Source: a virus
Virus record (IMG/VR): IMGVR_UViG_3300031952_000015
Location: 6,146-70,145 of that record
Strand: one strand, 5' to 3'
DNA: 64,000 nt
In this document: piece by piece, positions 1 through 64,000 of the stretch
Numbering within the stretch: position 1 is the first letter of the stretch
How the letters are laid out: every line of letters begins with the position of its first letter
Translations under genes and position numbers: made by a program
The notes under the pieces: model-generated
Database searches by the model: none
Told to the model about the DNA's origin: nothing
What the model saw: the letters and a program-made list of their open reading frames with translations, nothing else

Positions 1-171
1 CAGCTTAGCGACTAAGATCGCTCTCTGGCGAGCGAATACAATCTTGATCTCCTCGCGCCGCTTGCGGATCCCGATCTTCGCAAGGTCGAATTTGTCCCTC
101 ATCATGAAGATCGGCCTCCAGACTCTTGAAGGTTCAACTGAATCGCTTGTCACACCAGCATCTGTCCCCAT
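1..171 (-). CDS. Partial hypothetical protein (runs off the left edge)
   Basis: ATG at 171 opens MGTDAGVTSDSVEPSRVWRPIF..., which stays open to base 1; it lies just downstream of the late-promoter motif at 194-208. Confidence 0.5.
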   Translation of the reverse strand, partial: MGTDAGVTSDSVEPSRVWRPIFMMRDKFDLAKIGIRKRREEIKIVFARQRAILVAKL

Positions 172-193
172 CAATGGACCTCCGATTCTCCTG

Positions 194-208
194 TATTTAA
201 ATATGATT
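194..208 (-). promoter_or_regulatory. Putative late promoter, AATCATATTTAAATA
   Basis: TATA-like TTTAAATA; the same 15-mer family occurs at 38973, 49215 and 56811. Confidence 0.6.
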
Positions 209-977
209 ACTTTTCAGCGTAAGCCTTGCCCTTAAGGAACGTCTGCTTGACCGTCAAGAACCGCCTCTCAAGTCCCAAGAGGTCTCGCTCCAAGAGCTTC
301 ACCTGGCTCGGCAAGTTGAACCCCATCATGATGACCTTCTGCTCCTCTGTGAACGGCCAGAACTTCTTATAGCTCCTCTGCATGTAGTCTCGCTCCGCGA
401 AGAACCGATTGAAAAGAATATTGCGCCGCACTCCCTCGATGATGTCGAGATAGCTCATCACCTTATCAGCGTTCCCGCCGAACCCATTCGCGCTGAACAG
501 CAAGTCGCGCTCTGACTCAGTTGCCACCTCAGTCCAATGGATCATCTTCGGCCAGACTTCGACTGTCATTGACCCATCATCAAAAACCCTGAGGACTCCG
601 ATCCCTCGCGGAAGATACTCAGGAGACTTCTTCTTGTGGACAACCAGAAAAGTGTAGTCGCAGCCGAACATGTAAGAATCAATCTGAGACGGAAGGAGAG
701 TGTACGCATCGCCATCGCCCTTAATCTCAAATCCAATAAGAGTAAGCGTTTCCTGGTCTCCAGCGATTAAGTCGAACGGGTGCCCATCGATCCCAGAGAT
801 CGAGCGCTCCTCCCTCAGCAAGAAATTCTTCGGCTCTAAGCAGTCCCTTAAGATCTTGCGGATCTCGAGCTCATTGAGGACCTTCTCTACCGAGACATTC
901 GCCAGCTTCTTTTTGTACTCGTCTCGTTCATCAAAAGCTGGCGGACTATGGAATGGCAGCTCGAAGAACTTCATCAT
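207..977 (-). CDS. PD-(D/E)XK nuclease-fold protein, sce7726-family-like
   Basis: FDLIA...GFEIKGDGDAYTLLPSQIDSYMFGCDYTFLVV resembles the D...EIKxxxD...L..Q...Y...D pattern of this family. Confidence 0.6.
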   Translation of the reverse strand: MMKFFELPFHSPPAFDERDEYKKKLANVSVEKVLNELEIRKILRDCLEPKNFLLREERSISGIDGHPFDLIAGDQETLTLIGFEIKGDGDAYTLLPSQIDSYMFGCDYTFLVVHKKKSPEYLPRGIGVLRVFDDGSMTVEVWPKMIHWTEVATESERDLLFSANGFGGNADKVMSYLDIIEGVRRNILFNRFFAERDYMQRSYKKFWPFTEEQKVIMMGFNLPSQVKLLERDLLGLERRFLTVKQTFLKGKAYAEK

Positions 978-1381
978 TGGATGATGAGATAGTGCGCAGT
1001 CGTCTCTCCCTTCACGATCGGGCAGATAGTGTAGTCTCCCAAGATGGTGCGCGGCTTGTGCGCTGGCATGAAGATTTCAGCATCCTTCACGACCTCGCGC
1101 TTGAGCTTTGATGGATCCATATCTAAGATGAGATCATTCTCATCCCAGCGGGAGATCGTCGCGTGCGGCAGCATTTGACGGATCATTCGCTCGATCTCTG
1201 GCTTCGACAATCTTGTTTCCACTTTGACTGACCTCCTTGACAGGAACCTGAACAGTTCAGACTCGTTTGACTTGAACCACCCTTGACCATTGATGTATGC
1301 GATAAGCTCCTTCATGAAGTTCTCCTCGCGGTGAGTCTTCACCTGCCAGAAGGCTTCAAGATGAGCTTGGTCGAATATCAT
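974..1381 (-). CDS. Hypothetical protein
   Basis: 135-aa ORF with ATGA overlaps to its neighbours. Confidence 0.6.
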   Translation of the reverse strand: MIFDQAHLEAFWQVKTHREENFMKELIAYINGQGWFKSNESELFRFLSRRSVKVETRLSKPEIERMIRQMLPHATISRWDENDLILDMDPSKLKREVVKDAEIFMPAHKPRTILGDYTICPIVKGETTAHYLIIQ

Positions 1382-1542
1382 GATTTCAGCGCCAGTTCAG
1401 GTTGTGCGGGCTCTGCAGTCTTCTTCTTGAAGCCGAGATAAGTCGCGCCGCACTTATTGCAGCTGACCTTTAGATCTTCATCCGTATCGACTATCCTGAA
1501 GACCTTACTTTGGCACTGCGGGCACTTGATTCTCTTGTCCAT
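1378..1542 (-). CDS. Small zinc-ribbon protein (54 aa; not in the ORF track)
   Basis: MDKRIKCPQCQSKVFRIVDTDEDLKVSCNKCGATYLGFKK..., two CxxC pairs; its stop overlaps the next start. Confidence 0.65.
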   Translation of the reverse strand: MDKRIKCPQCQSKVFRIVDTDEDLKVSCNKCGATYLGFKKKTAEPAQPELALKS

Positions 1543-1545
1543 CTC

Positions 1546-1809
1546 TTACTTTGCCTCCGTCTTGACAGGCGCTTCCTTCGGATACGGCTGAGGTTCTTTC
1601 GGCTTGCTCGTGAAGTTGAGTGCGAAGTCCTCTGCACTCATCCCAGGAAACCCAAGTTTTGCCCTCTGTGCGTTGAACATCTTGAAACATTCGCCCTGCG
1701 TTATGGCTTTGCTGCTCGCCAGCTGGAACACAGATTGGATGTCCATCCAGATCTTAGCGATGTCTCCGTTCTCTATCTTCTTCATGGTCTCTTTTGCTTG
1801 CATATTCAT
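1546..1809 (-). CDS. Hypothetical protein
   Basis: 87-aa ORF with upstream GAGGAGG. Confidence 0.55.
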   Translation of the reverse strand: MNMQAKETMKKIENGDIAKIWMDIQSVFQLASSKAITQGECFKMFNAQRAKLGFPGMSAEDFALNFTSKPKEPQPYPKEAPVKTEAK

Positions 1810-2128
1810 TTCCCTCCTCGCTTATTCTTCTTCTCCTGAATCATCAAAATCCTCGGCATCGTCCCATCCGTCGTCTTCCACTCTCATCTCTCCGAAAAGT
1901 AGTCGCCATAATCGTTCTCTGGCGAGCTCTCTGGTATGTCGATGATTGGCGCTCCGAGTTGATTAAGCGACTCGCGATGCCATGTGATGAGAAGCTCTTT
2001 GCTCTCGATCGAAAGACCGCGATGGACCCACTCCATGATCGCTTTAGGGGAATACTTCCGGCACAAAGCTTTCAACGCTGCCTTCTCTACATTTTGCCCT
2101 TCCCATTCCTTGTCAAGTTCTTCGAGAA

Positions 2129-2443
2129 TCATCGCCTCTTTCCTCCGTGTCGTCTTGCCATCTGAGGTCGTGGTCTTATACCTTTCACAAGCCGGACTTC
2201 CTTAACTGCTTTCTTTATCCACGGAAACGGCTGCATCACCGCGTCAGGAACGAATCCGTTCTTCGACTCCGGGTAGATGACTGACCTCGCCTTGAATGTG
2301 CGAAGGAAATCTCTGAACATCCAGAGGAATGCAATGGCCGCGGGAGTGAAGAGTGCGATAGCGAACAGTACTTCCCAATGGTGGGTGTTCCTAATATGCT
2401 GAATGAACTCTGCCCACATCGCATCGGTCACTATGCAAGTCAT
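2129..2443 (-). CDS. Membrane protein, hypothetical
   Basis: Hydrophobic segment WEVLFAIALFTPAAIAFLWMF. Confidence 0.5.
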   Translation of the reverse strand: MTCIVTDAMWAEFIQHIRNTHHWEVLFAIALFTPAAIAFLWMFRDFLRTFKARSVIYPESKNGFVPDAVMQPFPWIKKAVKEVRLVKGIRPRPQMARRHGGKRR

Positions 2444-2768
2444 CCTTTCACCCTCGGAAGATAGTTCTTAAAATGCTTGTCAATCCATTCAGCAATACAT
2501 TTAAAGCAGTAGATCCCAACCGGCTTACCATCCTCAGATACAGTAATTGCCGCAGATTTGCCATGCTTGCTGCAATCCACCCATCTACTAGGTATATCAA
2601 CCATTTTTCTCCGCCTCCGGCTTCTTGATGATAAGCGCACTCATGGTCAATGGCAGATTCCAATCGCTCGCGTCGTTTAGCTTGATTGCGCCGCACTGGA
2701 CGCACCAAACGATCCGCATGACGACCTCGCCATTCTTCGTCTTGATGACGATCTCGCTCGGCGCGTGC

Positions 2769-3614
2769 TCATGCTCCATTGTCAAGCTCCAAGTGAGATT
2801 CGCTCCAATCCATATTTTTCATCGTCCAATCATAGAGCTCATCCACTCCATCTAAAAATTTCTGGCCGTCGCCATGGAGGTTGATCGCCTCAATATTGCT
2901 CAAAACAACTTCCCGATGCTCAACGCTAAGTGAGTTGGCTGCGACTCGCGTCCTCGGTGGAACGTTCACTTGGTACCACTTAGTCAAGACTTTCGGAACC
3001 GACGCAATAGTATTCCGTCGCATATTAATCAATGTCATCGTGAAGTCAAAATTCTTCATCTTCCGATCTGGCCCGAAGAATTGCATGATGTGCGGCCGAA
3101 TGCACTCCTTGTCGAACTTCTTTAAAGACTTAGTTCTCTCCACATTCAAGGAGTGGAACCTGCGCATCGATCTCGGCACAGTATATTGTGTTGCGCCGAT
3201 CAGCGTAAGCTCAATGTTTCGCATCTGGTTCTCCTGCTCCATAAGCCGAAGTACCTTGATCGTTGCTACAGTGTCAAGCAGCTCCTCTTGATTATTTTGC
3301 CACTTATGAGCCTTTGGCTCAATGACCGCGAAATTAGTCAAAACGCGTTCAACCTTGACATCGAATGACGTGTATGTCTTGTAGACAAGGTGATAGCATG
3401 AATTCTTTTGGTCCCAGATCTGGGTGATCATGACGTAGATCACCGGGAAGTTCGAGATCGGGACTAAGCTCTTGCGCTCACTCATCATGCAGGAATTCCT
3501 CCAGCCGCTTCTTCTTCGCACTGATGACCTTGTCGCACTCATCAATCTTTCCCTCAAGCTCAGTGATCTGCTCCTCGAGCTTCTGCTTCTGAAGCTCAAA
3601 GAACTTAATCCCAT
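2769..3614 (-). CDS. Hypothetical protein (real start probably near 3486, MSERKSL)
   Basis: Long ORF; the N-terminal part of the track ORF overlaps the upstream gene. Confidence 0.55.
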   Translation of the reverse strand: MGLSSLSFRSRSSRSRSLSLRERLMSATRSSVRRRSGWRNSCMMSERKSLVPISNFPVIYVMITQIWDQKNSCYHLVYKTYTSFDVKVERVLTNFAVIEPKAHKWQNNQEELLDTVATIKVLRLMEQENQMRNIELTLIGATQYTVPRSMRRFHSLNVERTKSLKKFDKECIRPHIMQFFGPDRKMKNFDFTMTLINMRRNTIASVPKVLTKWYQVNVPPRTRVAANSLSVEHREVVLSNIEAINLHGDGQKFLDGVDELYDWTMKNMDWSESHLELDNGA

Positions 3615-3759
3615 CGCCTAAGTCTCGCACCATGTCTGCTTTGTCGATTGTTGCTTTCTTTGTTGATTCTGCCATAGTATCTACCTCATCGGTCTCCTTG
3701 ACTGGTACTGAGACCATCTTCCCATTTATAATCTTTGCTTCGATCCGATCATAATTCAT
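3478..3759 (-). CDS. Coiled-coil hypothetical protein
   Basis: Heptad pattern LQKQKLEEQITELEGKIDEC. Confidence 0.55.
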   Translation of the reverse strand: MNYDRIEAKIINGKMVSVPVKETDEVDTMAESTKKATIDKADMVRDLGDGIKFFELQKQKLEEQITELEGKIDECDKVISAKKKRLEEFLHDE

Positions 3760-3760
3760 C

Positions 3761-4249
3761 TCACTCTTCGAGCAGTCTCCTCGCCTCCTTGATCAAGTTC
3801 TCGATCTGGCCGCAATTTGTGTCAAATCCCCAGACGCTCCCATCCGGGTCGATGTTGGCCGTGAGCGCGATGACGTCCGAGATTACTATGTCATTGATAG
3901 ATTCTTTTTCCGTGACGAATACCGCGATCAGATTGCTCTTAGCAAGTATCACGACGTCGCCAGGCCTAGTCTTAATGAATTTCATCTTGCCATTCCGTCT
4001 GAAGTTTGGTACAAAGGCTTTCCCATGTCGTATGTGGGAGATCGGCTCATCCGGCTTGAGTTCAAACTCCTGTTCGCCATCAATCATGATGACTCGGATC
4101 CCAAAGACATTCCCATAATCGCTGTAGTCGACCTTAATCGTTTCCCCGATCTTTGCAATCTCCATCAGATGAACCTCTTGCAACTGCACTTCAAGCACTT
4201 CCCCTTCTTGTTGTGCCAGTACTTCGGATGCCCGCAAACGCAGATGCAC
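3761..4249 (-). CDS. Hypothetical protein (probable start MEIAKIG)
   Basis: ORF in a tightly packed minus-strand operon. Confidence 0.5.
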   Translation of the reverse strand: MHLRLRASEVLAQQEGEVLEVQLQEVHLMEIAKIGETIKVDYSDYGNVFGIRVIMIDGEQEFELKPDEPISHIRHGKAFVPNFRRNGKMKFIKTRPGDVVILAKSNLIAVFVTEKESINDIVISDVIALTANIDPDGSVWGFDTNCGQIENLIKEARRLLEE

Positions 4250-4264
4250 ATATCCTTGTTGACT

Positions 4265-4612
4265 TTAGCCGAAATAAGATTTGTCACGCTCCTCACTCTC
4301 CTTCTCCTGTACTTGCGCTCCTAAAGCCATCTGCTTGAGCTTGGTATGGATGAGTATAGCGTCAGTGGCGGCTTCAGACAGCATCGACTCATTCATCTGA
4401 TCTCGGAATTCCTTATCATGAAGGAGCATCGGATCGTCGACGATCTTGATGATCTCATTCAAGACGCTCGCTCGGATCGCGCCGGAGACCCACGCGCACG
4501 TCCAATTGATGAAGTACTTGCTATTTTTGAAGTCATCACAGATCTCCTTCTGTAAGACCTCGATCTCGACGATGCAGTTCCCTGACTTTTCAAATGTGGT
4601 CTTGACCCTCAT
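4265..4612 (-). CDS. Hypothetical protein
   Basis: 115-aa ORF coupled to the upstream gene. Confidence 0.55.
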   Translation of the reverse strand: MRVKTTFEKSGNCIVEIEVLQKEICDDFKNSKYFINWTCAWVSGAIRASVLNEIIKIVDDPMLLHDKEFRDQMNESMLSEAATDAILIHTKLKQMALGAQVQEKESEERDKSYFG

Positions 4613-4887
4613 AATTCGCCTGGTATCGCAATCTTGATCTTGAACCGCTTCTCAAGCTTCTTCCGATCATTGAGCAAATTCTTGTTGAGTGTGATAAATA
4701 TGTCAATTAGTTCAGATGAGATCGCATTCTTGATAGCACAATCAAGGAGCTGGATGAATGAGTCATTTCCATGGGCGCAGACATACCTCCGATGGTACTC
4801 TCGATAGTACTCATTCTCAGTGATGAGTCCGCGCATGATCGCCTCATCGAGAATCTTCTGCTCATCGAACTTCAGGTCATCGGCCAT
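4609..4887 (-). CDS. Hypothetical protein
   Basis: 92-aa ORF directly after terL. Confidence 0.55.
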   Translation of the reverse strand: MADDLKFDEQKILDEAIMRGLITENEYYREYHRRYVCAHGNDSFIQLLDCAIKNAISSELIDIFITLNKNLLNDRKKLEKRFKIKIAIPGEL

Positions 4888-4926
4888 TTTATATCTGCAA
4901 CGTGCTCCGCTTTTTAATCATTGCTA

Positions 4927-7743
4927 TCAAAATCTTCCGCTGCCTCGAGCCTGCCGTTTCATCCAAGCGATCTTCTCAGGCCAAGTGACTTGGGCGAGGG
5001 TTTTCCTCAGCTCCTCAGTGTCCCGCTTCTCGAGGATCGGAAGCTTTTGCGGTCCCGGAACCGGGACAGTCGATGAATAATCTACAGTCGAGCCGATGCC
5101 AGACCTGAATCCCTCCTTAAGCAGCGCGAGAGCGTTTGCCCAGAACAGGTCTGCGTGTCCTTCAAGCCGCTTGTGGTCAGCCTTGAAGTCATAGTTCACT
5201 GCGTTCAAGTGCTTTACCTGCAGATCATCTCCGATGAAGCTCACTGAATCGTCCTGCATCATGTGCTTCATGTTTGTCGCCATCCGGTCGATGATCGGAA
5301 GCCGCTTCCCCCCTTGGCCAGATCTGACTCTCTCCGAGAACTGGATGCCCTCGACCATCGACCCATGCCGGCGTCTGAGGTAGTCGAACAGCCCAGTGCC
5401 GACGCCAGTCATGTCAATCCGGACCTTCACGATGCTCGGGAAGTGCCTGAAGAGGCTTGAAATTAGCGCTTCTTGATCTGGAGTGGAGACGTTCTTCAAG
5501 AGGCCGATGAATCGCTGTGTCATCCGCAGCTTTCCGTCCTCTGGATCGATGGTCTTCTCGAACAATGAGACTGCGGTGAAGTCTCGGCTCCGAGCGACAT
5601 CGATCCCTATGTACATCGGATTGTCAGTCTTGAAGACGAACTCAGAATCCTTTATGATGTCCTCATAGTAATTCTTCAGCTCATTGTCGATGCACTGCAT
5701 GATAAGAGAGTATGGTAAGAAGCTAAGTGAATCATCAAGGAACGAGCAATTATGAACGATCCCGATCTCAGTCAAATAGGTACTGTCGCCATCAACATCA
5801 AGATTCCAAACATCTCCAGAATAATCTTTAAAATCTATAGTTCTTATCTTAAGAAGATCAAATTTATCAAATTGAAAGACCTTGCTATGACGAACGCCCT
5901 GATGCGCTATACCAAAGAATTTAGATAGTCTTTCGAATGATTTACCATATATCTGGATTTGATAGGGGGGATTTCGGTTGACTTTCCTTCCAAGCAACAT
6001 TGCAGTTTTCCGCTTGTCTTTTGAAACATGCACACTCGAATAGACATTGTTCATAAGAAGCACGAGATTGATCTCTTTAGCCAATCTCTCCGAGATGGTC
6101 CCATAAATATATTTTTTCTCGGTCCGACAACCATCGCCATCAAAACACCCATTCAAAAGCCACATCATCTGATCCCTTGAAAGGTCCCAAACAAATTCTG
6201 GAAGGTGTTTATTCTTAGCTCCTATACCGAACAGTATGCGAAAGACGTCATGGAGAAGCTTATTAAAACAGACCACTTCTGTCGATGTCGGCCGAGTATC
6301 ATGATTTGAAATTGATGCTCGTTTCCCAAAGTACATCTCTATCGTCGTCTGGACTTCAGAAATTAATTGGCTCTCGCTCGATGAAAACCCAAACCTCAAT
6401 TGATTGCCAACGGCAGACCCTTCAGCAATATAAAGTCCAAACAGTCTAAGAACATCTCTATTAAGCGGGATCTCATCATATATTGAATTTTTAGGTTCGT
6501 TAAGTGGCAAAGAATTTCCTTTTGTCCATTTGACCTTATGATAAATCCGATCCCCAGATCTAATGAATGTGTCTCCAAGATATGCACTCAATCTGATGCT
6601 CTTAATGCCCCTGCGGCCATTCAATCTTGGAAATAGGATATAATCTCCAGGCTTGAGTTCCCCTGCCAACCTGAACTCTGGCGAGATCTTAAGGTACTCT
6701 CTCCTTGACTTGTTATTCTTGATTGAAAGGATTGGGTGATTTTTCGTGAGAGACATCTCGTTCCCTCCCCATACCTGCATCTTAACGCATTCTTCAGATA
6801 TTTTACGAGAGAGTATTCCCTTAACGATAGAAACCCCGCCATCTCGATTCAGTATCCTATCTCCAATGGAGATATTCTTGATTTGCATTGGTTTTTCTCC
6901 GAGGACGACTGTGTCAGGATGCAAGCACATTTGTTCCTGTTTGAAGATCTCAATATCTCTCTGCCGCTTCGTCTCAAGCTTCTTGACATTGATCCACGGC
7001 GCAATCGGAATAAGATTCTGAGGTTCCAGTGGCTTAAAGATGTCGACCTTGCTCGGATCATAGACTGGGAGGTTGAACACTCGGAATCCGACTGGTTTGT
7101 TGACAAGCCTGAAGAAATTATTGTTCCTGCCGTACGGCGTCGAGCCGATGATCGTCTGCGAGAGGCTTCCGATCATCGCATCCTGGACTGCTGCCAAAAG
7201 CTCATCTGATCTATTCTGGAACGCGTACTCATCGACCAGGCAGCGCATCAAGCGAAGACTTCTGACTGAATCCGCTGCGCTTCCAGACGGATATGACGCG
7301 ATGACTGATCCGGTCTTCTTGTTCCGGAGTTCAGTCTCCTTGAACTCAAACTGATCCTTGAGATTCCCGCAAGAGTTTAAAATGAACCACTTGCAGAGCT
7401 TGACTATGTAATTCGATGCCTTCTGTCGCTGCGCGATGACTGGGATAGTCTGGTTGTCGAAGATGCTCGCGGTCGTGATGATGTCGACACATGATGATGA
7501 CGTGAACGACACTCCCCTTGCTTTGATGTAAAGGATGTCCTTCGCATCAACCCCCTTGATGTTGAGCGACTCCAAGTGGAATTGCGCTTGGTACTTTGTC
7601 GGGACGTACGGGATCGGCTGGCCAGTCTCACTTCGCATCCTGAATGTGTTCGTAAGAAGCAGAAGGTACTCTTGCTGCTGAGCAGTCAACTCGATAGTCG
7701 GATCATACCAGCTCGGCAAGTACTTGATCTCAGGGAGCTCCAT
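4927..7743 (-). CDS. terL: Terminase large subunit with intein
   Basis: Walker A-like KARGVSFT, Walker B CLVDEYAF, coupling motif GSTPYGRNN, nuclease motifs YIGIDVARSRDFT, IDMTGVG and HADLFWANALAL. Confidence 0.92.
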   Translation of the reverse strand: MELPEIKYLPSWYDPTIELTAQQQEYLLLLTNTFRMRSETGQPIPYVPTKYQAQFHLESLNIKGVDAKDILYIKARGVSFTSSSCVDIITTASIFDNQTIPVIAQRQKASNYIVKLCKWFILNSCGNLKDQFEFKETELRNKKTGSVIASYPSGSAADSVRSLRLMRCLVDEYAFQNRSDELLAAVQDAMIGSLSQTIIGSTPYGRNNNFFRLVNKPVGFRVFNLPVYDPSKVDIFKPLEPQNLIPIAPWINVKKLETKRQRDIEIFKQEQMCLHPDTVVLGEKPMQIKNISIGDRILNRDGGVSIVKGILSRKISEECVKMQVWGGNEMSLTKNHPILSIKNNKSRREYLKISPEFRLAGELKPGDYILFPRLNGRRGIKSIRLSAYLGDTFIRSGDRIYHKVKWTKGNSLPLNEPKNSIYDEIPLNRDVLRLFGLYIAEGSAVGNQLRFGFSSSESQLISEVQTTIEMYFGKRASISNHDTRPTSTEVVCFNKLLHDVFRILFGIGAKNKHLPEFVWDLSRDQMMWLLNGCFDGDGCRTEKKYIYGTISERLAKEINLVLLMNNVYSSVHVSKDKRKTAMLLGRKVNRNPPYQIQIYGKSFERLSKFFGIAHQGVRHSKVFQFDKFDLLKIRTIDFKDYSGDVWNLDVDGDSTYLTEIGIVHNCSFLDDSLSFLPYSLIMQCIDNELKNYYEDIIKDSEFVFKTDNPMYIGIDVARSRDFTAVSLFEKTIDPEDGKLRMTQRFIGLLKNVSTPDQEALISSLFRHFPSIVKVRIDMTGVGTGLFDYLRRRHGSMVEGIQFSERVRSGQGGKRLPIIDRMATNMKHMMQDDSVSFIGDDLQVKHLNAVNYDFKADHKRLEGHADLFWANALALLKEGFRSGIGSTVDYSSTVPVPGPQKLPILEKRDTEELRKTLAQVTWPEKIAWMKRQARGSGRF
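5749..6927 (-). mobile_element. Intein (393 aa) with LAGLIDADG homing endonuclease
   Basis: Starts CLHPDTVV; block B LTKNHPI; LAGLIDADG-like LFGLYIAEG and LNGCFDGDG; ends VWNLDVDGDSTYLTEIGIVHN followed by Cys +1; visibly more AT-rich than the flanks. Confidence 0.93.
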
Positions 7744-7745
7744 GA

Positions 7746-7864
7746 TGCGCAGCGATGGATTCGAACCATCGGACGAGGATCAACCTCGCCTCCGTGATCA
7801 AATGGTGCGCAAACCACGAGGTGGATCCTCAAATCACGGAGCAGCTCCCGGCTGCCTGCTGCGC
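7746..7864 (-). ncRNA. tRNA-like structured RNA (non-canonical)
   Basis: Acceptor GCGCAGC/GCTGCGC-A, T-arm GATGG-TTCGAAT-CCATC, D-like arm GCAGC/GCTGC, variable arm GCGAGG/CCTCGT, extended anticodon-position arm TCCGTGAT/ATCACGGA. Confidence 0.65.
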
Positions 7865-8146
7865 AATCTTTTTCTTTCGGCATGCTGGACACAAGTATGG
7901 TCCTTTCCTTCTCATTGTAAAGTATTTCTCAATGCACTCGCTGCACAACTTCAGCCTCGGCTGAGACTTATATTCTCGCCCTCGCGCGGTATAATGCCCC
8001 CACGATTGGTCTTTCTTGTCAATAAGCCTCATCTGATGACCTTCGGTCTTGATGCCTTGCAATTCAAGCAATATCTCAATGGATCTCGGGTCTTCCGATT
8101 CAGCCGGATTGTCGGATTCACTGTGCCGCACTTCTGACAATACCAC
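7829..8146 (-). CDS. Small zinc-finger protein
   Basis: CSEC...CPAC pairs in the C-terminal half; start uncertain. Confidence 0.45.
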   Translation of the reverse strand: MVLSEVRHSESDNPAESEDPRSIEILLELQGIKTEGHQMRLIDKKDQSWGHYTARGREYKSQPRLKLCSECIEKYFTMRRKGPYLCPACRKKKIAQQAAGSCSVI

Positions 8147-8162
8147 TCCTCCGGGTAGCGCG

Positions 8163-8570
8163 TCATTTGGATTTCCTCTTTAAGTCATCACTAATCCCTG
8201 TATCAAAAATCTTAATAAAGCATTTGGCATAAGGATTCTTCTCATTGAGTTGGTAGAAACTTCCAGAATTAATAACATACCCGAGCTTCACCAATCGCGT
8301 GATTGTTGCTGAGATAGATTCTGATGAATACTTGAAATCGCTAGAGATTTCCTTCTCAGTGTAAGCCATGCCTCGCCATGTAATGAAAAATTCTAAGATA
8401 CGCATGAATCGTGTCTTACCTACCTTGTCCGTGAACAATGTCATGCTCTCACCCACCGTGGAGTTGCTACGTGGTTGTATGGGCATCGTGTCGGGAATTT
8501 GAGAGTTCCATCCACAATGAGGATGCATGGCATGTCCTCCAAGATGTGCTGTTCTCGGCAAACGTGGCAC
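8163..8570 (-). CDS. Winged-helix protein (probable start MTLFTD near 8444)
   Basis: RILEFF...YTEKEISSDFKYSSESISATITRLVKLGYV...YQLN wHTH pattern. Confidence 0.6.
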   Translation of the reverse strand: MPRLPRTAHLGGHAMHPHCGWNSQIPDTMPIQPRSNSTVGESMTLFTDKVGKTRFMRILEFFITWRGMAYTEKEISSDFKYSSESISATITRLVKLGYVINSGSFYQLNEKNPYAKCFIKIFDTGISDDLKRKSK

Positions 8571-8595
8571 TCGAACTTGATCCCTTCAGCCATGA

Positions 8596-8799
8596 TTATT
8601 CCTCCAAGTCCTCATCCTTATCGACGCACTCCCACTCGCCGGTCCAGCCGCACTCTCCGCAAGCTGGCCGTCGCACTCGATGCGACTGCTCAGCAGCAAA
8701 CCGCTGCTCGCCGACTGGACCTCCTCCGCCTCCAGACTCGCCCTCCTCCCAGTCACATTGGATCAGGTAGCCACTCTCCTTGCAATTAGGGCAATTCAT
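8596..8799 (-). CDS. Small zinc-binding protein
   Basis: CPNC...CGECG; GAGGTGA RBS upstream. Confidence 0.5.
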   Translation of the reverse strand: MNCPNCKESGYLIQCDWEEGESGGGGGPVGEQRFAAEQSHRVRRPACGECGWTGEWECVDKDEDLEE

Positions 8800-8837
8800 T
8801 GTTTCACCTCGACGCTCTCAAAATGCCGATCACGAAG

Positions 8838-9725
8838 TCAAGACTGTTGATCCTGATCATCTCCCAATTCAACCACCCTGGCTTGAATTCTGCCACTCTG
8901 ATCTTCCGTCCCGGAATGAAGTGGCATCTCCGATCGTACTGGTATCGGTTTTGCGGCATCGTCCCCACCTTGATGAGGATGGTCGGGAATCGCCGGAATG
9001 ATCTTCGAGTCCTTGTTATCTGATATGTGAACTTCTTCTTGAACGTCCAGCTTTCCGCCAGTTCCCTGATCTTTGGCCTCATCTTGTCTTACCTCCGTGA
9101 ACTTCGCGTCCACGACCTTCTCATGGTACTGCGTGATCTTGCGCATGAGCTCAGTGTAGTCCACCTCGCCCTTGACCTCGACCTTCTCGGCGAGGACGTT
9201 GATTGTATTCTTCGGCCCGAGCCCATGGACAGTCTCACCCATCTTGAGAACTAATTCCTGGAACTGATGTCGGTGGAATGGGGTCACAAGCCGCCCCTTC
9301 CGCTCCATCCCGATCTCCCACGCCTTCAAGATCAGCTCGTACTCTGCCATCCCGAGCTTGATCGCCTCGACGTACTCGAGCGCAGTGTTCGCTCCCGCGA
9401 AAGCTGAGATCAACTTCGCCTGATTGATCTTGTCCTTGATCGTGACGCCGACTGCCCTCTCCTCCTTTGAGACCATGACCGCCTTGAGGACTTCTGGAGT
9501 CCTTACATACTTCCCTGACCGAGAAGCATTCAGACTCGCAGCGATCCGCTTCCGAAGACTCATCCCATGCCCGCCCTTCTTACCGATCTCCTTCGCGCGC
9601 TCTGAAGTCAATTTGTACCGATGTGGCTTGGTGTTCCTGATCCAAGTCGCAGCTCGGTCAGTGCCGTCAGTCTTCGCCAAGTCCTCCGGCGTGACAATGT
9701 CGTCCATTTCTTTCACTTCTTCCAA
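8838..9725 (-). CDS. Putative terminase small subunit
   Basis: Upstream of terL; ERAKEIGKKGG motif, helical core and a KVEVKGEV C-terminal strand; the ORF tail overlaps 8804-9082. Confidence 0.4.
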   Translation of the reverse strand: MEEVKEMDDIVTPEDLAKTDGTDRAATWIRNTKPHRYKLTSERAKEIGKKGGHGMSLRKRIAASLNASRSGKYVRTPEVLKAVMVSKEERAVGVTIKDKINQAKLISAFAGANTALEYVEAIKLGMAEYELILKAWEIGMERKGRLVTPFHRHQFQELVLKMGETVHGLGPKNTINVLAEKVEVKGEVDYTELMRKITQYHEKVVDAKFTEVRQDEAKDQGTGGKLDVQEEVHISDNKDSKIIPAIPDHPHQGGDDAAKPIPVRSEMPLHSGTEDQSGRIQARVVELGDDQDQQS

Positions 9726-10030
9726 ATCTTTTGGAATGATCGTTTCAACCGCTTGAAACTTAAGGCATTCCGCTTCTTGTGCACCCGATGAAATAATCTG
9801 CTCACCCTCGCAAAGCTCAAGTCGATGCCCCAGAACCCGAAGTAGAAGCTGAACCAGGTGCCAACATCGAGGAACTCGACGTCAATGCCCACGTGGAAGG
9901 CACCCCTGAGCTCCCAGAATGACACAGAAACCACATAGTTCTTTAGCTTGATGATGTCTATGGTCTTGATCCGGGTCATCTTAGAGGTCACTCTGGTAGT
10001 CCAGTATTAAAATCTTGCCTGCGGCAGCCA

Positions 10031-10381
10031 TTACTTCCTACCCTCGATCGGTTCATCTGGAAGCGGATGGACTGGCCTGACGATGTCAAGATCTTCATAG
10101 AGGTCTAGATCTTGCGGCCTGACGTGCGATGCGATCAAATCCTTCCTGGTTAAAGATCTCTCTTGACAGGACGTCGTGTTCGTAATGTCCATGACAAATT
10201 CATTGATCTTCGCCAGCTCGTCTGGGTAAATCTCAATCTGACCGACTCTCGGGATGAACGCCCACGCCTGATGACCGACATTGAACTTGATCTCGCCGAG
10301 CAGATATTCTCCAATAAACACGTCATACTTTGTCGGCACTTCCTCAAATCTCATCCGCTTTCTTAATTGATCTTCGCTCAT
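10031..10381 (-). CDS. Hypothetical protein
   Basis: 116-aa ORF in the operon. Confidence 0.5.
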   Translation of the reverse strand: MSEDQLRKRMRFEEVPTKYDVFIGEYLLGEIKFNVGHQAWAFIPRVGQIEIYPDELAKINEFVMDITNTTSCQERSLTRKDLIASHVRPQDLDLYEDLDIVRPVHPLPDEPIEGRK

Positions 10382-10692
10382 TTTAGTTTGCCTCCGTCTG
10401 GAGCTTCCGGCTTCTTAATGAGCTTCATTGCCTTGACATGCGAGTGCGCGAGCGTCTCAGTCTCGCCAGCGAATGCCTCAATGTGCGCGATGGTCAAGTC
10501 TTTACTTTCGAGTGAGAATGCGCCATTGCGGTAGAGCAAAAGCGAAAAGCCAGACTCAAGCACGATAAGCCATGAGATGTCGTCAAGCTCAAGGACTGAG
10601 AGGATCTTCTCGCCCTCGAGAGCTTCCAAGACTCTGAAGCTCGTATGCCATGCGTTTGTATTCGGGTACTCCTTGATGAAATTCTCGATCAT
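10378..10692 (-). CDS. Hypothetical protein
   Basis: 104-aa ORF coupled to its neighbours. Confidence 0.5.
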   Translation of the reverse strand: MIENFIKEYPNTNAWHTSFRVLEALEGEKILSVLELDDISWLIVLESGFSLLLYRNGAFSLESKDLTIAHIEAFAGETETLAHSHVKAMKLIKKPEAPDGGKLK

Positions 10693-10955
10693 TGTTTTCC
10701 CTCCGTTCTCTCGATGACCCGCCGCTTGAAGTCATAGTAGTCGACTTTAGAGGCAACGCTGTCCTTCCGCAAGAAGCACTCGCACTGATAGCCGTCCAAT
10801 CCTAAGCAGTGGCATCGCCAGCCGATCTTAGAAAGTGTCGGCAGCTCCTCGAAGTGAGTCAACAACGCGTGGCCGCAGATGCAGCACATCTTCTCTGGAA
10901 GCTTCTCAGGATGCTCAATCATCTTCGCGACCAATGCCATTGGATCAGATTCCAT
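10689..10955 (-). CDS. Cys/His-rich small protein
   Basis: CICGH...H...CHC...CEC. Confidence 0.55.
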   Translation of the reverse strand: MESDPMALVAKMIEHPEKLPEKMCCICGHALLTHFEELPTLSKIGWRCHCLGLDGYQCECFLRKDSVASKVDYYDFKRRVIERTEGKQ

Positions 10956-10956
10956 C

Positions 10957-11664
10957 TCACCCCTCCAAGATCTTATCGCACATGAACATCACTGCAGCCA
11001 AATGATCTCTCATCCCAGTCTCACGAGCCGCGCTCTGGAACTTGTCGAACTCCTCGTCGTTCATCAGTAATTTTACCTCATTGTACTTCGGCCTGTCCCT
11101 GAGAACCTTGACGTCTGCCTCGGCAGCGAGCTGGTCCATCTCCAAGAGCGTCTTGTGGCTCTCAATGATCTCTGGGGCGGTGTTAAGGATCTCTCCCAAC
11201 TGCTTCACCTCGATGACCTTCGTCATCTCAAGGTAAGTAGCGCCGCGCTTCACTGGGTCTGGTTCTCCCTTGATGTCATTCATGAGGACGGTGAGGATCC
11301 GGACGACGACTGAGTAGAAGTCTTCATTGATCTCGTCTGGCAACGGCAGCGGGATCAGTCCTTCCTCATGCATCACCTTAGAGAAGTTGACAATGTCCTT
11401 GTCAGTGATGACGACACAGTCAATCGTCTTCGCTCCGCGATCCTTGTCAGCATTCCAGCGGTGCTCGCCGTCGATGATGATGTTCCTTGTCGCTGGGATG
11501 ATCCCGCGAGTGCGATCGACATGGCTCCAGACTAGGATAGGCTGGAGATTGCCAAACCTCGACATCGTCCGCTTGAGATGGGCGAACATCCCGTCGCTCA
11601 TGAGGTTGTCGTTCCAGCCATTCGGCTCGAGAGAGTCGATGTTAAGAGTCTTGATCTCACTCAT
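10957..11664 (-). CDS. ParB/Srx N-terminal domain protein
   Basis: LEPNGWNDN, FGNLQPILV, IIIDGEHRW. Confidence 0.85.
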   Translation of the reverse strand: MSEIKTLNIDSLEPNGWNDNLMSDGMFAHLKRTMSRFGNLQPILVWSHVDRTRGIIPATRNIIIDGEHRWNADKDRGAKTIDCVVITDKDIVNFSKVMHEEGLIPLPLPDEINEDFYSVVVRILTVLMNDIKGEPDPVKRGATYLEMTKVIEVKQLGEILNTAPEIIESHKTLLEMDQLAAEADVKVLRDRPKYNEVKLLMNDEEFDKFQSAARETGMRDHLAAVMFMCDKILEG

Positions 11665-11842
11665 CTGGCTCCTCCTCGAAGATCTTAGTCCGGCAATTAG
11701 GATTCTTACAAGTCCAATCTCTAGTCAGTGTCCCATCCTTCTTGGTATATCCAGTCTGAGGCGCATCGCTCCGCATCTTGCAAGTCGGGCACTTGTTCAA
11801 GACTTTCTCCTTCTCCTTGATCCCCTTCCCCTTAAATGGCAT
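11657..11842 (-). CDS. Small zinc-ribbon protein
   Basis: CPTC...CKNPNC. Confidence 0.55.
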   Translation of the reverse strand: MPFKGKGIKEKEKVLNKCPTCKMRSDAPQTGYTKKDGTLTRDWTCKNPNCRTKIFEEEPDE

Positions 11843-12067
11843 TTACTCCCTCTTCTTCTCCTTGAGCACATCAATCTTCTCGCGGATCTGCTTGACCTCG
11901 TCCTCAAGGGTCACGATAGATCTCAGGATCGCCTTCTGGCGCTCCCACTCCACCTTGAGCTCGTCAATCTTCGACTCAAGCACTTTTTCCTTTGCAGTGA
12001 TGAGCTCCTCGAGCTCCTCAATCCTCACCTTGTTGTCGTCGATCATTTTGATTTCCTCCCTGAACAA
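11843..12067 (-). CDS. Coiled-coil protein
   Basis: Heptad-rich, charged sequence. Confidence 0.5.
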   Translation of the reverse strand: MFREEIKMIDDNKVRIEELEELITAKEKVLESKIDELKVEWERQKAILRSIVTLEDEVKQIREKIDVLKEKKRE

Positions 12068-12195
12068 TCATGCGTCCTAAACGCTCGTATGATCTCATTC
12101 AACGCGTTCTCAAGACTATCTGTATGGTTCTCGTCTCGAAACCTTGCCAAGAACTCCATGTTCTCGTCATCAAGAGCCGCGTTGATTCGCTTCAT
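12043..12195 (-). CDS. Ribbon-helix-helix-like regulator (50 aa; not in the ORF track)
   Basis: MKRINAALDDENMEFLARFRDENHTDSLENALNEIIRAF..., beta-strand then two helices; TATA box about 25 nt upstream. Confidence 0.55.
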   Translation of the reverse strand: MKRINAALDDENMEFLARFRDENHTDSLENALNEIIRAFRTHDCSGRKSK

Positions 12196-12219
12196 ATTGT
12201 AATAATAATTACAATAGAT

Positions 12220-14451
12220 TTAAATGCTTTGCTCCTTTTTCCGTGACTTAGGAGCTTTCTTGATGTCCAATGTCTCCCACGGGTAGTCCTGGAAGACAGA
12301 CCTCAGGATGCGCTCAGATGGCGGCCAGATGATGTGCGACCAATAATGGTCTTGATCGTATCCTGACGTGTAGCTCTCAGAGTAGATCGGCATCTTTCCC
12401 TTCGGGCCCTTGATGTAGATGTGCGAGATCTTCTGGCCGACCATGACCTCAGCGCCGCACTCGATCATCTGCTTCGCGACCAGCACATGCGGGATCGCGG
12501 TCTTGTACTCGATGATTGGCTTCGTCAGCTCCTTGTAGAGGAGGACATCGTCCTTCGTCAACTGACCAATCTGAACCAACGTCCGCTGAGCTGAGAGGTA
12601 TTCGAAGATCTCTAGCGAGGACTTGCCATTGAAGATCATGTCGATCACTGTCCGCTGCATCCTTAAAGCAAAGGCCGACTGGTCAGTCCTCACGAGCTCG
12701 ATCCCCTTGCAGAAGAATCTCGGTTCGATCTTCTTACCCTCATCCCAAGTCTGGACTCCAGCGTAGCGCTTCTTCGTGCCCTTCTCCTTATCGCCGACGA
12801 AGATCATCTGCTTGACTACCTTCTCGAACTTCATCTCAATCTTTCGGTCCTCTGGCGCGATGTTGAAGTTCCCAAGCAACGTCAAGTAAAAATCATTAAG
12901 CTCCTGCGTGAGCTTCTGTCCCAATGCAATCTGCTCGTCCAAGTTGTCCTTGTTGATCTTCACGAACAGGGAATCAGTGTCGATGTAGATAACTTGATAG
13001 CCCTTCTCCTCAAGGAAATTCTTGCTGATCTTGATGAGCCATCTCCCTGCCCGGGTGACTGAGCCAGCGATGTCGATGTGGTAGTATCTTGAGACTGGGT
13101 TGCCCATGACGCCGTAAAAACTGAGCAGGATGACCTTCGGCACCTTCTCCAAGATGTCATACAAGACCCACTCTGGCGTCCCCTTATCGAACGCATTGCG
13201 CTTCCGCAAGTAATAATTCCGCTCATCCTCAAGTCCAGTAAGAATTTGAGGGATGACTCCCTTGATGTCCTTCGCAAACCAAGCTGAATCATCTTCTGGG
13301 ACGTAGATCTTCTCCTTGCCAGCTCGCAGCGTTTCTGGTGAGATATTCCAACTTTGCATGATGCGATTGTAGAGCGACTTGAAGTCCAATATCAAGATAC
13401 CTCGATGCAATCCGGCCGGCGGCTCCTGCACATATCCTCCAACGAACGAGGTGCGCGTCGCCTTTGACTTCGGCCGGTACGGGAACCTTAACCCGAGCTT
13501 CAGCTCTCTCACCTTCCTAAGAATCATGTTGTCGATGATGATGGTCGGGAATCTTACCTCCTCAAGAAGACAATTCGTCTTTGAGCTCAACGAGTCTAAG
13601 ATCTGAGTGATCTGGAACTTCTCATCTATTTTCTTCATGAGCTTGCAATCCATGACATTGTACTCCATCAGCTTCTGCTTGTCCTCAAGGTAGGTCTCGA
13701 TCACCTTCTTGCCCAGCTTGATCTTCGTTTCTCCGAGCTCTGCGAGCGCGACATCATTCAGCGCGTACGACCGCATCCGCTTCATTTTGATGAACCTAGC
13801 CATGATGTCAAACTTCTGGAAGTATCTCCAGTTCAACTCTATCCCAAGCCAATTGCATCGCTCCTCCAAGTATGGGAAGTCAAACCCGTCGCCGTACCAC
13901 GCGACCAAGACATCGTAATCCTTCACAGCATTGTAGAAATCGCGGATAAGCCTCCGCTCGCAGTCTCGGTCCTTGTGGTTCTCGTTGATGAAGAACTTTA
14001 CCTTATCATTCTGATCGACGCACGCGATGCTCAAGATCGGATACCGACCAACATGAATCTCTGAGATCGTGTCATCTGTCTCGATGTCGATGTAGAGGAT
14101 CTTGAGTTTGTCAGTCCCTACCGGGGTGAGTGTGTCAATCAAGTACCGTCTCCAATATGGGATGTCTGACTCATAGGTCTTGACTCCAGCAACCTCAAGC
14201 GCGTCTCGGATCTTGTAGACCATGCCAGCTCTCTTGAGATACAGCTTAGCATACTTCCCCGTATACTCGACATCTGAGATCTCGCGAATCCGGGTGTACC
14301 GTTCGACTGCAGGATGCCCGCGATCGCCAGCTCCGATGATGATGTAATGCCTGAACACGGGGTAGTCGATCACCTGCTCGAACTTGTTGTCGCCATCCCG
14401 GTAAAGCAAAGTTATGGCATTGAACTTCGTCCAAGCAGAAACAATCCTCAA
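12220..14451 (-). CDS. polB: Family B DNA polymerase with 3'-5' exonuclease
   Basis: ExoI YIDIET, ExoII WYGDGFDFPYL, ExoIII YNVMD, motif A DFKSLYN, motif B KVILLSFYG, motif C YIDTDS, KKRYAG, KGIELVR. Confidence 0.96.
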   Translation of the reverse strand: MRIVSAWTKFNAITLLYRDGDNKFEQVIDYPVFRHYIIIGAGDRGHPAVERYTRIREISDVEYTGKYAKLYLKRAGMVYKIRDALEVAGVKTYESDIPYWRRYLIDTLTPVGTDKLKILYIDIETDDTISEIHVGRYPILSIACVDQNDKVKFFINENHKDRDCERRLIRDFYNAVKDYDVLVAWYGDGFDFPYLEERCNWLGIELNWRYFQKFDIMARFIKMKRMRSYALNDVALAELGETKIKLGKKVIETYLEDKQKLMEYNVMDCKLMKKIDEKFQITQILDSLSSKTNCLLEEVRFPTIIIDNMILRKVRELKLGLRFPYRPKSKATRTSFVGGYVQEPPAGLHRGILILDFKSLYNRIMQSWNISPETLRAGKEKIYVPEDDSAWFAKDIKGVIPQILTGLEDERNYYLRKRNAFDKGTPEWVLYDILEKVPKVILLSFYGVMGNPVSRYYHIDIAGSVTRAGRWLIKISKNFLEEKGYQVIYIDTDSLFVKINKDNLDEQIALGQKLTQELNDFYLTLLGNFNIAPEDRKIEMKFEKVVKQMIFVGDKEKGTKKRYAGVQTWDEGKKIEPRFFCKGIELVRTDQSAFALRMQRTVIDMIFNGKSSLEIFEYLSAQRTLVQIGQLTKDDVLLYKELTKPIIEYKTAIPHVLVAKQMIECGAEVMVGQKISHIYIKGPKGKMPIYSESYTSGYDQDHYWSHIIWPPSERILRSVFQDYPWETLDIKKAPKSRKKEQSI

Positions 14452-14499
14452 CTCGTCCCCCTCTCAACTCGACTTGAGAAGAGAAGCCGTCATCTGTTT

Positions 14500-15066
14500 T
14501 TAATCATTGCTATCTAAGCGATACTTCAAAAGAAGTTTCCGGCCACGGGTGACAACGTCCTTCATCCAAATCTTATCATCGAGCAGTGGAGTCGACATTT
14601 GATCATCATCTGACGAGCGCAAACAGATGCTGTACACGCATCCCGGAAGAGTCTCGAGCGTCACCCACATCGGAGATGCTTTGATCCCGTGCTCTGGGCG
14701 ATCAACGATGCCGAACGTGAGGTCCATGATCGAGTCCTCAAGCAAGAAACATACAAGGTAATGGAAATCGTCTTTGGCCCACCCAAGCCCAATGATCCAT
14801 CCGCCGCGAGCGATGACCTCGTCCTTTGAGAGCATGATCCCGGTCTTATCATATTCTTCGAGGATCTTCCGGCCCTCATCATTCACAATCAGAATTTCTA
14901 CTCGCCTGACTGAGCAGACATACCCAAGCCTTATGAGGATCTCTCTGACGAGAATCGAAGAAGTCAAACAAATTCCGTCCTTGTCAATGTCATGTCCTCG
15001 CTTGCCAAGTTCATCCTTCAAGAAAGAGTAAAGGTCTCGCAGAAGATCTTGATTCACTTCATCCAC
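14500..15066 (-). CDS. Transglutaminase/papain-like fold protein
   Basis: Putative Cys-His-Asp triad in GICLTSS...DFHYLV...IMDLT. Confidence 0.5.
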   Translation of the reverse strand: MDEVNQDLLRDLYSFLKDELGKRGHDIDKDGICLTSSILVREILIRLGYVCSVRRVEILIVNDEGRKILEEYDKTGIMLSKDEVIARGGWIIGLGWAKDDFHYLVCFLLEDSIMDLTFGIVDRPEHGIKASPMWVTLETLPGCVYSICLRSSDDDQMSTPLLDDKIWMKDVVTRGRKLLLKYRLDSND

Positions 15067-15203
15067 CTCTTAACCTTGAAACGTGACTCGCACGAACGGC
15101 AGACCACTATCGCGAGATCGCGCCACGCCGACCACTCTTTGCATGATGGATGAGATAGAGTTTTCTTCCCGCATGTGGGACATTTCTTTCCCTTGAGCTT
15201 CAT
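15054..15203 (-). CDS. Small zinc-ribbon protein (49 aa; not in the ORF track)
   Basis: MKLKGKKCPTCGKKTLSHP...VVCRSCESRF. Confidence 0.55.
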   Translation of the reverse strand: MKLKGKKCPTCGKKTLSHPSCKEWSAWRDLAIVVCRSCESRFKVKRWMK

Positions 15204-15204
15204 C

Positions 15205-15756
15205 TTACTTCCGCTCCGTCATCATTTCTCCCAATGCTTTAGACCGCTCCTGGCGGATTTTTAAGACCTCATTGTTGAGCTGATGGATTTCATCCCGGAT
15301 CTTAGTATGCTCCGCTGGATCGTACGTGTCCGCGTCTTTGATGTGGAGAGCATTGAGCTTTTTATAGATCTCGGTGAGCCGAGGGTCCTCTGCATTCTTG
15401 ACCTCCTTCGCCTTCTCGATCACCTCATCAACCTTCTCAATCGCCTGAGACATGCAAACCTTGCACCGCTTATGCTTGCGGTACTCGCGCTGAGCATTTG
15501 GTTCCTGCGGAAGCGATGACTTGCAGACCTTGCACTTCTGATACCATGCACGGTTCTGCTCGACCTTTGGTTGACCATCCTTCTCATGCGAGCGCGCATG
15601 TGCAGCTTGAGCGAGCCCGCACGATGAGATGATCTTGCCGCACTTGGGGCACGGTCCTCGTCCAAATGATTGTCCCACGTTTATCACCTCAGTCAGTGAA
15701 CTACCCACACCTGCCATCATGAAAGCGCAGGCGGCAGGGCGAGATGAGACAAGCAC
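15205..15756 (-). CDS. Zinc-finger protein (real start probably the GTG near 15680)
   Basis: CPKCG...HARSH C2H2 finger, two CKVC motifs, coiled-coil C-terminus; GAGGTGA precedes VGQSF. Confidence 0.55.
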   Translation of the reverse strand: MLVSSRPAACAFMMAGVGSSLTEVINVGQSFGRGPCPKCGKIISSCGLAQAAHARSHEKDGQPKVEQNRAWYQKCKVCKSSLPQEPNAQREYRKHKRCKVCMSQAIEKVDEVIEKAKEVKNAEDPRLTEIYKKLNALHIKDADTYDPAEHTKIRDEIHQLNNEVLKIRQERSKALGEMMTERK

Positions 15757-15794
15757 CCGATGCCCTGCCTTCCTGCTGCGTGGTCATTGTGTCC

Positions 15795-15887
15795 TCAATG
15801 GGTCGGGAAGTCTGCATGGCAGTGCTTCTCTCGCTCGTCCCTATCCTTGATCGACTTGCCGCACCACTTGCACTTGTGAGTTTTCAT
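15795..15887 (-). CDS. 30-aa C2H2-like zinc-finger microprotein
   Basis: MKTHKCKWCGKSIKDRDEREKHCHADFPTH, preceded by a perfect GGAGGTGA RBS and a promoter. Confidence 0.55.
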   Translation of the reverse strand: MKTHKCKWCGKSIKDRDEREKHCHADFPTH

Positions 15888-15933
15888 TTTGTTTCACCTC
15901 CAGCCATGCTGGTATATATAAAGTATGCACTAC

Positions 15934-15950
15934 TGTTTATAAACCTTTCT
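15934..15950 (-). promoter_or_regulatory. Archaeal BRE-TATA promoter GAAAGGTTTATAAAC
   Basis: Purine-rich BRE plus TTTATAAA; same motif at 31344 and 32164. Confidence 0.7.
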
Positions 15951-15980
15951 ACTCCGCATAGATAGAATATTCCATTCTAG

Positions 15981-16391
15981 CTACAATCCGAGCCGCTTTC
16001 GGAGCGCTCGCTCTATCCCAGCCCAATCGTCTGGCAGCTTTGAGATGTCAATGACGATGACGTCCCGGATGGTATGGTGCGCGGTCAGCGTGACATAGCT
16101 CGCGAGCTTCACTGATTCCTTCTTCGGCCCAGCCGTCGTCTCGAACTCGATTGCAGTCCAAGTCGTGAGGTCGAAGACATCGGCGACTACCTTGTTCTTG
16201 AATTCATACTCAGTGAGGTACTCGTGGTTGGAATCGTATAAGATCTTCGCGCAGACGCACTTGCACAGGTAATGCTTCCATGTCTCTCCCGAGCTACCGC
16301 GGTTGTGATGCCGCACCATATTAAGGGTGTAGAGTCGCGGGATCTGCAGCCCTCGCATCCGCATCATGTAGACAAGATTCTGAAAGTTCAT
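15981..16391 (-). CDS. PD-(D/E)XK nuclease-like protein
   Basis: H...K...TEYEF...VADVFD...AIEFET. Confidence 0.55.
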   Translation of the reverse strand: MNFQNLVYMMRMRGLQIPRLYTLNMVRHHNRGSSGETWKHYLCKCVCAKILYDSNHEYLTEYEFKNKVVADVFDLTTWTAIEFETTAGPKKESVKLASYVTLTAHHTIRDVIVIDISKLPDDWAGIERALRKRLGL

Positions 16392-16403
16392 CGCAAGTCC
16401 TTC

Positions 16404-17258
16404 TTACGCATACCACATTTCAATCGCGCCAAATGCTTCTTTGACTTCTTCATTGTCAATATATTCAAGTAGAAGTTCATCTGCCTCGATGTGGTCGGTT
16501 TCTGGGTCTCCGCTTTTTCTCTCAACGATTGCCTTCAATGCTTTCACAAGTTCCTGTTTGCTCATCTTCGTCCTCAGTGGTTCGCTCCGCGCAGGTCTGA
16601 ACACTTCTTTCCACACCGAGCAGTTCCCGTTGAGGGATTCATCTCCGTGCGCATGGACAACTGCAAGTCCAATCATCTCAGCGTCCTTCATAATCGCGCC
16701 ATCCGCATCCTCTTCAATGCTCTTGCTCAGGAACATCGGAGCGACTGTCAGATTCGTTGGATAGTGTTTCCTGCGACATCTATTGTCCCTATCCAACTCT
16801 ACGTCGCAGACAATCTCATCACCTTCACAATGACAGTTCGTGAATCTCCCGATTGATCTGTTCTCATCAAAGTTGTCAGTGATGACTCCGTCGCTCTTGA
16901 GAGATATAATCGCACTTGTTGGGATAAGGATATGATTCTTCGTCATTTGACCGAGTCGAAACACAACCACACGCTTCATCATCCTCAGTGGTTCGTCTTT
17001 ATTTCTTTGAACTGTTGAGAGATTTACTCTACGATTAAACTCAGCTTCGGATATCTTCTCTTCAAACCAACTAAATTGAAAATTCCGCCTATCCCAACCG
17101 TCTGGGTCAAGAACTTTAAATTGACAATTCTTTGACCACTCCTCGCTTGTTTTCAGTGGTTCATCATGTGTCATTGGCAATCCACATTCGGCACAAGGGT
17201 ATTCTCCGGATTGTCCATTGTCTATCTGTCCGCATTTCTTGCACGGTTCGTCTGCCAT
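16404..17258 (-). CDS. Mosaic hypothetical protein of four modules, each starting (D/S)EP(L/C)
   Basis: MADEPCK (zinc ribbon), DEPLKT, DEPLRM, SEPLRT. Confidence 0.6.
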   Translation of the reverse strand: MADEPCKKCGQIDNGQSGEYPCAECGLPMTHDEPLKTSEEWSKNCQFKVLDPDGWDRRNFQFSWFEEKISEAEFNRRVNLSTVQRNKDEPLRMMKRVVVFRLGQMTKNHILIPTSAIISLKSDGVITDNFDENRSIGRFTNCHCEGDEIVCDVELDRDNRCRRKHYPTNLTVAPMFLSKSIEEDADGAIMKDAEMIGLAVVHAHGDESLNGNCSVWKEVFRPARSEPLRTKMSKQELVKALKAIVERKSGDPETDHIEADELLLEYIDNEEVKEAFGAIEMWYA

Positions 17259-17267
17259 CGTCCTCAG

Positions 17268-17957
17268 TCACCCCCTTGCTTTCTGCTTCCGCAGTTGTGC
17301 CTTGATAAGTGAGATGAGCTTCTTCTCGGTGGCTGCTGCGTAGGCTGCGTAGTAGGCTGCGGAGGCTGCGTAGTAGGCTGCGTTGGCTGCGTAGGCTGCT
17401 GCGTAGGCTGCGTAGGCTGCTGCGTAGGCTGCTGCGGAGGCTGCTGCGTAGGCTGCGTAGTAGGCTGCTGCGGAGGCTGCTACGTCGGCTGCTGCGTAGG
17501 CTGCGTAGTAGGCTGCGGAGGCTGCTATGCGATTTTCTTCGCTCGGCTCTTTCAGCCATGCCTCTGCCGCTTCTATCGCCTGTCGCGGTCTTTTGTCCTG
17601 CGGATATTTCGTCTCGAAATTCTTAAGGCATTTCTTCGCTGCCCAAATCGCGAACTTCACCGATACCTCTTTGAGGTTCTCGACCTCTTGCACGATGCGC
17701 ATCTCCTCTGAACAGAACTTGTCGTCCTTCTCGTGCAGCACCTTGCCCCGTGCCTCAACGATAAACAGCCGAGGGCCATACACGTAAGACTGGAATGCCT
17801 TAAGCGGCGATTCGCAGGCATGGAAGCCCGCATTGCACATCTCCAGTTTGCCCTCGTGCTTCTTCCACGCGCCGAGCTTCCACTTCTCGATAGTGCCGTT
17901 CTTGCTTGTCATGTCCTCCTTGAGGAACTTATAGCCTTTGATTGTCTTTGCTCTCAT
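17268..17957 (-). CDS. Phage protein with CxxGFHAC domain, Imm5-like helical part and Ala/Tyr repeats
   Basis: GYKF...LEMCNAGFHACESP; DKRPRQAIEAAEAWL; AAYYAAYAAA tract. Confidence 0.7.
   Translation of the reverse strand: MRAKTIKGYKFLKEDMTSKNGTIEKWKLGAWKKHEGKLEMCNAGFHACESPLKAFQSYVYGPRLFIVEARGKVLHEKDDKFCSEEMRIVQEVENLKEVSVKFAIWAAKKCLKNFETKYPQDKRPRQAIEAAEAWLKEPSEENRIAASAAYYAAYAAADVAASAAAYYAAYAAASAAAYAAAYAAYAAAYAANAAYYAASAAYYAAYAAATEKKLISLIKAQLRKQKARG
17330..17527. repeat. Low-complexity coding repeat built from GCTGCGTAG-type units
   Basis: Tandem ggctgcgta / ggctgctgcg units encoding the A/Y/S tract. Confidence 0.9.
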
Positions 17958-18002
17958 CGCTCAGTCACCCCCTCGCTGCTTCATCATCGCAAAGAACCAT
18001 CA

Positions 18003-18239
18003 TCATGTCGCCTCTGTCGCCTTGTAGAGGTACTTCATGCCGAACTTGAGCTTCACCTCGCGGCGCTCGACGCCTCGGACTATCTTGTCCCCCATCTTCG
18101 TCTTCCAGCTGTAGAGCTTCAATGTCGCTCGCGCGATGCTTGATGATGATACGTCAAAGTGCTTTGACAAGAAGTCAGTGTCGAATTCTGTTCCTGGATT
18201 CTCACGCAGGAAGTCCCTCAGCTGATATTCCCCCGCCAT
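18003..18239 (-). CDS. Small winged-helix protein
   Basis: FLRENPGTEFDTDFLSKHFDVSSSSIARATLKL. Confidence 0.6.
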   Translation of the reverse strand: MAGEYQLRDFLRENPGTEFDTDFLSKHFDVSSSSIARATLKLYSWKTKMGDKIVRGVERREVKLKFGMKYLYKATEAT

Positions 18240-18816
18240 CTCTCGTCTCCTCCCTCATCTTAGGTATGAACTTCTCAATCGATGTGAGCTCGCCCAACTG
18301 GAGCGAGTAAAGTTTTCGTCCATTGAGCTCAACTACATTGATCCGTCCAGTCTTGATCCTCGTCCTGAGCGTCTGCTTCGTGATGTACCCTACGCCGACG
18401 ACTCTTATTGCTCCGCTATCTGGGATCTCGCTATACCGAGCGCCCAAGTAGATGTCGAAGTCTGGATCCTTGAACGGCAGGTAGAGATTCCCAGTAGTCG
18501 TCGTCTTAACATCAATCGTCTTCTTCTTGACCTTGAAGTCTGGCTTGTCCCACTCTGGCTTGATGAACTCGATCCACTCGTGCGGGATCTTGTTCTCAGT
18601 GAGCCATCGGTCGAAGCAGTGCTCGCCGAGGTAGCCGATGAAGTTAAGCTTCTGATCTGCCTCTGGATAAGCTTTCTGCTGGTCAAACTCTCGAGTCTTC
18701 TCTCGCGCGAGCGCGAGCAATGCCGGCGAAATCTCATACCACAATTTGCCTGACCTCAAACCCGAATCGGTCCTTCCAGACCCAGACCTCTCTCGTCGCC
18801 CAGATTGGCACGACAA
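18202..18816 (-). CDS. Restriction-endonuclease-fold (PD-(D/E)XK) protein
   Basis: GYLGE...PDFKV...IDVKTT; true start probably near 18740. Confidence 0.6.
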   Translation of the reverse strand: MSCQSGRRERSGSGRTDSGLRSGKLWYEISPALLALAREKTREFDQQKAYPEADQKLNFIGYLGEHCFDRWLTENKIPHEWIEFIKPEWDKPDFKVKKKTIDVKTTTTGNLYLPFKDPDFDIYLGARYSEIPDSGAIRVVGVGYITKQTLRTRIKTGRINVVELNGRKLYSLQLGELTSIEKFIPKMREETRDGGGISAEGLPA

Positions 18817-19042
18817 GGGTCTTGATCTCGCGAATCCCGATCTTCAATTGGCTATTGACGCGCGACTTTGTCCGCTTGACTTGGATGAACCGGACTGTCT
18901 CCGCACTGGTCGCGACAAGATCGGCTGGCGATTGAGATCCGGTCGCGCGGATCACTTGGAATCCATTCATGATCAGCTCAGCTTTCGCCTGCAGCTCAAC
19001 TTGATACCCGCGCTGATAGTTTGTGACCATCAGGATGGGCAC
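18734..19042 (-). CDS. hjc: Hjc-like Holliday junction resolvase
   Basis: YQRGYQVE...GFQVIRATGS..PADLVA...FIQVK. Confidence 0.7.
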   Translation of the reverse strand: MPILMVTNYQRGYQVELQAKAELIMNGFQVIRATGSQSPADLVATSAETVRFIQVKRTKSRVNSQLKIGIREIKTLVVPIWATREVWVWKDRFGFEVRQIVV

Positions 19043-19410
19043 CCGTACTCGAATGGAGGGAGATCGTCATCCTCGTCCCAGATCTTAGCTCCGCTTGGGT
19101 AGATGACCCCGCTGTGATAGATCCCAGCATGACCAGCATCATCGTGGATCTGGACGTGCTTTGTCTTAGGATTCCAAGCGATTGAGACGCTCCCGACCCA
19201 ATCATCTGGATACCGATGGTAGTTGACTGCGGTCGCGACTTGCCCGATCAAGCTGTAGAGATTACCGATAGTTGGAGCATCCGCAGTGCAGCTCTCTTGG
19301 AAGAATTCTAAAAGATCTTCATACTCGATGTAGTCCTCCAATCCAGATGGAATCCGCTTGAAGATCCCGGTATCAGAATCCATGATCTCAAGTTGTGGTT
19401 TGTCGCTCAT
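19030..19410 (-). CDS. Hypothetical acidic protein
   Basis: 126-aa ORF coupled to the TS-like gene. Confidence 0.55.
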   Translation of the reverse strand: MSDKPQLEIMDSDTGIFKRIPSGLEDYIEYEDLLEFFQESCTADAPTIGNLYSLIGQVATAVNYHRYPDDWVGSVSIAWNPKTKHVQIHDDAGHAGIYHSGVIYPSGAKIWDEDDDLPPFEYGCPS

Positions 19411-20093
19411 TTGTTCTCCTCCAATAGCTTGTCCATCTTATCCCAATGCTTCTCGTAGATGTGGAGGCTGCCGCAGTGGTGGAAGTACTTTCCGACTCCC
19501 ACGTTGAGCTCTGAGGCCATCCGCTTCTGCATCTGAGTGAAGCAATAGATGTCATTCCGAGTCCCGTAGTAGATGTCTTGCGACCGCATGTAGGTGTGCC
19601 AGTCGAGATTCCCGTCGCGCAAGAAGACGTGGAGGTACATTGTGCAGGGGAGATCCTTCGTCGGCTTCTCCTTATCATACGCTGAGTTGATGTTGATGAC
19701 GCACTGCCGAGAATCTGGATCCTCCCTGAGCTTCTTGACCACCCAATCCCACTGGTTGATTCCGATCTTAGGGTCCTTACCGAAGATCCGATAGCCATAG
19801 GCCGAATTCACAGTGATGCCGTCGTCTGAGAACTTCTCCCACGTCCGCTTGATAGTATCTGAGAAGTCGATCCGATTCGAGCCAGAGTAGTACCACTTGA
19901 GCTCCTCCTCAGCGTACTCAACGTTCGTCTCGAACCCCGGCAGAGTCACCTCATTGTAGCACGGATTAATCTCAAAGGTGAATCCAAAGACCTCTCTGAC
20001 ACTCATCCTGCGCGGAGCGGTGACGAGTCCCGCATCTCTCAACGTCCTGAGAGCTCTCAAGTACTCATGATTCACTGTCTCCACCAGATCCAT
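19407..20093 (-). CDS. Thymidylate synthase family protein, probably dCMP hydroxymethylase or methylase
   Basis: NSAYGYRI, DPDSRQ, catalytic PCT, MRSQDIYYGTRND, GSLHIYEKH; Asp rather than Asn at the base-specificity position. Confidence 0.8.
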   Translation of the reverse strand: MDLVETVNHEYLRALRTLRDAGLVTAPRRMSVREVFGFTFEINPCYNEVTLPGFETNVEYAEEELKWYYSGSNRIDFSDTIKRTWEKFSDDGITVNSAYGYRIFGKDPKIGINQWDWVVKKLREDPDSRQCVININSAYDKEKPTKDLPCTMYLHVFLRDGNLDWHTYMRSQDIYYGTRNDIYCFTQMQKRMASELNVGVGKYFHHCGSLHIYEKHWDKMDKLLEENK

Positions 20094-20415
20094 CGTTCTC
20101 TCCGAGCTTTACTTGAATCTCATCGAACTCCTCCTTGAACTGAGTCTTGATCTGCAGTATATAAATCAAGACTTCATTCAGGTCGTCATCCAATGTCTCA
20201 TTGTATCGCCGCTCTGATAAGACCGCAGACATCTCGGCTGGAGTCTTTGCTGAGAGGAATCTCACGATATACTCTGAAATTTCAACCAACCTCAGCGCGA
20301 TGCTCAGGCTCCCGTGCTTCTCAAGTTCGCAAAATCTAGTCCGATTCTGATCATAGTACGCGAGCGCGTCGCACATGGCCTCGTTGGCATTCCGTTTAAT
20401 CTCATCTTGTCCCAT
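20065..20415 (-). CDS. Hypothetical protein
   Basis: 116-aa ORF with GGAGGAG RBS. Confidence 0.55.
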   Translation of the reverse strand: MGQDEIKRNANEAMCDALAYYDQNRTRFCELEKHGSLSIALRLVEISEYIVRFLSAKTPAEMSAVLSERRYNETLDDDLNEVLIYILQIKTQFKEEFDEIQVKLGENDGSGGDSES

Positions 20416-20463
20416 CTCGTCTCCTCCATCAACTACTGCCTACTGCGGTAATGTATTGAAAGC

Positions 20464-20739
20464 CTAACTTTGTAAAACCGACGGATATGCGTCATTGTAC
20501 CGTGGATCTCGCTTGAGAGCAGACGCATCCGGACGAGGATACATCTCGATGAGCGGAGTGCTCTCCATCTCCTTGATCTTCTTGTCGATTGCGGCGATCT
20601 GCCGAAGCAACCCATCCTTGTCGGTGAGGTGCCGTTCCATGTCAATGACGTAGAGAAGCTTCCGCAATTTCTCTACGTTCTCTGCCGCTATCTTTGTCAA
20701 TTCCTTGTTGTCTTCCATGTCTTGTCCCTCCGGGCTCAA
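20464..20739 (-). CDS. Hypothetical protein
   Basis: 91-aa helical ORF. Confidence 0.5.
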   Translation of the reverse strand: MSPEGQDMEDNKELTKIAAENVEKLRKLLYVIDMERHLTDKDGLLRQIAAIDKKIKEMESTPLIEMYPRPDASALKRDPRYNDAYPSVLQS

Positions 20740-21146
20740 TAGCCCTCATCTTGTCTCTTGTGGTTGATCCCATTTTTCACACAATAAAGCCGGTAGAGTT
20801 CGTCTGCATCCATGTCGACTGCAATGCACCGGTTCATGAAGAAGTGGAATTCATCGACCAGTTCCATCTTAGCTCGCTCAATATTCCGCTCCGTTAAGAT
20901 CTGAGAGACCTTCCAAGGCTTCCATGGGAATTCTCTCAAGTACTCCATAATCTCGTCGATGTTCGCAAGCGTCATCACTCGGATAAATTGGATCCGAGCT
21001 TCATTAGATTTAAATGGGATCGTCTTCAGCCGAAGTTGGAGCTTCTTCTGAAGTTCAAACATCTCTCCGAGCCGATCAAGGACTGGCATTCTCACAGAAC
21101 TTCCCTCATCTCTTGTCTCGTCTTGTCCCATCTGGATCCCCCTCAT
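20736..21146 (-). CDS. All-alpha dNTP pyrophosphatase (T4 gp56-like dCTPase/dUTPase)
   Basis: DEIME...WKPWK...ELVDEFHFFMN...Y..KN..N..RQDEGY. Confidence 0.85.
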   Translation of the reverse strand: MRGIQMGQDETRDEGSSVRMPVLDRLGEMFELQKKLQLRLKTIPFKSNEARIQFIRVMTLANIDEIMEYLREFPWKPWKVSQILTERNIERAKMELVDEFHFFMNRCIAVDMDADELYRLYCVKNGINHKRQDEGY

Positions 21147-21354
21147 CTATGCGTATGAATTCTGACTCGTTTATTAAGTTTTCTATGGCGCATTTTTCCC
21201 TTGCTCAGATTCAACTATTGGTTCCATCGGCTTCTCTGGCTCCCTGAGATTTAAGAGCAGCTCATTGATCTGATCCTTTGTACTCTTGCTTGCCGTCATC
21301 TGAAAGAGCAGATCTAGTGCTCGGATGATGAGCTTCATGTCAGGATCGGCGAAC

Positions 21355-22074
21355 TCAATTAGCTTTGACATCTTGCGCCTCCGTTGCCGGCAGTCCAGAC
21401 TCGCCTGGCTTCGTCCGCTCGCACTCCTCAAAGTACGGACACTTGATGTTCTCCTTCTTCTGATGGCAATGCCAGTCGTTCGGGAATCCCTCCAGTCTCT
21501 CCGGGCTCTTCTTCGTCAACACTGCTGTGTAGATCCGCTTGAAGCCCTCGATCGTCTCATCGTAGATCTTTTCGCTAAACTTGATGGCGTGCTCCACGAT
21601 CTTGAAGGATGCCTTCTCAATGTAAGTTACTTGGCCGTGGCTCCGGTTCAATGCCTTCATGTAGAGCATCAGCTGCCGGACATGGCCGTCATCCGGCTTC
21701 TCCTCGCTGAATGAAAGCCAGGCAGTAGACTTCAGCTCGTCTAGCTCTGACATCTCGACATGGTCTGCATGGCCGACGATGACAAGTCCCTCCTGCTCAA
21801 TCTTCAGCGTCGGCTCATTGGCGATCCCCTCTCCCTTAGGCAAGACATGCTCTTGGAAGAAGTCGTGGATGATGTCTCCGACCAGCATCTTCTTTCGGGT
21901 CACTATGTCGAAGTCTCGCCTGCCGAGGATCTTCTCAAAGTAGACTTTTCGCATGCAACCTCCAGCTTGGCTTGCGTAGAAGACATTGTCAGCCGGTGGA
22001 GTCGGGTGCTCGCGCTCCTTCATCGCCTTGAACTGTTCCAGATATGCGTTCAAATAGTTTTCAACTCGTCCCAT
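21355..22074 (-). CDS. Cas4-like PD-(D/E)XK exonuclease with Fe-S cysteines
   Basis: ASQAGGCMRK, GDIIH, GHAD, ELKS, QLMLY, C-terminal C...CPYFEEC. Confidence 0.8.
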   Translation of the reverse strand: MGRVENYLNAYLEQFKAMKEREHPTPPADNVFYASQAGGCMRKVYFEKILGRRDFDIVTRKKMLVGDIIHDFFQEHVLPKGEGIANEPTLKIEQEGLVIVGHADHVEMSELDELKSTAWLSFSEEKPDDGHVRQLMLYMKALNRSHGQVTYIEKASFKIVEHAIKFSEKIYDETIEGFKRIYTAVLTKKSPERLEGFPNDWHCHQKKENIKCPYFEECERTKPGESGLPATEAQDVKAN

Positions 22075-22299
22075 CTTGATCCTCCATCCCCATCGCCATC
22101 CTCCTGTGGTATTTCTGCTGCTCTTCGCTCGACTCGTGCTCATCCTCGAGTATCATCTCTTGCTCGTCATTCATTTCATTCCCTCCGGTCCCTCGGTATC
22201 CATTTCTTCCCGTCAAAGACGAGTGATTCGTTATTGGGGACAAACGATTCAAAGATGTCTCCCTTCTGCATTCCCTTCAGTTTCCGCGGCCGACTCATC

Positions 22300-22548
22300 T
22301 CAATTCCTCCTTCCATGCTGTTTTTGGAAGTCTTCAAACTTCTGCGGTTTAAGTTTGTACAAGTCATCTCCGAATTTGTTGAATGGACCAGTTGGCGTAT
22401 GGAGAAAAACTCTGCCTTGCTCCCAGTTAATAATGAACTCACAGAGAATGTCATTAACTGCTTCCGTCTTGGTCATCTTGTGTTCGACAGCCCAGTGTCT
22501 AACGAATTTGTCTGTGTTATCTGTCAGGTCAAGTTGTATCAATGTCAT
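22300..22548 (-). CDS. Ribbon-helix-helix-like protein
   Basis: IQLDLTDNTDKFVRHWAVEHKMTKTEAVNDIL. Confidence 0.5.
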   Translation of the reverse strand: MTLIQLDLTDNTDKFVRHWAVEHKMTKTEAVNDILCEFIINWEQGRVFLHTPTGPFNKFGDDLYKLKPQKFEDFQKQHGRRN

Positions 22549-22832
22549 TTCAAGTCCTCCTCCGTCAGATTGAATGTCCCCACTACCCAGTTATATGCTC
22601 CGGCAAGTTGCTCCATCCCCAACGCACCACGATTTCCTATCCTCACAAGATTGTTGAACTCGTGCTTGTCCATCGCTTCTTTCAATCGTCTTGCGTGACG
22701 AATCGCCTCGGCTCTGAGGTCTGCTTTTCTAATCCATAGATTCTTATCAAAAGTAGCACCGTCACTCACTTGCCATACCATCTCCTTGAGAGATTTTAAT
22801 TCCTTCAGCGTCTTCAGTGGTTCGTCTGCCAT
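22545..22832 (-). CDS. MADEPLKTLKE-family small protein
   Basis: Paralogue of 23232-23660, sharing EPLKTLKE, DLRAEAI and FNLTExDLK. Confidence 0.65.
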   Translation of the reverse strand: MADEPLKTLKELKSLKEMVWQVSDGATFDKNLWIRKADLRAEAIRHARRLKEAMDKHEFNNLVRIGNRGALGMEQLAGAYNWVVGTFNLTEEDLK

Positions 22833-23035
22833 TATAGACCTAACTCCGCTTTCACCTGGCGTATTTCTTTCCGTAGTTGTTCTATTGCTTCTCTCTTAGG
22901 ATAAGGAATTGGAAATGCATTTTCTGGCATCCATCTTGCGCCTACCATATTGTGAAGACGTTTCTCCAATAATGTTAAAACTTCAATGTTATACTTTCTT
23001 GATTTCGCTGGAAAACTTAGTGGTTCGTCTGCCAT
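22832..23035 (-). CDS. MADEPL-family small protein
   Basis: Starts MADEPLS with the same DNA leader as its neighbours. Confidence 0.55.
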   Translation of the reverse strand: MADEPLSFPAKSRKYNIEVLTLLEKRLHNMVGARWMPENAFPIPYPKREAIEQLRKEIRQVKAELGL

Positions 23036-23231
23036 CTCAGTCACCATACCACTCGTCATACTCGTCTTTAGACTTGGTGTATTTCCGGTTCTCGCGGTTG
23101 GCTTCTTTGCCTTCCTGTTTCCTGCTTTCGTCCGTGTATGTCATCGCCTCAGTCATCCCCTCGCCTTGTCTCGTCTCTTGAGTTCTGCCGCAGCCACAAC
23201 AAACCGCTTTCTCAGATTCTTCATCCATCTT

Positions 23232-23660
23232 TCAAGTCCTCCTCCACACGCTCTCTTTATCTTTCCAATGTGTTGCTCCACAATCAAGACACTCTTCCAT
23301 CCCAGGAAATGAATAAACGCAAGTTCCAACATCTATTTTTCGCTTATGCTGGCAGGTTTCAAATGAGTCTTTGAGGTCCTTCTCTGTCAGATTGAAGAAT
23401 CTTTTAAGAAGCCAATTCATATACTCCTCAGCAAGTCGTTGTGGCCCCCACGATTCACTATCCATAGCGGCATCAAGAACATCTATGCCTTCGTTGTTCT
23501 CCATCTCATACGCAAACTTCTCAAAGAGATGGTGATTCTTGTTCTTTCCTAAAAGTTGAATCGCCTCGGCTCTGAGGTCAAAAACATACGCAAATTGTTG
23601 TAGCCCATCCTTAGTTGAGACTATCATCTCCTTCAGCGTCTTCAGTGGTTCGCCGGCCAT
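23232..23660 (-). CDS. MAGEPLKTLKE-family protein with Cys-rich extension
   Basis: Paralogue of 22545-22832 plus a CQH...CLDCG tail. Confidence 0.6.
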   Translation of the reverse strand: MAGEPLKTLKEMIVSTKDGLQQFAYVFDLRAEAIQLLGKNKNHHLFEKFAYEMENNEGIDVLDAAMDSESWGPQRLAEEYMNWLLKRFFNLTEKDLKDSFETCQHKRKIDVGTCVYSFPGMEECLDCGATHWKDKESVWRRT

Positions 23661-23810
23661 CATTCCCTCATGATGCTGTCCTGAAGCACTGAACTTGAGA
23701 CAGTGCTTGTTCGGTACAGCTTGACGCAATTCCCCTTGTGGAACCATCTTTCTCGGAATCTCACGGCGCTACTATCCATCGGACTGACTTGCTCTCCGCA
23801 ACCGGGGCAC

Positions 23811-24770
23811 TTAGACATCTTTGATCCCTCCACGGGTGATGATGAATGGTGCCTCGCCGTCCGGGAGGTGCGGAGCGTCGACCAGCTTCGCGACCTTAGT
23901 CCCCCTGGACCCCTTCCGCAAGTAGATGCGGTACATCGCATTGTGGCCGACGATATGGCCGCCAACTGCTCGAGTCGGATCGCCGAACAATTGGCCTGGA
24001 TTCACCATGACTTGGTTTGTGACATAGACGATGACGTTGTAGATGTCGGCGAGCCGTGTGAGGTGCTGGAGATGTTTGTTGAGCTTCTGTTGCCTCTCAG
24101 CGAGCGTCCCTCGCCCGAGGTACTCCCCCCTGAACGCGGCAGTAAGACTGTCGACGACGATGAGCTTCACAGGGAGCTTGTCGTCGGTGATCAGCCTCTC
24201 TGCCTTCTCAGCTAAGAGCATCTGATGGTCGGTCGAGTAGGATCGCGCATATTTTATGTTCTTCAAGACCAACTCTCCATCGATGCCGGCAGCCTCCGCG
24301 ATCTCCCGGATCCGCTGCGGCCTGAAGGACCCCTCGCTGTCAATCCAAATGCACACGCCGCTGTGGGGCTCTTTTTGGACGTTCACTGCGAGCTGATGGG
24401 CGATCTGCGTCTTGCCAGAGCTGAACTCGCCATAGCACTCAGTGATGCTCCCAGACTCGAACCCGCCGTCGATGAGCGCGTCGAGCTTCTCGCTCCCGAT
24501 CTTGACATGGAAGATCTTCTTCCGATATTCTTCCTGCTCGAACCCAGTCTTGAAGTCTAATCCGCAGAGCTCTCGCGCCGCGTTGATCAGCTTCATGGTG
24601 GAGAGCTTGTTCATCTCAGTGAGATCCATCACGTCGGCCACTGAGGCAGTCGCGATCTTCATCAAGGTGGAGTAGCCGGCGTTGATCAGCTTCTCCGCAG
24701 TCGCTGGTCCGACTCCAGGCAGGTCGGTGATCTCAGAAACAGTCTCCTCAGTCTCGGGCTTCTTCTTCAT
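23811..24770 (-). CDS. radA: Archaeal DNA recombinase RadA
   Basis: HhH DLPGVGPATAEKL, Walker A GEFSSGKTQ, IDSEGSFRPQRI, VVDSL, GRGTLAERQQKL, TNQV, GGHIVGH, KLVDAPHLP. Confidence 0.96.
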   Translation of the reverse strand: MKKKPETEETVSEITDLPGVGPATAEKLINAGYSTLMKIATASVADVMDLTEMNKLSTMKLINAARELCGLDFKTGFEQEEYRKKIFHVKIGSEKLDALIDGGFESGSITECYGEFSSGKTQIAHQLAVNVQKEPHSGVCIWIDSEGSFRPQRIREIAEAAGIDGELVLKNIKYARSYSTDHQMLLAEKAERLITDDKLPVKLIVVDSLTAAFRGEYLGRGTLAERQQKLNKHLQHLTRLADIYNVIVYVTNQVMVNPGQLFGDPTRAVGGHIVGHNAMYRIYLRKGSRGTKVAKLVDAPHLPDGEAPFIITRGGIKDV

Positions 24771-24957
24771 CTTGATCCTCGTCCAGCTTCATCTTCTCGA
24801 TGTTGCTCAGGTTGATCGCTTGGACTCCGCTCCGAGCGAGCTCGATCTTCGCGAACTGCCCGCCGTCGATCCCAAGGAACACTCCGTGGAGCGCCTTGAT
24901 CGCATCGCCGTCCTTGATGACCATCTTGACCCGCTTGTTCAGGAACTCTTCAAACAT
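24748..24957 (-). CDS. Sm/LSm-like small beta-barrel protein
   Basis: FLNKRVKMVIKDG...LHGVFLGID...INLSNIEKM. Confidence 0.45.
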   Translation of the reverse strand: MFEEFLNKRVKMVIKDGDAIKALHGVFLGIDGGQFAKIELARSGVQAINLSNIEKMKLDEDQDEEEARD

Positions 24958-25020
24958 GTGCTACCCTCCGAGAATTTGACTCATCTCGCCTCGCCTGCAG
25001 TGATGAATTCATTGCCATTT

Positions 25021-25470
25021 TTAATCTTTGCCCTCCTGACGCCACATTTTGAACTTCTCAAGACTCTGGTCATATCGCTTGCCCTTCCCGTACTTCTCAT
25101 CATCTGAAAGAGCATCCCATTCTTGATGACACTTCGAAGAACAAAAATACGAATATGTTGTGCCTCTAAAGTATCGAATAAGCCCGGGCGTTCCGCAGTT
25201 CGGGCAGTAAGAGACATATTCTCCAACTCCACACTCTTCATCATCAGGCAATTGTCCTCCTGTCAAATCCCACAACGGAAGCTTTGAACTGACAGAGTTA
25301 AACTTTGCACATTGGGCGGTTATCCCGAACTTATCATAGAACCATTGACGGATCGGCTTCCCCTCCATCGACATCGAACTTGAGAGATGAAACGCATACC
25401 TGCTCGTTTCCTTAAGTGCATCGCAATATTGGTCAATCACTTTCTGCACTGCCATCTGTGTATAGTTCAT
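25021..25470 (-). CDS. Zinc-finger (CxxC...FCSxxC) protein
   Basis: CPNCG...YFCSSKC. Confidence 0.55.
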   Translation of the reverse strand: MNYTQMAVQKVIDQYCDALKETSRYAFHLSSSMSMEGKPIRQWFYDKFGITAQCAKFNSVSSKLPLWDLTGGQLPDDEECGVGEYVSYCPNCGTPGLIRYFRGTTYSYFCSSKCHQEWDALSDDEKYGKGKRYDQSLEKFKMWRQEGKD

Positions 25471-25471
25471 T

Positions 25472-25813
25472 TCACTTCGCCTCCTGGATGATCTTCTTCA
25501 TCTCCCTAATCTTATTTGCCTTATCTTCGATCTTCTGCCGGATCTGGTCGATCTCAGCATTGTGCTCGCCGATCTCCTTCTTCAAGATCGCCATCTTGAA
25601 GGAGACGTGAGACTTGGACTTAGAATCTTTGGTGATGTCAAGGTCGCGGTCGAGCGAGATCAGCTTGTTGAGATATTGGTTGAGCGTGATGCGGTCAGCT
25701 CTCGTCTTCTGCTTCATCGTCCTTAGATCAATGAACCCAAGCTCGCCCAGGAATTTTTCATTGTCCTTGTGGACTATGAAGTGGCCCAAAAATCTCACTC
25801 GTCTCTTCTTCAT
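25472..25813 (-). CDS. Hypothetical protein with coiled-coil C-terminus
   Basis: 113-aa basic ORF next to the palindrome cluster. Confidence 0.55.
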   Translation of the reverse strand: MKKRRVRFLGHFIVHKDNEKFLGELGFIDLRTMKQKTRADRITLNQYLNKLISLDRDLDITKDSKSKSHVSFKMAILKKEIGEHNAEIDQIRQKIEDKANKIREMKKIIQEAK

Positions 25814-25847
25814 TCTCTTCCTCGTCTTTCATTACTGAAGAGTTAAG

Positions 25848-26093
25848 GGTGCCACCTGAGGGTGCCACCCGATCTTTTAGGTGCCACCTGACAGGTGGCA
25901 CCTGACTCTTCTTCTTAACTGGCTTCTTATCTTTTCTCATCTTTTGATCACCAAAGACCTATAAACCTGAGGTCCACCAATACGTTGAGACAGTCCTTTT
26001 ATAAACTGTTTCTGGTCCAGGATTTTTTAGTCAAACTTTTTGAAAGCACCTCATCTTCTGGAATTGCAGGTGCCACCTGACAGGTGGCACCTG
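25848..26093. repeat. GGTGCCACC iterons and two perfect palindromes (candidate origin or operator)
   Basis: AGGTGCCACCTG-A-CAGGTGGCACCT at 25879-25903 and within 26067-26093; half sites at 25848 and 25861; T/A-rich spacer. Confidence 0.8.
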
Positions 26094-26145
26094 TTTTTTA
26101 TATCATGAGTTCTCATCGGAAACACCTTTAGACTTCTTGTCGTTT

Positions 26146-27597
26146 TTAATCATTGCTCTCATTCTTCATCCCTAGATAAAATTTCTCCTCCTTGAGCTGG
26201 CAGACCCAGATGCAGTTCCTAGACTGCTTCGGGAACAGCGGCGCGAAGATGACTGAGACCAGATTGCAGTCATAGTACTCGCTGAGCTCATCGAAGAGTT
26301 GTCTCTGAGCAGGAGTCATCAGCTTCTCATAGTCCTTCTGGGATGCGAACGTGCCGTAGACCTTCTTGATCTTGAAGTACTTCGACAGCAGCATCTCCAT
26401 CTCAGCGTACGTCAGCTCGCCGACCTCTCCCTCGATCATGTGGTTGTCTGCGGCGCCGACCTTCGCGTCATAGCATGGCGTCGAGATCATCAGGACAGTA
26501 TTCTGGTTCATGTGTGATTGGATGTTCATCATGAACTGGTTATGGTTCTTCTTCCCGATGTGCTCGAGGACCTCGAAGCAGGTGATGAAGTCCCAACTAT
26601 TCCCATACTTCCCAGCGGGCGCCGCGATGTCTCCAGCCATCGTCGGATCGCACAGGTCTTCAACCTCAAATCTTACCCACTTGGTGACGAGATTCGCATA
26701 CTTCTCCTTGAGCGATTCGATCGTCTTATCTCGGATGTCGATCCCGAGATAGCTCTTAATGCAGCGGCGGTTGTGGTACAGCGTCGCCAGATTGCCACCA
26801 TCACCACAGCCCCAGTCCAAGAGAGTCTTCTCATGGAAGTTCGGCGTGATGAGCTTCAATAGATAGCTCCACCGGAGGTAGTGGGCGAAGATGTCGCGGT
26901 GGAACACATGGTTCTCGAACGAGACCTCAGGGTAGAGTTGGGTTCGGTTATACTTAGTTTTCCTCTTGACTGGACTCTCTGCAGGCTTCGGCGCATTATG
27001 CTCCTCAGCATCGATCTCCTGGTGCATTGCCTTGTCCTTCTCATAGTGCTCGAACATTTCTGCCACATTAACCTCCTCCACCGGCTTTGAGTACCCAGCT
27101 TCCCACTCCATGATGTAGTCGTAGATCATCTCTGGAGTCATGTCGTCAACGAACACAAGCAGCTTGCGCTTGATGTTCGACGCTGCGAACTCTCGCCCGA
27201 ATCGTATCAAGATCTCCGGGATCTGCTCTGGCTTGATGAACTTCCCGTCGAACCTTGACAGCACAAGCTCAGGCGATGCAGTCAAGACAATCAAGATTGT
27301 ATTCTCATTGAGCGTTCTCTCTAATTCTCGCATGTAGTCTGGATAGTAGTTTCTGAAGATCGGCCCATAAATGCACTCGCCGAGAAGAAATCTGTCATAG
27401 ATGATGTCGCAGCCCGCATTGAGATCCTTGATTCCTCGGATGTACTCTTGCCGAGCATACTCCTTCTGATCGCTTTGCGAGAGGTTGATCGGCGGGTTCT
27501 TGCAGTGGCGGACATCAAATGTCCCATGCTTGAGGAACTCGTTGATCAATGTAGTCTTTCCAGTACAGTCACATCCACAAATTAAATAATTTGTCAT
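26146..27597 (-). CDS. dNMP kinase fused to class I SAM-dependent methyltransferase
   Basis: N-terminal P-loop GCDCTGKTT and DRFLLGECIYG; C-terminal LLDWGCGDG, LGIDI and CFEVLEH. Confidence 0.85.
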   Translation of the reverse strand: MTNYLICGCDCTGKTTLINEFLKHGTFDVRHCKNPPINLSQSDQKEYARQEYIRGIKDLNAGCDIIYDRFLLGECIYGPIFRNYYPDYMRELERTLNENTILIVLTASPELVLSRFDGKFIKPEQIPEILIRFGREFAASNIKRKLLVFVDDMTPEMIYDYIMEWEAGYSKPVEEVNVAEMFEHYEKDKAMHQEIDAEEHNAPKPAESPVKRKTKYNRTQLYPEVSFENHVFHRDIFAHYLRWSYLLKLITPNFHEKTLLDWGCGDGGNLATLYHNRRCIKSYLGIDIRDKTIESLKEKYANLVTKWVRFEVEDLCDPTMAGDIAAPAGKYGNSWDFITCFEVLEHIGKKNHNQFMMNIQSHMNQNTVLMISTPCYDAKVGAADNHMIEGEVGELTYAEMEMLLSKYFKIKKVYGTFASQKDYEKLMTPAQRQLFDELSEYYDCNLVSVIFAPLFPKQSRNCIWVCQLKEEKFYLGMKNESND

Positions 27598-27650
27598 TTA
27601 CGTTCCCTCCGTAATTTTTTAATAGATCGCGGCATATCCATAGTCTTCAT

Positions 27651-28364
27651 CTACTTTGACATCGCCTCCTTGCGAATCTTCTCGACATGAGCTTCGACTC
27701 CCTTATTAAACCTTATCACATAGCTCGGGTGCTGGACTGTGACGACCTCAGGCATTGGGTGCTTTAAGTCTGAGAAGGCTTTCTCGGCATGCTTCAGGGC
27801 TCCCTGGACCCCCTTAGATGCGACGCTGCCGAGGCATATAATCTTCTTAGGCTTGAGGTTCTTGATGGCCGCAGTGAGATCCTGGATGCCCTCCTCAATG
27901 ACCTCCTTGAGATCTTTCATCTGAGCTCCTGGGCAGTATGTGTTGAAGACATTCGTCAAGTAGATGTTGTGCAGTCCCTTGATAGCCTTCTCGATCAGAT
28001 CTCCGGTCCGGTTGCCGTGGAAGACCTCAAGATTCTGGTCCTTCTTCCGCTGGCGTCCTGGGCACATGCCGACAATCATCGTGCAATTATTCGTCCGATC
28101 GACGTCTCTCGGCGAGTACTTGATCCGCTTGCTCGTGTCAGGGATCCTCGCCATCGGCTCGACTGCATTGATTGGTTTCTCGACCTTGACCTCATCCTTC
28201 TTCAGCTTCAGTCCTTTCCCACCGCACTTCGGGCACTCGAGATCTCTTTCGAGCCCATAGCATTTCTTCTCATAGTTGCACACAGTGCAGCTCCAAATAT
28301 CATAGCATCCGCTGCGGTCTTCTATTGTCATTAAATTCTTCTTCTCCCATACCACGTCGTTCAC
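27651..28364 (-). CDS. Uracil-DNA glycosylase superfamily protein (family 4/5-like) with N-terminal zinc ribbon
   Basis: MIVGMCPG, FHGNRTG, YLTNV, PKKIICLGSVA, HPSY; CTVC...CPKC. Confidence 0.75.
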   Translation of the reverse strand: MNDVVWEKKNLMTIEDRSGCYDIWSCTVCNYEKKCYGLERDLECPKCGGKGLKLKKDEVKVEKPINAVEPMARIPDTSKRIKYSPRDVDRTNNCTMIVGMCPGRQRKKDQNLEVFHGNRTGDLIEKAIKGLHNIYLTNVFNTYCPGAQMKDLKEVIEEGIQDLTAAIKNLKPKKIICLGSVASKGVQGALKHAEKAFSDLKHPMPEVVTVQHPSYVIRFNKGVEAHVEKIRKEAMSK

Positions 28365-28420
28365 CTCACTTCCTTCTTCAAAGATTCTACTGACTCGATG
28401 TTCTCATTTGTGCCATTCGT

Positions 28421-28714
28421 CTACCGTTTCCATGAGTTCTTGATCGTCTCCTTCTTGTCCCATCCCCGAAGGTAGTGCGCATCCTCTCCATCCTTCCAAC
28501 GATTGCAGAAGATCCAAGCTTGAGTCTCCATCTCCTTCTCTGACTTCGCGATCGTGCCGTCGATCTGGACCCCAGCCTGGTTGAATGCCATGATGTCATA
28601 GATGATCGGAGAGTCTGCGCACGAGAACATCAATGACTTAGTCACCTTCACTGAGATCCCAGACTTCAGATCAATCCTCTTGATGGCCAGTTTCCCGTTT
28701 ACGTGCTCAACCAT
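28421..28714 (-). CDS. Hypothetical protein
   Basis: 97-aa ORF in the operon. Confidence 0.5.
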   Translation of the reverse strand: MVEHVNGKLAIKRIDLKSGISVKVTKSLMFSCADSPIIYDIMAFNQAGVQIDGTIAKSEKEMETQAWIFCNRWKDGEDAHYLRGWDKKETIKNSWKR

Positions 28715-29033
28715 GGCGCTTCCTCAAGAAGTACTTGAACGTCTCGACATAATCACCAAGCCCGATGTAGAGGAATGCGGCCATAACATGAGAGCAGAGC
28801 GTCCCGTTCGAGATGCCTTGGATCCCCATGAAGTCGCAATCGCACTTCCACTTGAAGATTGAGTTGCCTCCGTCCCGGCTCTCATAGAAGACTTCGACAT
28901 TGAACTCTCTCCCGTCCTCGTTTTTTACCACGAAGTATGTCGACTTCGGCGTCTCAGCTGTCTTGCGGATGAGATCCTTCCGGAGCAGGTCTCGTGCTCT
29001 GGCGAAGAGGTAGGGCCTCATGCCCTGCCTCAC
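28707..29033 (-). CDS. SWIM zinc-finger protein
   Basis: WKCDCDF...LCSHVMA. Confidence 0.75.
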   Translation of the reverse strand: MRQGMRPYLFARARDLLRKDLIRKTAETPKSTYFVVKNEDGREFNVEVFYESRDGGNSIFKWKCDCDFMGIQGISNGTLCSHVMAAFLYIGLGDYVETFKYFLRKRHG

Positions 29034-29497
29034 AAGACTCCCTTGTCCTTAAGCTGTCGCGTCACGAAGATGAACATCGAGTTGATGTGCTGGCCGAGCG
29101 AGTCCTTGTACTTTTCCTTGTCCTCAGGCGAGTTGAAGATCTCCTTCTCAGCAGCATTCTTCACCGCGAGCATGACGTTCTTCGCGATGTTAACCGTCTG
29201 GTCGACGATGATCGCCTTCTCCTCAGCAGAGAGCGCGATCTTCCCTTGTTGGCCGAAAGTCTCAGTCTTCTTCGGCGCTGCAGGACCATCATCAGGAACT
29301 GCGTCGAGGATCTTCACAAAGTGGATCTTCCGATCTTGGTCGACGTCAAGCTGCACTCGGTCGCCCTTCTGGAGCTTCACGACGTACTGCTTCGTGCGCT
29401 CAGTTGCGTTGTACCATGTGTCGTCGATGTTGACGCCACCGTCGTACTTAGATGTCGCGGCTTTGACGAAGCCGCTCACTTTCGTCAGGTCTGTCAT
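29030..29497 (-). CDS. Possible OB-fold ssDNA-binding or annealing protein
   Basis: Beta-rich N-terminus (GGVNIDDTWYN...LQKGDRVQL) with a helical C-terminus; located in the recombination cluster. Confidence 0.35.
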   Translation of the reverse strand: MTDLTKVSGFVKAATSKYDGGVNIDDTWYNATERTKQYVVKLQKGDRVQLDVDQDRKIHFVKILDAVPDDGPAAPKKTETFGQQGKIALSAEEKAIIVDQTVNIAKNVMLAVKNAAEKEIFNSPEDKEKYKDSLGQHINSMFIFVTRQLKDKGVL

Positions 29498-29616
29498 GTC
29501 GTTTACCTCCTCATCCTTTGTTCACCGTTGGATGAGAATGATCTCTCGTCTTTACTCGAACCTGCAATGAGGCTCACGCTTAGAGAACTGTTCCCCTTTT
29601 TATTCTTTGCTCTTGT

Positions 29617-30000
29617 CTATTTCTCTAGGATCAGGACTTTTACCTTCCGGTCGATCCACTTCTTCGGGAGATAGATGTATCCAGAGCTCCCAGTCGAGGT
29701 CCCCTTGATGGTGTCATCGTAGATCTCCTCAACGTTGTCGAACTCGACTTGGATGTGTTGGTCCTCATGTTTCTGCATGCCAGAGTCTCCACCATGCTGC
29801 CGCTTGACCATGCCTTGAGCTCTCTCGAAGTCAATTGCAGACACATGAAGAATCCCATTCTTCGCAGTGTACTCGATCCCAGCATTATGTAGGATTTCCT
29901 TCTGTCGTTCGACAGTCAGCGTCGAGAACAGCGCAACGACCATCTTCTTCCGCTTCCTGGCATAATCCTTGATTCCTTCTTTAGTTCGTATGTACCTCAT
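29617..30000 (-). CDS. Protein with C-terminal DUF2080/AbrB-like domain
   Basis: GSSGYIYLPKKWIDRKVKVLI. Confidence 0.65.
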   Translation of the reverse strand: MRYIRTKEGIKDYARKRKKMVVALFSTLTVERQKEILHNAGIEYTAKNGILHVSAIDFERAQGMVKRQHGGDSGMQKHEDQHIQVEFDNVEEIYDDTIKGTSTGSSGYIYLPKKWIDRKVKVLILEK

Positions 30001-30395
30001 TTCGATCCTCCTTGATTGCTTGGTCAAGCCAGTTCTCAAATGTATTCATGAACTGGATTGCTCTGCAGTCCAACACTGAGTCTTTGAAGTTAATGACGCT
30101 CATAAAGTAAATGAACTCATCCTTGAACTCCTGCCTTGCGCTCATTCTGGTTCCTGCCGCGGGATCACGATGAAATTCTCCGCATACTCGATGCAGACTA
30201 TCGCGATGGTCTCTGCCTCGAACGGCCTGAGCGGCTTGTGGTCATCAGGCGAGTCGCCATCTGGCCAATTGTCCATCAGCGGCTTGATCGCTCGAAATAT
30301 CGCGCACGTCTTCATGTGGCCGCACTTGAGGCAGGAGGGCGGGGTGACTACCCCGCCCTTGACGCTCTCTCTTGCCCGCTTGATGTCAGCTTGGT

Positions 30396-31295
30396 TCATC
30401 TTGACATCACCTGCGGCGCGATCTTGACTGCCTTGTGGAGCGAGTCGAACATCGCCTTCTTGCTCGTGTAGCCAGTCTTGTCGTTGTGCCAGATCCCAGC
30501 AGTGAGGTCGTTGTAGACCTCCCACATCGCCGGCGCCCGCGCAAGGGTGACCTTATCCTTCTTCTTGTCGATGGAGATGTAGCTTGGTATGTACTTCTTC
30601 GGGACTGCCTTGATGAGCTCTCTCGCTGTCGCGATGGTCAAGGTCTCCTTCTGGAGCCGCTTGTACTCGCCGATGATTGCTCGTCCCTGTTCGACTACGT
30701 TGAGCATCGTCTGCTTCAGCGTGTCAGTGGTCAAGTTCTTCGTGTGCCGCTTCGTGACATAGTTTAAGACATTGCGGTCGTCGAATGCTTGCCCGCGTCC
30801 CTTCACGCCGATCAAGACCATGTTGGCGCATGCGTGTCTGAATGTAAAGGTCGACATGCTCAGCCCGAGGGAGCTATCTATAGAGTTGTGGACAGCAAAC
30901 CCAAGCTGGATGGTGTCTCCCTTGCCAAGATCATACGGGTCGTCAAATGCGTACAGCGCATGGCCTTGAGCGCGCTTCTCGCCAGTCAAGAATGTGTGCT
31001 TGTCGACCTTCTGGTACCAGCTCCCCTTGAACTCAGAGAACGGCACGGCGCCGACCAGCGTCGCGATCTCATCGGCCGCGCTGAACATCTCCTCATTCGG
31101 CAGGAGCTTGTACTTGTCGCCGACAATCGACGCAAGCTGCCCTTTCTGGATGATCGCCTTGAATGGGACATCCGTGCCCTTGTGCTGCAGAAACTGCTCC
31201 TGCAAGCCATGCGACTTCCACTTGTCGTCTACCTTCCCGACCGTGAATGTGTATATGGTCGGGTCTTTCGTTGCTGTGCTCGTCTTGTCTCTCAT
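30396..31295 (-). CDS. DUF932-like phage/plasmid protein
   Basis: IVGDKYKLLPNEE, NSIDSS, FRHACANM, WEVYNDLT; GGAGGTGA RBS. Confidence 0.75.
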   Translation of the reverse strand: MRDKTSTATKDPTIYTFTVGKVDDKWKSHGLQEQFLQHKGTDVPFKAIIQKGQLASIVGDKYKLLPNEEMFSAADEIATLVGAVPFSEFKGSWYQKVDKHTFLTGEKRAQGHALYAFDDPYDLGKGDTIQLGFAVHNSIDSSLGLSMSTFTFRHACANMVLIGVKGRGQAFDDRNVLNYVTKRHTKNLTTDTLKQTMLNVVEQGRAIIGEYKRLQKETLTIATARELIKAVPKKYIPSYISIDKKKDKVTLARAPAMWEVYNDLTAGIWHNDKTGYTSKKAMFDSLHKAVKIAPQVMSR

Positions 31296-31343
31296 CTCGT
31301 ATCACCTCCGAATATCTCGGATAGTATGTATAAAATGCATACC

Positions 31344-31360
31344 TATTTATAAATCTTTCC
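31344..31360 (-). promoter_or_regulatory. Archaeal BRE-TATA promoter GGAAAGATTTATAAATA
   Basis: Same motif as 15934 and 32164; upstream of the DUF932-like gene. Confidence 0.7.
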
Positions 31361-31374
31361 TTAGGTCGGAAAGC

Positions 31375-31563
31375 TTATCTATGCTGCCGGTCATGCTCAT
31401 CATCTCGTATCAGATGGAGTTTATGAAGCTTAGACCTGACTGACTGGTCGGACCGATTGAGTTTCAGACTGATGGCAGCATTGGTAAGCCGATCAATGTT
31501 GCGCCTGAGATACACGATCTCCCTCTCAGTCCATGATCTCCTGATGTGAATTATCAAGCTCAT
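31375..31563 (-). CDS. Small Myb/GcrA-like HTH protein
   Basis: WTEREIVYLRRN...AISLKLNRSDQSVRSKLHKL. Confidence 0.6.
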   Translation of the reverse strand: MSLIIHIRRSWTEREIVYLRRNIDRLTNAAISLKLNRSDQSVRSKLHKLHLIRDDEHDRQHR

Positions 31564-31573
31564 CTCGTCCGCC

Positions 31574-32137
31574 TCACTTCATCATCGAGAACTTCGTGGC
31601 GATCTTCGTCGTCTCGTCGAGCATCATCGTCTCAGATGTCTTTGAGATGCGCTCGACCGGCTTTGGATCTCCAGCATAATGGATGCAGATTGGATTCCCC
31701 TTCCCAGCTGAGCGATGAGTGAACTTCCGATCAATGATGACGCGAGGCTGTTCTTTGAGCCACTCAAGATCGGTCGATATTGTCGAGTAGTTCACCTTGA
31801 TGACCTTCGCAAGATCTCCGATGTGCCAGACCCGATCATCCTTAGCTACCAATGCAAGGATCGTCTGGCGCCGCTCGTCGATAGAGTACGGCTTCCGGTC
31901 ATACCCGAATACGTCAGTCAATCCGCCTGGCGTCGCAGATTGCGGATACTTGATCGGGATGCACGCCATCTCATTCTCGATCTTCGGCATCTTAGATAGG
32001 ACATTGTACCCAATTGCCCATCTAAGGATCCAGAAGACCTGCTTCGCCGTCAGTAGGACGATCGACCCGTTGTCAAGTTTCACCTGTACCGATTTCTGCT
32101 CATTGTCGCTCATCTTGTCTTGCCTCATCTCATACAT
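31574..32137 (-). CDS. Winged-helix DNA-binding protein
   Basis: ERRQTILALV...HIGDLAKVIKVNYSTISTDLEWL. Confidence 0.6.
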   Translation of the reverse strand: MYEMRQDKMSDNEQKSVQVKLDNGSIVLLTAKQVFWILRWAIGYNVLSKMPKIENEMACIPIKYPQSATPGGLTDVFGYDRKPYSIDERRQTILALVAKDDRVWHIGDLAKVIKVNYSTISTDLEWLKEQPRVIIDRKFTHRSAGKGNPICIHYAGDPKPVERISKTSETMMLDETTKIATKFSMMK

Positions 32138-32163
32138 ATAATATAAGAATGAGAAACCTACAG

Positions 32164-32180
32164 CTATATATAAATCTTTC
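32164..32180 (-). promoter_or_regulatory. Archaeal BRE-TATA promoter GAAAGATTTATATATAG at the start of the early region
   Basis: TATA box about 25-30 nt upstream of the ATG of 31574-32137. Confidence 0.65.
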
Positions 32181-32207
32181 TATAGCCGATCTTCTATCAA
32201 TAAAAGA

Positions 32208-32489
32208 TCAGATGCCGAAGTACTTGCGGATCCGCCTGACGCTGCGCGTCTTCGCCATCCCTGACTTGGCGCCAGTCGCCTTCGGTTTGCTGAGCCGCTC
32301 CAGCTCATCCGCGAGGACTCGTAGGAACCCCAGAGAGCCACCGATGACCGCCCCAGATATGATAGCATCCAAGTCAGTCTGGCCTTGTCTGAGGGCCTCT
32401 GAGATGGCGTAGATGGCCGCTACGACAGCACCTGAGACGGCGTGCCCCAGCACCAGCAAGATCTGCTCTTTCACATGCTCCATGTCCAT
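32208..32489 (-). CDS. Holin-like small membrane protein
   Basis: Two hydrophobic segments and a basic C-terminus; follows the peptidase-like gene at the end of the late operon. Confidence 0.5.
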   Translation of the reverse strand: MDMEHVKEQILLVLGHAVSGAVVAAIYAISEALRQGQTDLDAIISGAVIGGSLGFLRVLADELERLSKPKATGAKSGMAKTRSVRRIRKYFGI

Positions 32490-32505
32490 TCGACTCTACC
32501 TCCCT

Positions 32506-33408
32506 CTACTTGATGATAATGTTCCGGAACCGGTCGCGAGACTTGTATGACTTCTTTGCCGACGCGGTCGCGAATGTGTGTCGTGCGACGTCAGAGTTGA
32601 AGCTCCACCAGACGTCCTTGAGATTGCTCTCATCAATGGGATCCTTGTTCTTCGGGAGCATGTGGAAATTCGACAGCGGAGTCGAGGTTAACGTCGTCTC
32701 AAAGTGCCGGTAGCAGTCGTCTCTGAAGTCGTAGAAGTAGCACGTCGAGTGCCCGAATCCTGAGAATGTCCCGCCGCAGACATTCCAGTAGAACGATCGG
32801 AGGATCCCGTCGAATCCAGCTGCTTCGAGCAATGCCATGAACTCCAATGTAGAGTTCTCGCAGTCCATCTTCCGGATATACCACGTCTCAAGCAATGATG
32901 CCCACTGTTCATCTACTCCGAAAAGGTCGAAATCGAAGATATAGACCTTTGACTTGAGATATTCCTTCCAGATCTTGAACGCAGATTGGTTGAGTGCTTC
33001 TCCGAATTCCATGCTCGGGTTCGCTGCGAGGAATTCCTTTAGGCTGAGCTTGCGCGAGCGAATCCACTCCCGATGCCCGGGCAGGACATGGATGAAGTCC
33101 TGAACCACTATCTCCGGCTTCAGTATCGAGTCCTTGAGTTTGATGGTGTAGCCAGCGTATCTGATGTTCGCAATCGGATAAGACTCTCTCTCCTTGTCCG
33201 CTCTCTTCAGGATTTCCTCTGGAATCTGAATCGAAGACGATTCTTTCAAAGTCTTTATCTGGATGTTCAGTGTCGAGACTTGCTCCTGCAATGCCTTCTT
33301 TTCTGTCAAGACTTGGTCGAGGTCAGCGTCCAGAGAACCTATTACTTTAGACTCTGCCTTGCAGCAAGCCGATTTGAGCATCGCCCGAAGGGATTCAAAC
33401 AAACTCAT
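32506..33408 (-). CDS. Transglutaminase-like cysteine peptidase with N-terminal coiled coil (candidate lysin)
   Basis: MDCENS...FGHSTCY...FETT putative triad; located after the tail fibres. Confidence 0.5.
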   Translation of the reverse strand: MSLFESLRAMLKSACCKAESKVIGSLDADLDQVLTEKKALQEQVSTLNIQIKTLKESSSIQIPEEILKRADKERESYPIANIRYAGYTIKLKDSILKPEIVVQDFIHVLPGHREWIRSRKLSLKEFLAANPSMEFGEALNQSAFKIWKEYLKSKVYIFDFDLFGVDEQWASLLETWYIRKMDCENSTLEFMALLEAAGFDGILRSFYWNVCGGTFSGFGHSTCYFYDFRDDCYRHFETTLTSTPLSNFHMLPKNKDPIDESNLKDVWWSFNSDVARHTFATASAKKSYKSRDRFRNIIIK

Positions 33409-33409
33409 C

Positions 33410-33982
33410 TCAGTAAATCCTCATCACCCAGACCGCGTTGTAATATGGCGGAAGCGTGCCTGCTGAACTTGTCTCAGGCAAGCCAATTGGGCCAAGAATC
33501 AAATCGTTTCCACCTGTCCCGAGTGAGATGCTCTTGCTAAATATATTGCAAGTCTCAGTATGAGTGTGGCTTGTAGTGCCCCCAGTCGCACCGCTTGAAG
33601 TGTTGCCCCGGATAAATCTGTTCTGATTGTTCATCGGTGGAGTGGTCTGTCCGTTCATCGGCGAAAGCCCATTGTTGATGACGCTCCCATCGCACTCTTG
33701 GAAATTCACTGACAGCGCAGGGCAGCCCGGGATGTTCTTCGCCCACGGAATGATTCCGCCTATCGGAACGTACGGCAGATTAGTCAGTTTGCTCCCGTCC
33801 TTCGCGGGCATCTTGCCGTCTGAGTCCAGCGAGATTACTTCCCTGTCCGCAGCAGAGTCTCTCATCTTGAGTTTGTGAATCCCCGAATCGTAGAACACTT
33901 CACCCTCAGTTGCAGTGGGCGATGAACCCTGCGGTGTCAATGCGATGCTCTTCGTGACTTCCTTCTTCCCGACTGTCTTCAT
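33410..33982 (-). CDS. Tail collar domain / short fibre protein
   Basis: PIGGIIPW...QECDG...RFIRG...GATGG...LPPYYNAVWVMRI. Confidence 0.75.
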   Translation of the reverse strand: MKTVGKKEVTKSIALTPQGSSPTATEGEVFYDSGIHKLKMRDSAADREVISLDSDGKMPAKDGSKLTNLPYVPIGGIIPWAKNIPGCPALSVNFQECDGSVINNGLSPMNGQTTPPMNNQNRFIRGNTSSGATGGTTSHTHTETCNIFSKSISLGTGGNDLILGPIGLPETSSAGTLPPYYNAVWVMRIY

Positions 33983-33984
33983 TT

Positions 33985-36609
33985 TTAAGCGCCTCCGTCT
34001 GCTATCTGAACCCAAGAGTAGGCTCCCGCGTCGGACTTCAGGCACATAAAGAGTTTGTCCCTGACTCCTGCTCCGCCCTGTTCAACGAAGAGTTGCGTCC
34101 TCACGCTTGCATCTGCGGCGACCTTTGCTCCAGTGGTGTTGAATCCGAGTCCGTAGGTTGCCTTCGGCTGAATGGTCGTCCCTGCTGTCGCCCCGCTCGT
34201 GTCAAGAAGGCCGTCTGAGAGGTCAAAAATCTTCTGACCTGTTCCTATCTCATATGTTGAAGTCTCGTCCGGAGTGACATCCCAATCAGAATCAATAGTC
34301 AAAGTATCGGAAGTATTACTCTCTACATTCTTCTCTTGTCCTTCACCAGTTCCGCCAGAGATACGGACATTCCCTCCCCCCCATTGATTCTCATCCCAGG
34401 TCTTTGAAGTATCCTGAAGCGTAGTTGGGGTTTGGATTCCAGTTGCCGTTCCAGAGTCTCCACTTACCTTAAAGGCTCGCACTATTCCATTACGTGCCGC
34501 AAAGATATTCCGGTTTCCAATCCTGAACTCAAATGCGCCCCATCCAGAACCAAGAGCACTAGAATTGAGGTTGAAAATCTGTTGCGTCCCAAATTCGGAG
34601 CCATCATTTACGGACTCAATGTTATCTGTCCCGTTGAACCTGATTGTTCTTGCAATTCCGGTCATTCCAGATAGGTCAAGAATGCCGTCTTCAACCTTGA
34701 GGATGCTCGTCTCAGCAGTCCCTATGTCGTATGTTGAAGTTCCATCCGGTGTGACATCCCAATCCGGGCTTATGGTCAAGGTGTCCGAGGTATTGCTATC
34801 AACATTCCTGTCCTGTCCCTCACCGGTTCCGCCGGAAATATGGACATTCCTTCCTGACCACTGGTTCTCGCCCCAGGTCTTCGTGGTGTCCTGAAGTGTC
34901 GTTGAGGACTGAGTTCCTGTTGCAGTTCCGGAATCGCCATCCAGTTTTTTCCGAAGGTCGAGCAGGCCATCCTCGACTGAAAAAATCCAGTTCCCACCAC
35001 CGCCTATTCTAAGAATATCCTCTCCAAGTTCCAAAAAGTCAGCAACAGAATCCCCACCTATGTGCCAAAGTTGGTCTATTCCATTCCACCGGATAACTCC
35101 CCCATTCACAACAGTTGTCGAGTCTGTGAACCCGAGGCGCATCCCATCCGAGGTTGGATGGGCGTTGAGATAAGCGATTGAATCTGTGAACCCTTCATCA
35201 GCAGCATTATTTGAGAACTGCATACACGGGACATCTCCACTTTTTATCCAGATAGTCCGCCCGCCTTTCCCTTTCAGCGTTGTCCCGGCTGTGGCGCACG
35301 AGAAGTCCAGGAGCCCGTCGGACAGGTATGCGAAGTCCACATCGGGGTTGAAAGGCGCTCCTGACGCTCCGAAGAATGTGAACTTGCCGGTGTCACCAAG
35401 ATATGACACGCCGCCGTTGTTTTGGTTCACGGTATCCATAAGACGGAGGAATCCGTTGCCGAGAGGTCCGAGAGCGGCTGCGATAGACAGTTTAGAGCCA
35501 CCTGCACCGTCAGGCACCCAGAGCACGATAGCGCTTCCGGCAAAGTCCGAGCCGATGCCAGCGAAACCGGTGGGTGAGACAATTGTGGTGTCGTCGAACA
35601 GTCTGATGAAACCTGATTGCGTCCCGTCTGCAAGCGGCACGAGGTTAAGCCCGTCGGCTACTGACATTCCGAATATGGGAATATCAGAGGCTAATCCGGC
35701 ATCCCTTCCAGTCAGCATCCATCTGTTCTCTGCGTCATCAAAATAGATGCTCGGCGGGAATCCAGAGGCTGTGTTCGTGACCTGAAACATAAGCCGGACT
35801 CTCGGCGACATACCAGCGAAGGTTGTTTGGTCCTCCCGTCCAAACGTATAAAGCATCGTGCCAGCAGGGCCGAAGACTCCTCCGAGGTCTTTAGTAAATC
35901 CGAACGCCTGCTCCTGGTTCGTTGTCCCTTCCACAAGAAAAGAATACGAATCAGCCCCGAAACCAGCACCTAAATCTTTCGTGTATCGGAGAACACTATC
36001 GCCAACACCTCCGAGAGACGCAACTGCAAGTTTGAAATACTTATCGTTGGTTGATGCTCCTGAGAGGTCAATGAACCCATCTCCAACTTTGAAAGGATTT
36101 CCACCCCAGGGGTCAATGTAGAGTTCAAAATTCATTGTGTTATCAGTATTATCGTAATACCAATTAGCCGCTTTCACTCCGGGGTCGTTGTAGCAGTTAA
36201 TCTGAGCATAGGTTGGTTTCCCGTCTCCGAGGCGGAGTTCGTTCAGGAATACCCCCCCACCGAAGTCCCTGCTTGAGATTGTTGCGACAACCGCATCGCC
36301 TGTCTTTCTGAAGTCATACCGGGAGAGAATTGTTCCAGATACTCCCGGGATGTCAAGAAGTCCAGCCCTAAAAATGTGGTCATTCTTGAACTTGAGGTCA
36401 ATCAAATCAGGTGTCCCGCCCGACAGGTCGAGAAAGCCATCGCTCACGCCGAGCAGGTCGTTCGTGCCGTCGTTCACTTTGAACGCCTTTGTCACTGGTA
36501 TCTTGAGTGTGACATCTCCCGCTGCGTTTGAGTAGTCAAGCACCCCGGGAGTGAATGTGAGAGTGTTCGTCCCGTCAATCTTGAGTTCAACCTGTCCGTA
36601 TAGCTTCAT
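33985..36609 (-). CDS. Tail fibre / receptor-binding protein
   Basis: 874 aa, Gly/Asp/Thr-rich beta sequence with internal repeats, downstream of the baseplate genes. Confidence 0.7.
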   Translation of the reverse strand: MKLYGQVELKIDGTNTLTFTPGVLDYSNAAGDVTLKIPVTKAFKVNDGTNDLLGVSDGFLDLSGGTPDLIDLKFKNDHIFRAGLLDIPGVSGTILSRYDFRKTGDAVVATISSRDFGGGVFLNELRLGDGKPTYAQINCYNDPGVKAANWYYDNTDNTMNFELYIDPWGGNPFKVGDGFIDLSGASTNDKYFKLAVASLGGVGDSVLRYTKDLGAGFGADSYSFLVEGTTNQEQAFGFTKDLGGVFGPAGTMLYTFGREDQTTFAGMSPRVRLMFQVTNTASGFPPSIYFDDAENRWMLTGRDAGLASDIPIFGMSVADGLNLVPLADGTQSGFIRLFDDTTIVSPTGFAGIGSDFAGSAIVLWVPDGAGGSKLSIAAALGPLGNGFLRLMDTVNQNNGGVSYLGDTGKFTFFGASGAPFNPDVDFAYLSDGLLDFSCATAGTTLKGKGGRTIWIKSGDVPCMQFSNNAADEGFTDSIAYLNAHPTSDGMRLGFTDSTTVVNGGVIRWNGIDQLWHIGGDSVADFLELGEDILRIGGGGNWIFSVEDGLLDLRKKLDGDSGTATGTQSSTTLQDTTKTWGENQWSGRNVHISGGTGEGQDRNVDSNTSDTLTISPDWDVTPDGTSTYDIGTAETSILKVEDGILDLSGMTGIARTIRFNGTDNIESVNDGSEFGTQQIFNLNSSALGSGWGAFEFRIGNRNIFAARNGIVRAFKVSGDSGTATGIQTPTTLQDTSKTWDENQWGGGNVRISGGTGEGQEKNVESNTSDTLTIDSDWDVTPDETSTYEIGTGQKIFDLSDGLLDTSGATAGTTIQPKATYGLGFNTTGAKVAADASVRTQLFVEQGGAGVRDKLFMCLKSDAGAYSWVQIADGGA
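34240..34938 (-). repeat. Diverged 74-aa domain duplication (34717-34938 and 34240-34461)
   Basis: GDSGTATGxQxxTTLQDTxKTWxENQW...ISGGTGEGQ...SNTSDTLTIxxDWDVTPDxTSTYxIGT present twice. Confidence 0.9.
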
Positions 36610-36620
36610 CTTTAGTCACC

Positions 36621-37886
36621 TCATATCAACACGACTGCTCTTCCCGCGAGCGGGCTTCCAAATGTGATTGTCAGATTGTTTGCATCGACCAGCACGACTG
36701 TCGCTGGAATCACCATGTTGTCAGTGCCATCATACACCTGCACGATAGCATACTTCTGGTTCAGCGCGTGATTCACATTCCACGTTGAACTCGGTGCAGC
36801 TTGGATGTGACAGTAGTATCCGCCGCCCCCGCCTCCGCCCGCTTGCGGCTCCCATTGGCTCGCGCCATCGTTCCAAGTGAGGACATTCGTGTTCGCAGGC
36901 GCGGCAGCCGAGACATTCCTGCCCTGAAGTTTGTTCGCGTTCCACTGGGCGGTGTCTTTCCCCACCTGAGTAGCGGTGACTGAGTGCGGGTTTGACGTGC
37001 TGGCGATGTGAGAATCTATCGTGCTGTGAGCATTCGTTCCTGCGCCGGAGAGGTTCTGATGGACGATGTTGCCCTCTGCGATGTTTATTCCGACATCATT
37101 CGCATTCGCGGTCAGAGTAATCTTGCTGCTGCTCGCGGTGAGGCTCTTGAACTGCAAATCAACGCCTATCTTCTGCTTGTATACCCCGTAAGTGGTGACT
37201 CCGAGGTTTGAGGCAGTATTGGCTTCACCGCCTCCGCCGCCAGGAGATGCCTGACCGCCCAGTATCTTCGCCTTGCCTGTGATAGCAGAACCGAAGGTGA
37301 CGATGAGATTGTTGCTATCGCTGACTGTGATGCTCTCAGGCTCTATCGGATTCCCGCCCGAATCAAAGCACAGGACACCCGGCTGCAAGTCGCCCAAGTT
37401 GTGTGCAACGCTCCAAGTCGCGCTCGCGCCTGATTGGTTGTGGAGATAGGTCGCGACTCCCGCTGCGCCGTAGCCGAACTCATTGAGAACTCTCAAGTCA
37501 GTGATGTCCGCGTTGACAATCTGCGTCACTGAATCCTGAATATAGACTCTTGCTAAGACGACGTAGATGAGAGGATTGTAGGTTGGAGTGTGCGGTTCTG
37601 TTGATGCGGTTCCAGTTATCGCGCTTGCGGTTCCCGCGCTATTCACGACTATCAGGTCAATCCTGTCAAACGAAGGGTGCGCGGCAGCTATCGAGACAGT
37701 CTGCGGCACGACATTGATGTTTGAGATTCCGAAGAACACCGTTCCTGTGGCAACCTTCACACTCATTCCGAGTGGGGCATCTTCAGTGACTAAACATCCA
37801 CTCCTCACAGCGTTCTTCATCAGAAGAGCTAAGTTGTTTAAATCGCTGACGTATGCTCTTTCACTCGGATTAAAAGTCAATACCAT
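36621..37886 (-). CDS. Tail fibre / baseplate-attached structural protein
   Basis: RIDLIVV...LARVY fibre N-terminal domain; two HxQxxxSxTWxVxHxL domains. Confidence 0.7.
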   Translation of the reverse strand: MVLTFNPSERAYVSDLNNLALLMKNAVRSGCLVTEDAPLGMSVKVATGTVFFGISNINVVPQTVSIAAAHPSFDRIDLIVVNSAGTASAITGTASTEPHTPTYNPLIYVVLARVYIQDSVTQIVNADITDLRVLNEFGYGAAGVATYLHNQSGASATWSVAHNLGDLQPGVLCFDSGGNPIEPESITVSDSNNLIVTFGSAITGKAKILGGQASPGGGGGEANTASNLGVTTYGVYKQKIGVDLQFKSLTASSSKITLTANANDVGINIAEGNIVHQNLSGAGTNAHSTIDSHIASTSNPHSVTATQVGKDTAQWNANKLQGRNVSAAAPANTNVLTWNDGASQWEPQAGGGGGGGYYCHIQAAPSSTWNVNHALNQKYAIVQVYDGTDNMVIPATVVLVDANNLTITFGSPLAGRAVVLI

Positions 37887-37896
37887 TTTTCATCCC

Positions 37897-38337
37897 TCAC
37901 ACATTCGCAAATGCAATCGTGAATTTCACTCTCGCCCCGTCGATCGTTGTCTTGTCAAAGTCAATCACTACTCGGTTGAGCATCGTTCCGCTCGATGCGC
38001 TGTTGAAGATTCCGCACTCGCGCCAGTGGCCTATCGCTTCAGAATCGATAAAGATGGTCTCCGCGGTAAGTATGCCGATGGCTGTGCTGATGTCTGAGCA
38101 GACTTTCCGAGCGAGTTCCGAACCGAGCGTAGTCTGAGTCAGCGCAGCAGCAGTCCCGTCAGTCCCGACGGCGATGTGCGACACAGGATTAGGAGTGCCC
38201 GCTTTCAGCCTGTCCGTAATCATCGAAAGCCCGGAATTGACGATGAGATTCCTCGATACGTACATAAGTTCCCCTGTCCTTAAGTTGTAGATTTCGACCA
38301 TCCCGGTCACTTTGATGCGCTCAGAGCCATTCACCAT
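37897..38337 (-). CDS. Tail fibre attachment protein
   Basis: NLIVNSG...HIAVGTDG...L.SELARK...ECGIFN...GTMLNR. Confidence 0.75.
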   Translation of the reverse strand: MVNGSERIKVTGMVEIYNLRTGELMYVSRNLIVNSGLSMITDRLKAGTPNPVSHIAVGTDGTAAALTQTTLGSELARKVCSDISTAIGILTAETIFIDSEAIGHWRECGIFNSASSGTMLNRVVIDFDKTTIDGARVKFTIAFANV

Positions 38338-38942
38338 AGCAACTTCCCCCCGTCAATCAGACTCGACTCCCAGATGAACCAAGGCAGTTCAGTGAGATGC
38401 TTCGCTTCTGCAACGTCAGACACCGCCATATCTTCAGTCAGGAGTTCTCCGCTTAGCAGCCATTCATAGAACGGAAAGATCCCAGCTGCCTTCACGTCAA
38501 GGACGGTGCTCTTCGTCGCGGGGATCCGCAGCATCTGCTCTGGCGTCAAGATCGGCACTGAGATCCTGAGCTTCATCGGCTCAAACTCATTGATCGCGAT
38601 GTCGCCGACCGGGATCTCCATGATGTCTGAGATCGCCCTCTTGATCGCGTAGAGAGTGCCGCCTCCCTGGAAGCTCGGCACGAATGCCTTGATCCGCTGC
38701 CTGAATGAATCATCTGTCTCGCTCGGCAACCTTGTGAGCTTGAAGATCTTGCCCAAGTCATCAAGATATATTCCAGTCGCAGCGTTGACAAAGACCTCAA
38801 GATGAAGCCGCGCAGTCTCGTCCGAGAGGCCATCGAGCTCGCTCACCAATGACAGGAGGATCTTGTACGTCCTGCTCTCGGGGCTCTTCGCCCACCAGTG
38901 AGGCAGGTTCTCAAGTATCGAGTCGACTCGCTCAGCTCCCAT
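38331..38942 (-). CDS. Baseplate wedge protein (P2 gpI / Mu gp48-like)
   Basis: ATGIYLDDLG...R...ETDDSFRQRIK...GGT; KAAGI. Confidence 0.75.
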   Translation of the reverse strand: MGAERVDSILENLPHWWAKSPESRTYKILLSLVSELDGLSDETARLHLEVFVNAATGIYLDDLGKIFKLTRLPSETDDSFRQRIKAFVPSFQGGGTLYAIKRAISDIMEIPVGDIAINEFEPMKLRISVPILTPEQMLRIPATKSTVLDVKAAGIFPFYEWLLSGELLTEDMAVSDVAEAKHLTELPWFIWESSLIDGGKLLW

Positions 38943-38972
38943 TGTCCTCAAGCCCTATCTCCGCTTTTCCCG

Positions 38973-38987
38973 TATTTAAATGCGATT
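38973..38987 (-). promoter_or_regulatory. Putative late promoter AATCGCATTTAAATA
   Basis: Member of the repeated 15-mer family; intergenic. Confidence 0.6.
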
Positions 38988-38993
38988 CTTTCA

Positions 38994-41081
38994 TCAGAGC
39001 GATCCCACCGTCACCGTCCCGGCACGCGCGACCTCTCCGCTTGAGATCAAGACGTCAGCTGCTGGGACGTTCACGACCACATTGATCACTCCAGGCGTCT
39101 CCATCACCTGGTCAATGATCTCGGCGAGGTAGACATCAGATCCGATGTCCTTCGCGTTCAGGAAGTCCTCGATGACCGACTTAACTGCGGCACTGACGGT
39201 TGTGAATGTGTGCCCTCCAACCACGTCGACCGCGATGTCGACGTCGACATTGACTGGGACGACCGTCGGCTCTGCCCAGGTAGCGTCGATCCCTGCCGAC
39301 CGAGTGTCATCGATCGCGGCAGTGACCAATACCCCGATCGCTGGCGGGAGCGGGATCGTCGACCCGATGACAAAGATCTCGACGTGCCCGAGCCACCGGT
39401 AATTGTAGTCAGTGTAGAAGATTGTGCTGTTGTCTGGGTTTTTCGCGTCATCGACCCAGAACACCTCTGAGTCAGAGATATAATAGTCAGTATTCTTGAC
39501 GAATGTGACTGGGGCGCCTCCACGAGTTCCCGTGATCTCGAAGTCGGGATCGTCCTGCGCGACCTCGAAGTCCAGTGCTTGGCTCGGCGTCGCAGCAAAG
39601 CTGATGTGGGTGTGCGCTTCATTTGATTTCGTCTTGGACGGCATATCATCAACCACGACTGAAATGATGCCCTCGATCGCCAAGATGTTCTGCCTCAATG
39701 CTTCTGCTGTAGCCTTTGATGCCAAGTGGACAGCATTCTTGATTCTCTCCCTGAGGTCATCATCTGCCTCGACATCCGTGCCGCCAGATTGCGAGACATA
39801 GTTCATCACTGAGTCGACATTCACGATGAACGATACCTTGTAGAGGATCTTCATCCGGTTGACGTTGTACTTCGTCCCGACAGCCTCTGAATCGCACAAT
39901 GCCTCCTTGCTCAGCGGGACATAGCTCGTTAAGAAGTTCGTCCCAGTGTCTGGCAGCGTCCCAGTCTGGATGAACTGCACGGCGTCGCCGACGTAGTCTT
40001 GAGACTCAGAGACTATCCAGTAGTCCATCTTCAAGTCACCAGACGCCATTGTGTCGGTTGCTAAATTTGTCGTGATGGTGAACCTGAGATAGTTCATCGC
40101 CTGATGGTTCGGGAATCCCTGCGTGATCGTCTCAGCTGCGTTGAATGGGATCTTCAGCGGATTCCAGCCGATTGCGAGATCTCTCTGGTAGAGCTTGTAG
40201 GAGAATGAGTTCGCGCTGCTCCCGCCAGATCCGAACGCTATCGTCAAGTAATTTATCTTCGCGAGTGTGCCAGCGCCATTGACGTAGATCCACAAGAATC
40301 CGTCCCGGCCGGTCGCATCCTTCACTGAGCCGAGGGTCTTGTCATAGTAGACTGTCGCTGCGCCAGCGGTCGACTTCCCGAGCTTGAGCGATCCAGTGCC
40401 CTGCTTGAAATCAGCGTTGTCGAGCGCGATGGCAGTCGCTCCTGCGCCCGAATTCCAATCCGTCGTCGCATCACACGCGTCGCACTCAACAATTGTGTTG
40501 ACGTCGATGACAACATTTGAAACATTCCGGATGACTTGGAAGTCGACTCCCTCAGTGAACGTGAACCCTCCGCCGCCGGCGGTCCCAGTGAGGCTCGAGA
40601 TGCTCGAGATGAACCGCTCATCGAGAGCGTAGTCATAGATGCCGTTCACGAACTTGTTGGACTCGCCGGCAATCGTTGCTGAGAACGTCGTATTCGCGCT
40701 CACCACGAATCTCAATTGCTCTTCAGCGGTGTTCGGCTGAGTGCTGACGATGGTCCCAGCTGGGATGGTGAAGTCGCCAAGTGCTGGAGTCCGCCGGATG
40801 AAGCTCACGTTCCCCTCAGACTTCGTCCCCTGCTTCCGCACAACCCCGACCAGCTCTCCGAGATTGTCGAGGTCGATGCCGGTCGAATAGTCGATCCGAG
40901 TCCCCTGGTAGACGTTGTCGAGCTGGATGTAGAGGTCGTAGAGCTCGGCGCTGATCGCTTCGACGAACGAGCGGAGCACTGACCCGACATTCACGTCAGT
41001 GACCTCATCTACGTTGACGACGATCTCGATGAGGATCCCGTTGACGATCTCTTCCTGCGTTTTTTCCGTGAACACTCCCAT
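38994..41081 (-). CDS. Baseplate J-like protein with inserted beta-sandwich domain
   Basis: GSVLRSFVEA, TGIDLDNLGELVGVVR, GGTDVEADDDLRER, IGSDVYLAEI. Confidence 0.88.
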   Translation of the reverse strand: MGVFTEKTQEEIVNGILIEIVVNVDEVTDVNVGSVLRSFVEAISAELYDLYIQLDNVYQGTRIDYSTGIDLDNLGELVGVVRKQGTKSEGNVSFIRRTPALGDFTIPAGTIVSTQPNTAEEQLRFVVSANTTFSATIAGESNKFVNGIYDYALDERFISSISSLTGTAGGGGFTFTEGVDFQVIRNVSNVVIDVNTIVECDACDATTDWNSGAGATAIALDNADFKQGTGSLKLGKSTAGAATVYYDKTLGSVKDATGRDGFLWIYVNGAGTLAKINYLTIAFGSGGSSANSFSYKLYQRDLAIGWNPLKIPFNAAETITQGFPNHQAMNYLRFTITTNLATDTMASGDLKMDYWIVSESQDYVGDAVQFIQTGTLPDTGTNFLTSYVPLSKEALCDSEAVGTKYNVNRMKILYKVSFIVNVDSVMNYVSQSGGTDVEADDDLRERIKNAVHLASKATAEALRQNILAIEGIISVVVDDMPSKTKSNEAHTHISFAATPSQALDFEVAQDDPDFEITGTRGGAPVTFVKNTDYYISDSEVFWVDDAKNPDNSTIFYTDYNYRWLGHVEIFVIGSTIPLPPAIGVLVTAAIDDTRSAGIDATWAEPTVVPVNVDVDIAVDVVGGHTFTTVSAAVKSVIEDFLNAKDIGSDVYLAEIIDQVMETPGVINVVVNVPAADVLISSGEVARAGTVTVGSL

Positions 41082-41094
41082 TTTTCTTTTCACC

Positions 41095-41520
41095 TCAGAT
41101 CCATAGCGCATAAATCAAATTCAGCGGCTCCAAACTATTGATCGGCAGCACGATGATGTCGATGTCGATGATCTGCTTGCTGCTCAGCGCCCTGAAGTTC
41201 GGCCGGATCCTCGTGATCTCATTGATCCTCGGCTCCTGGAGCAGCGCCTCTCGGACGTTCATCTCAGCGATCGAGAGCGTGAGGCTGTTCGCATTTGTCC
41301 CGACCAGCTCATTGAGCCGGCAGCCGTAATATGGGTGCAATGACAGCTCACCGATCGCGGTGCGGAGCCGATTGATGATCGCCTGCTTGAGGTCGTCGTA
41401 GTATCTCATCGTCTTGAAGTCTTGGGTCGAACCGATCTCTAAGTCTGAGTCTGAGTTCAAGAATAGGTCTCTGCCGAGATGTTCTTCTGGGAAAAGCTCT
41501 GCTTGCTCCTTTGAAATCAC
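41095..41520 (-). CDS. Baseplate wedge gp25/GPW-like protein
   Basis: LKQAIINRLRTAIGELSLHPYYGCRL...EALLQEPRI. Confidence 0.85.
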   Translation of the reverse strand: MISKEQAELFPEEHLGRDLFLNSDSDLEIGSTQDFKTMRYYDDLKQAIINRLRTAIGELSLHPYYGCRLNELVGTNANSLTLSIAEMNVREALLQEPRINEITRIRPNFRALSSKQIIDIDIIVLPINSLEPLNLIYALWI

Positions 41521-41852
41521 AATGTCACCTCCACGAAGCCGTTCGACCCAGCTGAGTCGACCTCAGTCGGGTCAGCTGAATGTGAGTCGCCAACCAAGCA
41601 CATCTTTAATCCCTGGACAGTGACAAATGACTGCTGGAAAACAGTCGGGCTGAACGAGTGAGAGTGGAACAGCGGCGGCGTGACTTGGTACTGATGGTTC
41701 GGGATCTCCATAGTGCCGTCCTGGACCATGATCTGGGCTCCCAGGATGAAGCAGAAGCCATTCGAGCCAGGCAGGACTGATCCTTCTACAGGGCCGACGA
41801 CTGTGGTCCCAGTGTGGACTGAGGAACCATCTGCGCAAGCTGCTTTGGCCAT
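41517..41852 (-). CDS. PAAR-like spike tip protein
   Basis: Small, directly after the spike; GSNGF repeats, His/Cys residues, VTVQGLKMCLVGD. Confidence 0.55.
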   Translation of the reverse strand: MAKAACADGSSVHTGTTVVGPVEGSVLPGSNGFCFILGAQIMVQDGTMEIPNHQYQVTPPLFHSHSFSPTVFQQSFVTVQGLKMCLVGDSHSADPTEVDSAGSNGFVEVTL

Positions 41853-42448
41853 CAGAACACCCCCGGGACGTTCCGGTGATCGATGGCGACGCCCCGGAGC
41901 ACCAAATTCCCAGCTGAGTCGCACTCGATCCCGAAATTCGCGGCGTTAAAGAGCTTGAAACCCCCGTCTGAGCTGAGCTTGATCCTCGCTCCATTGTTGA
42001 GGTCGCCGCTCGCGTCCGCGATCCAGATGATGACGTCGTTGTTGTCCTTCATGAGGATCAGCGATCCCTTCTCTCTCGCCACGATGATGAGCTCGTCGAG
42101 CTTGATGACTGGGACTGAGTCTGGGCTCGTGGTGAAGTAGTCGAAGAGAGCGCCCAAGATCATCGGCTCCTCGTCGATGAATGCCACCAGGACGAAGTCG
42201 CCGACTGAGGGATACTTGATGATCCCCTTCCCATGGCCTAATCCGATCCCGGCCATCGGGACGTCGTCGTACGTCAGCTTGAAGTTCATGTGCTTGATGT
42301 TGCACTTGAAGTCTGTGATGTAGCCGTCATTCCCGCGCGACTTGACGTCAGTGACTTGCCAGATGGAGACGCCTAATTTCTTCTCCTCGATCTGCTTGCT
42401 GATGAGATCTTTGATCACCTTCACCATATTCTTCGGCTCAGCGAACAT
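41852..42448 (-). CDS. Baseplate central spike (gpV-like)
   Basis: OB-fold YPSVGDFVLVAF...PMILG followed by beta-helix repeats. Confidence 0.8.
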   Translation of the reverse strand: MFAEPKNMVKVIKDLISKQIEEKKLGVSIWQVTDVKSRGNDGYITDFKCNIKHMNFKLTYDDVPMAGIGLGHGKGIIKYPSVGDFVLVAFIDEEPMILGALFDYFTTSPDSVPVIKLDELIIVAREKGSLILMKDNNDVIIWIADASGDLNNGARIKLSSDGGFKLFNAANFGIECDSAGNLVLRGVAIDHRNVPGVF

Positions 42449-43758
42449 CAGAGACCCCTCCACTGGCGGATGTCTAATTCCTTGTCCCTCAGCTGCAGCG
42501 TGTCGACGTCCAAGATCCCAGTGTCGCTCAGCTGGAGATTCGCTGGGACGAATGTGCTCCCCTGAGTGATGCCAGTGATTGCCGCTGAGACATCATTCTT
42601 CGCGATCGTCCAAGTCAATCTCTTGATCAAGAAGACCTCGTTTCCGGTGAACCGGTCGTTGTCGTTCAGCGTGAATGGCTGGCCGACCATGAAGTCAGGA
42701 TGGAATTTCGTCTTGATGGTCAGCGAGTAGTTCTGCGCGAGCTTGAGATACTCCGACCTCGCGATCTTCTGGCACTCCTCATCTCCCTTCGCCTTCCGGT
42801 TCTCAAGGATCTGATAGTTGATGTGCCCTCCGTTGTTCTGCACTGCGATCGGGTCGACCGCGACGCCGTAGCTCGGCGGCGCGCCGAGGACTACGACTGC
42901 ATTGTACTGCGCAGTCAAGTCGCCATACTGGATGATCGTCGTGTTCCCCTCGTTGACGTCGAACCGCCATGAGTTCACTGAGAGGATCCCATCGCTCTGC
43001 GCGTTGAGCAAGTAGAACGGCGTCATGACATTCAAGTAGCCGTCGCCAGACTGGTGGACGATCAGCGCATACTTCTTCCTGAACTTCTCGAGGACGTCCT
43101 TCAGCGCAGTGCCGCCGTCAGTGATCAGGACTCGGTTCTTCGCGTCGAGGTCAATGAACCGCAGCTTCCATGCTGGAATCAGGTCTCGCTCGACTGGCGA
43201 GACGTTGAACTGGCCTTTCTGGAGACCTGCGATCTGCAAGAGAGTCTGGAACAGCTCGTAAGCGTTCCCAGACTTGTGCGCGTACTCGAGATTCCGGTAG
43301 TTCGACAGCCCGATGGTGCCATGCGCGGTGATGGTGTATGGGATGCTCCCCTTCATCCGCTCGAGCGTGATCTTCTCGATGTAGCCGTCGAAGATCAGCG
43401 ACATCTCTTGGCTCCCAGCGAAGTATGTGTTCTCGACGATGTCAGTGAACGTCCCATCTGAGTACTCGACGCTGAAGTTCCGCGTCCCCTGGATCACCTC
43501 GCCTGGGTCGCTCTCAGCCTCGCAGAAGTAGAGCTTCACGGTGTCGAACTTCTTGAGCCGGTTCGTATCTAATCCGATCTCATTCACTGGATGCTGGCGC
43601 TCGACGGAGCCTGGATAGTTGATGTAGTACGGCAACGAGAAGCTCAACGTGCCGCAGAGCGCGTCCATGTCGAACTCGCCAGACATGCTGTCGACTATCT
43701 CCGTCGCGATGGAGTTGTCTCCTGACCCGATCTCCAAAAGCACTTTTATGAATGTCAT
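42448..43758 (-). CDS. Baseplate hub protein (Mu gp44 / P2 gpD-like)
   Basis: IFDGYIEKI, YNAVVVLG, C-terminal FLIKRLTWTI; position between tube initiator and spike. Confidence 0.7.
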   Translation of the reverse strand: MTFIKVLLEIGSGDNSIATEIVDSMSGEFDMDALCGTLSFSLPYYINYPGSVERQHPVNEIGLDTNRLKKFDTVKLYFCEAESDPGEVIQGTRNFSVEYSDGTFTDIVENTYFAGSQEMSLIFDGYIEKITLERMKGSIPYTITAHGTIGLSNYRNLEYAHKSGNAYELFQTLLQIAGLQKGQFNVSPVERDLIPAWKLRFIDLDAKNRVLITDGGTALKDVLEKFRKKYALIVHQSGDGYLNVMTPFYLLNAQSDGILSVNSWRFDVNEGNTTIIQYGDLTAQYNAVVVLGAPPSYGVAVDPIAVQNNGGHINYQILENRKAKGDEECQKIARSEYLKLAQNYSLTIKTKFHPDFMVGQPFTLNDNDRFTGNEVFLIKRLTWTIAKNDVSAAITGITQGSTFVPANLQLSDTGILDVDTLQLRDKELDIRQWRGL

Positions 43759-44315
43759 ATCGTCCTCAACTGCAGTAATTTTTTAAATTCTTCTGCTGGA
43801 GCGAATGAGATCAAATTTACCGCAGTCCGTTTGAGGTTCGCCTGCCGGTACTCCTTCAGCAGCATCACGAAGGTCAAGTACGTCCTGATCCCAGCCTCGA
43901 CTGTCCCGCTAAAGTTCTCGATGATGTACTGCCCGGTGTCATCGTTCCCGACGGGAGTGACAAGCGTGATCGGCCTTCCAGAGTTCTTGAGCTGCGCAAA
44001 AATGTTTTTCTGCTCATTGAGGTTCAAGAGCGGATCTTCTAATGCTGAGACTTCAACGAGCCTGCCGCTCATCTCGATCTGCCGCGTGCGCATTGGCAGG
44101 AGCTTCCCAGTCAGCGTGATAGTATTCGACGACCTACCAGTCACGACGACGACTCCGCCGTTCGTGCCCGGCGCCTCGTACTCGATGATATTCTGCGCCC
44201 CGCCGAAGGTCTGAGTTTCCACCACCCTGAGCGGATACTGCTGGCCATCGGCGATGATGATATAGTTCGAGGCAGTCGACAAGACAGTTTGTTCGTTCGC
44301 CATCTTACCCTCCAA
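43755..44315 (-). CDS. Tail tube initiator (Mu N-like)
   Basis: IIEYEAPGTNGG...GRSSNTITLTG...LVTP...YIIE...F...LKEY. Confidence 0.7.
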   Translation of the reverse strand: MEGKMANEQTVLSTASNYIIIADGQQYPLRVVETQTFGGAQNIIEYEAPGTNGGVVVVTGRSSNTITLTGKLLPMRTRQIEMSGRLVEVSALEDPLLNLNEQKNIFAQLKNSGRPITLVTPVGNDDTGQYIIENFSGTVEAGIRTYLTFVMLLKEYRQANLKRTAVNLISFAPAEEFKKLLQLRTI

Positions 44316-45621
44316 TCGCGCGCGAGTCGCTGATGATCCTGCCAGCGATGATGTTCCCGATCCCGGGCGCGCTGCCCTCAGTGATCGGCCCAGCTGAGTA
44401 GACTGAGACGTTCGCGTTCGTGCTATACGACCTCTGGTTGTTCGCGATCTGAGACATGCTTGTCGGCTCTGACTTGATCCGCTTGACCTCCTTCTCTTCC
44501 TCCTCTGACTTGCCCTTGAAGACTCCTCCTAAGAGCCCGCCAGCTCTTGAGAGCCGGTCGGCAAGCTCGATGATCTTGGCGATGCCGTAGAGTATCGGTT
44601 TCAGGATCTCAGCCAACACCATGAACGCGAGCTTAAGAGGAGCCGACACGATCTTGACAAGAAACACGAGCGCTGGGATGAGCTTCTCGACGGCCTTCAA
44701 GATCATGTCCAACGCATTCGATGCGTCCTTTCCGCCGATGCCGACCGCCTTGAACGGCTCAGTGAGCGCCTTGCCGAACTCCGCGATCATCTCGATCCCA
44801 GGCTTCGCGATCTCCATCACGATGCGGAGCGCCAGCCCGACGCTCTTGACGACGTGGCTGAGGATCAAGAACACTGGAGTCAAGACTGCGCTGATCAGCG
44901 GCCCCATCGTCCGGATAGCCGAGTCGAACTGCGCGACGAACTTGTACCACGTGTCCCGGATGCTCGCCGTGAATTGGAACCACTTGGTCTGCATCCCGCC
45001 GACATTATTGATCCACATCCGCTGTAGGACGAAGACCACCGCGATGATCCCCAAGATGAACGGCAGAAGCGGAAGGAGCGTCGCGAAAAGGCCTGAGAAT
45101 CCCGCAGTCAATGCCTTGATACCTACCCCCATCTGAGAGACCATCCCCTGCATCCCACCACCAAAGATGGTTTGGATCCCCTTGGTCACGCCCTCAACAC
45201 TGTGTGAAAAGCTGCTAATGTAGTCAGTGAATCCTCCCATAAACCCGCCAGGCTCTGCTGCGACCTTCCGCATAGCGACCCCGATGCTTTCAAATCGGTT
45301 GACCATTGGAGTGATCACTCGGTTGAACCCTGGCAGGATGGCGCCCATCATGAGCTCGAACGGCTCTCTGACTTTCTTCGACTTCGCCGCCAGGTCTTCC
45401 ATCTGGTCGCCGATCGCGCCGAGCTGGTCTCGCGAGAGGCTTTGCGCCCCCTCGACGATCTCCCAAGCCCTGCGCTGCTGGAGGATGTCGCCAAGCACTG
45501 AATTCGCAGCGCCCTCATAGTAGACCATTGAGTTGTAGAGCGCTTTCTGCTGCGATAGGATCCCTTCTTGCTCGGCCTTGACCTCCTTCAAGTTCGTGTT
45601 GAAGGTTAGTTTAGTCTCCAC
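44305..45621 (-). CDS. Tape measure protein (short, 438 aa)
   Basis: Amphipathic helical Gly/Ala-rich sequence with a hydrophobic segment, after the chaperone genes; GTG start preceded by GGAGGA. Confidence 0.75.
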   Translation of the reverse strand: METKLTFNTNLKEVKAEQEGILSQQKALYNSMVYYEGAANSVLGDILQQRRAWEIVEGAQSLSRDQLGAIGDQMEDLAAKSKKVREPFELMMGAILPGFNRVITPMVNRFESIGVAMRKVAAEPGGFMGGFTDYISSFSHSVEGVTKGIQTIFGGGMQGMVSQMGVGIKALTAGFSGLFATLLPLLPFILGIIAVVFVLQRMWINNVGGMQTKWFQFTASIRDTWYKFVAQFDSAIRTMGPLISAVLTPVFLILSHVVKSVGLALRIVMEIAKPGIEMIAEFGKALTEPFKAVGIGGKDASNALDMILKAVEKLIPALVFLVKIVSAPLKLAFMVLAEILKPILYGIAKIIELADRLSRAGGLLGGVFKGKSEEEEKEVKRIKSEPTSMSQIANNQRSYSTNANVSVYSAGPITEGSAPGIGNIIAGRIISDSRAIGG

Positions 45622-45832
45622 GCTCTTCCTCCATCTCTTGACGAGCTTTTTCCGTCTCGAACTTTAATGCCTTGAAGTGCCTGAGCACCTCGCTGAACGG
45701 CCACTGAGCGACCTCGTGGATGGGGAGATTCCACCTGAGCGCCACTGCCGCCAAAAGCCACTCTTCGGTGTCATCGAGATACTCGTCGATGAACCGCTCT
45801 TCTCTGATCGCCTCCCCTACATCGACAAAAAA
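45611..45832 (-). CDS. Tail assembly chaperone -1 frameshift extension (gpE'/gpT analogue)
   Basis: The -1 frame after slippery T TTT TTG reads VDVGEAIREERFIDEYLDDTEEWLLAAVALRWNLPIHEVAQWPFSEVLRHFKALK... to TAA at 45611. Confidence 0.75.
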   Translation of the reverse strand, partial: FFVDVGEAIREERFIDEYLDDTEEWLLAAVALRWNLPIHEVAQWPFSEVLRHFKALKFETEKARQEMEEERGD

Positions 45833-46212
45833 CTTTTTATGTCGTACATGTAGTTGACTGTCGCGCTGAGCTTCAACACGGTCGATGTCTTCAACTTCTT
45901 GATCTCGAGCTCGCCAAAGCTCCCTCTCGTCGAACCGTCTGGCATCTTCGCGCTCACCATGCTCTCTGATATGAGCATGAGGCTGAAGGTGTCCAAATCG
46001 AGCCGCTCGCTCTGGCTGTTCCGGCCGTGAGTCGCTCGCCGCTTCGCCGCCAAGACCTTCTCGTACGGGACGTCGGTGAACTCGAAGTCGCCTTGTCCTG
46101 TGTGGCAGACGAGGTTCCCGTTCTCGAGCTTAGTCAAGAACACTGGGATCTCGTCCTTGGGTCCGATGTCGTTGGTCTCCTCTATCTCACTTGTCTCTTG
46201 GTCTGGTTCCAT
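45817..46212 (-). CDS. Tail assembly chaperone
   Basis: Between tube and tape measure; ends IKSFLSM across the slippery site. Confidence 0.75.
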   Translation of the reverse strand: MEPDQETSEIEETNDIGPKDEIPVFLTKLENGNLVCHTGQGDFEFTDVPYEKVLAAKRRATHGRNSQSERLDLDTFSLMLISESMVSAKMPDGSTRGSFGELEIKKLKTSTVLKLSATVNYMYDIKSFLSM

Positions 46213-46405
46213 TCTCTGTTCCCTCCAAGGGCTTCTCGCCCTGCTTCTTGATGAAGCACTCATTGATGGTGAGGTATCCGTTCTTGTATGAGAGCTCGAC
46301 GAGCGCTCCCTCAGTGATCAGCTTGAGCCAGTCGCCCTTCTTGAGCTCTGGCAGCGGCAGGTCGTATGTCCGCTTGTTCCGCTTCACGTCCGTGATCTGG
46401 CGCAC
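46187..46405 (-). CDS. Small hypothetical protein
   Basis: 72-aa ORF, GAGGTGA RBS. Confidence 0.55.
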   Translation of the reverse strand: MRQITDVKRNKRTYDLPLPELKKGDWLKLITEGALVELSYKNGYLTINECFIKKQGEKPLEGTENGTRPRDK

Positions 46406-46447
46406 GTCAAGTCACCTCAATCGAATGAAAAACAAAAACATCTCCGC

Positions 46448-46849
46448 TTACTTTGCGAACTTCCAGTCAAGCGCCTTGAACGGCAGCTTGTTCTTCGCGT
46501 AGTCAGTGAGCCCGAGTCCTTCGATGTCCACCGAGTCGAACACCGCGCCGAAGATCGTGATCTTGCGGCCAGGAGTCTTGCCGGACGTGATCGTCCCAGT
46601 GAGCGTGAAGCTCGGCGGAACTGCCTGCTTCGGCATGATGTCGTTCAGGAGGTCCACGTCGAGGAAAGCTCGGCTGATCTCTCCGCTGATGTCAAATGCT
46701 CCGCCGACGATCTCGACTGGCATGTACGACGCTCCCTCATGAGCTACGACATTCGTGCGCTTTATGCTGACCGATGCGCTCTCGCACCCGCCGACAATCT
46801 TCTCGTTGAGCGCTATCTCAACGTCCCGCAGTGAAATCCTTTGATTCAT
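46448..46849 (-). CDS. Tail tube protein
   Basis: 133-aa beta-rich protein directly after the sheath; GGAGGTGA RBS. Confidence 0.8.
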   Translation of the reverse strand: MNQRISLRDVEIALNEKIVGGCESASVSIKRTNVVAHEGASYMPVEIVGGAFDISGEISRAFLDVDLLNDIMPKQAVPPSFTLTGTITSGKTPGRKITIFGAVFDSVDIEGLGLTDYAKNKLPFKALDWKFAK

Positions 46850-46863
46850 CTTCCATCACCTCC

Positions 46864-48267
46864 TTATATCCTCGTGATCGCAAGCGTCACGTTTATAAAA
46901 TTTATCGCGAACGTGGGCTGGACGCTCATGTTCACGTTGACGGTGTCAGGCGATACTCCAAGGACGACCTCAGTCGGATTGTAGGCTGCCAGGACCTCAT
47001 CTAAGACGTCCTGCTGCAGTACGCCATCAACTACTCTGGCCATTCGGTTCAAGACCCGGTCGAGGTTCGCCTCGCCCAGGAATGGGTCGAGCTTCACGTT
47101 GACTTGGGCTTTGACGTAGTCGACGATCCGCTGGATGTTCAGCTCATAGAACACCGAACTAAGGTCGCTGACGCGCGTGACGCCCCTCGCCACCTTGATC
47201 TCGCCGTTGATGAGGCTCACTGGGATGATCCCTACCCCAAGGAGCTCCTCCATCTCGTCGTTGGTGTAGTACTTCTTCGACACGGTCGAGTCAGCCATAA
47301 TCCCAGCCACGGTCAGGCTCTTGCGGGTGACTGCTGACTCCACATCTCGCCGTGCGATCTGGCCTGCCACCGCGGCAGCAAGGTATGTGCCGTCGAACTG
47401 GATTGCGACCGTCGCATAGCTCGGCTTGTACATGGCGTTCGGCGAGCACAATGCCAATCTTGATCCGACCGACGTCCTCGCCTTCTGTGTCGCGATCGAC
47501 TCGTTCACGGCTGGTCCAGCCATGAAGATGGCGAACTTCTTGTCAGTCGCTGCGCGAGCGTCGAGCTTCGCGACCATCGTCGCATGGTCTGCATCCGACG
47601 TCCACTCTGGCAAGAGCAAGATGTCGAAGTCCTCGAGCTTGAGCACGTTGTCGAACGCTGTCGTCACGTCAGAGAACGCGAGTCCTGAGACGCCGTCATT
47701 CCCGCCAGTCAAGTACGTCAATGTCACTGCGGTCACGAGCGCTGCGTTGTTGACTGCGATCGTCGCTAAGCTTGAGTTCAAGTTCACTGCAGCTGCGATC
47801 TCAGCGTTCGATGCGTAGCCGTTCGCATTGTTGTTGTTCGTGAAGTACTCAGTCGTCTTTCCGTCGGTGACGGTCATCGTCCGGCCAGATCCCTTCGTCA
47901 GGATCGTGACTGCGACGTTGTCGCCGTACGTCCCCTTGTACTTCGCGCTGACAGTGATGACGTCAGGCACGGCTCCAGCGCCAGCGAAGCTCTTGACAGA
48001 CTTGGCTGCGCCAGCTGCGCCGATCCGGACGCACTTCACAGTCGACGCGCCGTTCATGTACGCTAGGTCAGTCGCCTTCGCCAGCGTCAATCCCGACTTG
48101 TCGGCCTTGAAGTACTGCAGGAGCGTCGCGTACGAGCTGAAGCTCTGCACAGTGTTCATGTCGCCCCACTTGGCGGTCCCGACGACCGCCAAGATCGCAG
48201 GCGCTCCCGGCGTGGTGAGCGTTATGTTCTCCTGCGTGGCGATCTCGATCTTTGGTAGGTATCCCAC
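46864..48267 (-). CDS. Contractile tail sheath protein
   Basis: AVVGTAKWG, AKYKGTYGD, LTGGNDG, AAAVAG, QPTFAINFINVT. Confidence 0.92.
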   Translation of the reverse strand: MGYLPKIEIATQENITLTTPGAPAILAVVGTAKWGDMNTVQSFSSYATLLQYFKADKSGLTLAKATDLAYMNGASTVKCVRIGAAGAAKSVKSFAGAGAVPDVITVSAKYKGTYGDNVAVTILTKGSGRTMTVTDGKTTEYFTNNNNANGYASNAEIAAAVNLNSSLATIAVNNAALVTAVTLTYLTGGNDGVSGLAFSDVTTAFDNVLKLEDFDILLLPEWTSDADHATMVAKLDARAATDKKFAIFMAGPAVNESIATQKARTSVGSRLALCSPNAMYKPSYATVAIQFDGTYLAAAVAGQIARRDVESAVTRKSLTVAGIMADSTVSKKYYTNDEMEELLGVGIIPVSLINGEIKVARGVTRVSDLSSVFYELNIQRIVDYVKAQVNVKLDPFLGEANLDRVLNRMARVVDGVLQQDVLDEVLAAYNPTEVVLGVSPDTVNVNMSVQPTFAINFINVTLAITRI

Positions 48268-48268
48268 G

Positions 48269-48448
48269 TTATGCACCTCGTTGTTTCTTGAGCTCTTCGA
48301 ACTCAGATTCATTCATTGTCTCCTTGTCCCACCAGGCAAACAGATCGGGGTCCAATCCCCTCTCTTGTGCCCACTCGGTAGGACGCATCCTCCTCGCTTC
48401 GCGCGTGATCTGAGGATCTTCAATGCTTGTCTTCTTTTTCTTTCCCAT
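48269..48448 (-). CDS. Small hypothetical protein (59 aa; not in the ORF track)
   Basis: MGKKKKTSIEDPQ...LFAWWDKETMNESEFEELKKQRGA exactly fills the gap between tail terminator and sheath. Confidence 0.55.
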   Translation of the reverse strand: MGKKKKTSIEDPQITREARRMRPTEWAQERGLDPDLFAWWDKETMNESEFEELKKQRGA

Positions 48449-49084
48449 CTATGCCACCGTCACATTCAGGTTGATGTTCGCGATGTTCTCGACAGTGCTC
48501 GCCGGGTCAGTGAGGTCCATCTCCCACTCGTCGAACATTGTGATCGTCGCCGAGATCGTCTTCGCATGCAAGAAGTTGTTGTCCTCGTAGGCCTGCGAGA
48601 CTGAATTCACCCTGATGTCCATATTGCTCACGATGAAGTATGCTGAGCGGTAAGTCTCGAGCAGCTTCGCGACCTTGTCGCCCATGAAGTCAGTCTGCTT
48701 CGTGTTCTGCATCGCGACAGTCGATCCGTCGTAGAGCGTGACGACGTGAGACTGGTTCCGCTTTGTGAAGACTGTGACTGTGACTGGAAGCGTGATGACC
48801 CTTCCGTAGATGATGCGGACGACGTTCCCAGCGATCTTCTCGTTCCGGACGAAGTTCCCAGGACCATAATCAGAGTAAGATGCTGCGCCGCAAAGGATCG
48901 CCACCCTCGGATAGCTTTCGTCGTTCGCCTCTGGAGTGCTCGGGTAGATCCACTGCCGCTCGCGGGCGGTCGGCTTAGCAGCGCGGACAGGATTGATGTC
49001 TGCGACCTTCTGAGAGATCAGATTGTACAGCGCCTGCATCGGGGCGAAGCTCGCGTGATTCCGTCCCTTGAATACTTCTGCCAT
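48449..49084 (-). CDS. Tail terminator / completion protein
   Basis: Position before the sheath; WIYP...YPRVAI pattern. Confidence 0.6.
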   Translation of the reverse strand: MAEVFKGRNHASFAPMQALYNLISQKVADINPVRAAKPTARERQWIYPSTPEANDESYPRVAILCGAASYSDYGPGNFVRNEKIAGNVVRIIYGRVITLPVTVTVFTKRNQSHVVTLYDGSTVAMQNTKQTDFMGDKVAKLLETYRSAYFIVSNMDIRVNSVSQAYEDNNFLHAKTISATITMFDEWEMDLTDPASTVENIANINLNVTVA

Positions 49085-49214
49085 TCTCGCTCTCCCGGTC
49101 AGCCGGGTTCGACCTCCGAGTCATTTCGAAGGTGGGTGGCATGCTGGATTCACTGGAGCTGCGTGGCAATCAGACCCGGCATGCCAGATCCCAGACATCC
49201 TACGGCAAGAGGAC

Positions 49215-49229
49215 TATTTAAATATGATT
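49215..49229 (-). promoter_or_regulatory. Putative late promoter AATCATATTTAAATA
   Basis: Identical to 194-208. Confidence 0.62.
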
Positions 49230-49770
49230 ATGCTCTGGCGAGCGCTGACTCGATCGCCGACTTGAACTTCTCCTCGAGTCCCTTGTCCTGGAGGATGTCG
49301 AAGATGAAGTGGATGCCCTTGAAGCCAGGGTGGTTCACCTTCCGGGCGAAGCAGAAGTACCTTGAGCCCTCCTTAGAGTACCCTAAGACCGGCATCCCAA
49401 GCTTATTGTAATACCAGATCTGGCCGTGCTCTCTGAAGATCCGCTGATCTTTCGATGTCCTCAAGGTGGGCGCCACCCAATTCCCCTCGGAGTCCTTCAG
49501 CGGGAACTTGAGCATCTTCTTCGACTTCGGCCTGATGACGTGAGCTTTTGTCCCCTCCTCCAAGAACGCGATGACGTCTCCCTTCGGGTTGGTGATCGCG
49601 TACGAGAAGTCGCCGAGCGAGAACGACTCCCACTGGGACGCAGTGAATCCAGTGAGCTTCGGCGTCCGCTTGATGAGCTCCGCGACGTAGACTTTCTCCA
49701 AGGCCTTGAGGATCTCCTTGTCCAGCTTGTCGAAGTCGATGAACCGCTTCGGGAACAAGACCTCAGGCAT
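49228..49770 (-). CDS. Neck protein (HK97 gp10-like)
   Basis: RTPKLTG...W...FLEEGTKAHVIRPK...KVNHPG. Confidence 0.8.
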   Translation of the reverse strand: MPEVLFPKRFIDFDKLDKEILKALEKVYVAELIKRTPKLTGFTASQWESFSLGDFSYAITNPKGDVIAFLEEGTKAHVIRPKSKKMLKFPLKDSEGNWVAPTLRTSKDQRIFREHGQIWYYNKLGMPVLGYSKEGSRYFCFARKVNHPGFKGIHFIFDILQDKGLEEKFKSAIESALARA

Positions 49771-49771
49771 C

Positions 49772-50182
49772 TCATGCCTCCTGGTCGATCCTCGTCAAGT
49801 CGAAGTTGATGAACGCCACCTCGCCCGCGTAGGCGCTCTTGTTCAACCCAGTGACGCGGTACACATAATTTCCGATCTTGATGATGTCAAGGCCTCGGAT
49901 GTCCTCGCTTGACTTCGCGAATGCGCTGAGCTTCGTGTCAGGCGTGATGATGCCAGCCTCCATGCGCTTGTAGGCGTCAGTGCTCACGCCCTGGACGTTC
50001 AACCATACCTTCCGTCGGATCGTGCTCGACGACTCAGATTCCTTGAAGTAGTTTCCAGCGTCTGGGTTCTCCTGCCGGATCAGCTCTACCTCGATGATGT
50101 TCTTCTTCCAGATGAACTCGAAATCTTCTCTGACCTGAGCGATGTCAAGGTCCGCATCTGAAGCGTAGTACTCATCTGCCAT
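49772..50182 (-). CDS. Head closure (stopper) protein
   Basis: 136 aa, DIIKIGNYVYRV beta-barrel pattern; position in the neck module. Confidence 0.6.
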   Translation of the reverse strand: MADEYYASDADLDIAQVREDFEFIWKKNIIEVELIRQENPDAGNYFKESESSSTIRRKVWLNVQGVSTDAYKRMEAGIITPDTKLSAFAKSSEDIRGLDIIKIGNYVYRVTGLNKSAYAGEVAFINFDLTRIDQEA

Positions 50183-50191
50183 CTCGATGCC

Positions 50192-51337
50192 TCACGGCGT
50201 GTCTGGGACTGTCTGGAGCGTGCTCTTGATGAATGTGTATCGCTTGATCGTCGGCGCTCTTCCAGTCGTCCCGCGCGTGAAGACGCACTGCCAGTTCTGG
50301 ATCAGCGCGTTGATCTCCTTCTTGTTCGCGTCGACGATCCCTTTCAGGCCGGTGAGATCTAATGTGACAGTGACGCTGTTGATGCTCCAATTGCTTATCC
50401 CGCGCTGCATCCGCCTGAACGGGATGTTCTGGAAGATGTAGTTCACGGCATAGAGAGTATTCAACCGCTCAACAATTGCTGCGTAGTCCTCCAGCTGCCG
50501 CTGAGTGCCGAAGTATTCCACGGCTAAGCTCTTGCTCCCAGTCGGGTGCTCTGAGCCGAATGTCAAGATCCTCCGGTCGATGTCAATCCCAGTGATGTCG
50601 CTCGAGACATACGTCCTGGTGCCATCTGGCGCTTGCTCGTAGACCACAAAGTCCTCCTTATTGATCTTGCCGTCGAGGTTCGCGTCGGCGAATTCGAGGT
50701 TCTCAGTGTTGATCTCCTGAGTCAATCCCCTCGCGGTCGTGACGAACTTCCCTGGAGCGTAGAGCTTGATCCGGATCTGCTTCGCGCCGCAATCTAAAGC
50801 TTGCGCGATGAACTCGTCCTCGCCCTCGATCTTCGTCAAGTTCTTGAACTGCTCGACAGTCAAGTAGCCATAGATCGTCGGGACCTTGATCGGCGAGCTG
50901 AACTGGCTCAATGTGCTCGTCGTGTTGTAGTATTCTACTTTGTACCAGTAAGAATCGCTCCCAGTCGGGTCGACAAAGACTGCCTGGTTGTGCATGTCCT
51001 GCCAGTCGACGTCCCTCGTATCGATCAGAGCATAGGTGATGTTGTCCGCTGAGCGGTAAAGCCGAATCTTGTTGAACAAGCTTTTCCGTACCGGTGCGAG
51101 CTTCCCATGGGCAAATGATGTCGCGGCAACTGTCATGGTGGAGATCGTCGGGATAGTCAAAACTTGCCGCATCTCGCATCGCTCATTTCCGACCGACTCG
51201 ATGATGATGTAATCATTCACTGCGAATTCTGTCGTATTGATGACGGTCAAAGTAGTGACTAATGCGGCATGATCAGATGCCAGTTGCGTGACCTCAAGAT
51301 CCGCGAGGTTCGGGTTCGGGTACTTAATGACTTTCAT
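50192..51337 (-). CDS. Head-tail adaptor with N-terminal accessory domains
   Basis: YLTVEQFKNLT...SINSVTVT adaptor-like C-terminal half. Confidence 0.55.
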   Translation of the reverse strand: MKVIKYPNPNLADLEVTQLASDHAALVTTLTVINTTEFAVNDYIIIESVGNERCEMRQVLTIPTISTMTVAATSFAHGKLAPVRKSLFNKIRLYRSADNITYALIDTRDVDWQDMHNQAVFVDPTGSDSYWYKVEYYNTTSTLSQFSSPIKVPTIYGYLTVEQFKNLTKIEGEDEFIAQALDCGAKQIRIKLYAPGKFVTTARGLTQEINTENLEFADANLDGKINKEDFVVYEQAPDGTRTYVSSDITGIDIDRRILTFGSEHPTGSKSLAVEYFGTQRQLEDYAAIVERLNTLYAVNYIFQNIPFRRMQRGISNWSINSVTVTLDLTGLKGIVDANKKEINALIQNWQCVFTRGTTGRAPTIKRYTFIKSTLQTVPDTP

Positions 51338-51492
51338 CGTCTTGACCTCTTCAACTCTTTTAGAATTTCGATGAGGATCTGCTTCTCAGTCAGATTCTCC
51401 AGCCGTAAATCCTCTATCTCCCGGATGCTGTATTTGCTCCTATGCTCTTCTTTAACACTTCCACTTTTTAAATGTTCTGGTTTGATTGCCAT
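51334..51492 (-). CDS. Small hypothetical protein (52 aa; not in the ORF track)
   Basis: MAIKPEHLKSG...ILIEILKELKRSRR, coupled to both neighbours. Confidence 0.45.
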   Translation of the reverse strand: MAIKPEHLKSGSVKEEHRSKYSIREIEDLRLENLTEKQILIEILKELKRSRR

Positions 51493-52862
51493 CAGGGTGT
51501 CACCATGTTGCTCGGATTCGCATAGTACGTCAGGCTGAGGTCGTAGAGCTTCGGCGTTGTTGCCACATCAGTTGTCGTGAGGTCGGCCTTCCACTGGATG
51601 TACCTGCCGTTCAGCGTTATCGCCTCGCCGTTGGCCAGGGCCGCGCTCCAGTCAGACCACGTGATTCCATCCACACTTGTCCGCACCTTGTACGTCGAGG
51701 TCGTGCCAACAGGCAGGCTCTGGTTGAAATAAATTTTGTCCCAGTCGTTGTTCGGATAGGAGCTGTCATAAGAGTTGCTCGTGTACATTCCGGACGTCGG
51801 GTAATCCGCGCCCCACTCGCCCCCCGTGTAGCGCTGCAAGACCTGCGCCTCCGACAATTCCTTGTCGTAGAGGATTGCCTCGTCGATGAGGCCACTGTAG
51901 GGCGCGGTCGCTGCGTTCCGCATCCCTATAAGGCAATTCCCTGCGAAGAGGATGCTGTAACTCAGAACCGTTCCGCTTGTTGTCGTTGAAGCGAGTGCTC
52001 CGTCGATGTAGACTTTCAGCCCTGAAAGCGCACAGTTGCCGTTGTACGTTGCGATGACGTGATGCCAGTTGCTGTCGTTGAACTGCAAGTCTGTCGTCTT
52101 GGCGATGTAGTAGCCATTCGTGACATTCGCGCTGAGAATCATCTGGACTTTACCATTGTTCATATTGAGCTCCCATCCGGCGTATGCGAGCCCGATGTGG
52201 GATCTCCTGGCGATGAGTGCCATCGTCGCAGTCGAATTTGTCTTGAACCAGCATTCGACGGAGAACTTGCTCGTGCGCTCCCAGTTCGCGATGTCGCCGC
52301 AGTTGACGTACATATTGACGCCATCAAACTGCAAGCAGTTGTAGAATCGGCCAGGCACCCATAGCGGCAAGTTGACAGTCGTGCCGTTCCGGTTGTTGCC
52401 AGTCGCGTCTGGGGCGTTCGTGCCGCTTGCTTCGTTGAGGTGCCAGCAGGCATAAGCAGTTGTTGAGCCGCCCTTGAGCGTGACCGCACCGCCGGATTCC
52501 GATATGACCTGCGTGTCTGAGAACGTGCCCTTGTTGAAATCGGTTTCAGTCGTCCACCGGACTTCGATGCGCTCAAGGGGGTATGTCCGCAACGAGTTCA
52601 TCACGACCATCTCAGGCGGGAACGACACGGCTGTAGCCGTTTCGCAGAAGCACGACTCGGACGTGACCTCCTGGTCTTCGATGTCCTTCTCGTCGTCGTG
52701 CGTGAACCCATATATCACCTTCTTGGAACTTCCTGCTGTCCCTGTGCAGATGATGTACTCGTAGATGACGAAGTCGTACTGGTGCTCTATGATGCGCAGC
52801 GACTTGTCGACGTACCCTGTGAGCAGCTTTATCGAGTCCAGCTTGTCTTGCACTTTCACCAT
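51492..52862 (-). CDS. LamG/concanavalin-A-like domain virion protein
   Basis: WHLNEASG...DATGN...LQFDG...FSVECWFK...WHHVIATY...YIDG...GLIDEAILYDKELS. Confidence 0.85.
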   Translation of the reverse strand: MVKVQDKLDSIKLLTGYVDKSLRIIEHQYDFVIYEYIICTGTAGSSKKVIYGFTHDDEKDIEDQEVTSESCFCETATAVSFPPEMVVMNSLRTYPLERIEVRWTTETDFNKGTFSDTQVISESGGAVTLKGGSTTAYACWHLNEASGTNAPDATGNNRNGTTVNLPLWVPGRFYNCLQFDGVNMYVNCGDIANWERTSKFSVECWFKTNSTATMALIARRSHIGLAYAGWELNMNNGKVQMILSANVTNGYYIAKTTDLQFNDSNWHHVIATYNGNCALSGLKVYIDGALASTTTSGTVLSYSILFAGNCLIGMRNAATAPYSGLIDEAILYDKELSEAQVLQRYTGGEWGADYPTSGMYTSNSYDSSYPNNDWDKIYFNQSLPVGTTSTYKVRTSVDGITWSDWSAALANGEAITLNGRYIQWKADLTTTDVATTPKLYDLSLTYYANPSNMVTP

Positions 52863-52864
52863 CG

Positions 52865-53767
52865 TCAGACCTCATCATAAGCTATCGAGACGAACACTGA
52901 CGTCGAGTTGGAAATGCCTGTAGTGTTCAGCACCACGCTCTCGTTGACTCCGCCCAATTTGTTTATAGGCATCCAGTTCGATGGCCCCTTCTGCTTCTCC
53001 ATAAAGCACTGCCAGATGAGCACCCCTGCGCCACTCACGAAGTTGGCCTTCACTGAGATGACCGCCACTGTGTTGGAATCTATCAACACGCCATATGCGT
53101 GTATCCTCTTCCCTGTAGCTGGAGTTATCAGGTTTGTATTGGTCTGCTGACCCGTGTACGTCTGCTGGAACGAGCGCGGCGGCAGCTGGAAGAATCCTCC
53201 GCCTCCGCTCATCGTGGCATTCACATCCAGGCGGTTGTTTGTGACAGTGACGTCGTTCGCGCCGTCAGTCAGCTTCGTGCGCTGCGTGCCGTTGGCCTGA
53301 CGCACAAAGATATTGTCAAGGACAATCTTGATAGTGTCGAGCACTCCCTTAACAAGCGCGAGCGTAGTCTGCGTTGCGAAGTCCTTGAGGTTCAGCGCGT
53401 CAAGCCTCGTGTGCGTGCCAGCGTCGGGGAAGTCAGCGGGCCAGTTGCTGACTCCGACCGTCTCGCCGTCGAGCGTCACCTTGAGATCATTTGCCCCATT
53501 GAACGTGAACTTGTCGATCTGGAGCTTGACGCCGTTGAGAGTTATCTCAGATGCGAGACTCTCAGACTGGACGAAGATCGCATTCTTAGTGGAGTCGAGA
53601 GCAACACTTACCTTGACGTCCAGCACGCCGTCTCGGATCTTGACGACGTCGCCAACACCGCCGCCGCCAAGAGAATCTACGCACAGGCCGACCTTGCCGT
53701 CAAGCCTTAGGGCGGTGTCTACATATTGGGTCCCGTGCTGGTTGGTGAGGACTCCGGCCATCCTCAA
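52865..53767 (-). CDS. Putative head fibre / decoration protein
   Basis: Fibrous segments (DFATQTTL, VTVTNNRLDVNA) plus a C-terminal beta domain. Confidence 0.5.
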   Translation of the reverse strand: MRMAGVLTNQHGTQYVDTALRLDGKVGLCVDSLGGGGVGDVVKIRDGVLDVKVSVALDSTKNAIFVQSESLASEITLNGVKLQIDKFTFNGANDLKVTLDGETVGVSNWPADFPDAGTHTRLDALNLKDFATQTTLALVKGVLDTIKIVLDNIFVRQANGTQRTKLTDGANDVTVTNNRLDVNATMSGGGGFFQLPPRSFQQTYTGQQTNTNLITPATGKRIHAYGVLIDSNTVAVISVKANFVSGAGVLIWQCFMEKQKGPSNWMPINKLGGVNESVVLNTTGISNSTSVFVSIAYDEV

Positions 53768-54057
53768 CCACCCTTGCTCTTTATCAGGTCTTTGAGAAAC
53801 ATCACCACGAGGTTGAACACAATCGTCACCCCGCTCGCGATGGTTGCTACCGCCATCTTGATGTTGTTCCTGAACTGCTCAAGCGAGTGAACCCGCGAAT
53901 CTAAATCTTCAAGTTTCTTGACTGTGGATTGCTGCTGCTCTTTCATTGATATCTTTATCTCGATCTGCTCGTTGTGGATGTCCTCGAGCTTCGCCTTCAC
54001 ATAGCCCTGCCACTTGTCTGTCTTGGACTTCCAGCCATTGTGGTTATTGGCTGCCAT
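53764..54057 (-). CDS. Coiled-coil protein with C-terminal membrane helix (XhlA/holin-like)
   Basis: LEDLDSRVHSLE then MAVATIASGVTIVFNLVVMF. Confidence 0.55.
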   Translation of the reverse strand: MAANNHNGWKSKTDKWQGYVKAKLEDIHNEQIEIKISMKEQQQSTVKKLEDLDSRVHSLEQFRNNIKMAVATIASGVTIVFNLVVMFLKDLIKSKGG

Positions 54058-54058
54058 C

Positions 54059-54373
54059 TTATGCCTCCGGGATCCCTCGGTCGAACAGGTAGTCGGCGTA
54101 GAACTTCAAGAGGATCGGATGGTCGTCCTTATCAGACAAGACAGCATCGCTTAGGTCTGCGTCAGCGTAGAGCTCCTTGATCTCAGCGTACGAGATGCCT
54201 GTGATGATGACTAAGCCGTCCCAGCTGAACGAGATCTCGATCCCGTCGGGCGACTTGCGGTAGAATAGTATGTGGTATGGAGGGTCAGGGCTCCTCAGTG
54301 CTTCCATGAAGTACTTCTTGTAGTCCGCGAACTTGATCCGCTTGACATCAGCCGCCTTGACTGTGATCTCCAT
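54059..54373 (-). CDS. Hypothetical protein
   Basis: 104-aa ORF in the late operon. Confidence 0.55.
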   Translation of the reverse strand: MEITVKAADVKRIKFADYKKYFMEALRSPDPPYHILFYRKSPDGIEISFSWDGLVIITGISYAEIKELYADADLSDAVLSDKDDHPILLKFYADYLFDRGIPEA

Positions 54374-54650
54374 CCTTCACCTTCTCCAGCTGCTTCGTAT
54401 TCTCAGGAGTGACGATCTCCTTGATCGCCTTAGAAGTGTCAGGGACGTCGGTGATGATCTTCGGCTCGCCACTCACCCTCGCGAGCTCCTCGTCAGTGAC
54501 TACCTCGAGGATCCCGCCGTCCAAGGCGAGCTCGACGAGCTTGTTGCCTGGAGATACCTCGACTCCCACGCGGTCGTCCTTCCGCAGGGTGATGCCGTTG
54601 CCAGAATCCCAATACCAGTTGCTGTACTTCTCGCTAAGCCTTACGCGCAT
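54348..54650 (-). CDS. Hypothetical virion-associated protein
   Basis: 100-aa ORF with AAGGTGA RBS. Confidence 0.55.
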   Translation of the reverse strand: MRVRLSEKYSNWYWDSGNGITLRKDDRVGVEVSPGNKLVELALDGGILEVVTDEELARVSGEPKIITDVPDTSKAIKEIVTPENTKQLEKVKDGDHSQGG

Positions 54651-54674
54651 TTGTGTTCACCTTCTCGGTTGAAC

Positions 54675-54710
54675 TAAAAAGTAATCAGGGGGATCGCTCC
54701 CCCTGAAAAA
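54675..54710 (-). terminator. Hairpin plus T-run after the capsid decoration gene
   Basis: TCAGGGGGA-TCGC-TCCCCCTGA inverted repeat flanked by A-runs on the plus strand (T-runs on minus). Confidence 0.6.
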
Positions 54711-54732
54711 CTTGAGACGTTGTCAGCTCTGC

Positions 54733-55086
54733 TCAGATGAAGAGCAAGAGCACTCTCAGTCCGTTGTCCGGCGCAGTTGTCGTCTTGGTCTCGATGGCGA
54801 TCGCGGTGAGCGTGCCAGCGGCGAGCGCGGTCAGCGTCTGGCCGTCTGCCTTCAGCTCAAGCTTGTCGCCGAAGCTGTAGGTCGCATTGTCAGTCAGCGG
54901 CGACTTGACGATGCCGCTCACGATGACGCCGACGAGCTCGCCGGCAACCTTCGTGGCGTTCGCCATGCCGATCGCTGTCGCTGCGCCGTCGTTGCCGACC
55001 ACTCCGCCAGAGCCGTCCTGCTTGACGTACTGGTTCGCGAGGATGCCGCCAGTCCCGACGACAGCCCCGAGTATGTAGCTCTTCAT
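54733..55086 (-). CDS. Capsid cement/decoration protein (DUF2190-like)
   Basis: 117-aa Gly/Ala-rich protein after the MCP; AIGMA...GELVGVIVSGIV...FGDKL...DG. Confidence 0.7.
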   Translation of the reverse strand: MKSYILGAVVGTGGILANQYVKQDGSGGVVGNDGAATAIGMANATKVAGELVGVIVSGIVKSPLTDNATYSFGDKLELKADGQTLTALAAGTLTAIAIETKTTTAPDNGLRVLLLFI

Positions 55087-55183
55087 AGTCGTTTCCTCCT
55101 TCTTGGGTTTACTCCTGCTGGATGACCCCCTCCCTCGCGGGAGGAGTGTTCACCCGATGAGGAGAGCGATGCTCTCAGTCTGC

Positions 55184-56161
55184 TCAGGCTGTGCCCTTGC
55201 AGATGGCGTACGGGTAGATCACGGCCAGCACGTACGACATGAGGCCGACGACCTCACGATCGTATGGGCGACCCGGGATCGCGCCCTCGTAAGTCTGCAG
55301 ATCTGACTCCTTGATCAGCATCGCAGCCTTCTTGTTGTCAAGCACAAGGTACTTGGCAGCTGTGAGGAACGGCGTCTCCACGAGCTTCAAGTTGCCGAAT
55401 ACCAACGCGGGGCGGTTGATGACGAACTCGTCACCAGGCCGTGCGTTGGCATAGTACACGTGAGCTTTCCACTCAGCAGTCTTCTTGAGCGTGCCTGACT
55501 CAGATGTCGCAAGCACCAGGCGGTTCGCCAGGAAGCCGTAGGGCACGCCGTTCGCGTACACAGCAGCGTTGACCTTGGTCTCCGAGTTGATGATGTTGTC
55601 GTAGGTCGTTCCGCCGCCCTGTGAAGATCCGGCGCCGGCTGCGAGCCCGTTCACGATGTCAGTGGCGAGCTTCCTTGTGATGGCGTCAGCTGCGTTCTGC
55701 AGGACGAACTTCACGAAGTCGGTCATGCCCCTCTTCATGATCTGCCATGTGAGCGCAGTGCCCGCGACCACTGGACGGCAGGTGACTGTGATTGAGTCAG
55801 CACCCTCGTCGAAGTAGTTCACGACCTGGCCTTCTGCGATCTCGTAAGCGATCGTGGGCAGCAAGCGCGGGATCTGGTATGCGCCGAATCCGCCCTTGTT
55901 CAGGAGATCGTTGTTCATGAAGACAAGCTCCATGATGTCCTTGATGTTCTCGATGGCCGCGCTGTAGAGCGTGGTCGAGAGCATTGTGGTGTAGGCGCCG
56001 CTACCGGTCGTTGTGGTCACGTCCTCCTTGAACGTGATGCCGAACGATTCGGCGAGCACTCGCGTCTCTGGCTTGGCTGCGAATGACTCAGCGAGCAGCT
56101 TTCCAGCCATCTCTGTCAACTGGTTGCCGTAGTTTGTGAACTGCGGCGCTTTGTATGCCAT
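55184..56161 (-). CDS. Major capsid protein (HK97 fold)
   Basis: 325 aa after protease and scaffold; IAYEIAEGQ, ADAITRKLATDIV, FGNLKLVETP. Confidence 0.85.
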   Translation of the reverse strand: MAYKAPQFTNYGNQLTEMAGKLLAESFAAKPETRVLAESFGITFKEDVTTTTGSGAYTTMLSTTLYSAAIENIKDIMELVFMNNDLLNKGGFGAYQIPRLLPTIAYEIAEGQVVNYFDEGADSITVTCRPVVAGTALTWQIMKRGMTDFVKFVLQNAADAITRKLATDIVNGLAAGAGSSQGGGTTYDNIINSETKVNAAVYANGVPYGFLANRLVLATSESGTLKKTAEWKAHVYYANARPGDEFVINRPALVFGNLKLVETPFLTAAKYLVLDNKKAAMLIKESDLQTYEGAIPGRPYDREVVGLMSYVLAVIYPYAICKGTA

Positions 56162-56178
56162 AGTTGTCCCCCTCCGTT

Positions 56179-56784
56179 CTAACTGTACAGGACCCTGCTA
56201 AGAGCCCTTCCGATGTTCTCCTTGTCCGCTCTCTCGGTCTTCACCGTCTCGGTGAATGCGTTGACGAGCTTCGCCTTCTCTGTGAGAGGCGGTTGCGGCT
56301 CCTCCTCGTCCTTCTCTGGAACTAAAGGAGCGGTACCTTGACCCTTTTCTCCCTCGAGCGCCTCGACTCTCTTCGAGAGCTTCTCGAGGATCTCGACGAC
56401 CTTGCCCATGTCATCCTCATACTGCTCGCAGAAGTGCTCGAGCACAGTCTGCTCGGCTCCCTGCTTCTTCGAGAGGTCGTCCTGAGATGCGGTCTTGGCA
56501 TTCAAGTCAGTCCCGCCAGCGGCGATGTTCGTCGCGGGCTCGGTCTGCTTGTCATTCTCAAGTTCGCCCTCTTGGTACTTCTTCCCGAGGTCATCCTGAG
56601 ATGCTTTCTCGGGATTCGGTGTCGTTGTCCCCTGGGTGATGTTCGCGCCAGGCTCTGCCTGGACATCTTTCTCACGTACGTTTTCCCTTTGACTTTTGGC
56701 CATCGCCAGATCCTCCCTCAACTTTCGATTCTCTTCCATGACATTCTTGAGCATTTCCCTTGGTTCCATGGTCACACCCGCCAT
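56179..56784 (-). CDS. Scaffolding protein
   Basis: Acidic coiled-coil protein between protease and MCP; internal repeat QxEPxxNIxxGxTxxNxxxASQDDLxKK twice. Confidence 0.7.
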   Translation of the reverse strand: MAGVTMEPREMLKNVMEENRKLREDLAMAKSQRENVREKDVQAEPGANITQGTTTPNPEKASQDDLGKKYQEGELENDKQTEPATNIAAGGTDLNAKTASQDDLSKKQGAEQTVLEHFCEQYEDDMGKVVEILEKLSKRVEALEGEKGQGTAPLVPEKDEEEPQPPLTEKAKLVNAFTETVKTERADKENIGRALSRVLYS

Positions 56785-56810
56785 CCGATAGCCTGTCCTA
56801 GGCTTCTTAG

Positions 56811-56825
56811 TATTTAAAAATGATT
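56811..56825 (-). promoter_or_regulatory. Putative late promoter AATCATTTTTAAATA
   Basis: Member of the repeated 15-mer family; upstream of scaffold and MCP. Confidence 0.62.
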
Positions 56826-56826
56826 C

Positions 56827-58089
56827 TTAATGGTAGGAAAAGGGCGACCTCACGGTGCCCCGCTTGGCGTCCTCGAGTATCTTCGAGTAGACCGTCTCGG
56901 CATCAGTGGCGGTCGGGTAGGCGAACGTCCAGAAAGCAGAGCCTAGCTTGACGATGTACCCGAAGCCCTCATACTCCTCGATGCTCAAGACCCCGAGCTT
57001 AGTCTCAGCCTTCTTGACTGTCTTCTGCTCTCTGAATCTCATCATCTCGGCGAGCGCCTCTGCCGGCGGGATCTCGCTCGTGATCTTCGATGCCTTGAGC
57101 TCATCCTCCATCTTCGCAAGGTGAGTGTAGTAGTCAGGGAATTCTGCGAGATGCGCCTTTGCGATCTGCTTCGCTAAGTCCTTGTCATCTGTGTGCTCAG
57201 TCTCAACCTCGGCTCCCGCAGCAAGCTGAGATGGATCGAATTTGTCGTCCGGGTCATCTCCATGCTTGAGCGTCGAGAGCGCCTCCTTGAATGACTCAGT
57301 GTCCTTCTTGCCGACGATCTTCGTTGGCGCCATCGCGCCTCCCCCAGTCGTGGTTGTGACGTCCTCCTTGCACTCGGCGACTGCAGCTACTGGCCGAAGC
57401 TCCCCATACGGAGCCTCGGACTCAGAGCCGTCCTCCCACTTGACCTTCGCGGCATTGGCCGAGAAGCCTGTCACGTCTCCCCTCCTTCCCTGGGCGTCGA
57501 TGATCTTGTCGCCAATCTTGAACGGCACATCCATCTGCTCGAGATTGATATTTGTCCCTGGCGGGGATCCGAGGGCCTCCGCGAACTTCGCAGTAGTATC
57601 GAGGAATCCAGGCGCTGGGACAATGGATCCCTCGATGATGTCCGAGACCCATGCCTCAGTGAACGTCCTGCCAGTAGACTCCTCGAGCCGCTCGATGACC
57701 TTGCCGCCGAGGAGCTGGATCGAGACGTGCCGCAGGTCCTCGCGCTTGAGCTTGCCGATCAGTTCTTCCTCTCTTGGGTCGATGTCGGCCTTGTAGTGCC
57801 AGCCGTCGTCCTCAAGCCACGACTCGATGAAGTGGCCCTTCGGCATCATGTCAGTATCTACCTTGTGGTTGTACATCACTGGCCGTCCGATGAGCTGCTT
57901 GTGCTTCTCCCTGATCGACTCAACATTGTACAGCACGTTGTTCCGCGAGATCTTCCCGAACGGGAGCAGCAGTCCCTCCATGATAAACTTTTTCGAGCCG
58001 GTCTGCGGGTTAATTGCTTCTGCGAACCGGAACGGGCTCTCTGACGGGATCCAGATCTTCTCAGTGAAGATCCTCATGTTCTCTGCCAT
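56827..58089 (-). CDS. Prohead protease (clan SH) with appended C-terminal mini-domains
   Basis: SRNNVLY, RPVMYNH (His), RHVSI (Ser), EGSIVPAPG; then an SH3-like module, a DUF5661-like GAEVETEHTDD...AKAHLAEFPDYYTHL module and a beta-beta-alpha module. Confidence 0.85.
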   Translation of the reverse strand: MAENMRIFTEKIWIPSESPFRFAEAINPQTGSKKFIMEGLLLPFGKISRNNVLYNVESIREKHKQLIGRPVMYNHKVDTDMMPKGHFIESWLEDDGWHYKADIDPREEELIGKLKREDLRHVSIQLLGGKVIERLEESTGRTFTEAWVSDIIEGSIVPAPGFLDTTAKFAEALGSPPGTNINLEQMDVPFKIGDKIIDAQGRRGDVTGFSANAAKVKWEDGSESEAPYGELRPVAAVAECKEDVTTTTGGGAMAPTKIVGKKDTESFKEALSTLKHGDDPDDKFDPSQLAAGAEVETEHTDDKDLAKQIAKAHLAEFPDYYTHLAKMEDELKASKITSEIPPAEALAEMMRFREQKTVKKAETKLGVLSIEEYEGFGYIVKLGSAFWTFAYPTATDAETVYSKILEDAKRGTVRSPFSYH

Positions 58090-58093
58090 GATT

Positions 58094-60028
58094 TCACCTC
58101 TTGCTCTCGCCGTAGGCGAGCGCTCTCCACATCCGATTGAGGACGCTTGAGACGCCCTCCTTCTTCTCTGTGATCACTTGAGTGCTGTAGTCCACTAATT
58201 GCTTCTGAGTGTCACTCGGGACCTCTGACCATGATCTGGCGGCTAAGCTCTTGTCAGCGTGGACTGACTGGAGCATCTCTTCTTTTTCCTCCATCGACAG
58301 GATGTTTGTCCACCAGAACTCATTGCTCTCTGATCTTTCCGTGAACTTCTGAGACATCGCTCGCGCGTAGGACTTCTCGAACTCCTCATCTACTTTTTTC
58401 GTCTCCTCTGGAGTGAGGTCCTTCGGGCTCTTCTTGAAGAGCTGCTGAGCGATCGCCTGATAGTCTTCGACTGGGCTCTGCTCTCTGAGATTCTCGATCC
58501 CGAACAGCCCCTTGATGAACTTGCTCGCGATCTTGTAGATGGCTGCCTCGATGTCAGGCACTGGGATCCCGATCTGATCAGCGAGCTCGTGGACCATCTC
58601 GTCAGTCGGGTCTGGGTTCATGGCAAGGAACTTCACGACCTTCACGACCAAATCGTCTGGGACTGCTGACTCGCACTTAGTCACAATGCTCTCGATGAGC
58701 GTCACATTCGCTGGGTCGAAAGCACCATGCTTCAGATAGCCGTCGAGGTCCTTCTGGATGTCCGCTGGAAGAGACTCCCAACTTAATTTCGCCCAGGCTT
58801 TCGTCTTCTCGCTCGGGAAGTAGCCGATCACTTGGAGGAACTTGACTTTCCCAGACTCGTCAAGCGATTGCCATTTGTTCCGTCCACGATAGAGTCGTGG
58901 ATCGCCTTCCTTGAGCGATTCGTCCTTAAACAAACCCCAATTCGGGTCATAGTCGGGTTCCCACCAACCGAGTTGCATAGAAGGAGGATTCTTCTGCCTA
59001 CGCAACTTGTCAGCACACGACTCACAAACTTCACCAATGCCCTTAACGTCATAGTAGATGGCTTTCTTTGGCTCCGCTGGTAGTTGGCGTACTGGTATTT
59101 TCTTTTTGCAGATGGAACATACCGGAGGTTTGTCATTTTCCGTAAAAGATTCCCGTTTATTTCCATACTTCTCCTTGAGCGACTCCCCAAAATCAACAAA
59201 TCCACATTCAGGACATTTATACTTTCGGTCAGCAGTTCCGAGAAGCGCACCACACTTCTTGCAGTGAAAGTCGTAGGGATTTTCTTTTCGTTCTTTAGGC
59301 GATGGAACGTCTCGTTTTTCTTTGAACGACTCCATCCGGCTCTTCGCCTCGGAAATCAGAGCTCGCGCCGCGTTGATCGGGAACCCTCGCTCGTTGACGA
59401 GCCAAGAGAAGATTGTCTTCTCAGTCTCGCCTTGCTTGAGCTTGTCTTGGATCTGCTTGAATGCTCCATCGCTCTCTGCGAGCGACTCTCCTCTGCGCTT
59501 CTGTGACATCATGATGGCGACGTGCTGCGCTATCGCGTCCTTCTTAGAATCGTGGCAGGCGATGACGCTCCCTGCGGGCTTGTCAGTCTTAGATCCAGGC
59601 TTCTGAGGATGCCCGTGCAGGACGCACCACTTGTCGCCGCGCTTCGCGATTGTCTCCTTGCAAGCTCCTTTTTCGAACAATGGCATCCCCTTCTCGCGCT
59701 TGTATTGAGAGTAAAGCTGCATCATGTCCCCATCTGTCTCGGCTTCAAGGTTATGCCCTGCCTTGAGGACCCAATCTAAAAAATCCTTGCTGAAGTTCTG
59801 CTCGACCCACTCAGGGCTGACCTCTGAGAAGGATTCTTCCTTCTGCTCCGCAGCTGCGATGACGACGTTCGCGACGTCGGGATCGACACTGAACCGGTCG
59901 ACGATAAGCTCCTTGATCTGGGATTTCGGCTTTCCGAGCTGGAGCTGCACCCGCGCGTAGCGAACCATCTGCTCCTGCCAGCGCGGAACTCTCTCACTGA
60001 GCCTCTCTAATCGTTCTCTGAATCCCAT
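58094..60028 (-). CDS. Modular polyprotein B (about 10 mini-domains separated by ES(F/L)xE-type motifs); putative internal head protein
   Basis: N-terminal MGFRERLERLSE; linkers ESFSE, GACKE, ESLAE, ESFKE, ESLKE, ESFTE, ESLKE, ENLRE, KFTE. Confidence 0.75.
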   Translation of the reverse strand: MGFRERLERLSERVPRWQEQMVRYARVQLQLGKPKSQIKELIVDRFSVDPDVANVVIAAAEQKEESFSEVSPEWVEQNFSKDFLDWVLKAGHNLEAETDGDMMQLYSQYKREKGMPLFEKGACKETIAKRGDKWCVLHGHPQKPGSKTDKPAGSVIACHDSKKDAIAQHVAIMMSQKRRGESLAESDGAFKQIQDKLKQGETEKTIFSWLVNERGFPINAARALISEAKSRMESFKEKRDVPSPKERKENPYDFHCKKCGALLGTADRKYKCPECGFVDFGESLKEKYGNKRESFTENDKPPVCSICKKKIPVRQLPAEPKKAIYYDVKGIGEVCESCADKLRRQKNPPSMQLGWWEPDYDPNWGLFKDESLKEGDPRLYRGRNKWQSLDESGKVKFLQVIGYFPSEKTKAWAKLSWESLPADIQKDLDGYLKHGAFDPANVTLIESIVTKCESAVPDDLVVKVVKFLAMNPDPTDEMVHELADQIGIPVPDIEAAIYKIASKFIKGLFGIENLREQSPVEDYQAIAQQLFKKSPKDLTPEETKKVDEEFEKSYARAMSQKFTERSESNEFWWTNILSMEEKEEMLQSVHADKSLAARSWSEVPSDTQKQLVDYSTQVITEKKEGVSSVLNRMWRALAYGESKR

Positions 60029-60030
60029 GA

Positions 60031-63000
60031 TCATCCCCAGAACTGCTTTTTCATCGTGTCTCCACGACCGTGAGGCCAGGTAGCTGGATTCGCGTAGAGG
60101 CTGCCGCAGACCGCAGCTGGGTCTTTTGCGAACCCTGCAGACTTCGCCCAGTCCATGCACTTGTCCCAGCCGGCCTTCGGCGGGCGGTCATCCTGTTCCT
60201 TGAAGGACTCGCGGAGACTCTCGATGCGGCTGCGGAAGGACTCCTTCACGAGATACTCGGTTGGAACCTCTTCAACACTTCCGTCGGGATGCTGCACCTT
60301 TGCCGTGCGATGCTCAACGTCATCAAAATTAAGAATCGTCATCACTGGCGATTCCGGTGCTCCTGCGAACTTTACTTTATCTCCTTTCTTGAGTGCTTCC
60401 TTGAAGGACTCCCTCAGTTTTCTCCAATCGGCGGGATGGCTCGACATGTATCTATTTGCTCCGGCCACTGCGTCTTGTTTAGATTTGAAAAAATTAATTT
60501 CAATATTCTTGCCGGTCGCTGGCCTGTATACATTGTACGCCCACTCATCCTTGCCAGTTGCTGGATTCTGATATTGACCGATCTCCACGACAGTTTCCTG
60601 GGGTTTCCAATCGGACCATAACCCTTCCTTGAAGGACTCTCCGCCCCATTTGGGCTCTTTCGCTTGCTTGTATCTCTGGTCGAGATCATCCTTGAGTTGC
60701 CCTTTCTGGCTGCTCGTCAAGTCTGACTTGTCGATGAGAGATCTCGTCGACTTCACTTGGAATGCGACATCTCGAATATCATCAGCCGTCTCGAACGTGA
60801 GGTCGATGAGCTTCTTGAACCCATCCAATGTAGTCGGGTGGAAATCATCAGCTTCCTTGAAGGACTCCTTCATCATTCTTACAGTCTCATCAACGAAGGT
60901 CTTCTGTTGTTGGGTGAGTTCATCATACCTCTTCTTGAACAGTTTGAGAGCCCAATCATTTTTTTTAAAATTCGCCTCCTTGAAGGACTCAGGGAACTTC
61001 CATCCCTTCGCAAGAAGTTCATCTGCCTCAGTCCGGGTCTCAACAGTCGTAACCCCGCCGGTTCGCGGATTCACTAGATGATACACTTCCTTGAAGGACT
61101 CCTTAGTTTTTTTATCAATTTTACGCTTCGCGTCTGTGACTGCGGCAGATTCAGATGGGAAAGGACCATAGTCCTCCGAACCCCATTCTTCATCCTCTTC
61201 ATCCCAAAAGATACGACTTCCCCAATCCTTATCCTCAACATCATAAATAACATTCACGTCATATCCTTTATATTTAAACACGGTCACTTTTTGCTTATCT
61301 ACTTTCTCACTCATTTTTTCCTTGAAGGACTCCTTCGCTTTCGCCCTTCGCTGGAGGAGCAGTGACCACAGCTGAGACTCAGCCCAATCACTCGCTTCAT
61401 CTTCAGTCTTGAATCCGCCCTTGCTGTTGAGATGGGTGCTTCCCTCGAAGGTGACATTCCACGTGCCGTGGCGCTCTTGCTCTACCTCGTAGAGCTTCTC
61501 CTTCGGCTCGCCTTTCTCCTTAAAGGACTCCTGAGCCATTGCATCCTTTATCTTCTTGGCTGCCTTGTTGATTTTCTCAGCCGCATCTTTGTCGCCAGCA
61601 GCAGCAGCAAAAAACAACGCATCTGCCTGCTCATTCGTCAGATTGTACTTAGACATCAATTCGGCCTTGACCTCTCCCACCGATGCCTCCTTAAACTTGC
61701 AGGCTTCCCTCTTGCCGTACCTCTCCCTGAGCTGCCTGAGCGGCTCTGCGGTATCCTCGATGTGCTCCATAGAATTTCCCCCCGTCCACGTTGCGACCAT
61801 ATCCTCGAGTTCGCTTTTGTTGATGACTATGGTTTTTGTAGCTCCATCCATGAGGACTGTGATCTCGTTCCCGGCGACGTCCTTGACGATCCCAGTCGCG
61901 CTCTTTAGCTTCGGCTTGAACGTAAACCGCATCCCAGGATGGATGCTCTCCTTGAGAGACTCTTCCTGCTCTCCTGCCTCGGGAGGATTCAACAGCATTC
62001 CATTCCTCGCTCGCGCGCCGGGGGTCCTCAACTCGCACGCCTGATAGTGTCCCTCTGAGCCGATGCCGAATCCGCATCGCGAACAATACCCATAGGTCTC
62101 TCCTTCCTGTTCCTTGAAAGACTCCAACCGGCTACGGAATGATTCCCGATGTGTTGCTATGTAATCATTCGCCCACCGTTCAGCTTCAGATTTATCCTTG
62201 AATTCATGAGTGACAATGGCTGGATGGATAGCATTCCCGAGCCGGTCCGTGTTCCACAGCGACGCCCACCATTTGCCAGATGAGTCAGTCGTGAGATTCA
62301 AGGCCTTCATGGTCTTCTTGTTCATCCAGACGTCCTTTCGCTGCTCTTCCCAGGATTCTTTAAGAGACTCCTTGTTCGGGTAGTTCTGGAGCTTGGCCTT
62401 GACATTCGGAAGCTCGATCTGGTACGCCTCCCCTCCTTGGACGACCCGCTTGATCTTGCCCTTCTGTTCGCTGCCCCCCATGTCATGGAAGCTGACCTGC
62501 TCGCCAGGCTTGAACTCGACCTGCTCTTTGAGAGATTCTCCCATCTTCGCTCCATCGCGGATCATCCGCGCTCTCTGCTGTTCTTCTCTTGACAATTCTC
62601 CGTATTCCTTCTTGAAGAATGCTCTTGCGATCGCGTCAAGATCGTCTGTCCCAGTCGCTTCCTTGAGCGACTCCAGCCGGCAGCGGAAGGATTCTGGCCC
62701 ACCAAACGAAACGCTAACATCCTTTCCTCCAGCCTTAGAAATCTTATCCGCCTCTTCGTCCGCTTGTGGTCCCGGAACTTTTTTAGTATGGAATTTCCCA
62801 TTCTTATCTGTCCAGTCAATGCTGGCCATTCCTCGTTGCTTTTTTTGAATTAAGTCTGGCACATCGACTTTTATCTCTTTGAAGGATTCTGCCTTCGGCA
62901 TCCGCTGAGCCTTGAGCGCTTCGTCTGCGACTTTCTTTCCTAATTCGGTAAGCTCTCCGCCCTTGACCCAGCCCAAGGCCTTTGAGAACTGTGAGTTGAC

Positions 63001-64000
63001 CATCTGAGTCTCGATGTCTTCTCGCGAGAGCGATTCCTTGAGTGACTCATTCATCGGGAACTCTCCCATCAACCGAACTACGTTATCCTTCGCTCCCGCG
63101 TAGTCCTTCTGTAGAATCGCGCTCTTCAAGTCATCCATCAACAATTGGACGTCTGAATCATCCAACGGCGCGAGTCCGTCAAGTCGCTTCCATGCCTGCA
63201 TAGCATCATCCCATCGCTGAGCGAGAATAAATCCCTTGAGGTCGTCAAGGGTGTCATATCCTTCGCCTTCCTTGAAGGACTCCTTCTTCGAGTCAAGTGC
63301 CTGGTACTTAGATTTCATCTTATTGAAGAAATCCTGAGCTGACGACCTGGTTTTGAAATCCCTGTCGAGCTCTTTGATTACTTCTCTGGTCCTCAGGTCT
63401 TCTCCCCAGGTCGACCAATAGGTCCCCTCTTCGGTGTCGTTCGTCTCATCAAGACCGAGTGCGTACTTTTTCCCATACCAACTATCGATCACGTCCGTCC
63501 CGGAGGACTCCTTGAAGGACTCAGAGAGCGATTCAAGCCGATTGCGAAATGACTCACCATAAAACTTGTCATCGAATGCCGTGTTGACCTTAGTCTTCTG
63601 GTCATCTGAAAGATCGACGTACTTCTTGCCAAACATCTTCTGAGAGAGATCATCTTTCTCTCCAGAAAGCTTTTCCCTGAAGGACTCCTTGATTTTGACT
63701 CCTTGCGCCTTCAAATCTCTGATAACGTCTTTGACATATTCAGCAACCCTTGAAAAATCTGCCGGTGGCACTTCACGCTTAAATGCAGCAAGAACCATAG
63801 CAACAGTTTCGCCGCGCGTCAATCGCTCTTCTGCATCATCGATGAATCCTTGCATCTCATCATCACTCATTTTTTCCTTGAAGGACTCCTTCATCATTCT
63901 TACAGTCTCATCAACGAAGGTCTTCTGTTGTTGGGTGAGTTCATCATACCTCTTCTTGAACAGTTTGAGAGCCCAATCATTTTTTTTAAAATTCGCCTCC
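60031..64000 (-). CDS. Modular polyprotein A (over 1320 aa, 5' end outside the window; at least 21 mini-domains separated by ESFKE/ESLKE); putative internal head protein
   Basis: The frame stays open to base 64000; more than 20 ES(F/L)(K/R)E linkers at roughly 30-80 aa spacing. Confidence 0.8.
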   Translation of the reverse strand, partial: EANFKKNDWALKLFKKRYDELTQQQKTFVDETVRMMKESFKEKMSDDEMQGFIDDAEERLTRGETVAMVLAAFKREVPPADFSRVAEYVKDVIRDLKAQGVKIKESFREKLSGEKDDLSQKMFGKKYVDLSDDQKTKVNTAFDDKFYGESFRNRLESLSESFKESSGTDVIDSWYGKKYALGLDETNDTEEGTYWSTWGEDLRTREVIKELDRDFKTRSSAQDFFNKMKSKYQALDSKKESFKEGEGYDTLDDLKGFILAQRWDDAMQAWKRLDGLAPLDDSDVQLLMDDLKSAILQKDYAGAKDNVVRLMGEFPMNESLKESLSREDIETQMVNSQFSKALGWVKGGELTELGKKVADEALKAQRMPKAESFKEIKVDVPDLIQKKQRGMASIDWTDKNGKFHTKKVPGPQADEEADKISKAGGKDVSVSFGGPESFRCRLESLKEATGTDDLDAIARAFFKKEYGELSREEQQRARMIRDGAKMGESLKEQVEFKPGEQVSFHDMGGSEQKGKIKRVVQGGEAYQIELPNVKAKLQNYPNKESLKESWEEQRKDVWMNKKTMKALNLTTDSSGKWWASLWNTDRLGNAIHPAIVTHEFKDKSEAERWANDYIATHRESFRSRLESFKEQEGETYGYCSRCGFGIGSEGHYQACELRTPGARARNGMLLNPPEAGEQEESLKESIHPGMRFTFKPKLKSATGIVKDVAGNEITVLMDGATKTIVINKSELEDMVATWTGGNSMEHIEDTAEPLRQLRERYGKREACKFKEASVGEVKAELMSKYNLTNEQADALFFAAAAGDKDAAEKINKAAKKIKDAMAQESFKEKGEPKEKLYEVEQERHGTWNVTFEGSTHLNSKGGFKTEDEASDWAESQLWSLLLQRRAKAKESFKEKMSEKVDKQKVTVFKYKGYDVNVIYDVEDKDWGSRIFWDEEDEEWGSEDYGPFPSESAAVTDAKRKIDKKTKESFKEVYHLVNPRTGGVTTVETRTEADELLAKGWKFPESFKEANFKKNDWALKLFKKRYDELTQQQKTFVDETVRMMKESFKEADDFHPTTLDGFKKLIDLTFETADDIRDVAFQVKSTRSLIDKSDLTSSQKGQLKDDLDQRYKQAKEPKWGGESFKEGLWSDWKPQETVVEIGQYQNPATGKDEWAYNVYRPATGKNIEINFFKSKQDAVAGANRYMSSHPADWRKLRESFKEALKKGDKVKFAGAPESPVMTILNFDDVEHRTAKVQHPDGSVEEVPTEYLVKESFRSRIESLRESFKEQDDRPPKAGWDKCMDWAKSAGFAKDPAAVCGSLYANPATWPHGRGDTMKKQFWG
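60198..63888 (-). repeat. Dispersed 13-bp repeat GAGTCCTTCAAGG (encodes ESFKE)
   Basis: Exact copies (plus strand ccttgaaggactc) start at 60198, 60399, 60627, 60855, 60978, 61089, 61320, 63270, 63510 and 63876, with further variants. Confidence 0.9.
63874..64000. repeat. Exact duplicate (at least 127 bp) of module 60853-60979
   Basis: Base-for-base identical, offset 3021 bp (in frame), bounded by the ESFKE repeat. Confidence 0.92.

Follow-up and report, generated by a model that had tools for sequence, protein, structure and literature searches.

The locus described here raises the question of whether a probable archaeal tailed virus carries the enzyme set with which phage T4 replaces cytosine by 5-hydroxymethylcytosine (hmC). 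The T4 pathway comprises the gp56 dCTPase/dUTPase, the gp42 dCMP hydroxymethylase, the gp1 dNMP kinase and glucosyltransferases. The window, the whole stretch of DNA analyzed, covers 64 kb of a 70-kb record of an uncultured virus that has a contractile tail and direct terminal repeats. The initial annotation had named four genes, a thymidylate synthase (TS) homologue, a gp56-like pyrophosphatase, a kinase and a UDG-like gene, and had proposed that the virus clears dCTP, modifies C5 of dCMP and uses its own family B DNA polymerase (PolB) to incorporate the product. All four genes were present on the minus strand, and this core proposal holds as far as can be read from sequence; the interpretation as a whole is partly supported. 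We consider it probable that the virus encodes a T4-type pre-replicative cytosine-replacement (hmC) pathway.

The TS homologue (19407–20093, minus strand; 228 aa) is a TS-fold enzyme and a predicted dCMP C5-hydroxymethylase, and the whole 70,145-bp virus record contains no second TS homologue. Its Pfam match to PF00303 (2e-26) covered profile positions 2–224 of 266, stopping ~40 positions short of the TS C-terminus, and its NCBIfam score fell under every thymidylate-synthase cut-off (79.8 bits vs 327). Sequence matches in the PDB were MilA (2.2e-35), T4 dCMP hydroxymethylase (4.5e-16) and, as the best true TS, an entry at 8.2e-18; MilA and T4 gp42 were nearer to the window protein than most true TSs. 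The stretch MRSQDIYYGTRND (residues 169–181) ends in D181 (RND), which aligned with the Asp of T4 gp42 (GFRND), the Asp of MilA and Asn177 of E. coli ThyA (GLPFN), bearing out the initial assignment of Asp to the specificity position. In E. coli ThyA numbering, the protein has R21, E58, R126, Asp at 143, C146, R166, S167, D169, Asp at 177, H207 and Y209. Because Asp occupies the 177 column in all 68 homologues that reach it (a 69th, P0064, is truncated) and the signature residues are invariant in the family alignment A1 (22 sequences), Asp at 177 is not a chance substitution. The D-C-S-D-D signature was common to 213 of 219 aligned sequences. R126, D143, C146, S167, D169 and D177 are all shared with T4 gp42, although the window protein falls in a starred clade of 22 rows, different from that of gp42, within the hydroxymethylase radiation. 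The SPO1/SP-10 dUMP hydroxymethylase belongs to the same radiation and also has Asp at 143, but retains Asn at 177 (GVFTN) and therefore uses dUMP.

Passages of two papers associate N177D with cytosine as substrate, L143D/E with a hydroxymethyl instead of a methyl product, D169N with 5-hydroxy-dCMP synthases, and S167 together with R126 with deoxyribose, MilA having Ala and Lys at the latter positions (PMC13326640, PMC5175136). As judged by alignment, every published residue that discriminates product or substrate agrees with T4 gp42 in the window protein. The signature predicts an enzyme that acts on cytosine and deoxyribose, yields a hydroxymethylated, not a methylated, product and is not a 5-hydroxy-dCMP synthase. 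Where the initial annotation had allowed for either 5-hydroxymethyl or 5-methyl, the former is favoured and the latter disfavoured, because Leu143 is replaced by Asp. It is unlikely that the protein is a dCMP methyltransferase acting by reductive methylation, which would place 5-methylcytosine instead of hmC in the virus DNA. Such methylation has reportedly been found in Xanthomonas phage Xp12, and Asp at the Asn177 position would suit any dCMP-using TS homologue; the option had also been listed from the start. The Leu143 rule is itself correlative, worded in a passage of PMC13326640 merely as 'appears to correlate'. Against methylation, however, position 143 carries the Asp of T4 gp42, MilA and the SP-10 dUMP hydroxymethylase, not the bulky hydrophobic residue of E. 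coli ThyA, and the protein ends before the last ~40 positions of the TS profile.

The gp56-like gene (20736–21146, minus strand; 136 aa) encodes an all-alpha NTP pyrophosphatase, a predicted dCTPase and possibly a dUTPase, and lies near the TS homologue, as first annotated. BLASTP gave 30% identity to T4 gp56 over 159 columns (55 bits, E 3e-15). Consistently, matches were obtained to PF08761 in Pfam (8.6e-13), to the phrog_173 NTP pyrophosphohydrolase (3.1e-17) and to the dimeric dUTPase 1w2y (1.5e-4). The Pfam and NCBIfam names are dUTPase, and the sequence does not discriminate between dCTP and dUTP as substrate. A motif scan placed a TATA-like box (21170–21177, minus strand) 31 nt upstream of the start codon. 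In L019, a relative of the pyrophosphatase comes after the TS homologue. Between the two genes of the window sits a helical ORF (20065–20415, minus strand; 116 aa) with no match in Pfam, PHROG, NCBIfam or PDB; an atlas lead to DUF1599 clusters (feature score 0.85, structure TM 0.62) suggests that it is possibly DUF1599/DUF3310-like.

The expected dNMP kinase was found as one half of a 483-aa fusion of a Tmk-like kinase with a class I SAM methyltransferase (26146–27597, minus strand). The N-terminal P-loop kinase domain (27088–27597, minus strand) matched phrog_761 'thymidylate kinase' (2.4e-9) from residue 1 to ~170, contains the motifs GCDCTGKT (P-loop) and DRF, and shares 31% identity with the gp315 N-terminus of Bacillus phage G (E 3e-13), but kinship with T4 gp1 did not hold, the comparison revealing no similarity (best E 0.66). 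The AF2 model of this domain was poor. The domain is predicted to turn 5-hydroxymethyl-dCMP into 5-hydroxymethyl-dCDP. The C-terminal methyltransferase domain (26149–26955, minus strand) matched PF13489 at 1.6e-15; AF2 pLDDT exceeded 90 over most of residues 230–470, and the best Foldseek matches were small-molecule methyltransferases. It had 348 homologues, and among the 120 matches listed all cover the methyltransferase domain alone; its atlas clusters are 87–100% viral. A TATA-like box (27616–27623, minus strand; motif scan) lies 26 nt upstream of the start codon of the fusion gene, which is ~6 kb from, and not adjacent to, the TS gene in the window. A link of the methyltransferase to the pathway was absent from the initial annotation.

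Across viruses, the methyltransferase is a virus-only family almost always encoded beside an Asp/Asp-type TS homologue, and no other partner accompanies this enzyme type as consistently. Among the best 80 of 463 matched IMG/VR contigs that encode it, 76 have a TS homologue within 6 kb on the same strand (median gap, 437 bp), and the window-like signature occurs in 76 of their 80 TS ORFs; these contigs are not independent, being the best of 463 and in many cases from a single metagenome. When the same 80 were dereplicated at 90% identity, 37 of the 38 clusters retained the TS homologue, as did 10 of the 11 clusters at 70%. For scale, the TS query matched 2,355 of 50,697 phage records. Additionally, parts of the module are joined by gene fusions: methyltransferase–dUTPase (P0213), kinase–pyrophosphatase (L036) and kinase–UDG (Bacillus phage G gp315).

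A comparable cassette is found in Stenotrophomonas phage AXL3 (gp27–gp31), where one block combines a homologous methyltransferase (30% identity, E 8e-27) with an Asp/Asp-type TS homologue, a Tmk and an NTP pyrophosphatase. Pseudoxanthomonas phage PW916, also matched by the methyltransferase, probably has a related cassette, its paper giving a comparable gene list without the kinase. In AXL3 and two spring-water phage genomes, the order is methyltransferase, NTP pyrophosphatase, Tmk, TS (Asp/Asp) and dCMP deaminase. Unlike the window virus, AXL3 and PW916 are bacterial siphoviruses with separate kinase and methyltransferase genes, a dCMP deaminase and ThyX, and without a UDG-like gene; their cassette pyrophosphatase has no detectable similarity to that of the window. 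According to part of the AXL3 report (PMC7504290), 35 of 37 restriction enzymes failed to cut its DNA, the two that cut having A/T-only sites, and the phage encodes ThyX too. This resistance is an experimental hint of base modification.

From homology, residue signatures, fusions and synteny we infer the enzyme activities and the composition of the virion DNA. The gp56-like pyrophosphatase would cleave dCTP, and perhaps dUTP, to the monophosphate, emptying the dCTP pool and supplying the TS-fold enzyme with substrate. The latter would put the methylene of 5,10-methylene-tetrahydrofolate on C5 of dCMP, and resolution of the intermediate by water instead of hydride would give 5-hydroxymethyl-dCMP. 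The Tmk-like domain would make the diphosphate and a host nucleoside-diphosphate kinase the triphosphate, which viral PolB would incorporate. Like T4, the virus has a nucleotide kinase and its own PolB. The latter (12220–14451, minus strand; phrog_262, 2.3e-79), encoded outside the locus, gave sub-cut-off matches to the DNA polymerase II families of NCBIfam and is presumed to use the modified dNTP. L016, L010 and L018 each encode PolB next to the TS homologue, and the neighbours of window-clade TS relatives include PolB, a UDG-like gene, a kinase, SHMT and glycosyltransferases. Since the methyltransferase is nearly always encoded beside this enzyme type, its substrate is most likely the same nucleotide, or the base once within DNA. 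The final base may therefore be hmC or a methylated hmC derivative, and the methyltransferase may convert hmC to a base so far undescribed.

A modified cytosine nucleotide might also be made without wholesale genome replacement, through partial or regulated incorporation or as a small-molecule product of the mildiomycin or bacimethrin type, although we regard this as improbable. The mildiomycin and bacimethrin pathways include a hydroxymethylase, an N-glycosidase and a methyltransferase, and the hydroxymethylase, glycosylase-fold protein, methyltransferase and kinase of the window superficially resemble bacimethrin logic; the nearest solved folds of the methyltransferase are likewise small-molecule enzymes. 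CTAG (0.26), CATG (0.66) and GGCC (0.74) are still under-represented, which would not be needed under blanket cytosine modification; depletion of CTAG is common in any case. MilA, the best solved-structure match, and BcmA (mentioned in a passage of PMC5175136) are CMP 5-hydroxymethylases with Asp at 143 and 177, but MilA has Ala176 and Lys133 (ribose), whereas the window protein has the Ser167 and Arg126 of deoxyribose enzymes, and MilA carries an extra C-terminal domain (325–342 aa vs 228 aa). Furthermore, the genes are embedded among the PolB, RadA and nuclease genes of the virus, and a gp56-like NTP pyrophosphatase is sensible solely as a means of controlling dNTP pools. The window protein's UDG fold differs from the MilB/BcmB glycosidase family, which also counts against a small-molecule product.

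A flavin-dependent 5-hydroxy-dCMP synthase like RB69 gp48 or DLP3 gp80, which would give DNA with 5-hydroxycytosine derivatives, is a very unlikely identity for the enzyme. Passages of PMC13326640 describe such synthases as TS-fold proteins that pair with a dNMP kinase and carry Asp at 177 and an acidic 143 residue, and for at least one, RL38JI gp216, the best PDB match is MilA; however, those tested all have Asn at 169, and RB69 gp48 and DLP3 gp80 bind flavin, whereas Asp169 (RSQD) is retained in the window protein and throughout its family of 22. Also against such a synthase, no glycosyltransferase was found among 57 proteins scanned with Pfam, nor were dCMP deaminase or ThyX; the scan took in all but nine minus-strand ORFs of at least 200 aa and some smaller ones, and the nine were compared with PHROGs only, save the head polyprotein among them, which was compared with no library. 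The window differs from T4 in that this search found no glycosyltransferase or dCMP deaminase, in having no annotation that resembles Alc or Den nucleases, and in its probably archaeal host. Least credible of all is an ordinary thymidylate synthase with dUTPase, dTMP kinase and UDG serving nucleotide supply and uracil exclusion without base modification, which matches the database names and the AXL3 authors' view of their own cassette in part of PMC7504290, but all 68 homologues that reach the column carry Asp at the uracil-selecting position, the score is far under all NCBIfam TS cut-offs, AXL3 has ThyX as well and restriction-resistant DNA (PMC7504290), and the methyltransferase link is left without account.

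The UDG-like gene (27651–28364, minus strand; 237 aa) encodes a Zn-ribbon and a family-4-like UDG fold (PF03167, 8e-11), scoring 34.7 bits against TIGR00758 (cut-off 125.3). Motif A is an atypical GMCPG and motif B HPSY, and the conserved Cys cluster is missing (alignment A2). AF2 pLDDT was 77.5, and Foldseek matched the family 4 UDG 4zby, UdgX and SMUG1. The gene is present as first annotated, but its part in the module is narrow: L016 and L010 have homologues close to their TS homologue, none occurs in the best 80 of 463 methyltransferase contigs, and recurrence of the pair is confined to the window's own clade. It is a putative clade-specific accessory.

The archaeal host assumed in the initial annotation is likely, because the virus has a RadA equivalog, Hjc and TATA/BRE-like boxes, and one relative is encoded beside TBP and MCM. 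The archaeal-type RadA recombinase (23811–24770, minus strand), a host marker and not a pathway member, scored 418.6 bits with NF003301 (cut-off 259) and 410.2 bits with TIGR02236 (cut-off 361.15), and its best viral matches are from haloarchaeal tailed viruses (~34% identity). The PD-(D/E)XK nucleases had been suggested to degrade host DNA, for which we found no support; these enzymes, a Cas4/RecB-like exonuclease and an Hjc-like resolvase, neighbour RadA and form a usual recombination set with it.

The thymidylate synthase (TS) homologue, a 228-aa ORF on the minus strand (19407–20093), matched Pfam Thymidylat_synt (PF00303, 2e-26) and four PHROG thymidylate-synthase families. Its best NCBIfam thymidylate-synthase score was 79.8 bits against a cut-off of 327, and it fell far under every such cut-off. 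The solved structures closest to it by sequence were MilA CMP 5-hydroxymethylase (2.2e-35), one thymidylate synthase (8.2e-18) and T4 deoxycytidylate hydroxymethylase (4.5e-16). No second TS homologue was found in the 70,145-bp record, making this ORF the sole one.

We examined the residues that discriminate among TS-fold enzymes, using E. coli ThyA numbering for the rules. The catalytic Cys150 corresponds to E. coli C146 and is invariant in a 22-sequence family alignment (mean column identity 52%). Residues 169–181 read MRSQDIYYGTRND. Both structure-match and MAFFT alignments placed D181, the Asp of RND, on the Asp of T4 gp42 (GFRND) and the Asp of MilA, in a column that holds Asn177 in E. 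coli ThyA (GLPFN) and Asn in the SP-10 dUMP hydroxymethylase (GVFTN). All 68 metagenomic homologues reaching the column have Asp at this position, and it is invariant in the family alignment. Exchange of Asn177 for Asp goes with dCMP as substrate, and the residue rules are backed by in vivo assays (PMC13326640). D147 lies three residues ahead of the Cys, as in T4 gp42 (D-F-M-C) and MilA, and fills the Leu143 position; a HMMER pairwise alignment to one TS is off by one residue here, and both MAFFT and the convention of PMC13326640 give Asp. Bulky Leu143 keeps water out, Asp or Glu being found there in hydroxymethylases and Asp in MilA, a rule that in the paper's own wording only "appears to correlate" (PMC13326640). 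S171 (Ser167) and R129 (Arg126) are the residues of the deoxyribose type; Ser167 and Arg126 go with deoxyribose, and MilA and BcmA have Ala and Lys (PMC5175136). Asp169 is also kept (RSQD, with D173 invariant in the family alignment), and its replacement by Asn marks the flavin-dependent 5-hydroxy-dCMP synthases (PMC13326640, a paper of 2026).

The TS homologue thus carries R126, D143, C146, S167, D169 and D177, and T4 gp42 is identical at each. The match of D143, D169 and D177 to T4 gp42 favours 5-hydroxymethyl over 5-methyl as the predicted product, the Leu143 rule being correlative, and disfavours a putative 5-hydroxy-dCMP synthase. The D-C-S-D-D signature was common to 213 of 219 aligned sequences (210 database proteins, including the 150 best representatives of 50%-identity clusters, and 9 references). 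The exceptions were E. coli ThyA, the SP-10 enzyme (Asn177), two proteins with Ala167, one truncated protein and a related contig, L016, with Tyr at 169. The signature sits at odds with several existing annotations: AXL3 gp28 and phage G gp319, annotated as thymidylate synthases, and an Agathobaculum phage "deoxyuridylate hydroxymethyltransferase" have Asp at both 143 and 177 (comparison loci L032:9295–10104, L008:3838–4500 and L007:2983–4029), and are probably dCMP rather than dUMP enzymes.

The initial annotation had suggested a phylogeny with T4 gp42. In a maximum-likelihood tree of 63 rows, the TS homologue fell in a starred, wholly metagenomic clade of 22 rows (SH-aLRT 96) and gp42 on a long branch elsewhere in the same hydroxymethylase radiation. 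The tree, a quick search with one outgroup, comprised 25 of 69 metagenomic homologues, every fifth of the database proteins P0071–P0211 and 9 references, and is informative on clade membership, not on origin or direction. An IMG/VR scan with the TS alignment gave 22 pattern matches with no relative among them. In related loci, the TS homologue adjoins PolB (L018) or is followed by a gp56-like gene (L019). In another, L010, the TS homologue is accompanied by PolB, Tmk-like and UDG-like genes, an unrelated methyltransferase and GMP reductase. L016 encodes UDG-like, dCMP deaminase, TS homologue, PolB, serine hydroxymethyltransferase and PD-(D/E)XK nuclease genes, two glycosyltransferases, a sugar epimerase and a GHMP kinase, and carries the C-terminal part of a methyltransferase, truncated by the contig edge and 50% identical to that of the window. 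Its TS homologue (L016:1330–1989) is the one with Tyr at the Asp169 position, possibly reflecting a different chemistry at C5. The genes after it (L016:3773–11003) are PolB, serine hydroxymethyltransferase, two glycosyltransferases, a sugar epimerase/dehydratase and a GHMP kinase, and the locus resembles a form of the pathway with glycosylation.

All four genes named in the initial annotation, namely the TS homologue, a gp56-like pyrophosphatase, a kinase and a UDG-like gene, were found in the window, and the region 19407–28364 lies where the genome holds its genes for replication and nucleotide metabolism. The 136-aa pyrophosphatase (20736–21146, minus strand), of the all-alpha NTP pyrophosphatase type, matched dUTPase_2 (PF08761, 8.6e-13). 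BLASTP aligned nearly all of it with T4 gp56 (30% identity across 159 columns, 55 bits, E 3e-15), including a C-terminal KN..N..RQD.GY stretch. The label "gp56-like" is correct because this direct similarity exceeds that to solved dimeric dUTPases (25 bits). Going by its sequence, the predicted enzyme may prefer either dCTP or dUTP. Between this gene and the TS gene, ORFs of 116 aa and 91 aa had no library match; the Atlas offered a sub-threshold DUF1599/DUF3310 lead, DUF1599 being a "nucleotide modification associated domain".

The kinase domain forms the N-terminal third of a 483-aa ORF (26146–27597, minus strand), with a P-loop, a DRF motif and a match to phrog_761 "thymidylate kinase" (2.4e-9). 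The N-terminus of Bacillus phage G gp315 is 31% identical to it. A PDB search returned YorR alone (E 0.37), and the AF2 model was of low confidence. BLASTP found no similarity between T4 gp1 and this domain (best E 0.66). The proposed dNMP kinase is therefore present as a nucleotide kinase of Tmk-like type, and does not belong to the gp1 family; it may do the job of gp1 without being a member of that family.

Taken with these companions, the central proposal that the virus removes dCTP, makes a C5-modified dCMP and has it used by its PolB stands on sequence evidence, with the hydroxymethyl option favoured. We consider a pre-replicative hydroxymethylcytosine (hmC)-type pathway to be likely. Replacing cytosine before replication is a classic way for phages to counter host defences. 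What is new here is the lineage, the type of kinase and the presence of a conserved methyltransferase partner, and probably also the host domain; our searches of the open-access literature turned up no sequence-level description of a dCMP hydroxymethylase pathway for a tailed virus of archaea. Confirmation would mean that hmC-type DNA confronts archaeal restriction and CRISPR systems and can be replicated by archaeal PolB enzymes. No glycosyltransferase, dCMP deaminase or ThyX was found among 57 distinct proteins of the virus scanned with Pfam, which represent every minus-strand ORF of at least 200 aa except nine; of those nine, the head polyprotein was compared with no library and the others with PHROGs only.

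The main addition to the first reading is METHYLTRANSFERASE. Pfam identified a class I SAM methyltransferase (MTase) domain at residues ~215–470 of the 483-aa kinase-bearing ORF (26146–27597, minus strand). The domain was matched by 348 database proteins, and the 120 matches listed span it alone, mostly in proteins of 265–300 aa. The Atlas clusters nearest to it are 87–100% viral. Its AF2 model was confident, and the nearest solved folds were small-molecule N-, O- and C-methyltransferases, not DNA methyltransferases.

Only five of 50,697 phage records matched the MTase domain; for scale, the TS query matched 2,355 of them. We fetched three of the five, and their common block consists of methyltransferase, NTP pyrophosphatase, thymidylate kinase (unannotated in one of the three), TS homologue and dCMP deaminase, with the Asp143/Asp177 signature in all three TS homologues. 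MTase relatives are encoded in at least 463 IMG/VR contigs. Among the best 80 of these 463, a TS homologue lies within 6 kb of the MTase in 76, always on the same strand and at a median gap of 437 bp. R-D-C-S-D-D was present in 76 of the 80 TS ORFs from these contigs, and the other four resemble ordinary ThyA. After dereplication at 90% identity, 37 of 38 clusters kept the link, as did 10 of 11 at 70%. Iterated searches of the same 80 loci found the pyrophosphatase in 32, dCMP deaminase in 31, the kinase in 20 and the UDG-like gene in none. In five of the 80, kinase and MTase are separate adjacent genes in the order kinase, MTase, TS, and the window fusion therefore joins two neighbours.

Further fusions were observed. 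P0213, a database homologue, joins the methyltransferase to a trimeric dUTPase. On an IMG/VR contig (L036:7141–8199), a 353-aa ORF matches both kinase and NTP-pyrophosphatase seeds and the MTase adjoins it, with no TS homologue found within 6 kb. Phage G gp315 (L007:462–1457), annotated as thymidylate kinase, fuses a window-like kinase to a C-terminal domain resembling the window UDG fold (E 2.6e-6), four genes away from the Asp/Asp-type TS homologue gp319. Synteny with the TS homologue, together with the fusions in the window, P0213, L036 and gp315, provides good evidence that the MTase acts in the same nucleotide pathway. A 194-aa methyltransferase in L010 aligned poorly with the family and was left out of the counts.

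The MTase might methylate 5-hydroxymethyl-dCMP, or hmC in DNA, giving a genome with a methylated hmC derivative such as 5-methoxymethylcytosine or N-methylated hmC; we regard this as a tentative proposal, with the odds against it. To our knowledge, no such derivative has been described as a DNA base, and our search of the open-access literature found no relevant description of the MTase cassette or of a methoxymethyl base. An RNA 2'-O-methyltransferase acting with a polynucleotide kinase (Hen1/Pnkp-like) was rejected as a reading: Hen1 matches exist and are weak (4e-5; 19 bits against a cut-off of 340), the kinase is Tmk-like, and the syntenic genes are nucleotide enzymes.

A cultured phage provides a direct handle on MTase chemistry. 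Stenotrophomonas phage AXL3 carries a homologous cassette (gp27–gp31). Its DNA was cut by only 2 of 37 restriction enzymes, TasI and Tru1I, both with A/T-only sites, and none of the tested enzymes whose sites contain G or C cut it; its authors conclude that G or C is modified, and report that the phage also carries ThyX (PMC7504290). For Pseudoxanthomonas phage PW916, a similar gene set minus the kinase is listed, with no chemistry given (PMC9414467). AXL3 is a bacterial phage and the window virus probably an archaeal one; if the methylated-hmC reading is true, the module spans archaeal and bacterial viruses. The larger prize is a virus-only MTase family that almost always adjoins an Asp/Asp-type TS homologue. 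New DNA bases and their enzymes are also useful tools in sequencing and epigenetics.

The UDG-fold protein (27651–28364, minus strand) combines a zinc ribbon at its N-terminus with a domain of the UDG superfamily (PF03167, 8e-11). It had no sequence match to any solved UDG. Foldseek with its AF2 model (pLDDT 77.5) returned the family 4 UDG 4zby, 1ui1, UdgX and SMUG1, with E of about 1e-6 and TM of 0.42–0.55 for 4zby, 1ui1 and UdgX. The Pfam and Foldseek matches bear out the proposed UDG-like gene in this region. An alignment of 11 sequences (nine database homologues and two from related loci) showed conservation of GMCPG, HGNRTGD, LTN.FN and HPSY..RFNK, in which GMCPG is motif A and HPSY of motif B is invariant. 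Family 4 UDGs have motif A GE(A/G)PG and a four-Cys Fe-S cluster. The protein scored 34.7 bits against family 4 model TIGR00758, below the cut-off of 125.3, and C101 is the sole Cys shared by all 11 sequences. Judged against these family features, the protein is not a standard family 4 member, because of its GMCPG motif A and single conserved Cys. Since UDG-fold homologues neighbour the TS homologue in L010 and, in an adjacent block, in L016, the gene is a clade-specific companion of the TS homologue; it may excise U or hmU from DNA or have some other role. One UDG-fold homologue (P0333) and the closest TS relative (P0002) lie on contigs of identical length, 31,191 bp. Foldseek additionally matched 9qhs_A, the family-A DNA polymerase of phage phiLo (1122 residues), whose structure was solved "with modified template"; the presence of a UDG-like domain within a phage polymerase may bear on the role of the fold in modified-DNA viruses.

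The suggestion that PD-(D/E)XK nucleases degrade unmodified host DNA is unsupported. The nucleases are a Cas4/RecB-like exonuclease and an Hjc-like resolvase adjoining RadA. Across the whole window, CTAG is present 20 times where 76 copies would be expected (0.26), with CATG at 0.66, GGCC at 0.74 and other 4-mers at 0.78–1.46, and such palindrome under-representation neither proves nor excludes blanket modification.

An archaeal host, as assumed in the initial annotation, is likely and not proven, from RadA, the resolvase, TATA-like boxes and the context of locus L030. RadA scored over two archaeal RadA equivalog cut-offs, and the viral proteins closest to it belong to haloarchaeal tailed viruses (about 34% identity). 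The Hjc-like resolvase matched at 7.5e-6. TATA-like boxes are biased to the coding strand (28 vs 9), several with AAAG ahead, and 16 of 27 coding-strand boxes fall 15–75 nt ahead of predicted starts, in a zone covering 8.3% of positions; such boxes precede the gp56-like gene and the kinase–MTase gene. L030:322–3804 encodes TBP (205 bits), an MCM with an archaeal winged helix and then directly the TS homologue; it is labelled Alphaproteobacteria as part of a metagenome-assembled genome, and is probably an archaeal or archaeal-virus contig in the wrong bin. No tblastn match to the major capsid protein was found among the 50,697 phage records, and no tRNA genes were found in the virus. A recurrent AAAGATT(T)A(T/A)A(A/T)A motif, resembling an archaeal BRE plus TATA box, was observed 25–70 nt before start codons (e.g., at 31353, 32174, 25025, 14504 and 4918), and many window genes have GGAGG or GGTGA ahead of the start.

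The source record has direct terminal repeats, and the window covers its bases 6146–70145, with nearly all genes on the minus strand. PHROG matches describe a contractile-tailed virus with a tail sheath, baseplate wedge, tape measure, putatively intein-bearing large terminase and family B DNA polymerase. The large terminase (4927–7743) is split by an insert: PHROG terminase matches cover residues 40–276 and 663–880 with an RNR-like match between them, which suggests an intein. Upstream of the window, an 888-aa ORF (L034:3268–5934) has a Hint domain at its end, and an HNH endonuclease gene adjoins it. Additionally, window positions 17268–17957 encode a protein in which DUF7666 is combined with an Imm5-like immunity domain and which ends in a long Ala/Tyr-rich repeat.

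Follow-up and report, generated by a model that had tools for sequence, protein, structure and literature searches.

The window studied here, a 64,000-nucleotide stretch of the IMG/VR virus record IMGVR_UViG_3300031952_000015 (positions 6,146 to 70,145 of that record), carries at 26146..27597 on the (-) strand one uninterrupted open reading frame that starts with ATG and encodes a 483-aa protein with the architecture kinase-linker-methyltransferase. The N-terminal P-loop domain (27094..27597, (-); aa 1-168) is YorR/thymidylate-kinase-like, the C-terminal class I SAM methyltransferase domain (26149..26949, (-); aa ~217-483) belongs to a virus-specific family, and the two are joined by a charged linker (26950..27093, (-); about aa 169-216) in which 11 of the 48 residues are D or E and 8 are K or R. 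The linker has no counterpart in unfused homologues except the methyltransferase's own N-terminal tail, and pLDDT is low in this region, at the edges of both domain models. The description given in the first-pass annotation, a P-loop nucleotide kinase joined by a charged linker to a class I methyltransferase, was confirmed by the reading frame, the motifs, the Pfam and PHROG matches and the models. The gene comes from a virus of a sediment sample, and this virus has archaeal-type replication and recombination genes and a family B polymerase. Directly upstream of the fusion gene lies the gene for a family-4-like member of the UDG superfamily whose N-terminal part is Cys-rich (27651..28364, (-); Pfam UDG 8e-11; NCBIfam UDG_fam4 1.4e-8, below the cut-off), which may belong to the same module. 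At a distance of 5-6 kb are the genes for a TS homologue with a dCMP-hydroxymethylase signature (19407..20093, (-); Pfam Thymidylat_synt 2e-26) and a MazG/dimeric-dUTPase-like NTP pyrophosphohydrolase (20736..21146, (-); Pfam dUTPase_2 8.6e-13; PHROG 173, 'nucleoside triphosphate pyrophosphohydrolase', 3e-17), a predicted dCTPase/dUTPase that would supply dCMP and remove dCTP. No homologues of dCMP deaminase, the PF00692 dUTPase or DUF6378 were found in the window. A glycosyltransferase had not been recognised in the window before, and this holds for the Pfam families of that kind in all 61 ORFs scanned, 56 in the window and 5 in the 6 kb of the contig outside it.

The kinase-methyltransferase fusion itself is unique among the best 120 of 348 matches, where the window's own protein was the only full-length match, and both halves are members of large viral families. 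A search for longer fused forms of the methyltransferase (490-2000 aa), in itself weak evidence, gave none at E <= 1e-10. A Logan contig from a second assembly of the same public run is identical to the window over 26100-27700 with no gap; this was the only public run that contained the stretch, and since it is probably the source sample, the contig does not count as independent support. Predicted docking of the kinase and methyltransferase domains scored 0.00 in both runs, which, with no controls folded, speaks neither for nor against binding.

Judged from its sequence and its model, the N-terminal domain is a YorR/TMPK-type P-loop nucleoside-monophosphate kinase, for which phosphorylation of dNMPs is predicted. 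Its homologues numbered 506 in the representative library. Across 60 homologues, G13 and K14 of the Walker A motif (GCDCTGKT, aa 7-14) and R69 of YDRF are invariant, while D68 of YDRF and R115 and D117 of SRFDGK, with its Arg in the LID region, are near-invariant. The DR(Y/F/H) after strand 2 and the LID-region Arg are TMPK motifs, and in the profile alignment the DRF and RFDG motifs line up with vaccinia TMPK and YorR. Matches to Pfam AAA_18 and Thymidylate_kin were weak and below the cut-offs (14.8 bits for Thymidylate_kin, with a cut-off of 27), and aa 5-165 matched PHROG 761, 'thymidylate kinase', at 2.4e-9. Against the PDB, the 60-homologue profile found YorR of the SPbeta prophage (2axp/3kb2; 1.9e-24, positions 1-165), which is entered there as uncharacterised; thymidylate kinases followed, with values from 6.5e-9 to about 1e-6. 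Compared with 48,161 chains, the AlphaFold model (pLDDT 95.2) was closest to YorR (Z 18.8, rmsd 2.5, 158 aligned), with thymidylate kinases next (Z 14.3-15.8) and no polynucleotide kinase among the best 50 fold matches. The domain is also homologous to RB69 gp45 (8.2e-10 over 115 columns), the nucleotide kinase that lies beside the 5-hydroxy-dCMP synthase (PMC13326640). Nineteen long homologues of the kinase were found, and in the 18 that were scanned the fusion partners were a TS homologue in two, a dCMP deaminase in one, dUTPase_2 in one and UDG in three that passed the Pfam cut-off, with one further weak UDG case. Except for UDG, these partners are enzymes of free nucleotides.

The C-terminal half is, by its motifs and predicted fold, a class I (Rossmann-fold) SAM methyltransferase. 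It matched Pfam Methyltransf_23 at 1.6e-15 and four further class I methyltransferase families above their cut-offs, it carries motif I (LLDWGCGDG) together with CFEVLEH, STPCYD..VGAADNH, GTFASQKDY and APLFP..SRN, and it keeps all 24 invariant columns of the family alignment. Arg30, Arg38 and Arg256 are among the invariant residues. D57 of motif I is invariant and G59, C60 and G61 are near-invariant, as are G81 and D83 of GIDIR, with the acidic residue at the end of strand 2. The model (pLDDT 88.7) aligned with 1,000 chains at Z of at least 8, and the 50 class I methyltransferase entries listed were nearly tied (Z 17.1-19.4) and included N-methyltransferases, cap N7 methyltransferases, CmoM and HEN1. 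No specific structural neighbour emerged from Foldseek against the PDB, which gave generic methyltransferases (TM 0.46-0.59); the BFVD viral library gave one unnamed phage methyltransferase (TM 0.77) and then capping enzymes, and the ESM Atlas gave unnamed viral methyltransferase clusters only. In the profile search against solved structures, only the Rossmann half aligned (profile positions about 37-169), and a protein lysine methyltransferase was tied with HEN1 and UbiG. With the fold and profile matches tied and the latter covering the Rossmann half only, these comparisons fit O- and N-methylation alike; the best NCBIfam matches were O-methyltransferases, with UbiG at 1.8e-8 and far below the cut-off. 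Across the family the pI runs from 5.1 to 9.2 (median 6.8), compatible with DNA binding or its absence. The lack of DNA-methyltransferase motif IV, which the first-pass annotation had pointed out for this protein, extends to the family, with (D/N/S)PP(Y/F/W/H) or PC(Q/H) in 0 of 45 members, the window's included.

The TS homologue of the window is the predicted source of 5hm-dCMP. Its best solved relative is the CMP hydroxymethylase MilA (2.2e-35), with TS at 8e-18 and T4 gp42 at 4.5e-16. In its residues DLPC...RSQD...ND there is an Asp at ThyA L143, the catalytic Cys, a retained Asp169 and an Asp at N177, and the meaning of the L143, Asp169 and N177 positions is taken from sections 24 and 28 of PMC13326640. 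This hydroxymethylase signature was present in 80 of 80 TS homologues, which came from 76 loci, 3 phages and the window. RB69 gp48, a proven 5-hydroxy-dCMP synthase (PMC13326640), has D169N in the same alignment. A route through 5-hydroxycytosine, with O-methylation to 5-methoxycytosine, was rejected because D169N is absent from all 80 methyltransferase-linked TS homologues, every one of which keeps Asp169.

Relatives of the methyltransferase are encoded in 451 IMG/VR stretches, from which the best-scoring 80 loci were fetched. In 76 of these 80, the methyltransferase has a TS homologue nearby that is encoded in the same direction, upstream in 22 and downstream in 54, with a median gap of 547 nt. 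Three of the four loci without a nearby TS homologue are short contigs with the methyltransferase near the end, and the other, a complete genome, has its TS homologue about 13 kb from the methyltransferase. The 80 loci form 11 groups at 70% methyltransferase identity, with a TS homologue in 10 of the 11 and a gene order that differs between groups; the locus counts overstate independence since the 80 were the best-scoring of 451 and represent 11 lineages. As a base rate, 2,580 of 50,697 phage records have a TS-family match at any position, and this was taken as the comparison in place of control loci sought with the window's Cas4-like protein as seed, where 21 pattern matches yielded 0 confirmed loci. 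All four distinct GenBank phages with the methyltransferase family are also linked to a TS homologue. The first-pass annotation had suggested a search for co-occurrence of this family with Asp-type TS homologues and would have given up its idea had the family kept no company with nucleotide-modification genes; with 76 of 80 IMG/VR loci and 4 of 4 GenBank phages, the opposite was found. Its wider interpretation, in which the methyltransferase may O- or N-methylate hm-dCMP and the kinase may channel the product, is supported in part.

Other neighbours of the methyltransferase, identified in the 80 loci by de novo clustering and Pfam, were a dUTPase (41 loci), a dCMP deaminase (31) and a PRA-PH pyrophosphatase (13), and a MazG/dUTPase_2-type pyrophosphatase lies beside it in 19 of the 80 loci and in AXL3, MW202510 and MW202621. 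In 17 loci a 159-aa kinase abuts the start of the methyltransferase, with a match of the window kinase family at 4.8e-18, and tblastn placed a kinase gene near the methyltransferase in 3 loci beyond these. The fusion in the window joins two genes that are adjacent elsewhere, and another member of the family, P0003, is a dUTPase-methyltransferase fusion. Among cultured phages, AXL3 and MW202510 have the gene order methyltransferase, NTP-PPase, kinase, TS homologue, dCMP deaminase, and the order is similar in MW202621 and PW916. For AXL3, PMC7504290 reports that 35 of 37 restriction enzymes failed on its DNA and that the AATT and TTAA cutters alone worked, mentions a separate ThyX and explicitly leaves the nature of the resistant DNA unresolved. 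All 35 failing enzymes have G/C in their sites, and these data fit a modification of guanine equally well.

On balance, we favour the reading that the fusion protein combines two activities of a viral pathway for cytosine replacement and methylates 5hm-dCMP ahead of a kinase step. The MazG-like pyrophosphatase (20736-21146) would convert dCTP to dCMP, from which the TS homologue (19407-20093) would make 5-hydroxymethyl-dCMP. The C-terminal SAM methyltransferase would then methylate this compound, most likely on the hydroxymethyl oxygen to give 5-methoxymethyl-dCMP, with N4 as the main alternative, and the N-terminal YorR/TMPK-like kinase would phosphorylate the modified monophosphate. The NDP kinase of the host and the family B polymerase of the virus would carry the modified base into DNA in place of cytosine, and the genome would be shielded from restriction. 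The methyltransferase would thereby fill the slot that glucosyl-, arabinosyl- or carbamoyl-transferases occupy in known hydroxypyrimidine pathways. That it is a tailoring enzyme of a 5hmC pathway is highly likely. Because its relatives are nearly always found beside an enzyme predicted to make 5-hydroxymethyl-dCMP, viruses with this family probably build an undescribed methylated hydroxymethylcytosine into their DNA. For action on free nucleotides, which we infer from the two methyltransferase fusions (the window's and P0003) and by analogy, we see the case as evenly poised. That the product is 5-methoxymethylcytosine we propose only tentatively, with the methylated atom assigned from the parallel to the 5hmC carbamoyltransferase cassette and from a weak resemblance to O-methyltransferases. 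In its most complete form, the proposal would be that 5-methoxymethylcytosine, a DNA base so far unreported in nature, stands in for cytosine in hundreds of tailed bacterial viruses and in one or more viruses that probably infect archaea. A dedicated SAM-dependent 5hm-dCMP O-methyltransferase, here fused to the kinase activating its product, would make it as a nucleotide ahead of replication, and as a whole we regard this as rather doubtful.

The same pathway could also be completed at the DNA level, with the methyltransferase acting post-replicatively on 5hmC in DNA and the kinase fusion providing only co-expression in equal amounts. Tailoring in DNA is usual for known hydroxypyrimidines (PMC13326640), as it is for the T4 glucosyltransferases, the 5hmC carbamoyltransferase of an analogous cassette works well on ssDNA (PMC8670742), and most of the 80 loci have no kinase adjoining the methyltransferase (it was found in 17 + 3). 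However, both fusion partners of the methyltransferase, the kinase here and the dUTPase in P0003, are free-nucleotide enzymes, its gene sits within a nucleotide-pool cassette in many different orders, motif IV occurs in 0 of 45 members and many members are acidic, and we find methylation in DNA unlikely, though a serious competitor. It is distinctly improbable in our view that the methyltransferase belongs to the pathway and uses another position or substrate, such as N4 of 5hm-dCMP or another nucleotide-pool compound, with no O-methyl ether formed. The near profile matches do include a protein lysine methyltransferase (7e-10) and coclaurine and phosphoethanolamine N-methyltransferases, and the fold search was tied among O-, N- and carboxyl-methyltransferases. 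Against this, the pairing with a hydroxymethylase-type TS homologue is exclusive (80/80), which suggests that the new hydroxyl matters, since N4-methylation could dispense with it, and the O-methyltransferases lead the NCBIfam matches, though far below the cut-off.

Two further readings were weighed and set aside as main explanations. In one, a polynucleotide 5'-kinase and a Hen1-like 3'-terminal 2'-O-methyltransferase would repair and protect tRNAs cut by host anticodon nucleases. HEN1/HENMT1 is among the best solved matches of the methyltransferase (8.5e-5 with the single sequence, 7.7e-10 with the profile), leads the listed fold matches in identity (19-20%), has the smallest rmsd among them (2.6-2.9), and its IELIEH lines up with FEVLEH. 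The Hen1 metal site consists of ExxEH plus a downstream His, and in the methyltransferase family an invariant His182 follows FEVLEH, in a region where no solved protein aligns (past profile position about 169). Nevertheless, the score with the Hen1 model TIGR04074 was 19.1 bits where the cut-off is 340, the Rossmann half alone aligns and UbiG has the same ExxEH-type motif, while the kinase is YorR/TMPK-like, with polynucleotide kinases absent from its 50 best folds. No ligase or phosphatase family that could act as a Pnkp partner was found in the 61 ORFs scanned, and nucleotide-pool neighbours are present in 76 of 80 loci. RNA-end repair is accordingly a very remote prospect, and action on RNA or protein, which the first-pass annotation had named as the finding that would overturn its idea, has little in its favour. 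Equally far-fetched is a role of the kinase as a DNA hydroxymethylpyrimidine kinase of the 5-HMUDK type (M6, ViI), which would activate 5hmC in DNA for the methyltransferase to act on the product. P-loop kinases phosphorylate 5hmdU in DNA in thymidine hypermodification (PMC8989533), and a UDG-superfamily domain, which could flip DNA bases, is the fusion partner in some relatives of the window's kinase. Yet hhalign against M6 gp54, the one reference sequence compared, covered only 29 columns around the P-loop (probability 84.9%), whereas the kinase aligns over 115 columns with RB69 gp45 and over its full length with YorR, and is otherwise fused to TS, dCMP deaminase and dUTPase_2.

If methylation of 5hm-dCMP by the fusion enzyme is borne out, the enzyme would have no known precedent among SAM methyltransferases, as its substrate would be a free deoxynucleotide on its way into DNA. 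The tailoring of 5hmC known so far adds sugars or a carbamoyl group, and in the literature searched, with subscription journals outside its coverage, we found no published description of this methyltransferase family, of a SAM methyltransferase as tailoring enzyme, or of methylated 5hmC, including 5-methoxymethylcytosine, in phage DNA. Iyer et al. 2013 (NAR) may already predict the association of the methyltransferase with TS homologues. Supplementary tables of PMC8670742 and PMC13229309 may list its Pfam family among modification-associated domains. Hypermodification of phage DNA determines how restriction, CRISPR and other defences fare, and it supplies tools for epigenetic sequencing and for the chemistry of modified DNA. 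With 451 IMG/VR loci the family is large, and it also occurs in cultured phages such as AXL3 (Stenotrophomonas) and PW916 (Pseudoxanthomonas). The window fusion is the only hint so far on the enzyme's place in the pathway, and through it the cassette is now known from a virus whose replication and recombination genes are of archaeal type.

The predicted pathway follows the same logic as that of T4 (gp56 dCTPase, gp42 dCMP hydroxymethylase, gp1 dNMP kinase, Cd dCMP deaminase and glucosyltransferases) and has most of its components, sharing an NTP pyrophosphatase, a TS homologue acidic at L143 and N177 and a dedicated nucleotide kinase; a dCMP deaminase as in T4 is present in most relatives. In contrast to T4, the kinase is YorR/TMPK-like and not of the gp1 type, the tailoring slot would be taken by a kinase-fused SAM methyltransferase, with no glycosyltransferase among the ORFs scanned, and the TS homologue is nearer to MilA (2e-35) than to gp42 (4.5e-16). 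A combination of a TS-homologue CMP hydroxymethylase with a SAM methyltransferase acting on a 5-hydroxymethylcytosine compound has reportedly been described by Cooper et al. 2014 for BcmA/BcmC of bacimethrin biosynthesis, a pathway that is said to yield a small-molecule antivitamin and to methylate O2 of the free base. In DNA, methylation of cytosine at O2 would break base pairing. Among solved proteins, the small-RNA 3'-terminal 2'-O-methyltransferases HEN1/Hen1 rank first or nearly first in sequence similarity to the Rossmann half and have the ExxEH motif in common with it, but the C-terminal half of the methyltransferase did not align with them, their family model failed and the context here is nucleotide metabolism. 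The MetaGPA 5hmC carbamoyltransferase cassette has the same set of a TS homologue, PRA-PH, dCMP deaminase and one group-transfer enzyme, which modifies the 5-CH2OH oxygen with 5hmdCTP and ssDNA as substrates (PMC8670742); here, the group-transfer enzyme is a class I SAM methyltransferase and not TobZ-like, and the product would be an ether in place of a carbamate. In the RB69/DLP3 5-hydroxy-dCMP pathway (PMC13326640), a MilA-like TS homologue lies beside a YorR-like 'nucleotide kinase', as in our case, but their synthases carry D169N whereas the window's TS homologue and 79 other methyltransferase-linked ones keep Asp169, and the tailoring enzymes there are arabinosyltransferases where we find a methyltransferase.

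The kinase-methyltransferase gene at 26146-27597 (minus strand) lies in what reads as a tailed-virus genome with almost all of its genes on that strand, and it is one unbroken frame of 483 amino acids with an ATG start. The region 26100-27700 is identical and gap-free in a second assembly (a Logan contig of 34,448 nt, depth 11.8). Because that assembly comes from the sole public run with DNA of the window, a sediment metagenome that is probably the source sample, the match excludes a quirk of one assembler and is not independent confirmation. The whole ORF had 348 matches in a collection of 5.8 billion proteins, and among the best 120 of these only the window's own protein covered it fully; the remaining 119 cover 48-56% of it, the methyltransferase (MTase) half, and are mostly 265-330 amino acids long. 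A search for MTase relatives of 490-2000 amino acids, which the tool itself rates as weak evidence, also found none; so far, then, the fusion is unique, and the MTase itself belongs to a large family.

Alone, the sequence of the kinase domain (amino acids 1-168) gave weak family matches, with PHROG 761 "thymidylate kinase" at 2.4e-9 and Pfam AAA_18 and Thymidylate_kin under their cut-offs. When 1.84 billion representative proteins were searched exhaustively with phmmer, 506 relatives were found at E <= 1e-3 (95 at E <= 1e-10), and 131 of the best 150 are stand-alone proteins of 230 amino acids or less. An alignment of 60 sequences shows conservation of the P-loop (with invariant G13 and K14), a DR motif (with invariant R69), E74, Y77, R82, R115, and D117. 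The family profile matches YorR, a protein of the SPbeta prophage, over its full length at 1.9e-24 and thymidylate kinases from 6.5e-9. YorR is also nearest to the AlphaFold model (pLDDT 95.2) among 48,161 chains (Z 18.8, rmsd 2.5, 158 aligned), compared with Z 14.3-15.8 for thymidylate kinases and about 14 for deoxynucleoside kinases, and the 50 entries listed include no polynucleotide kinase. RB69 gp45, a "nucleotide kinase" adjoining the 5-hydroxy-dCMP synthase, aligns with the family over 115 columns (8.2e-10), whereas the alignment of the 5-hmdU DNA kinase M6 gp54 is limited to 29 P-loop columns. In Bacillus phage G (JN638751.1, 230945-234173), gp315, a kinase resembling the window's kinase domain, is encoded 2 kb away from gp319, which among phage proteins best matches the window's thymidylate synthase (TS) homologue (36% identity); no MTase homologue was found in that record.

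The MTase domain (amino acids ~217-483) scores above cut-off with five Pfam class I methyltransferase families (top, Methyltransf_23, 1.6e-15), and its closest Atlas clusters are nearly all viral and without names. Among the 24 invariant columns in an alignment of 45 sequences are HRD, H35, R38, W39, motif I, ExxEH (FEVLEH), STP, AAxNH, GTFAS, and AP..P..R. Fold searches with the model (pLDDT 88.7) singled out no structural neighbour: the 50 listed VIA-align entries span Z 17.1-19.4 (CmoM, 19.4; a heterocyclic-toxin MTase, 19.0; vaccinia cap MTase, 18.6; ChlM, 18.4; HEN1, 17.9), and Foldseek gave TM 0.46-0.59. The profile matches lie similarly near one another (protein lysine MTase, 7.1e-10; HEN1, 7.7e-10; UbiG, 1.3e-8; bacterial Hen1, 1.8e-8), and the NCBIfam Hen1 model, whose cut-off is 340 bits, reaches 19.1. 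Because the profile aligns with solved proteins over the Rossmann half only, the substrate-binding C-terminal half is family-specific, and the chemistry is unreadable from homology. The first-pass annotation had described a kinase domain joined to a class I MTase without recognisable DNA-methyltransferase motif IV in a window where it recognised no glycosyltransferase; the intact frame and domain matches confirm the fusion, none of the 45 family members has the motif, and glycosyltransferase families had no match in 56 ORFs of the window or 5 ORFs of the contig's other 6 kb.

Co-occurrence strongly supports a place for the MTase in a modified-dCMP pathway. IMG/VR holds 451 stretches with an MTase relative, and in the best 80 of these loci tblastn found a same-strand TS homologue in 76, against a base rate of only 2,580 of 50,697 phage records with a TS-family match anywhere. 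Three of the four other loci are short contigs with the MTase close to an end, and the remaining one, L005, has its TS homologue ~13 kb off in a complete genome of 64.5 kb. The median gap between MTase and TS genes is 547 nt (at most 500 nt in 38 loci and at most 1,500 nt in 54), and TS is the upstream gene in 22 loci and the downstream gene in 54. At 70% MTase identity the 80 loci form 11 groups, 10 of them with TS, and gene orders vary among them (NTPPase-TS-deaminase-MT, dUTPase-MT-kinase-TS-deaminase, kinase-MT-TS-dUTPase, TS-MT, and others). De novo clustering with Pfam identified as further neighbours dUTPase PF00692 (41 loci, 5 groups), dCMP deaminase (31 loci, 6 groups), DUF6378 (34 loci, 2 groups), PRA-PH pyrophosphatase (13 loci, 3 groups), and a 159-amino-acid kinase abutting the MTase gene start (17 loci, 2 groups). 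The DUF6378 protein is small (~90 amino acids) and immediately next to the MTase gene, at 8981-9262 of locus L070 and in 33 other loci. In GenBank, the MTase half matches five phage records representing four phages. The order in AXL3 is MTase, NTP pyrophosphohydrolase, kinase, TS homologue, and dCMP deaminase, by the gene names reported (PMC7504290); that in MW202510 is MTase, NTP-PPase, thymidylate kinase, "pyrimidine hmase," and dCMP deaminase, which MW202621 resembles; and PW916 ORFs 58-63 include a deaminase, a "deoxyuridylate hydroxymethyltransferase," an NTP-PPase, and a methyltransferase. Since the abutting kinase (hhalign 4.8e-18, 145 columns) and AXL3 gp29 are members of the window's kinase family, the window's gene is a joining of two elsewhere-neighbouring genes with their order unchanged.

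The window's TS homologue (19407-20093, minus strand) is nearest to the CMP hydroxymethylase MilA (2.2e-35) and less close to true thymidylate synthases (8e-18) and T4 gp42 (4.5e-16). By the published residue assignments (PMC13326640, ThyA numbering), N177D confers selectivity for cytosine, an acidic side chain at L143 accompanies hydroxymethyl rather than methyl products, and D169N marks 5-hydroxy-dCMP synthases. In all 80 aligned MTase-linked homologues (from 76 loci, three phages, and the window), positions L143 and N177 are both Asp, and the catalytic Cys and Asp169 are retained; the control RB69 gp48 shows its published residues, Glu at position L143 and Asn at position 169. Because this pattern is uniform, the product is predicted in every case to be 5-hydroxymethyl-dCMP and not dTMP, 5-methyl-dCMP, or 5-hydroxy-dCMP.

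Other fusions bear on the level at which the MTase acts. The 410-amino-acid protein P0003 joins a trimeric-dUTPase domain (dut, 9.8e-27) to an MTase of this family. Nineteen of the best 150 kinase homologues exceed 230 amino acids, and the 18 scanned for second domains include two fused to a TS homologue, one to dCMP deaminase, one to dUTPase_2, and three to a UDG-superfamily domain (P0223, P0248, and P0270, with P0256 a weak case), with no second domain recognised in 10. In L005, the complete genome with the nearest MTase (51% identity), a 349-amino-acid ORF beside the MTase gene combines PRA-PH pyrophosphatase and kinase. The L005 TS homologue is a 403-amino-acid ORF with a long C-terminal extension and one extra residue ahead of the specificity Asp; features of this genome were located at L005 about 11170-11960 and L086 1477-2688. 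Fusion partners other than UDG all act on free nucleotides, and it is chiefly on this ground that the MTase is inferred to do likewise. The first-pass annotation had suggested that the MTase may act at the nucleotide level on modified dCMP and proposed co-occurrence with TS homologues as a check; the 76 of 80 loci strongly support a place in the pathway, and for the nucleotide level we consider the chances evenly balanced. The main rival has the enzyme methylate 5-hydroxymethylcytosine (5hmC) already in DNA, after replication.

In the window, the fusion gene is followed 5-6 kb downstream, on its own strand, by the genes of a MazG/dUTPase_2-like pyrophosphatase (20736-21146, minus strand) and of the TS homologue; no homologue of dCMP deaminase, PF00692 dUTPase, or DUF6378 was found there. 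The gene directly upstream (27651-28364, minus strand) encodes a family-4-like member of the UDG superfamily whose N-terminus is Cys-rich, and this adjacency, together with the kinase-UDG fusions, suggests a functional link between the kinase family and UDG-like domains. The family B DNA polymerase (12220-14451), Hjc-type Holliday junction resolvase (18734-19042), and RadA/Rad51 recombinase with an N-terminal HhH domain (23811-24770), all on the minus strand, are of archaeal type, and the closest viral relatives of the polymerase and RadA are from haloarchaeal tailed viruses (27-35% identity). The contig, 70,145 nt long, therefore probably represents a tailed virus of archaea, a host range that would be unusual for a cassette of the 5hmC type. 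Also on the minus strand are a terminase large subunit (Terminase_6C) split by an intein with LAGLIDADG homing endonuclease and Hint domains (4927-7743); just beyond the window, an 888-amino-acid ORF with a C-terminal Hint domain (L087 3268-5934); a 229-amino-acid protein with DUF7666 and Imm5-like immunity-protein domains (17268-17957), which may have an anti-defence or immunity function; and a 235-amino-acid protein whose match to a ParB N-terminal domain only just reaches the Pfam cut-off (10957-11664). ParB-like proteins have been described as partners of phage 5-methylpyrimidine dioxygenases (PMC13229309), and no such dioxygenase was seen in the window.

Only 2 of 37 restriction enzymes, both with A/T-only sites (AATT and TTAA), cut AXL3 DNA, from which the authors of that study concluded that G or C bears a modification of uncharacterised type; the phage also carries a separate ThyX (PMC7504290). 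This pattern fits full replacement of cytosine, without identifying the base. The hydroxymethyl oxygen is the likeliest methyl acceptor by analogy with the MetaGPA carbamoyltransferase cassette, and 5-methoxymethylcytosine is our leading, still tentative, guess for the product; the literature searched held no mention of that base or of a role for this MTase family. As reported (PMC8670742), the carbamoyltransferase co-occurs with a TS homologue, PRA-PH, and dCMP deaminase and converts 5hmC to 5-carbamoyloxymethylcytosine on single-stranded DNA and 5hmdCTP. The cassette described here has the same make-up, except that a SAM methyltransferase occupies the slot of the carbamoyltransferase.

Follow-up and report, generated by a model that had tools for sequence, protein, structure and literature searches.

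Linker-punctuated polyproteins beside a predicted gp21-fold prohead protease as candidate precursors of head-internal cargo in a probably archaeal tailed virus

Introduction

The internal proteins of phage T4 carry a short N-terminal leader that targets the prohead core, and the prohead protease removes this leader after L/I-X-E (described in the accessible text of PMC9026906). The same source gives the specificity of T4 gp21 as cleavage after L/I-X-E and that of phiKZ gp175 as cleavage after S/A-X-E, and it reports that many phiKZ head proteins are cut after the Glu of a three-residue motif, some of them at several sites. In phiKZ, 201phi2-1 and SPN3US, inner-body and ejection proteins are cut by gp175/gp245, and the protease, too, undergoes processing at its C-terminus (accessible parts of PMC9026906, PMC5694885 and PMC10052503).

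Polyvalent proteins form the second group of described systems. These multidomain proteins are encoded beside portal/MuF and virion genes; packaging, delivery along with the DNA and processing by peptidases are predicted for them (Iyer et al. 2017, PMC5512222). In the accessible text of that study, the processing peptidase is assemblin-like in a few cases and is reported at the C-terminus only, no stereotyped linker is described, and polyvalent proteins are scarce in archaea, nearly all examples above 1000 aa being bacterial.

Here, we analyzed two ORFs directly upstream of a predicted prohead protease gene in a window of viral DNA, by which we mean the whole stretch of 64,000 nt studied (IMG/VR record IMGVR_UViG_3300031952_000015, positions 6,146 to 70,145). 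Sequence comparison and structure prediction make it somewhat probable, in our estimation, that these ORFs encode precursors of head-internal cargo (polyproteins A and B), with cleavage by the prohead protease after S-(F/L)-x-E and exchange of modules as cassettes.

Results

Architecture of polyproteins A and B

The genes follow the order portal, A, B, protease, scaffold, and major capsid protein (MCP), with the portal gene directly upstream of A (Table 1). The portal carries a C-terminal H-x-x-C-R-C motif that we take to be MuF-like; no Pfam match supporting this motif was found. ORF A (60031-64000(-)) runs off the end of the window, inside which it codes for 1322 aa. Once the 70,145-bp contig was circularised, its length was 1793 aa, a figure that hinges on closure via a 112-nt end overlap. 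The open frame of B spans 58094-60160(-), the ATG at 60034 being the likely true start, and B stops 4 nt short of the protease ATG at 58089.

Table 1 Features of the head-gene region, in window coordinates.
Feature	Coordinates	Strand	Remarks
Repeat R, second copy (module A05)	63874..64000	(-)	truncated by window/contig end; circular closure passes through it
Polyprotein A, in-window part (residues 472-1793 of 1793-aa ORF)	60031..64000	(-)	21 ES(F/L)xE linkers
Repeat R, internal copy	60860..60991	(-)	encodes module A20 (ANFKK... module) and linker; second copy at contig ends
ATGA overlap, polyprotein A stop (TGA) / polyprotein B start (ATG)	60031..60034	(-)	typical of translational coupling
Polyprotein B, 646 aa from ATG at 60034	58094..60034	(-)	leader MIMGFRERLERLSE, 6 ES(F/L)xE, then 270-aa tail without strict motif
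Prohead protease domain (residues 1-160)	57610..58089	(-)	His75 and Ser123 invariant in 60 homologues; predicted fold nearest T4 gp21
Protease C-terminal tail	56827..57609	(-)	three more folded modules (predicted) separated by low-confidence linkers
Protease tail modules			beta, 190-227; helical DUF5661, 261-338; alpha/beta, 355-409
Scaffold protein, 201 aa, E-rich	56179..56784	(-)	relatives and protease-scaffold fusions conserve C-terminal PQPPLTE...LYS
HK97-type MCP, 325 aa	55184..56161	(-)	Pfam Phage_capsid E 3.3e-4, TIGR01554 E 2.3e-3; both weak, below cut-offs
Candidate MCP N-terminal propeptide (residues 1-46)	56024..56161	(-)	ends ITFKE, then DVTTTTGSGA; two AESF elements

Both ORFs are punctuated by the pentapeptide ES(F/L)xE. 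Counting overlapping occurrences, ES[FL].E was found 25 times in full-length A, 21 times in its in-window part and 6 times in B. The 65 other ORFs, 16,388 aa in all, hold just 2 occurrences, of which one lies in the protease tail and the other in a methyltransferase. When the residues of A were shuffled 2000 times, the mean count was 0.135 and the maximum 2, against 23 non-overlapping occurrences observed. Four of the 21 in-window linkers of A have a long form, ESFRxR(L/I)ESL(K/S/R)E.

The motif delimits 24 segments in A and 7 in B. A first-pass annotation of this DNA had counted at least 21 modules in A, which matches the in-window linker count exactly, and about 10 in B, a number that is reached only by dividing the 270-aa tail and a 116-aa segment into several modules and that exceeds the 7 segments given by the strict motif. 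Its description of the modules as mostly unrelated was borne out by all-against-all BLASTP of 32 segments, in which 19 of 496 pairs had E ≤ 0.01; six of these pairs aligned the long linker only, and one was an exact duplicate.

Pfam searches of A and B returned Zn-ribbon, KOW and DUF matches only, all weak and below cut-off. Domains of the enzymatic or anti-restriction polyvalent type (MTase, helicase, ART, ArdC-N, MPTase and others) were absent from A and B by Pfam, no module matched a known Pfam or PHROGs family of anti-defence or DNA-condensing proteins, and the T4 internal-protein families gave no match at E ≤ 0.1 in either collection. Single-sequence AF2 applied to 1200 aa of A gave an uninformative model (mean pLDDT 41.3); just 2 modules reached a pLDDT of 70, so that structural support for independent folding is limited to few modules.

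A 12-residue amphipathic leader stands at the N-termini of A (twice) and B; in two relatives (L004 and L016), small ORFs at the equivalent location begin with it too. The pattern describing it, (F/Y)-(R/T)-E-x-L-x-x-L-x-x-E, was written after examples had been seen; because it was defined post hoc, the finding that 18 of its 19 matches fall in head modules is no independent test. The short linker ESFKE looks like a shortened copy of the leader of these stand-alone genes.

Related loci and turnover of modules

Gene order in the relatives matched that of the window, with the protease between the portal and the scaffold/MCP genes. A search for linker-punctuated ORFs beside the head proteases of related viruses, as proposed in the first-pass annotation, found them in the same position, but the trait is patchy: of the 14 relatives with 1500 nt or more of upstream sequence, only 3 had such an ORF, and the other 11 had none with two or more linkers. 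In L016/L017, an ORF of at least 918 aa immediately upstream of the protease has 7 linkers and different modules; 3 linkers were found in L018 and 2 in L039. The 852-aa protein P0001 begins with a diverged protease that is followed directly by ESFKE-delimited modules, three of which are identical to A modules but stand in a different order. Homologues of single modules also stand alone (P0004, 84 aa; P0009, 60 aa), and a PolyA_pol head domain in P0008 (E 5e-14) indicates that some relatives have enzymes in such chains. When the 24 A segments were compared by tblastn with 45 related loci, only one had a homologue.

This turnover weighs on the possibility that A and B are a sacrificial core or scaffold, which is cut at its linkers into fragments that exit the procapsid and which only fills or shapes the prohead. 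The T4 proteins gp22, gp67 and gp68 are cut to many fragments that mostly leave the head (accessible text of PMC9026906), and here, too, the A and B genes adjoin those of the scaffold and the protease and the predicted fragments are small (4-9 kDa). We nevertheless consider this reading unlikely: full turnover of orphan modules among relatives would be unexpected for a shape-determining core, as would cassette-like movement of modules; a canonical scaffold gene is already there; and most of the relatives do without such ORFs.

The prohead protease and candidate cleavage sites

The gene downstream of B is, judged by its predicted structure, a capsid-maturation (prohead) serine protease. The AF2 model (60 sequences) had a mean pLDDT of 80.9, with values mostly of 83-97 in the protease domain. 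Foldseek against the PDB gave T4 gp21 (5jbl) as the top match (E 6e-7, probability 1.0, target-normalised TM 0.63-0.65), followed by the proteases of KSHV, HCMV, VZV, EBV and HSV. Since gp21 is effectively the sole tailed-phage prohead protease among the strong PDB matches, the fold match is uninformative on cleavage specificity. His75 and Ser123 are a candidate catalytic pair, an assignment suggested by their invariance. With profiles, PF04586 (Peptidase_S78) scored E 0.064 and 13.8 bits, under its cut-off of 21, and a precomputed match to it exists for 5 of the 60 homologues; the protease had no NCBIfam match, and a profile search of PDB sequences returned none. The homologues span 241-645 aa and have variable module tails.

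The low-pLDDT linkers of the protease tail hold KFAE171, ECKE242↓DVTTTT, ESFKE269 and RFRE354 (↓, candidate cleavage point), and ESFKE sits between two folded modules of the AF2 model. The string E↓D(V/I)TTTTGxGA is common to the protease tail and the MCP N-terminus. At the MCP site, 12 distinct relatives have F at P3 (12/12), K at P2 (11/12, giving F-(K/Q)-E) and E at P1 (12/12), and D-(V/I)-T-T follows F-(K/Q)-E in all 12. The MCP of the window reads ITFKE↓DVTTTT and thus shares its final F-K-E with the linker. In the protease tails, where E↓D(V/I)TT is conserved, 38 of 40 homologues have E at P1, but the P3 residue is variable, being K in 14 of the 40 and F and L in 3 each. An F/L-x-E rule, as put forward in the first-pass annotation, is therefore not general for this protease family. 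The first-pass annotation had also quoted (F/L/C)-x-E strings from the protease tail, the scaffold and the MCP N-terminus. All of them are present, but the loose triplet is common: its density per 100 aa is 1.09 across 62 other ORFs, 1.99 for the scaffold and 6.67 for MCP residues 1-60. Of the places quoted, only the protease-tail ESFKE and the MCP N-terminus are conspicuous. The link that it drew between the two ORFs and the prohead protease, with T4 and phiKZ as the parallel, gained support from the gp21-like predicted fold, the MCP site conserved in 12 of 12 relatives, the fusions and equivalently placed linker-punctuated ORFs of relatives, and the linker-bounded swaps described below.

These sites also bear on whether A and B are cut at all. 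Both could act intact, as uncleaved beads on a string in which the pentapeptide or a 12-residue helix recurs to bind a partner, for example the scaffold or the capsid interior, or to space the modules; we think this improbable. The long linker form is helical in places in a low-confidence AF2 prediction, and the MCP N-terminus has ES(F/L)K-like elements that lack the final Glu (AESFAAK in the window, EAFKAK in relatives), which fits a binding motif. However, the linker ends in F-K-E, as does the stretch just before the conserved site at the MCP N-terminus, the protease tail has the same pentapeptide between folded units, homologous modules occur elsewhere as separate small genes or in another order, and gp21-fold prohead proteases cleave after Glu in short motifs (accessible text of PMC9026906).

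Contig closure and exchange of cassettes

The 112-nt end overlap sits within a 124-127-nt exact repeat (R). The long ORF could accordingly be an assembly artefact, a chimera of several viruses fused at a repeated module or at linkers: the contig terminates within this repeat, Logan contigs from the probable source run break at it, the 3-kb segment between its copies has a depth of 9.2 compared with 11.4-11.8 in its neighbours on these Logan contigs, and R is also present in another virus, P0001. We hold this to be very improbable, as the 1322 aa in the window are unbroken on a single contig and the internal copy of R has unique flanks on both sides. Furthermore, the part beyond the junction shows the same architecture and then the portal gene, like the relatives, the same architecture was found on the independent contigs L016, L018, P0001 and P0002, and 15-nt linkers are in our judgement too short to confuse an assembler. 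Among the sequencing runs listed as containing this DNA, none is recorded as RNA.

In contigs from a second study (X2), modules A12, A17, A20 and A23 were found with 0-1 differences per 137-215 nt. Single modules are common to the window and X2 at about 99% DNA identity, and the ends of the shared blocks coincide with linkers. At one X2 joint, the last E of A17 is followed by the first residue of A23, over 16 nt that the two sides have in common. A module with its linker thus appears to behave as a portable cassette, probably swapped between co-occurring viruses via recombination at the linker codons. Swaps of this kind, bounded by linkers and made between viruses from different samples, exemplify horizontal transfer at the level of single domains.

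The codons of the in-window linkers vary synonymously (13 DNA versions over 21 sites), and they differ in relatives with GC contents of 0.28-0.47, where Ser is encoded by TCA, TCC, TCT, AGT or AGC and Leu by CTG, CTA, TTA or CTC. That the peptide is kept despite these codon and GC differences points to selection on the protein level, and it makes it most unlikely that the linker mainly serves recombination of the DNA, as a microhomology at which modules are shuffled, and has no role in proteolysis, even though the identical 15-mer GAGTCCTTCAAGGAA occurs in 8 of the 21 in-window linkers and the 16 nt at the X2 joint fit either side. DNA-level recombination and peptide roles of the linker are compatible.

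Discussion

We favor a reading of A and B as head-internal cargo precursors that are cut at their linkers. A and B would be expressed late from one tight operon and would enter the procapsid, the likely signal being the 12-residue amphipathic leader or the conserved last module. The gp21-fold protease would then cleave after the Glu of S-(F/L)-x-E, freeing about 40 proteins of 35-80 aa with Zn-ribbon-like, SH3/KOW-like, small alpha/beta and helical modules among them. The polyproteins may have originated by fusion of leader-plus-module units. Our guess is that the released proteins accompany the DNA on delivery and act in host takeover or anti-defence. A wider proposal is tentative and, on balance, doubtful: archaeal tailed viruses may have a plug-and-play virion cargo system in which any small protein with flanking ES(F/L)KE signals can serve as a cassette, and in which the cassettes are recombined into a polyprotein, share a single targeting element for packaging, are released by the protease and are co-delivered with the DNA, supplying about 40 fast-evolving takeover or anti-defence mini-proteins.

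The virus had been called archaeal in the first-pass annotation, and this is likely, as the RadA exceeds the NCBIfam archaeal equivalog cut-offs; a scan of genome contigs yielded no provirus that would fix the host. If the linkers are cut, this would be the first dsDNA tailed virus seen with a true polyprotein strategy for head-internal proteins, and the T4 targeting-sequence principle would reach a probably archaeal virus. ES(F/L)KE beside a gp21-fold protease would then be a readable metagenome signal for virion-delivered small proteins. About 40 orphan mini-domains would become candidates for assays of anti-defence or host-takeover activity in archaea, where such factors are, to our knowledge, nearly unknown. 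The architecture suggests a route for loading many small proteins into a virus head together, and the ES(F/L)KE signal could become a tool to load foreign proteins into capsids.

Several known systems share single traits with this locus. RNA-virus polyproteins, with their picornavirus 3C sites, and cyanobactin multi-core precursors hold many units per product and repeat a protease recognition sequence; their proteases are unrelated and have no tie to dsDNA virus capsid maturation, so they are an analogy only. The herpesvirus assemblin-scaffold precursor, with its R and M sites, has the protease fold predicted here, and in both cases the protease precursor and a second capsid-assembly protein, which in the window is the MCP, carry a short site in common. 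The assemblin sites are (V/L)-x-A↓S, and that system has no cargo polyprotein. The phiKZ-type substrates are products of separate paralogous jumbo-phage genes, whereas here dozens of unrelated mini-domains are chained by one stereotyped pentapeptide.

Like polyvalent proteins, A and B have many domains per polypeptide and are encoded beside portal and virion genes. Polyvalent proteins have 2-15 mostly enzymatic domains, as far as the accessible description goes, whereas the modules of A and B, about 30 and about 10 in number, are tiny and non-enzymatic. In the window, the protease has its own gene downstream of B, and in P0001 it is N-terminal; in polyvalent proteins, the processing peptidase (MPTase or an assemblin-like domain at the C-terminus) lies inside the polypeptide.

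The T4 proteins IPI, IPII, IPIII and Alt resemble the A and B modules in being small, variable and head-internal, the last of these being a proposal for A and B. The short leader of T4 has a candidate counterpart here, the window protease has a predicted gp21 fold, and S-(F/L)-x-E is compatible with the L/I-X-E of T4 gp21 (accessible text of PMC9026906). Unlike the T4 internal proteins, the units here are concatenated (1793 + 646 aa), and the leader seems to be reused as an internal linker. The genome, of 70 kb, is that of an uncultured, probably archaeal virus, and its modules have no sequence similarity to the T4 internal proteins. Taken together, the system would be a variation on T4 internal proteins and phage polyvalent proteins.

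Linker-delimited modules of polyproteins A and B

The virus record is one contig of 70,145 bp, and the window (contig positions 6146-70145) makes up its larger part. The contig ends overlap by 112 nt, and the minus strand carries nearly all genes. The order on the closed contig is portal, polyprotein A, polyprotein B, protease, scaffold, and major capsid protein (MCP), followed by tail genes including Baseplate_J. Polyprotein A continues past the window end: 1322 aa lie within the window, and joining the contig ends gives 1793 aa from the first Met. The start of B is most likely the ATG at 60034, which overlaps the TGA of A as ATGA, and its stop lies 4 nt ahead of the protease ATG. This overlap and the 4-nt gap indicate that the portal-to-MCP genes, including A, B, and the protease, form a single tight late operon.

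With overlaps counted, ES[FL].E linkers numbered 25 in full-length A, 21 of them inside the window, and 6 in B. Outside A and B, two copies were found in 65 ORFs (16,388 aa), one in the C-terminal tail of the protease and one in a methyltransferase. In 2000 shuffles of A, the mean was 0.135 and the maximum 2. The segments between motifs measured 11-270 aa, mostly 36-84 aa. When 32 segments were compared all against all by BLASTP, E<=0.01 was reached by 19 of 496 pairs; six of these cover a long linker only, one is an exact duplicate (modules A05 and A20 of polyprotein A), and the remaining pairs form two small paralogue families. The motif counts, the shuffles, and the few related pairs confirmed the description in the first-pass annotation of A and B as motif-punctuated strings of mostly unrelated modules.

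Among the 21 in-window linkers, 13 distinct 15-nt sequences occurred; the Glu, Ser, Phe/Leu, and Lys codons showed synonymous changes, and eight linkers had the identical 15-mer GAGTCCTTCAAGGAA. Because the codons vary, a purely DNA-level repeat was rejected. Four linkers had the longer form ESFRxR(L/I)ESL(K/S/R)E, and a related 12-residue leader, (A/G)FRE(D/R)L(K/E)RL(N/S)E, was found at the N-termini of A (twice) and B. The first-pass annotation had also pointed to a recurring loose triplet, (F/L/C)-x-E. This recurrence was informative for MCP residues 1-60 (four copies, 6.67 per 100 aa), but elsewhere the triplet is common background (1.09 per 100 aa in 62 other ORFs) and was rejected as evidence by itself.

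Features of the window and of related loci (window positions unless a locus is named)
Feature	Position	Strand	Description
Large terminase	4927-7743	-	938 aa; split by an intein that carries a LAGLIDADG homing endonuclease
Family B DNA polymerase	12220-14451	-	replication/repair
DUF7666/Imm5-like protein	17268-17957	-	229 aa; early or middle region
Thymidylate synthase	19407-20093	-	replication/repair
RadA	23811-24770	-	archaeal type; replication/repair
UDG-superfamily protein	27651-28364	-	replication/repair
DUF932	30396-31295	-	replication/repair
MCP	55184-56161	-	
Scaffold	56179-56784	-	conserved C-terminal PQPP(L/M)TE(S/K)A...(L/V)xG/YS
Prohead protease	56827-58089	-	
Polyprotein B	58094-60034	-	
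Polyprotein A	60031-64000	-	
X2 block	60196-60396		A23 (residues 1673-1739)
X2 block	60851-60998		linker plus A20 (residues 1472-1521)
X2 block	61318-61532		linker plus A17 (residues 1294-1365)
X2 block	62522-62658		A12 (residues 919-964)
X1 repeat unitig	60853-60991		139 nt
X1 contig between repeat copies	60962-63903		2.9 kb
Portal with insert	L009:3268-5934	-	888 aa; outside window; Hint/Vint domain at 775-885
Recurrent head-region motif	L014:6782-9731; L003:6036-7439		also in P0002
Kinase-like domain	L014:8538-9731		weak; ParB-like end

The neighboring protease and its predicted fold

Pfam gave a sub-threshold Peptidase_S78 match (E 0.064) for the protease and DUF5661 in its tail. No PDB sequence matched a profile of the protease domain at E<=10, and tblastn of the protease against GenBank phages gave matches confined to the DUF5661 segment, in four records. 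A homologue search collected 60 proteins of 241-645 aa, including the window's own, with a conserved N-terminal domain of ~175 aa, variable tails, and invariant H75 and S123. The AF2 model built from these 60 sequences had a mean pLDDT of 80.9. In the PDB, it matched T4 gp21 best (all three chains, E 6e-7 to 1.6e-6, probability 1.0), with herpesvirus proteases next. With gp21 ranking first, the model identifies the gene downstream of B as a predicted capsid-maturation protease of assemblin fold.

The model contained four folded units (residues 1-160, 190-227, 261-338, and 355-409). Between them, model confidence was low at 161-182 and 235-260 and dipped at 331-350. KFAE171, ECKE242 (followed by DVTTTT), ESFKE269, and RFRE354 were located in or beside low-confidence stretches. 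A complex prediction of the protease (residues 1-175) and a long-linker fragment of A (61 aa) scored 0.00, favoring neither side.

Five homologues (P0031, P0044, P0048, P0049, and P0051) are protease-scaffold fusions. The (L/M)-T-E in the conserved C-terminal motif of the scaffold may be a site of release comparable to the herpesvirus M-site.

A motif common to the protease tail and the MCP

The sequence D(V/I/M)TTxTGxGA was present in 40 of the 60 protease tails. The residue ahead of it was E in 38 of the 40, preceded by K in 19, while the third residue back was variable. The same motif occurs in the MCP directly after residue 46, where the window has ITFKE followed by DVTTTT. Among 12 distinct related MCPs, the tripeptide before the motif had F in 12/12, K in 11/12 (Q once), and E in 12/12. 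The tripeptide F-K-E therefore occurs both in the linker and, strictly conserved, at the putative MCP maturation site after residue 46. For comparison, T4 gp21 cleaves after L/I-X-E, phiKZ gp175 cleaves after S/A-X-E, and T4 internal proteins carry N-terminal targeting propeptides of 10-19 residues that gp21 removes (PMC9026906). The 10-residue D(V/I)TTTTGxGA, which comes right after Glu both at the MCP N-terminus and in the protease tail, may mark a maturation site that these proteins share; alternatively, the protease may imitate the MCP N-arm with it.

Recent exchange of modules at the linker

The window stretch was present in two public sediment metagenome runs, X1 (the probable source) and X2 (another study); none of the runs holding it is on record as RNA, and they have no bearing on expression. 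In X2, one contig carried the blocks for A23, linker plus A17, and linker plus A20, rearranged relative to the window and with 0-1 differences, and another carried only the A12 block, with unlike sequence on both sides. At the joint between 60396 and 61318, the last Glu of A17 runs into the first residue of A23, and 16 nt fit both sides. Since the X2 blocks are bounded at linkers, these sequences point to modules as units of recent horizontal exchange, with the linker as the seam.

The Logan contigs of X1 broke at the repeat unitig, whose depth of 16 vs 9.2-11.8 for its neighbors is the expectation for a sequence present twice. The contig between the repeat copies had a depth of 9.2 vs 11.4-11.8 for the flanking contigs; part of the virus population may lack modules A06-A19, judged from depths rather than copy numbers.

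Related loci

The tblastn search of GenBank phages with the MCP gave no match. Scans of IMG/VR and JGI metagenomes with the MCP and the protease alignment yielded 45 loci in 35 groups at >=95% nt identity. Linker-punctuated ORFs were looked for beside the head proteases of these relatives. The sequence upstream of the protease reached >=1500 nt in 14 groups; in 3 of these, an upstream ORF had at least two ES[FLY][KRS]E, and the other 11 had none or one. The ORF of loci L016/L017, at least 918 aa long, carried seven copies, that of L018/L020 three, and that of L003/L019 two; L039 also carried two, in an upstream sequence of only 850 nt. In tblastn against the 45 loci, only one module of B and the final segment of A had homologues, and the linker was retained in relatives with different modules, in other codons.

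In L001-L007, the region corresponding to A and B held separate small ORFs. Three small ORFs of L004 start M(R/K)YTEKLxxLHxE, and one of L016 starts ...SYKERLNTLHSE, the long form of the linker. The long-form pattern had 19 non-redundant matches in the window and loci, 18 of them ahead of a protease and in the orientation of the genes, a count that is descriptive only, as the pattern was written after examples had been seen. A further motif, ~(A/E)P(K/E)G(V/A/K)(A/S)V(Q/K)(K/R/T)G(V/P)(R/H/S)GG(H/M/Q)YY(D/E)T, was recurrent in head-region ORFs of relatives.

Fusions, orphan modules, and module folds

The homologous protein P0001 (852 aa) consists of a diverged protease, with 24% identity to the window protease over the alignment, followed directly by ESFKE-delimited modules. 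Three of these are identical to A05/A20, A17, and A23, in a different order, and its C-terminal end is a homologue of the last module of A. P0002 (639 aa) is a further module chain with DUF5661, a copy of A12, and ES(F/L)xE-type linkers; P0005 and P0006 are protease-module-scaffold fusions with the last-module family; and P0004 (84 aa) and P0009 (60 aa) are stand-alone forms of single modules. In P0008, a PolyA_pol/CCA-type nucleotidyltransferase head domain (E 5e-14) lies between modules. Enzymes sit in module chains or protease tails of relatives, namely P0008, the protease homologues P0056 and P0061 (rubrerythrin domain, precomputed PF02915), and L014 (kinase-like domain).

Word-indexed homologue searches with A gave one match each among 8000 scored candidates, P0001 at near lengths and P0002 among shorter ones, and an exhaustive search of 1.84 billion representatives found nine proteins at E<=0.001. 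The nine matches indicate that most modules are orphans at the sequence level, and they were too few for deep alignments. Searched against the ESM Atlas, the 270 C-terminal residues of B had no usable match, and no module matched a family of known function in Pfam, PHROGs, or that search. Alignment-free AF2 of 1200 aa of A had a mean pLDDT of 41.3 and reached ~70 or more only at query residues 268-310 (A11) and 931-993 (A21), each inside one module; this prediction is too weak to tell independent module folding from a continuous fold.

Host and other genes

The assignment to an archaeal virus is backed by RadA, which scored over both archaeal RadA equivalog cut-offs (418.6 vs 259 bits and 410.2 vs 361 bits), but a scan of genome contigs with the protease alignment confirmed 0 of 125 candidate stretches and gave no provirus and no host clue. 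An archaeal host is likely. Further genes include a family B polymerase, thymidylate synthase, UDG, and the intein-bearing terminase (domain matches Intein_splicing, LAGLIDADG_3, and Terminase_6C). An intein-like insert was also recognized by eye in an ATP-grasp-like ORF upstream of the protease of L027. In the L009 portal, the Hint/Vint domain lies directly before the final ...HNCRCTYVAYE, and the L001 portal ends ...HPSCRCTYVAYE without this insert, which looks like a mini-intein in the conserved C-terminal H-x-x-C-R-C motif. We take this portal motif to be MuF/SPP1 gp7-like. The DUF7666/Imm5-like protein carries an immunity-protein domain and is possibly the product of a counter-defence or immunity gene.

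Interpretation and comparison with known systems

The most economical reading of these data is that A and B would be substrates of the prohead protease, with the linkers as cut sites. The polyprotein would then be a fused form of the leader-plus-small-protein genes of relatives, comparable to the internal proteins of T4, which bear targeting sequences. For the modules, we infer that virion cargo fits better than a structural role, because A and B adjoin the portal, identical modules are fused to proteases and scaffolds elsewhere, and the modules are orphan and fast-turnover with occasional enzymes in such chains. Against the substrate and cargo reading stand the variable P3 at the protease-tail site, the absence of the architecture from most relatives, the lack of AF2 confirmation of independent module folding, and the lack of a module matching a family of known function.

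The first-pass annotation knew of no description of this architecture in archaeal viruses, and this agrees with the literature searched, supplementary files apart, where no protein strung from dozens of mini-domains and punctuated by a single stereotyped protease-like signal was found; a term search of PMC8651126 did not find it either. The supplementary architecture lists of PMC5512222 might hold similar cases. Among the closest described concepts are the T4 internal proteins and their capsid targeting signals, the inner-body and ejection proteins that phiKZ-like phages cleave at multiple positions, and the polyvalent proteins of Iyer et al. (PMC5512222). The last, in the accessible part of that source, have 2-15 mostly enzymatic domains, carry an assemblin-like peptidase at the C-terminus only, and show a paucity in archaea.
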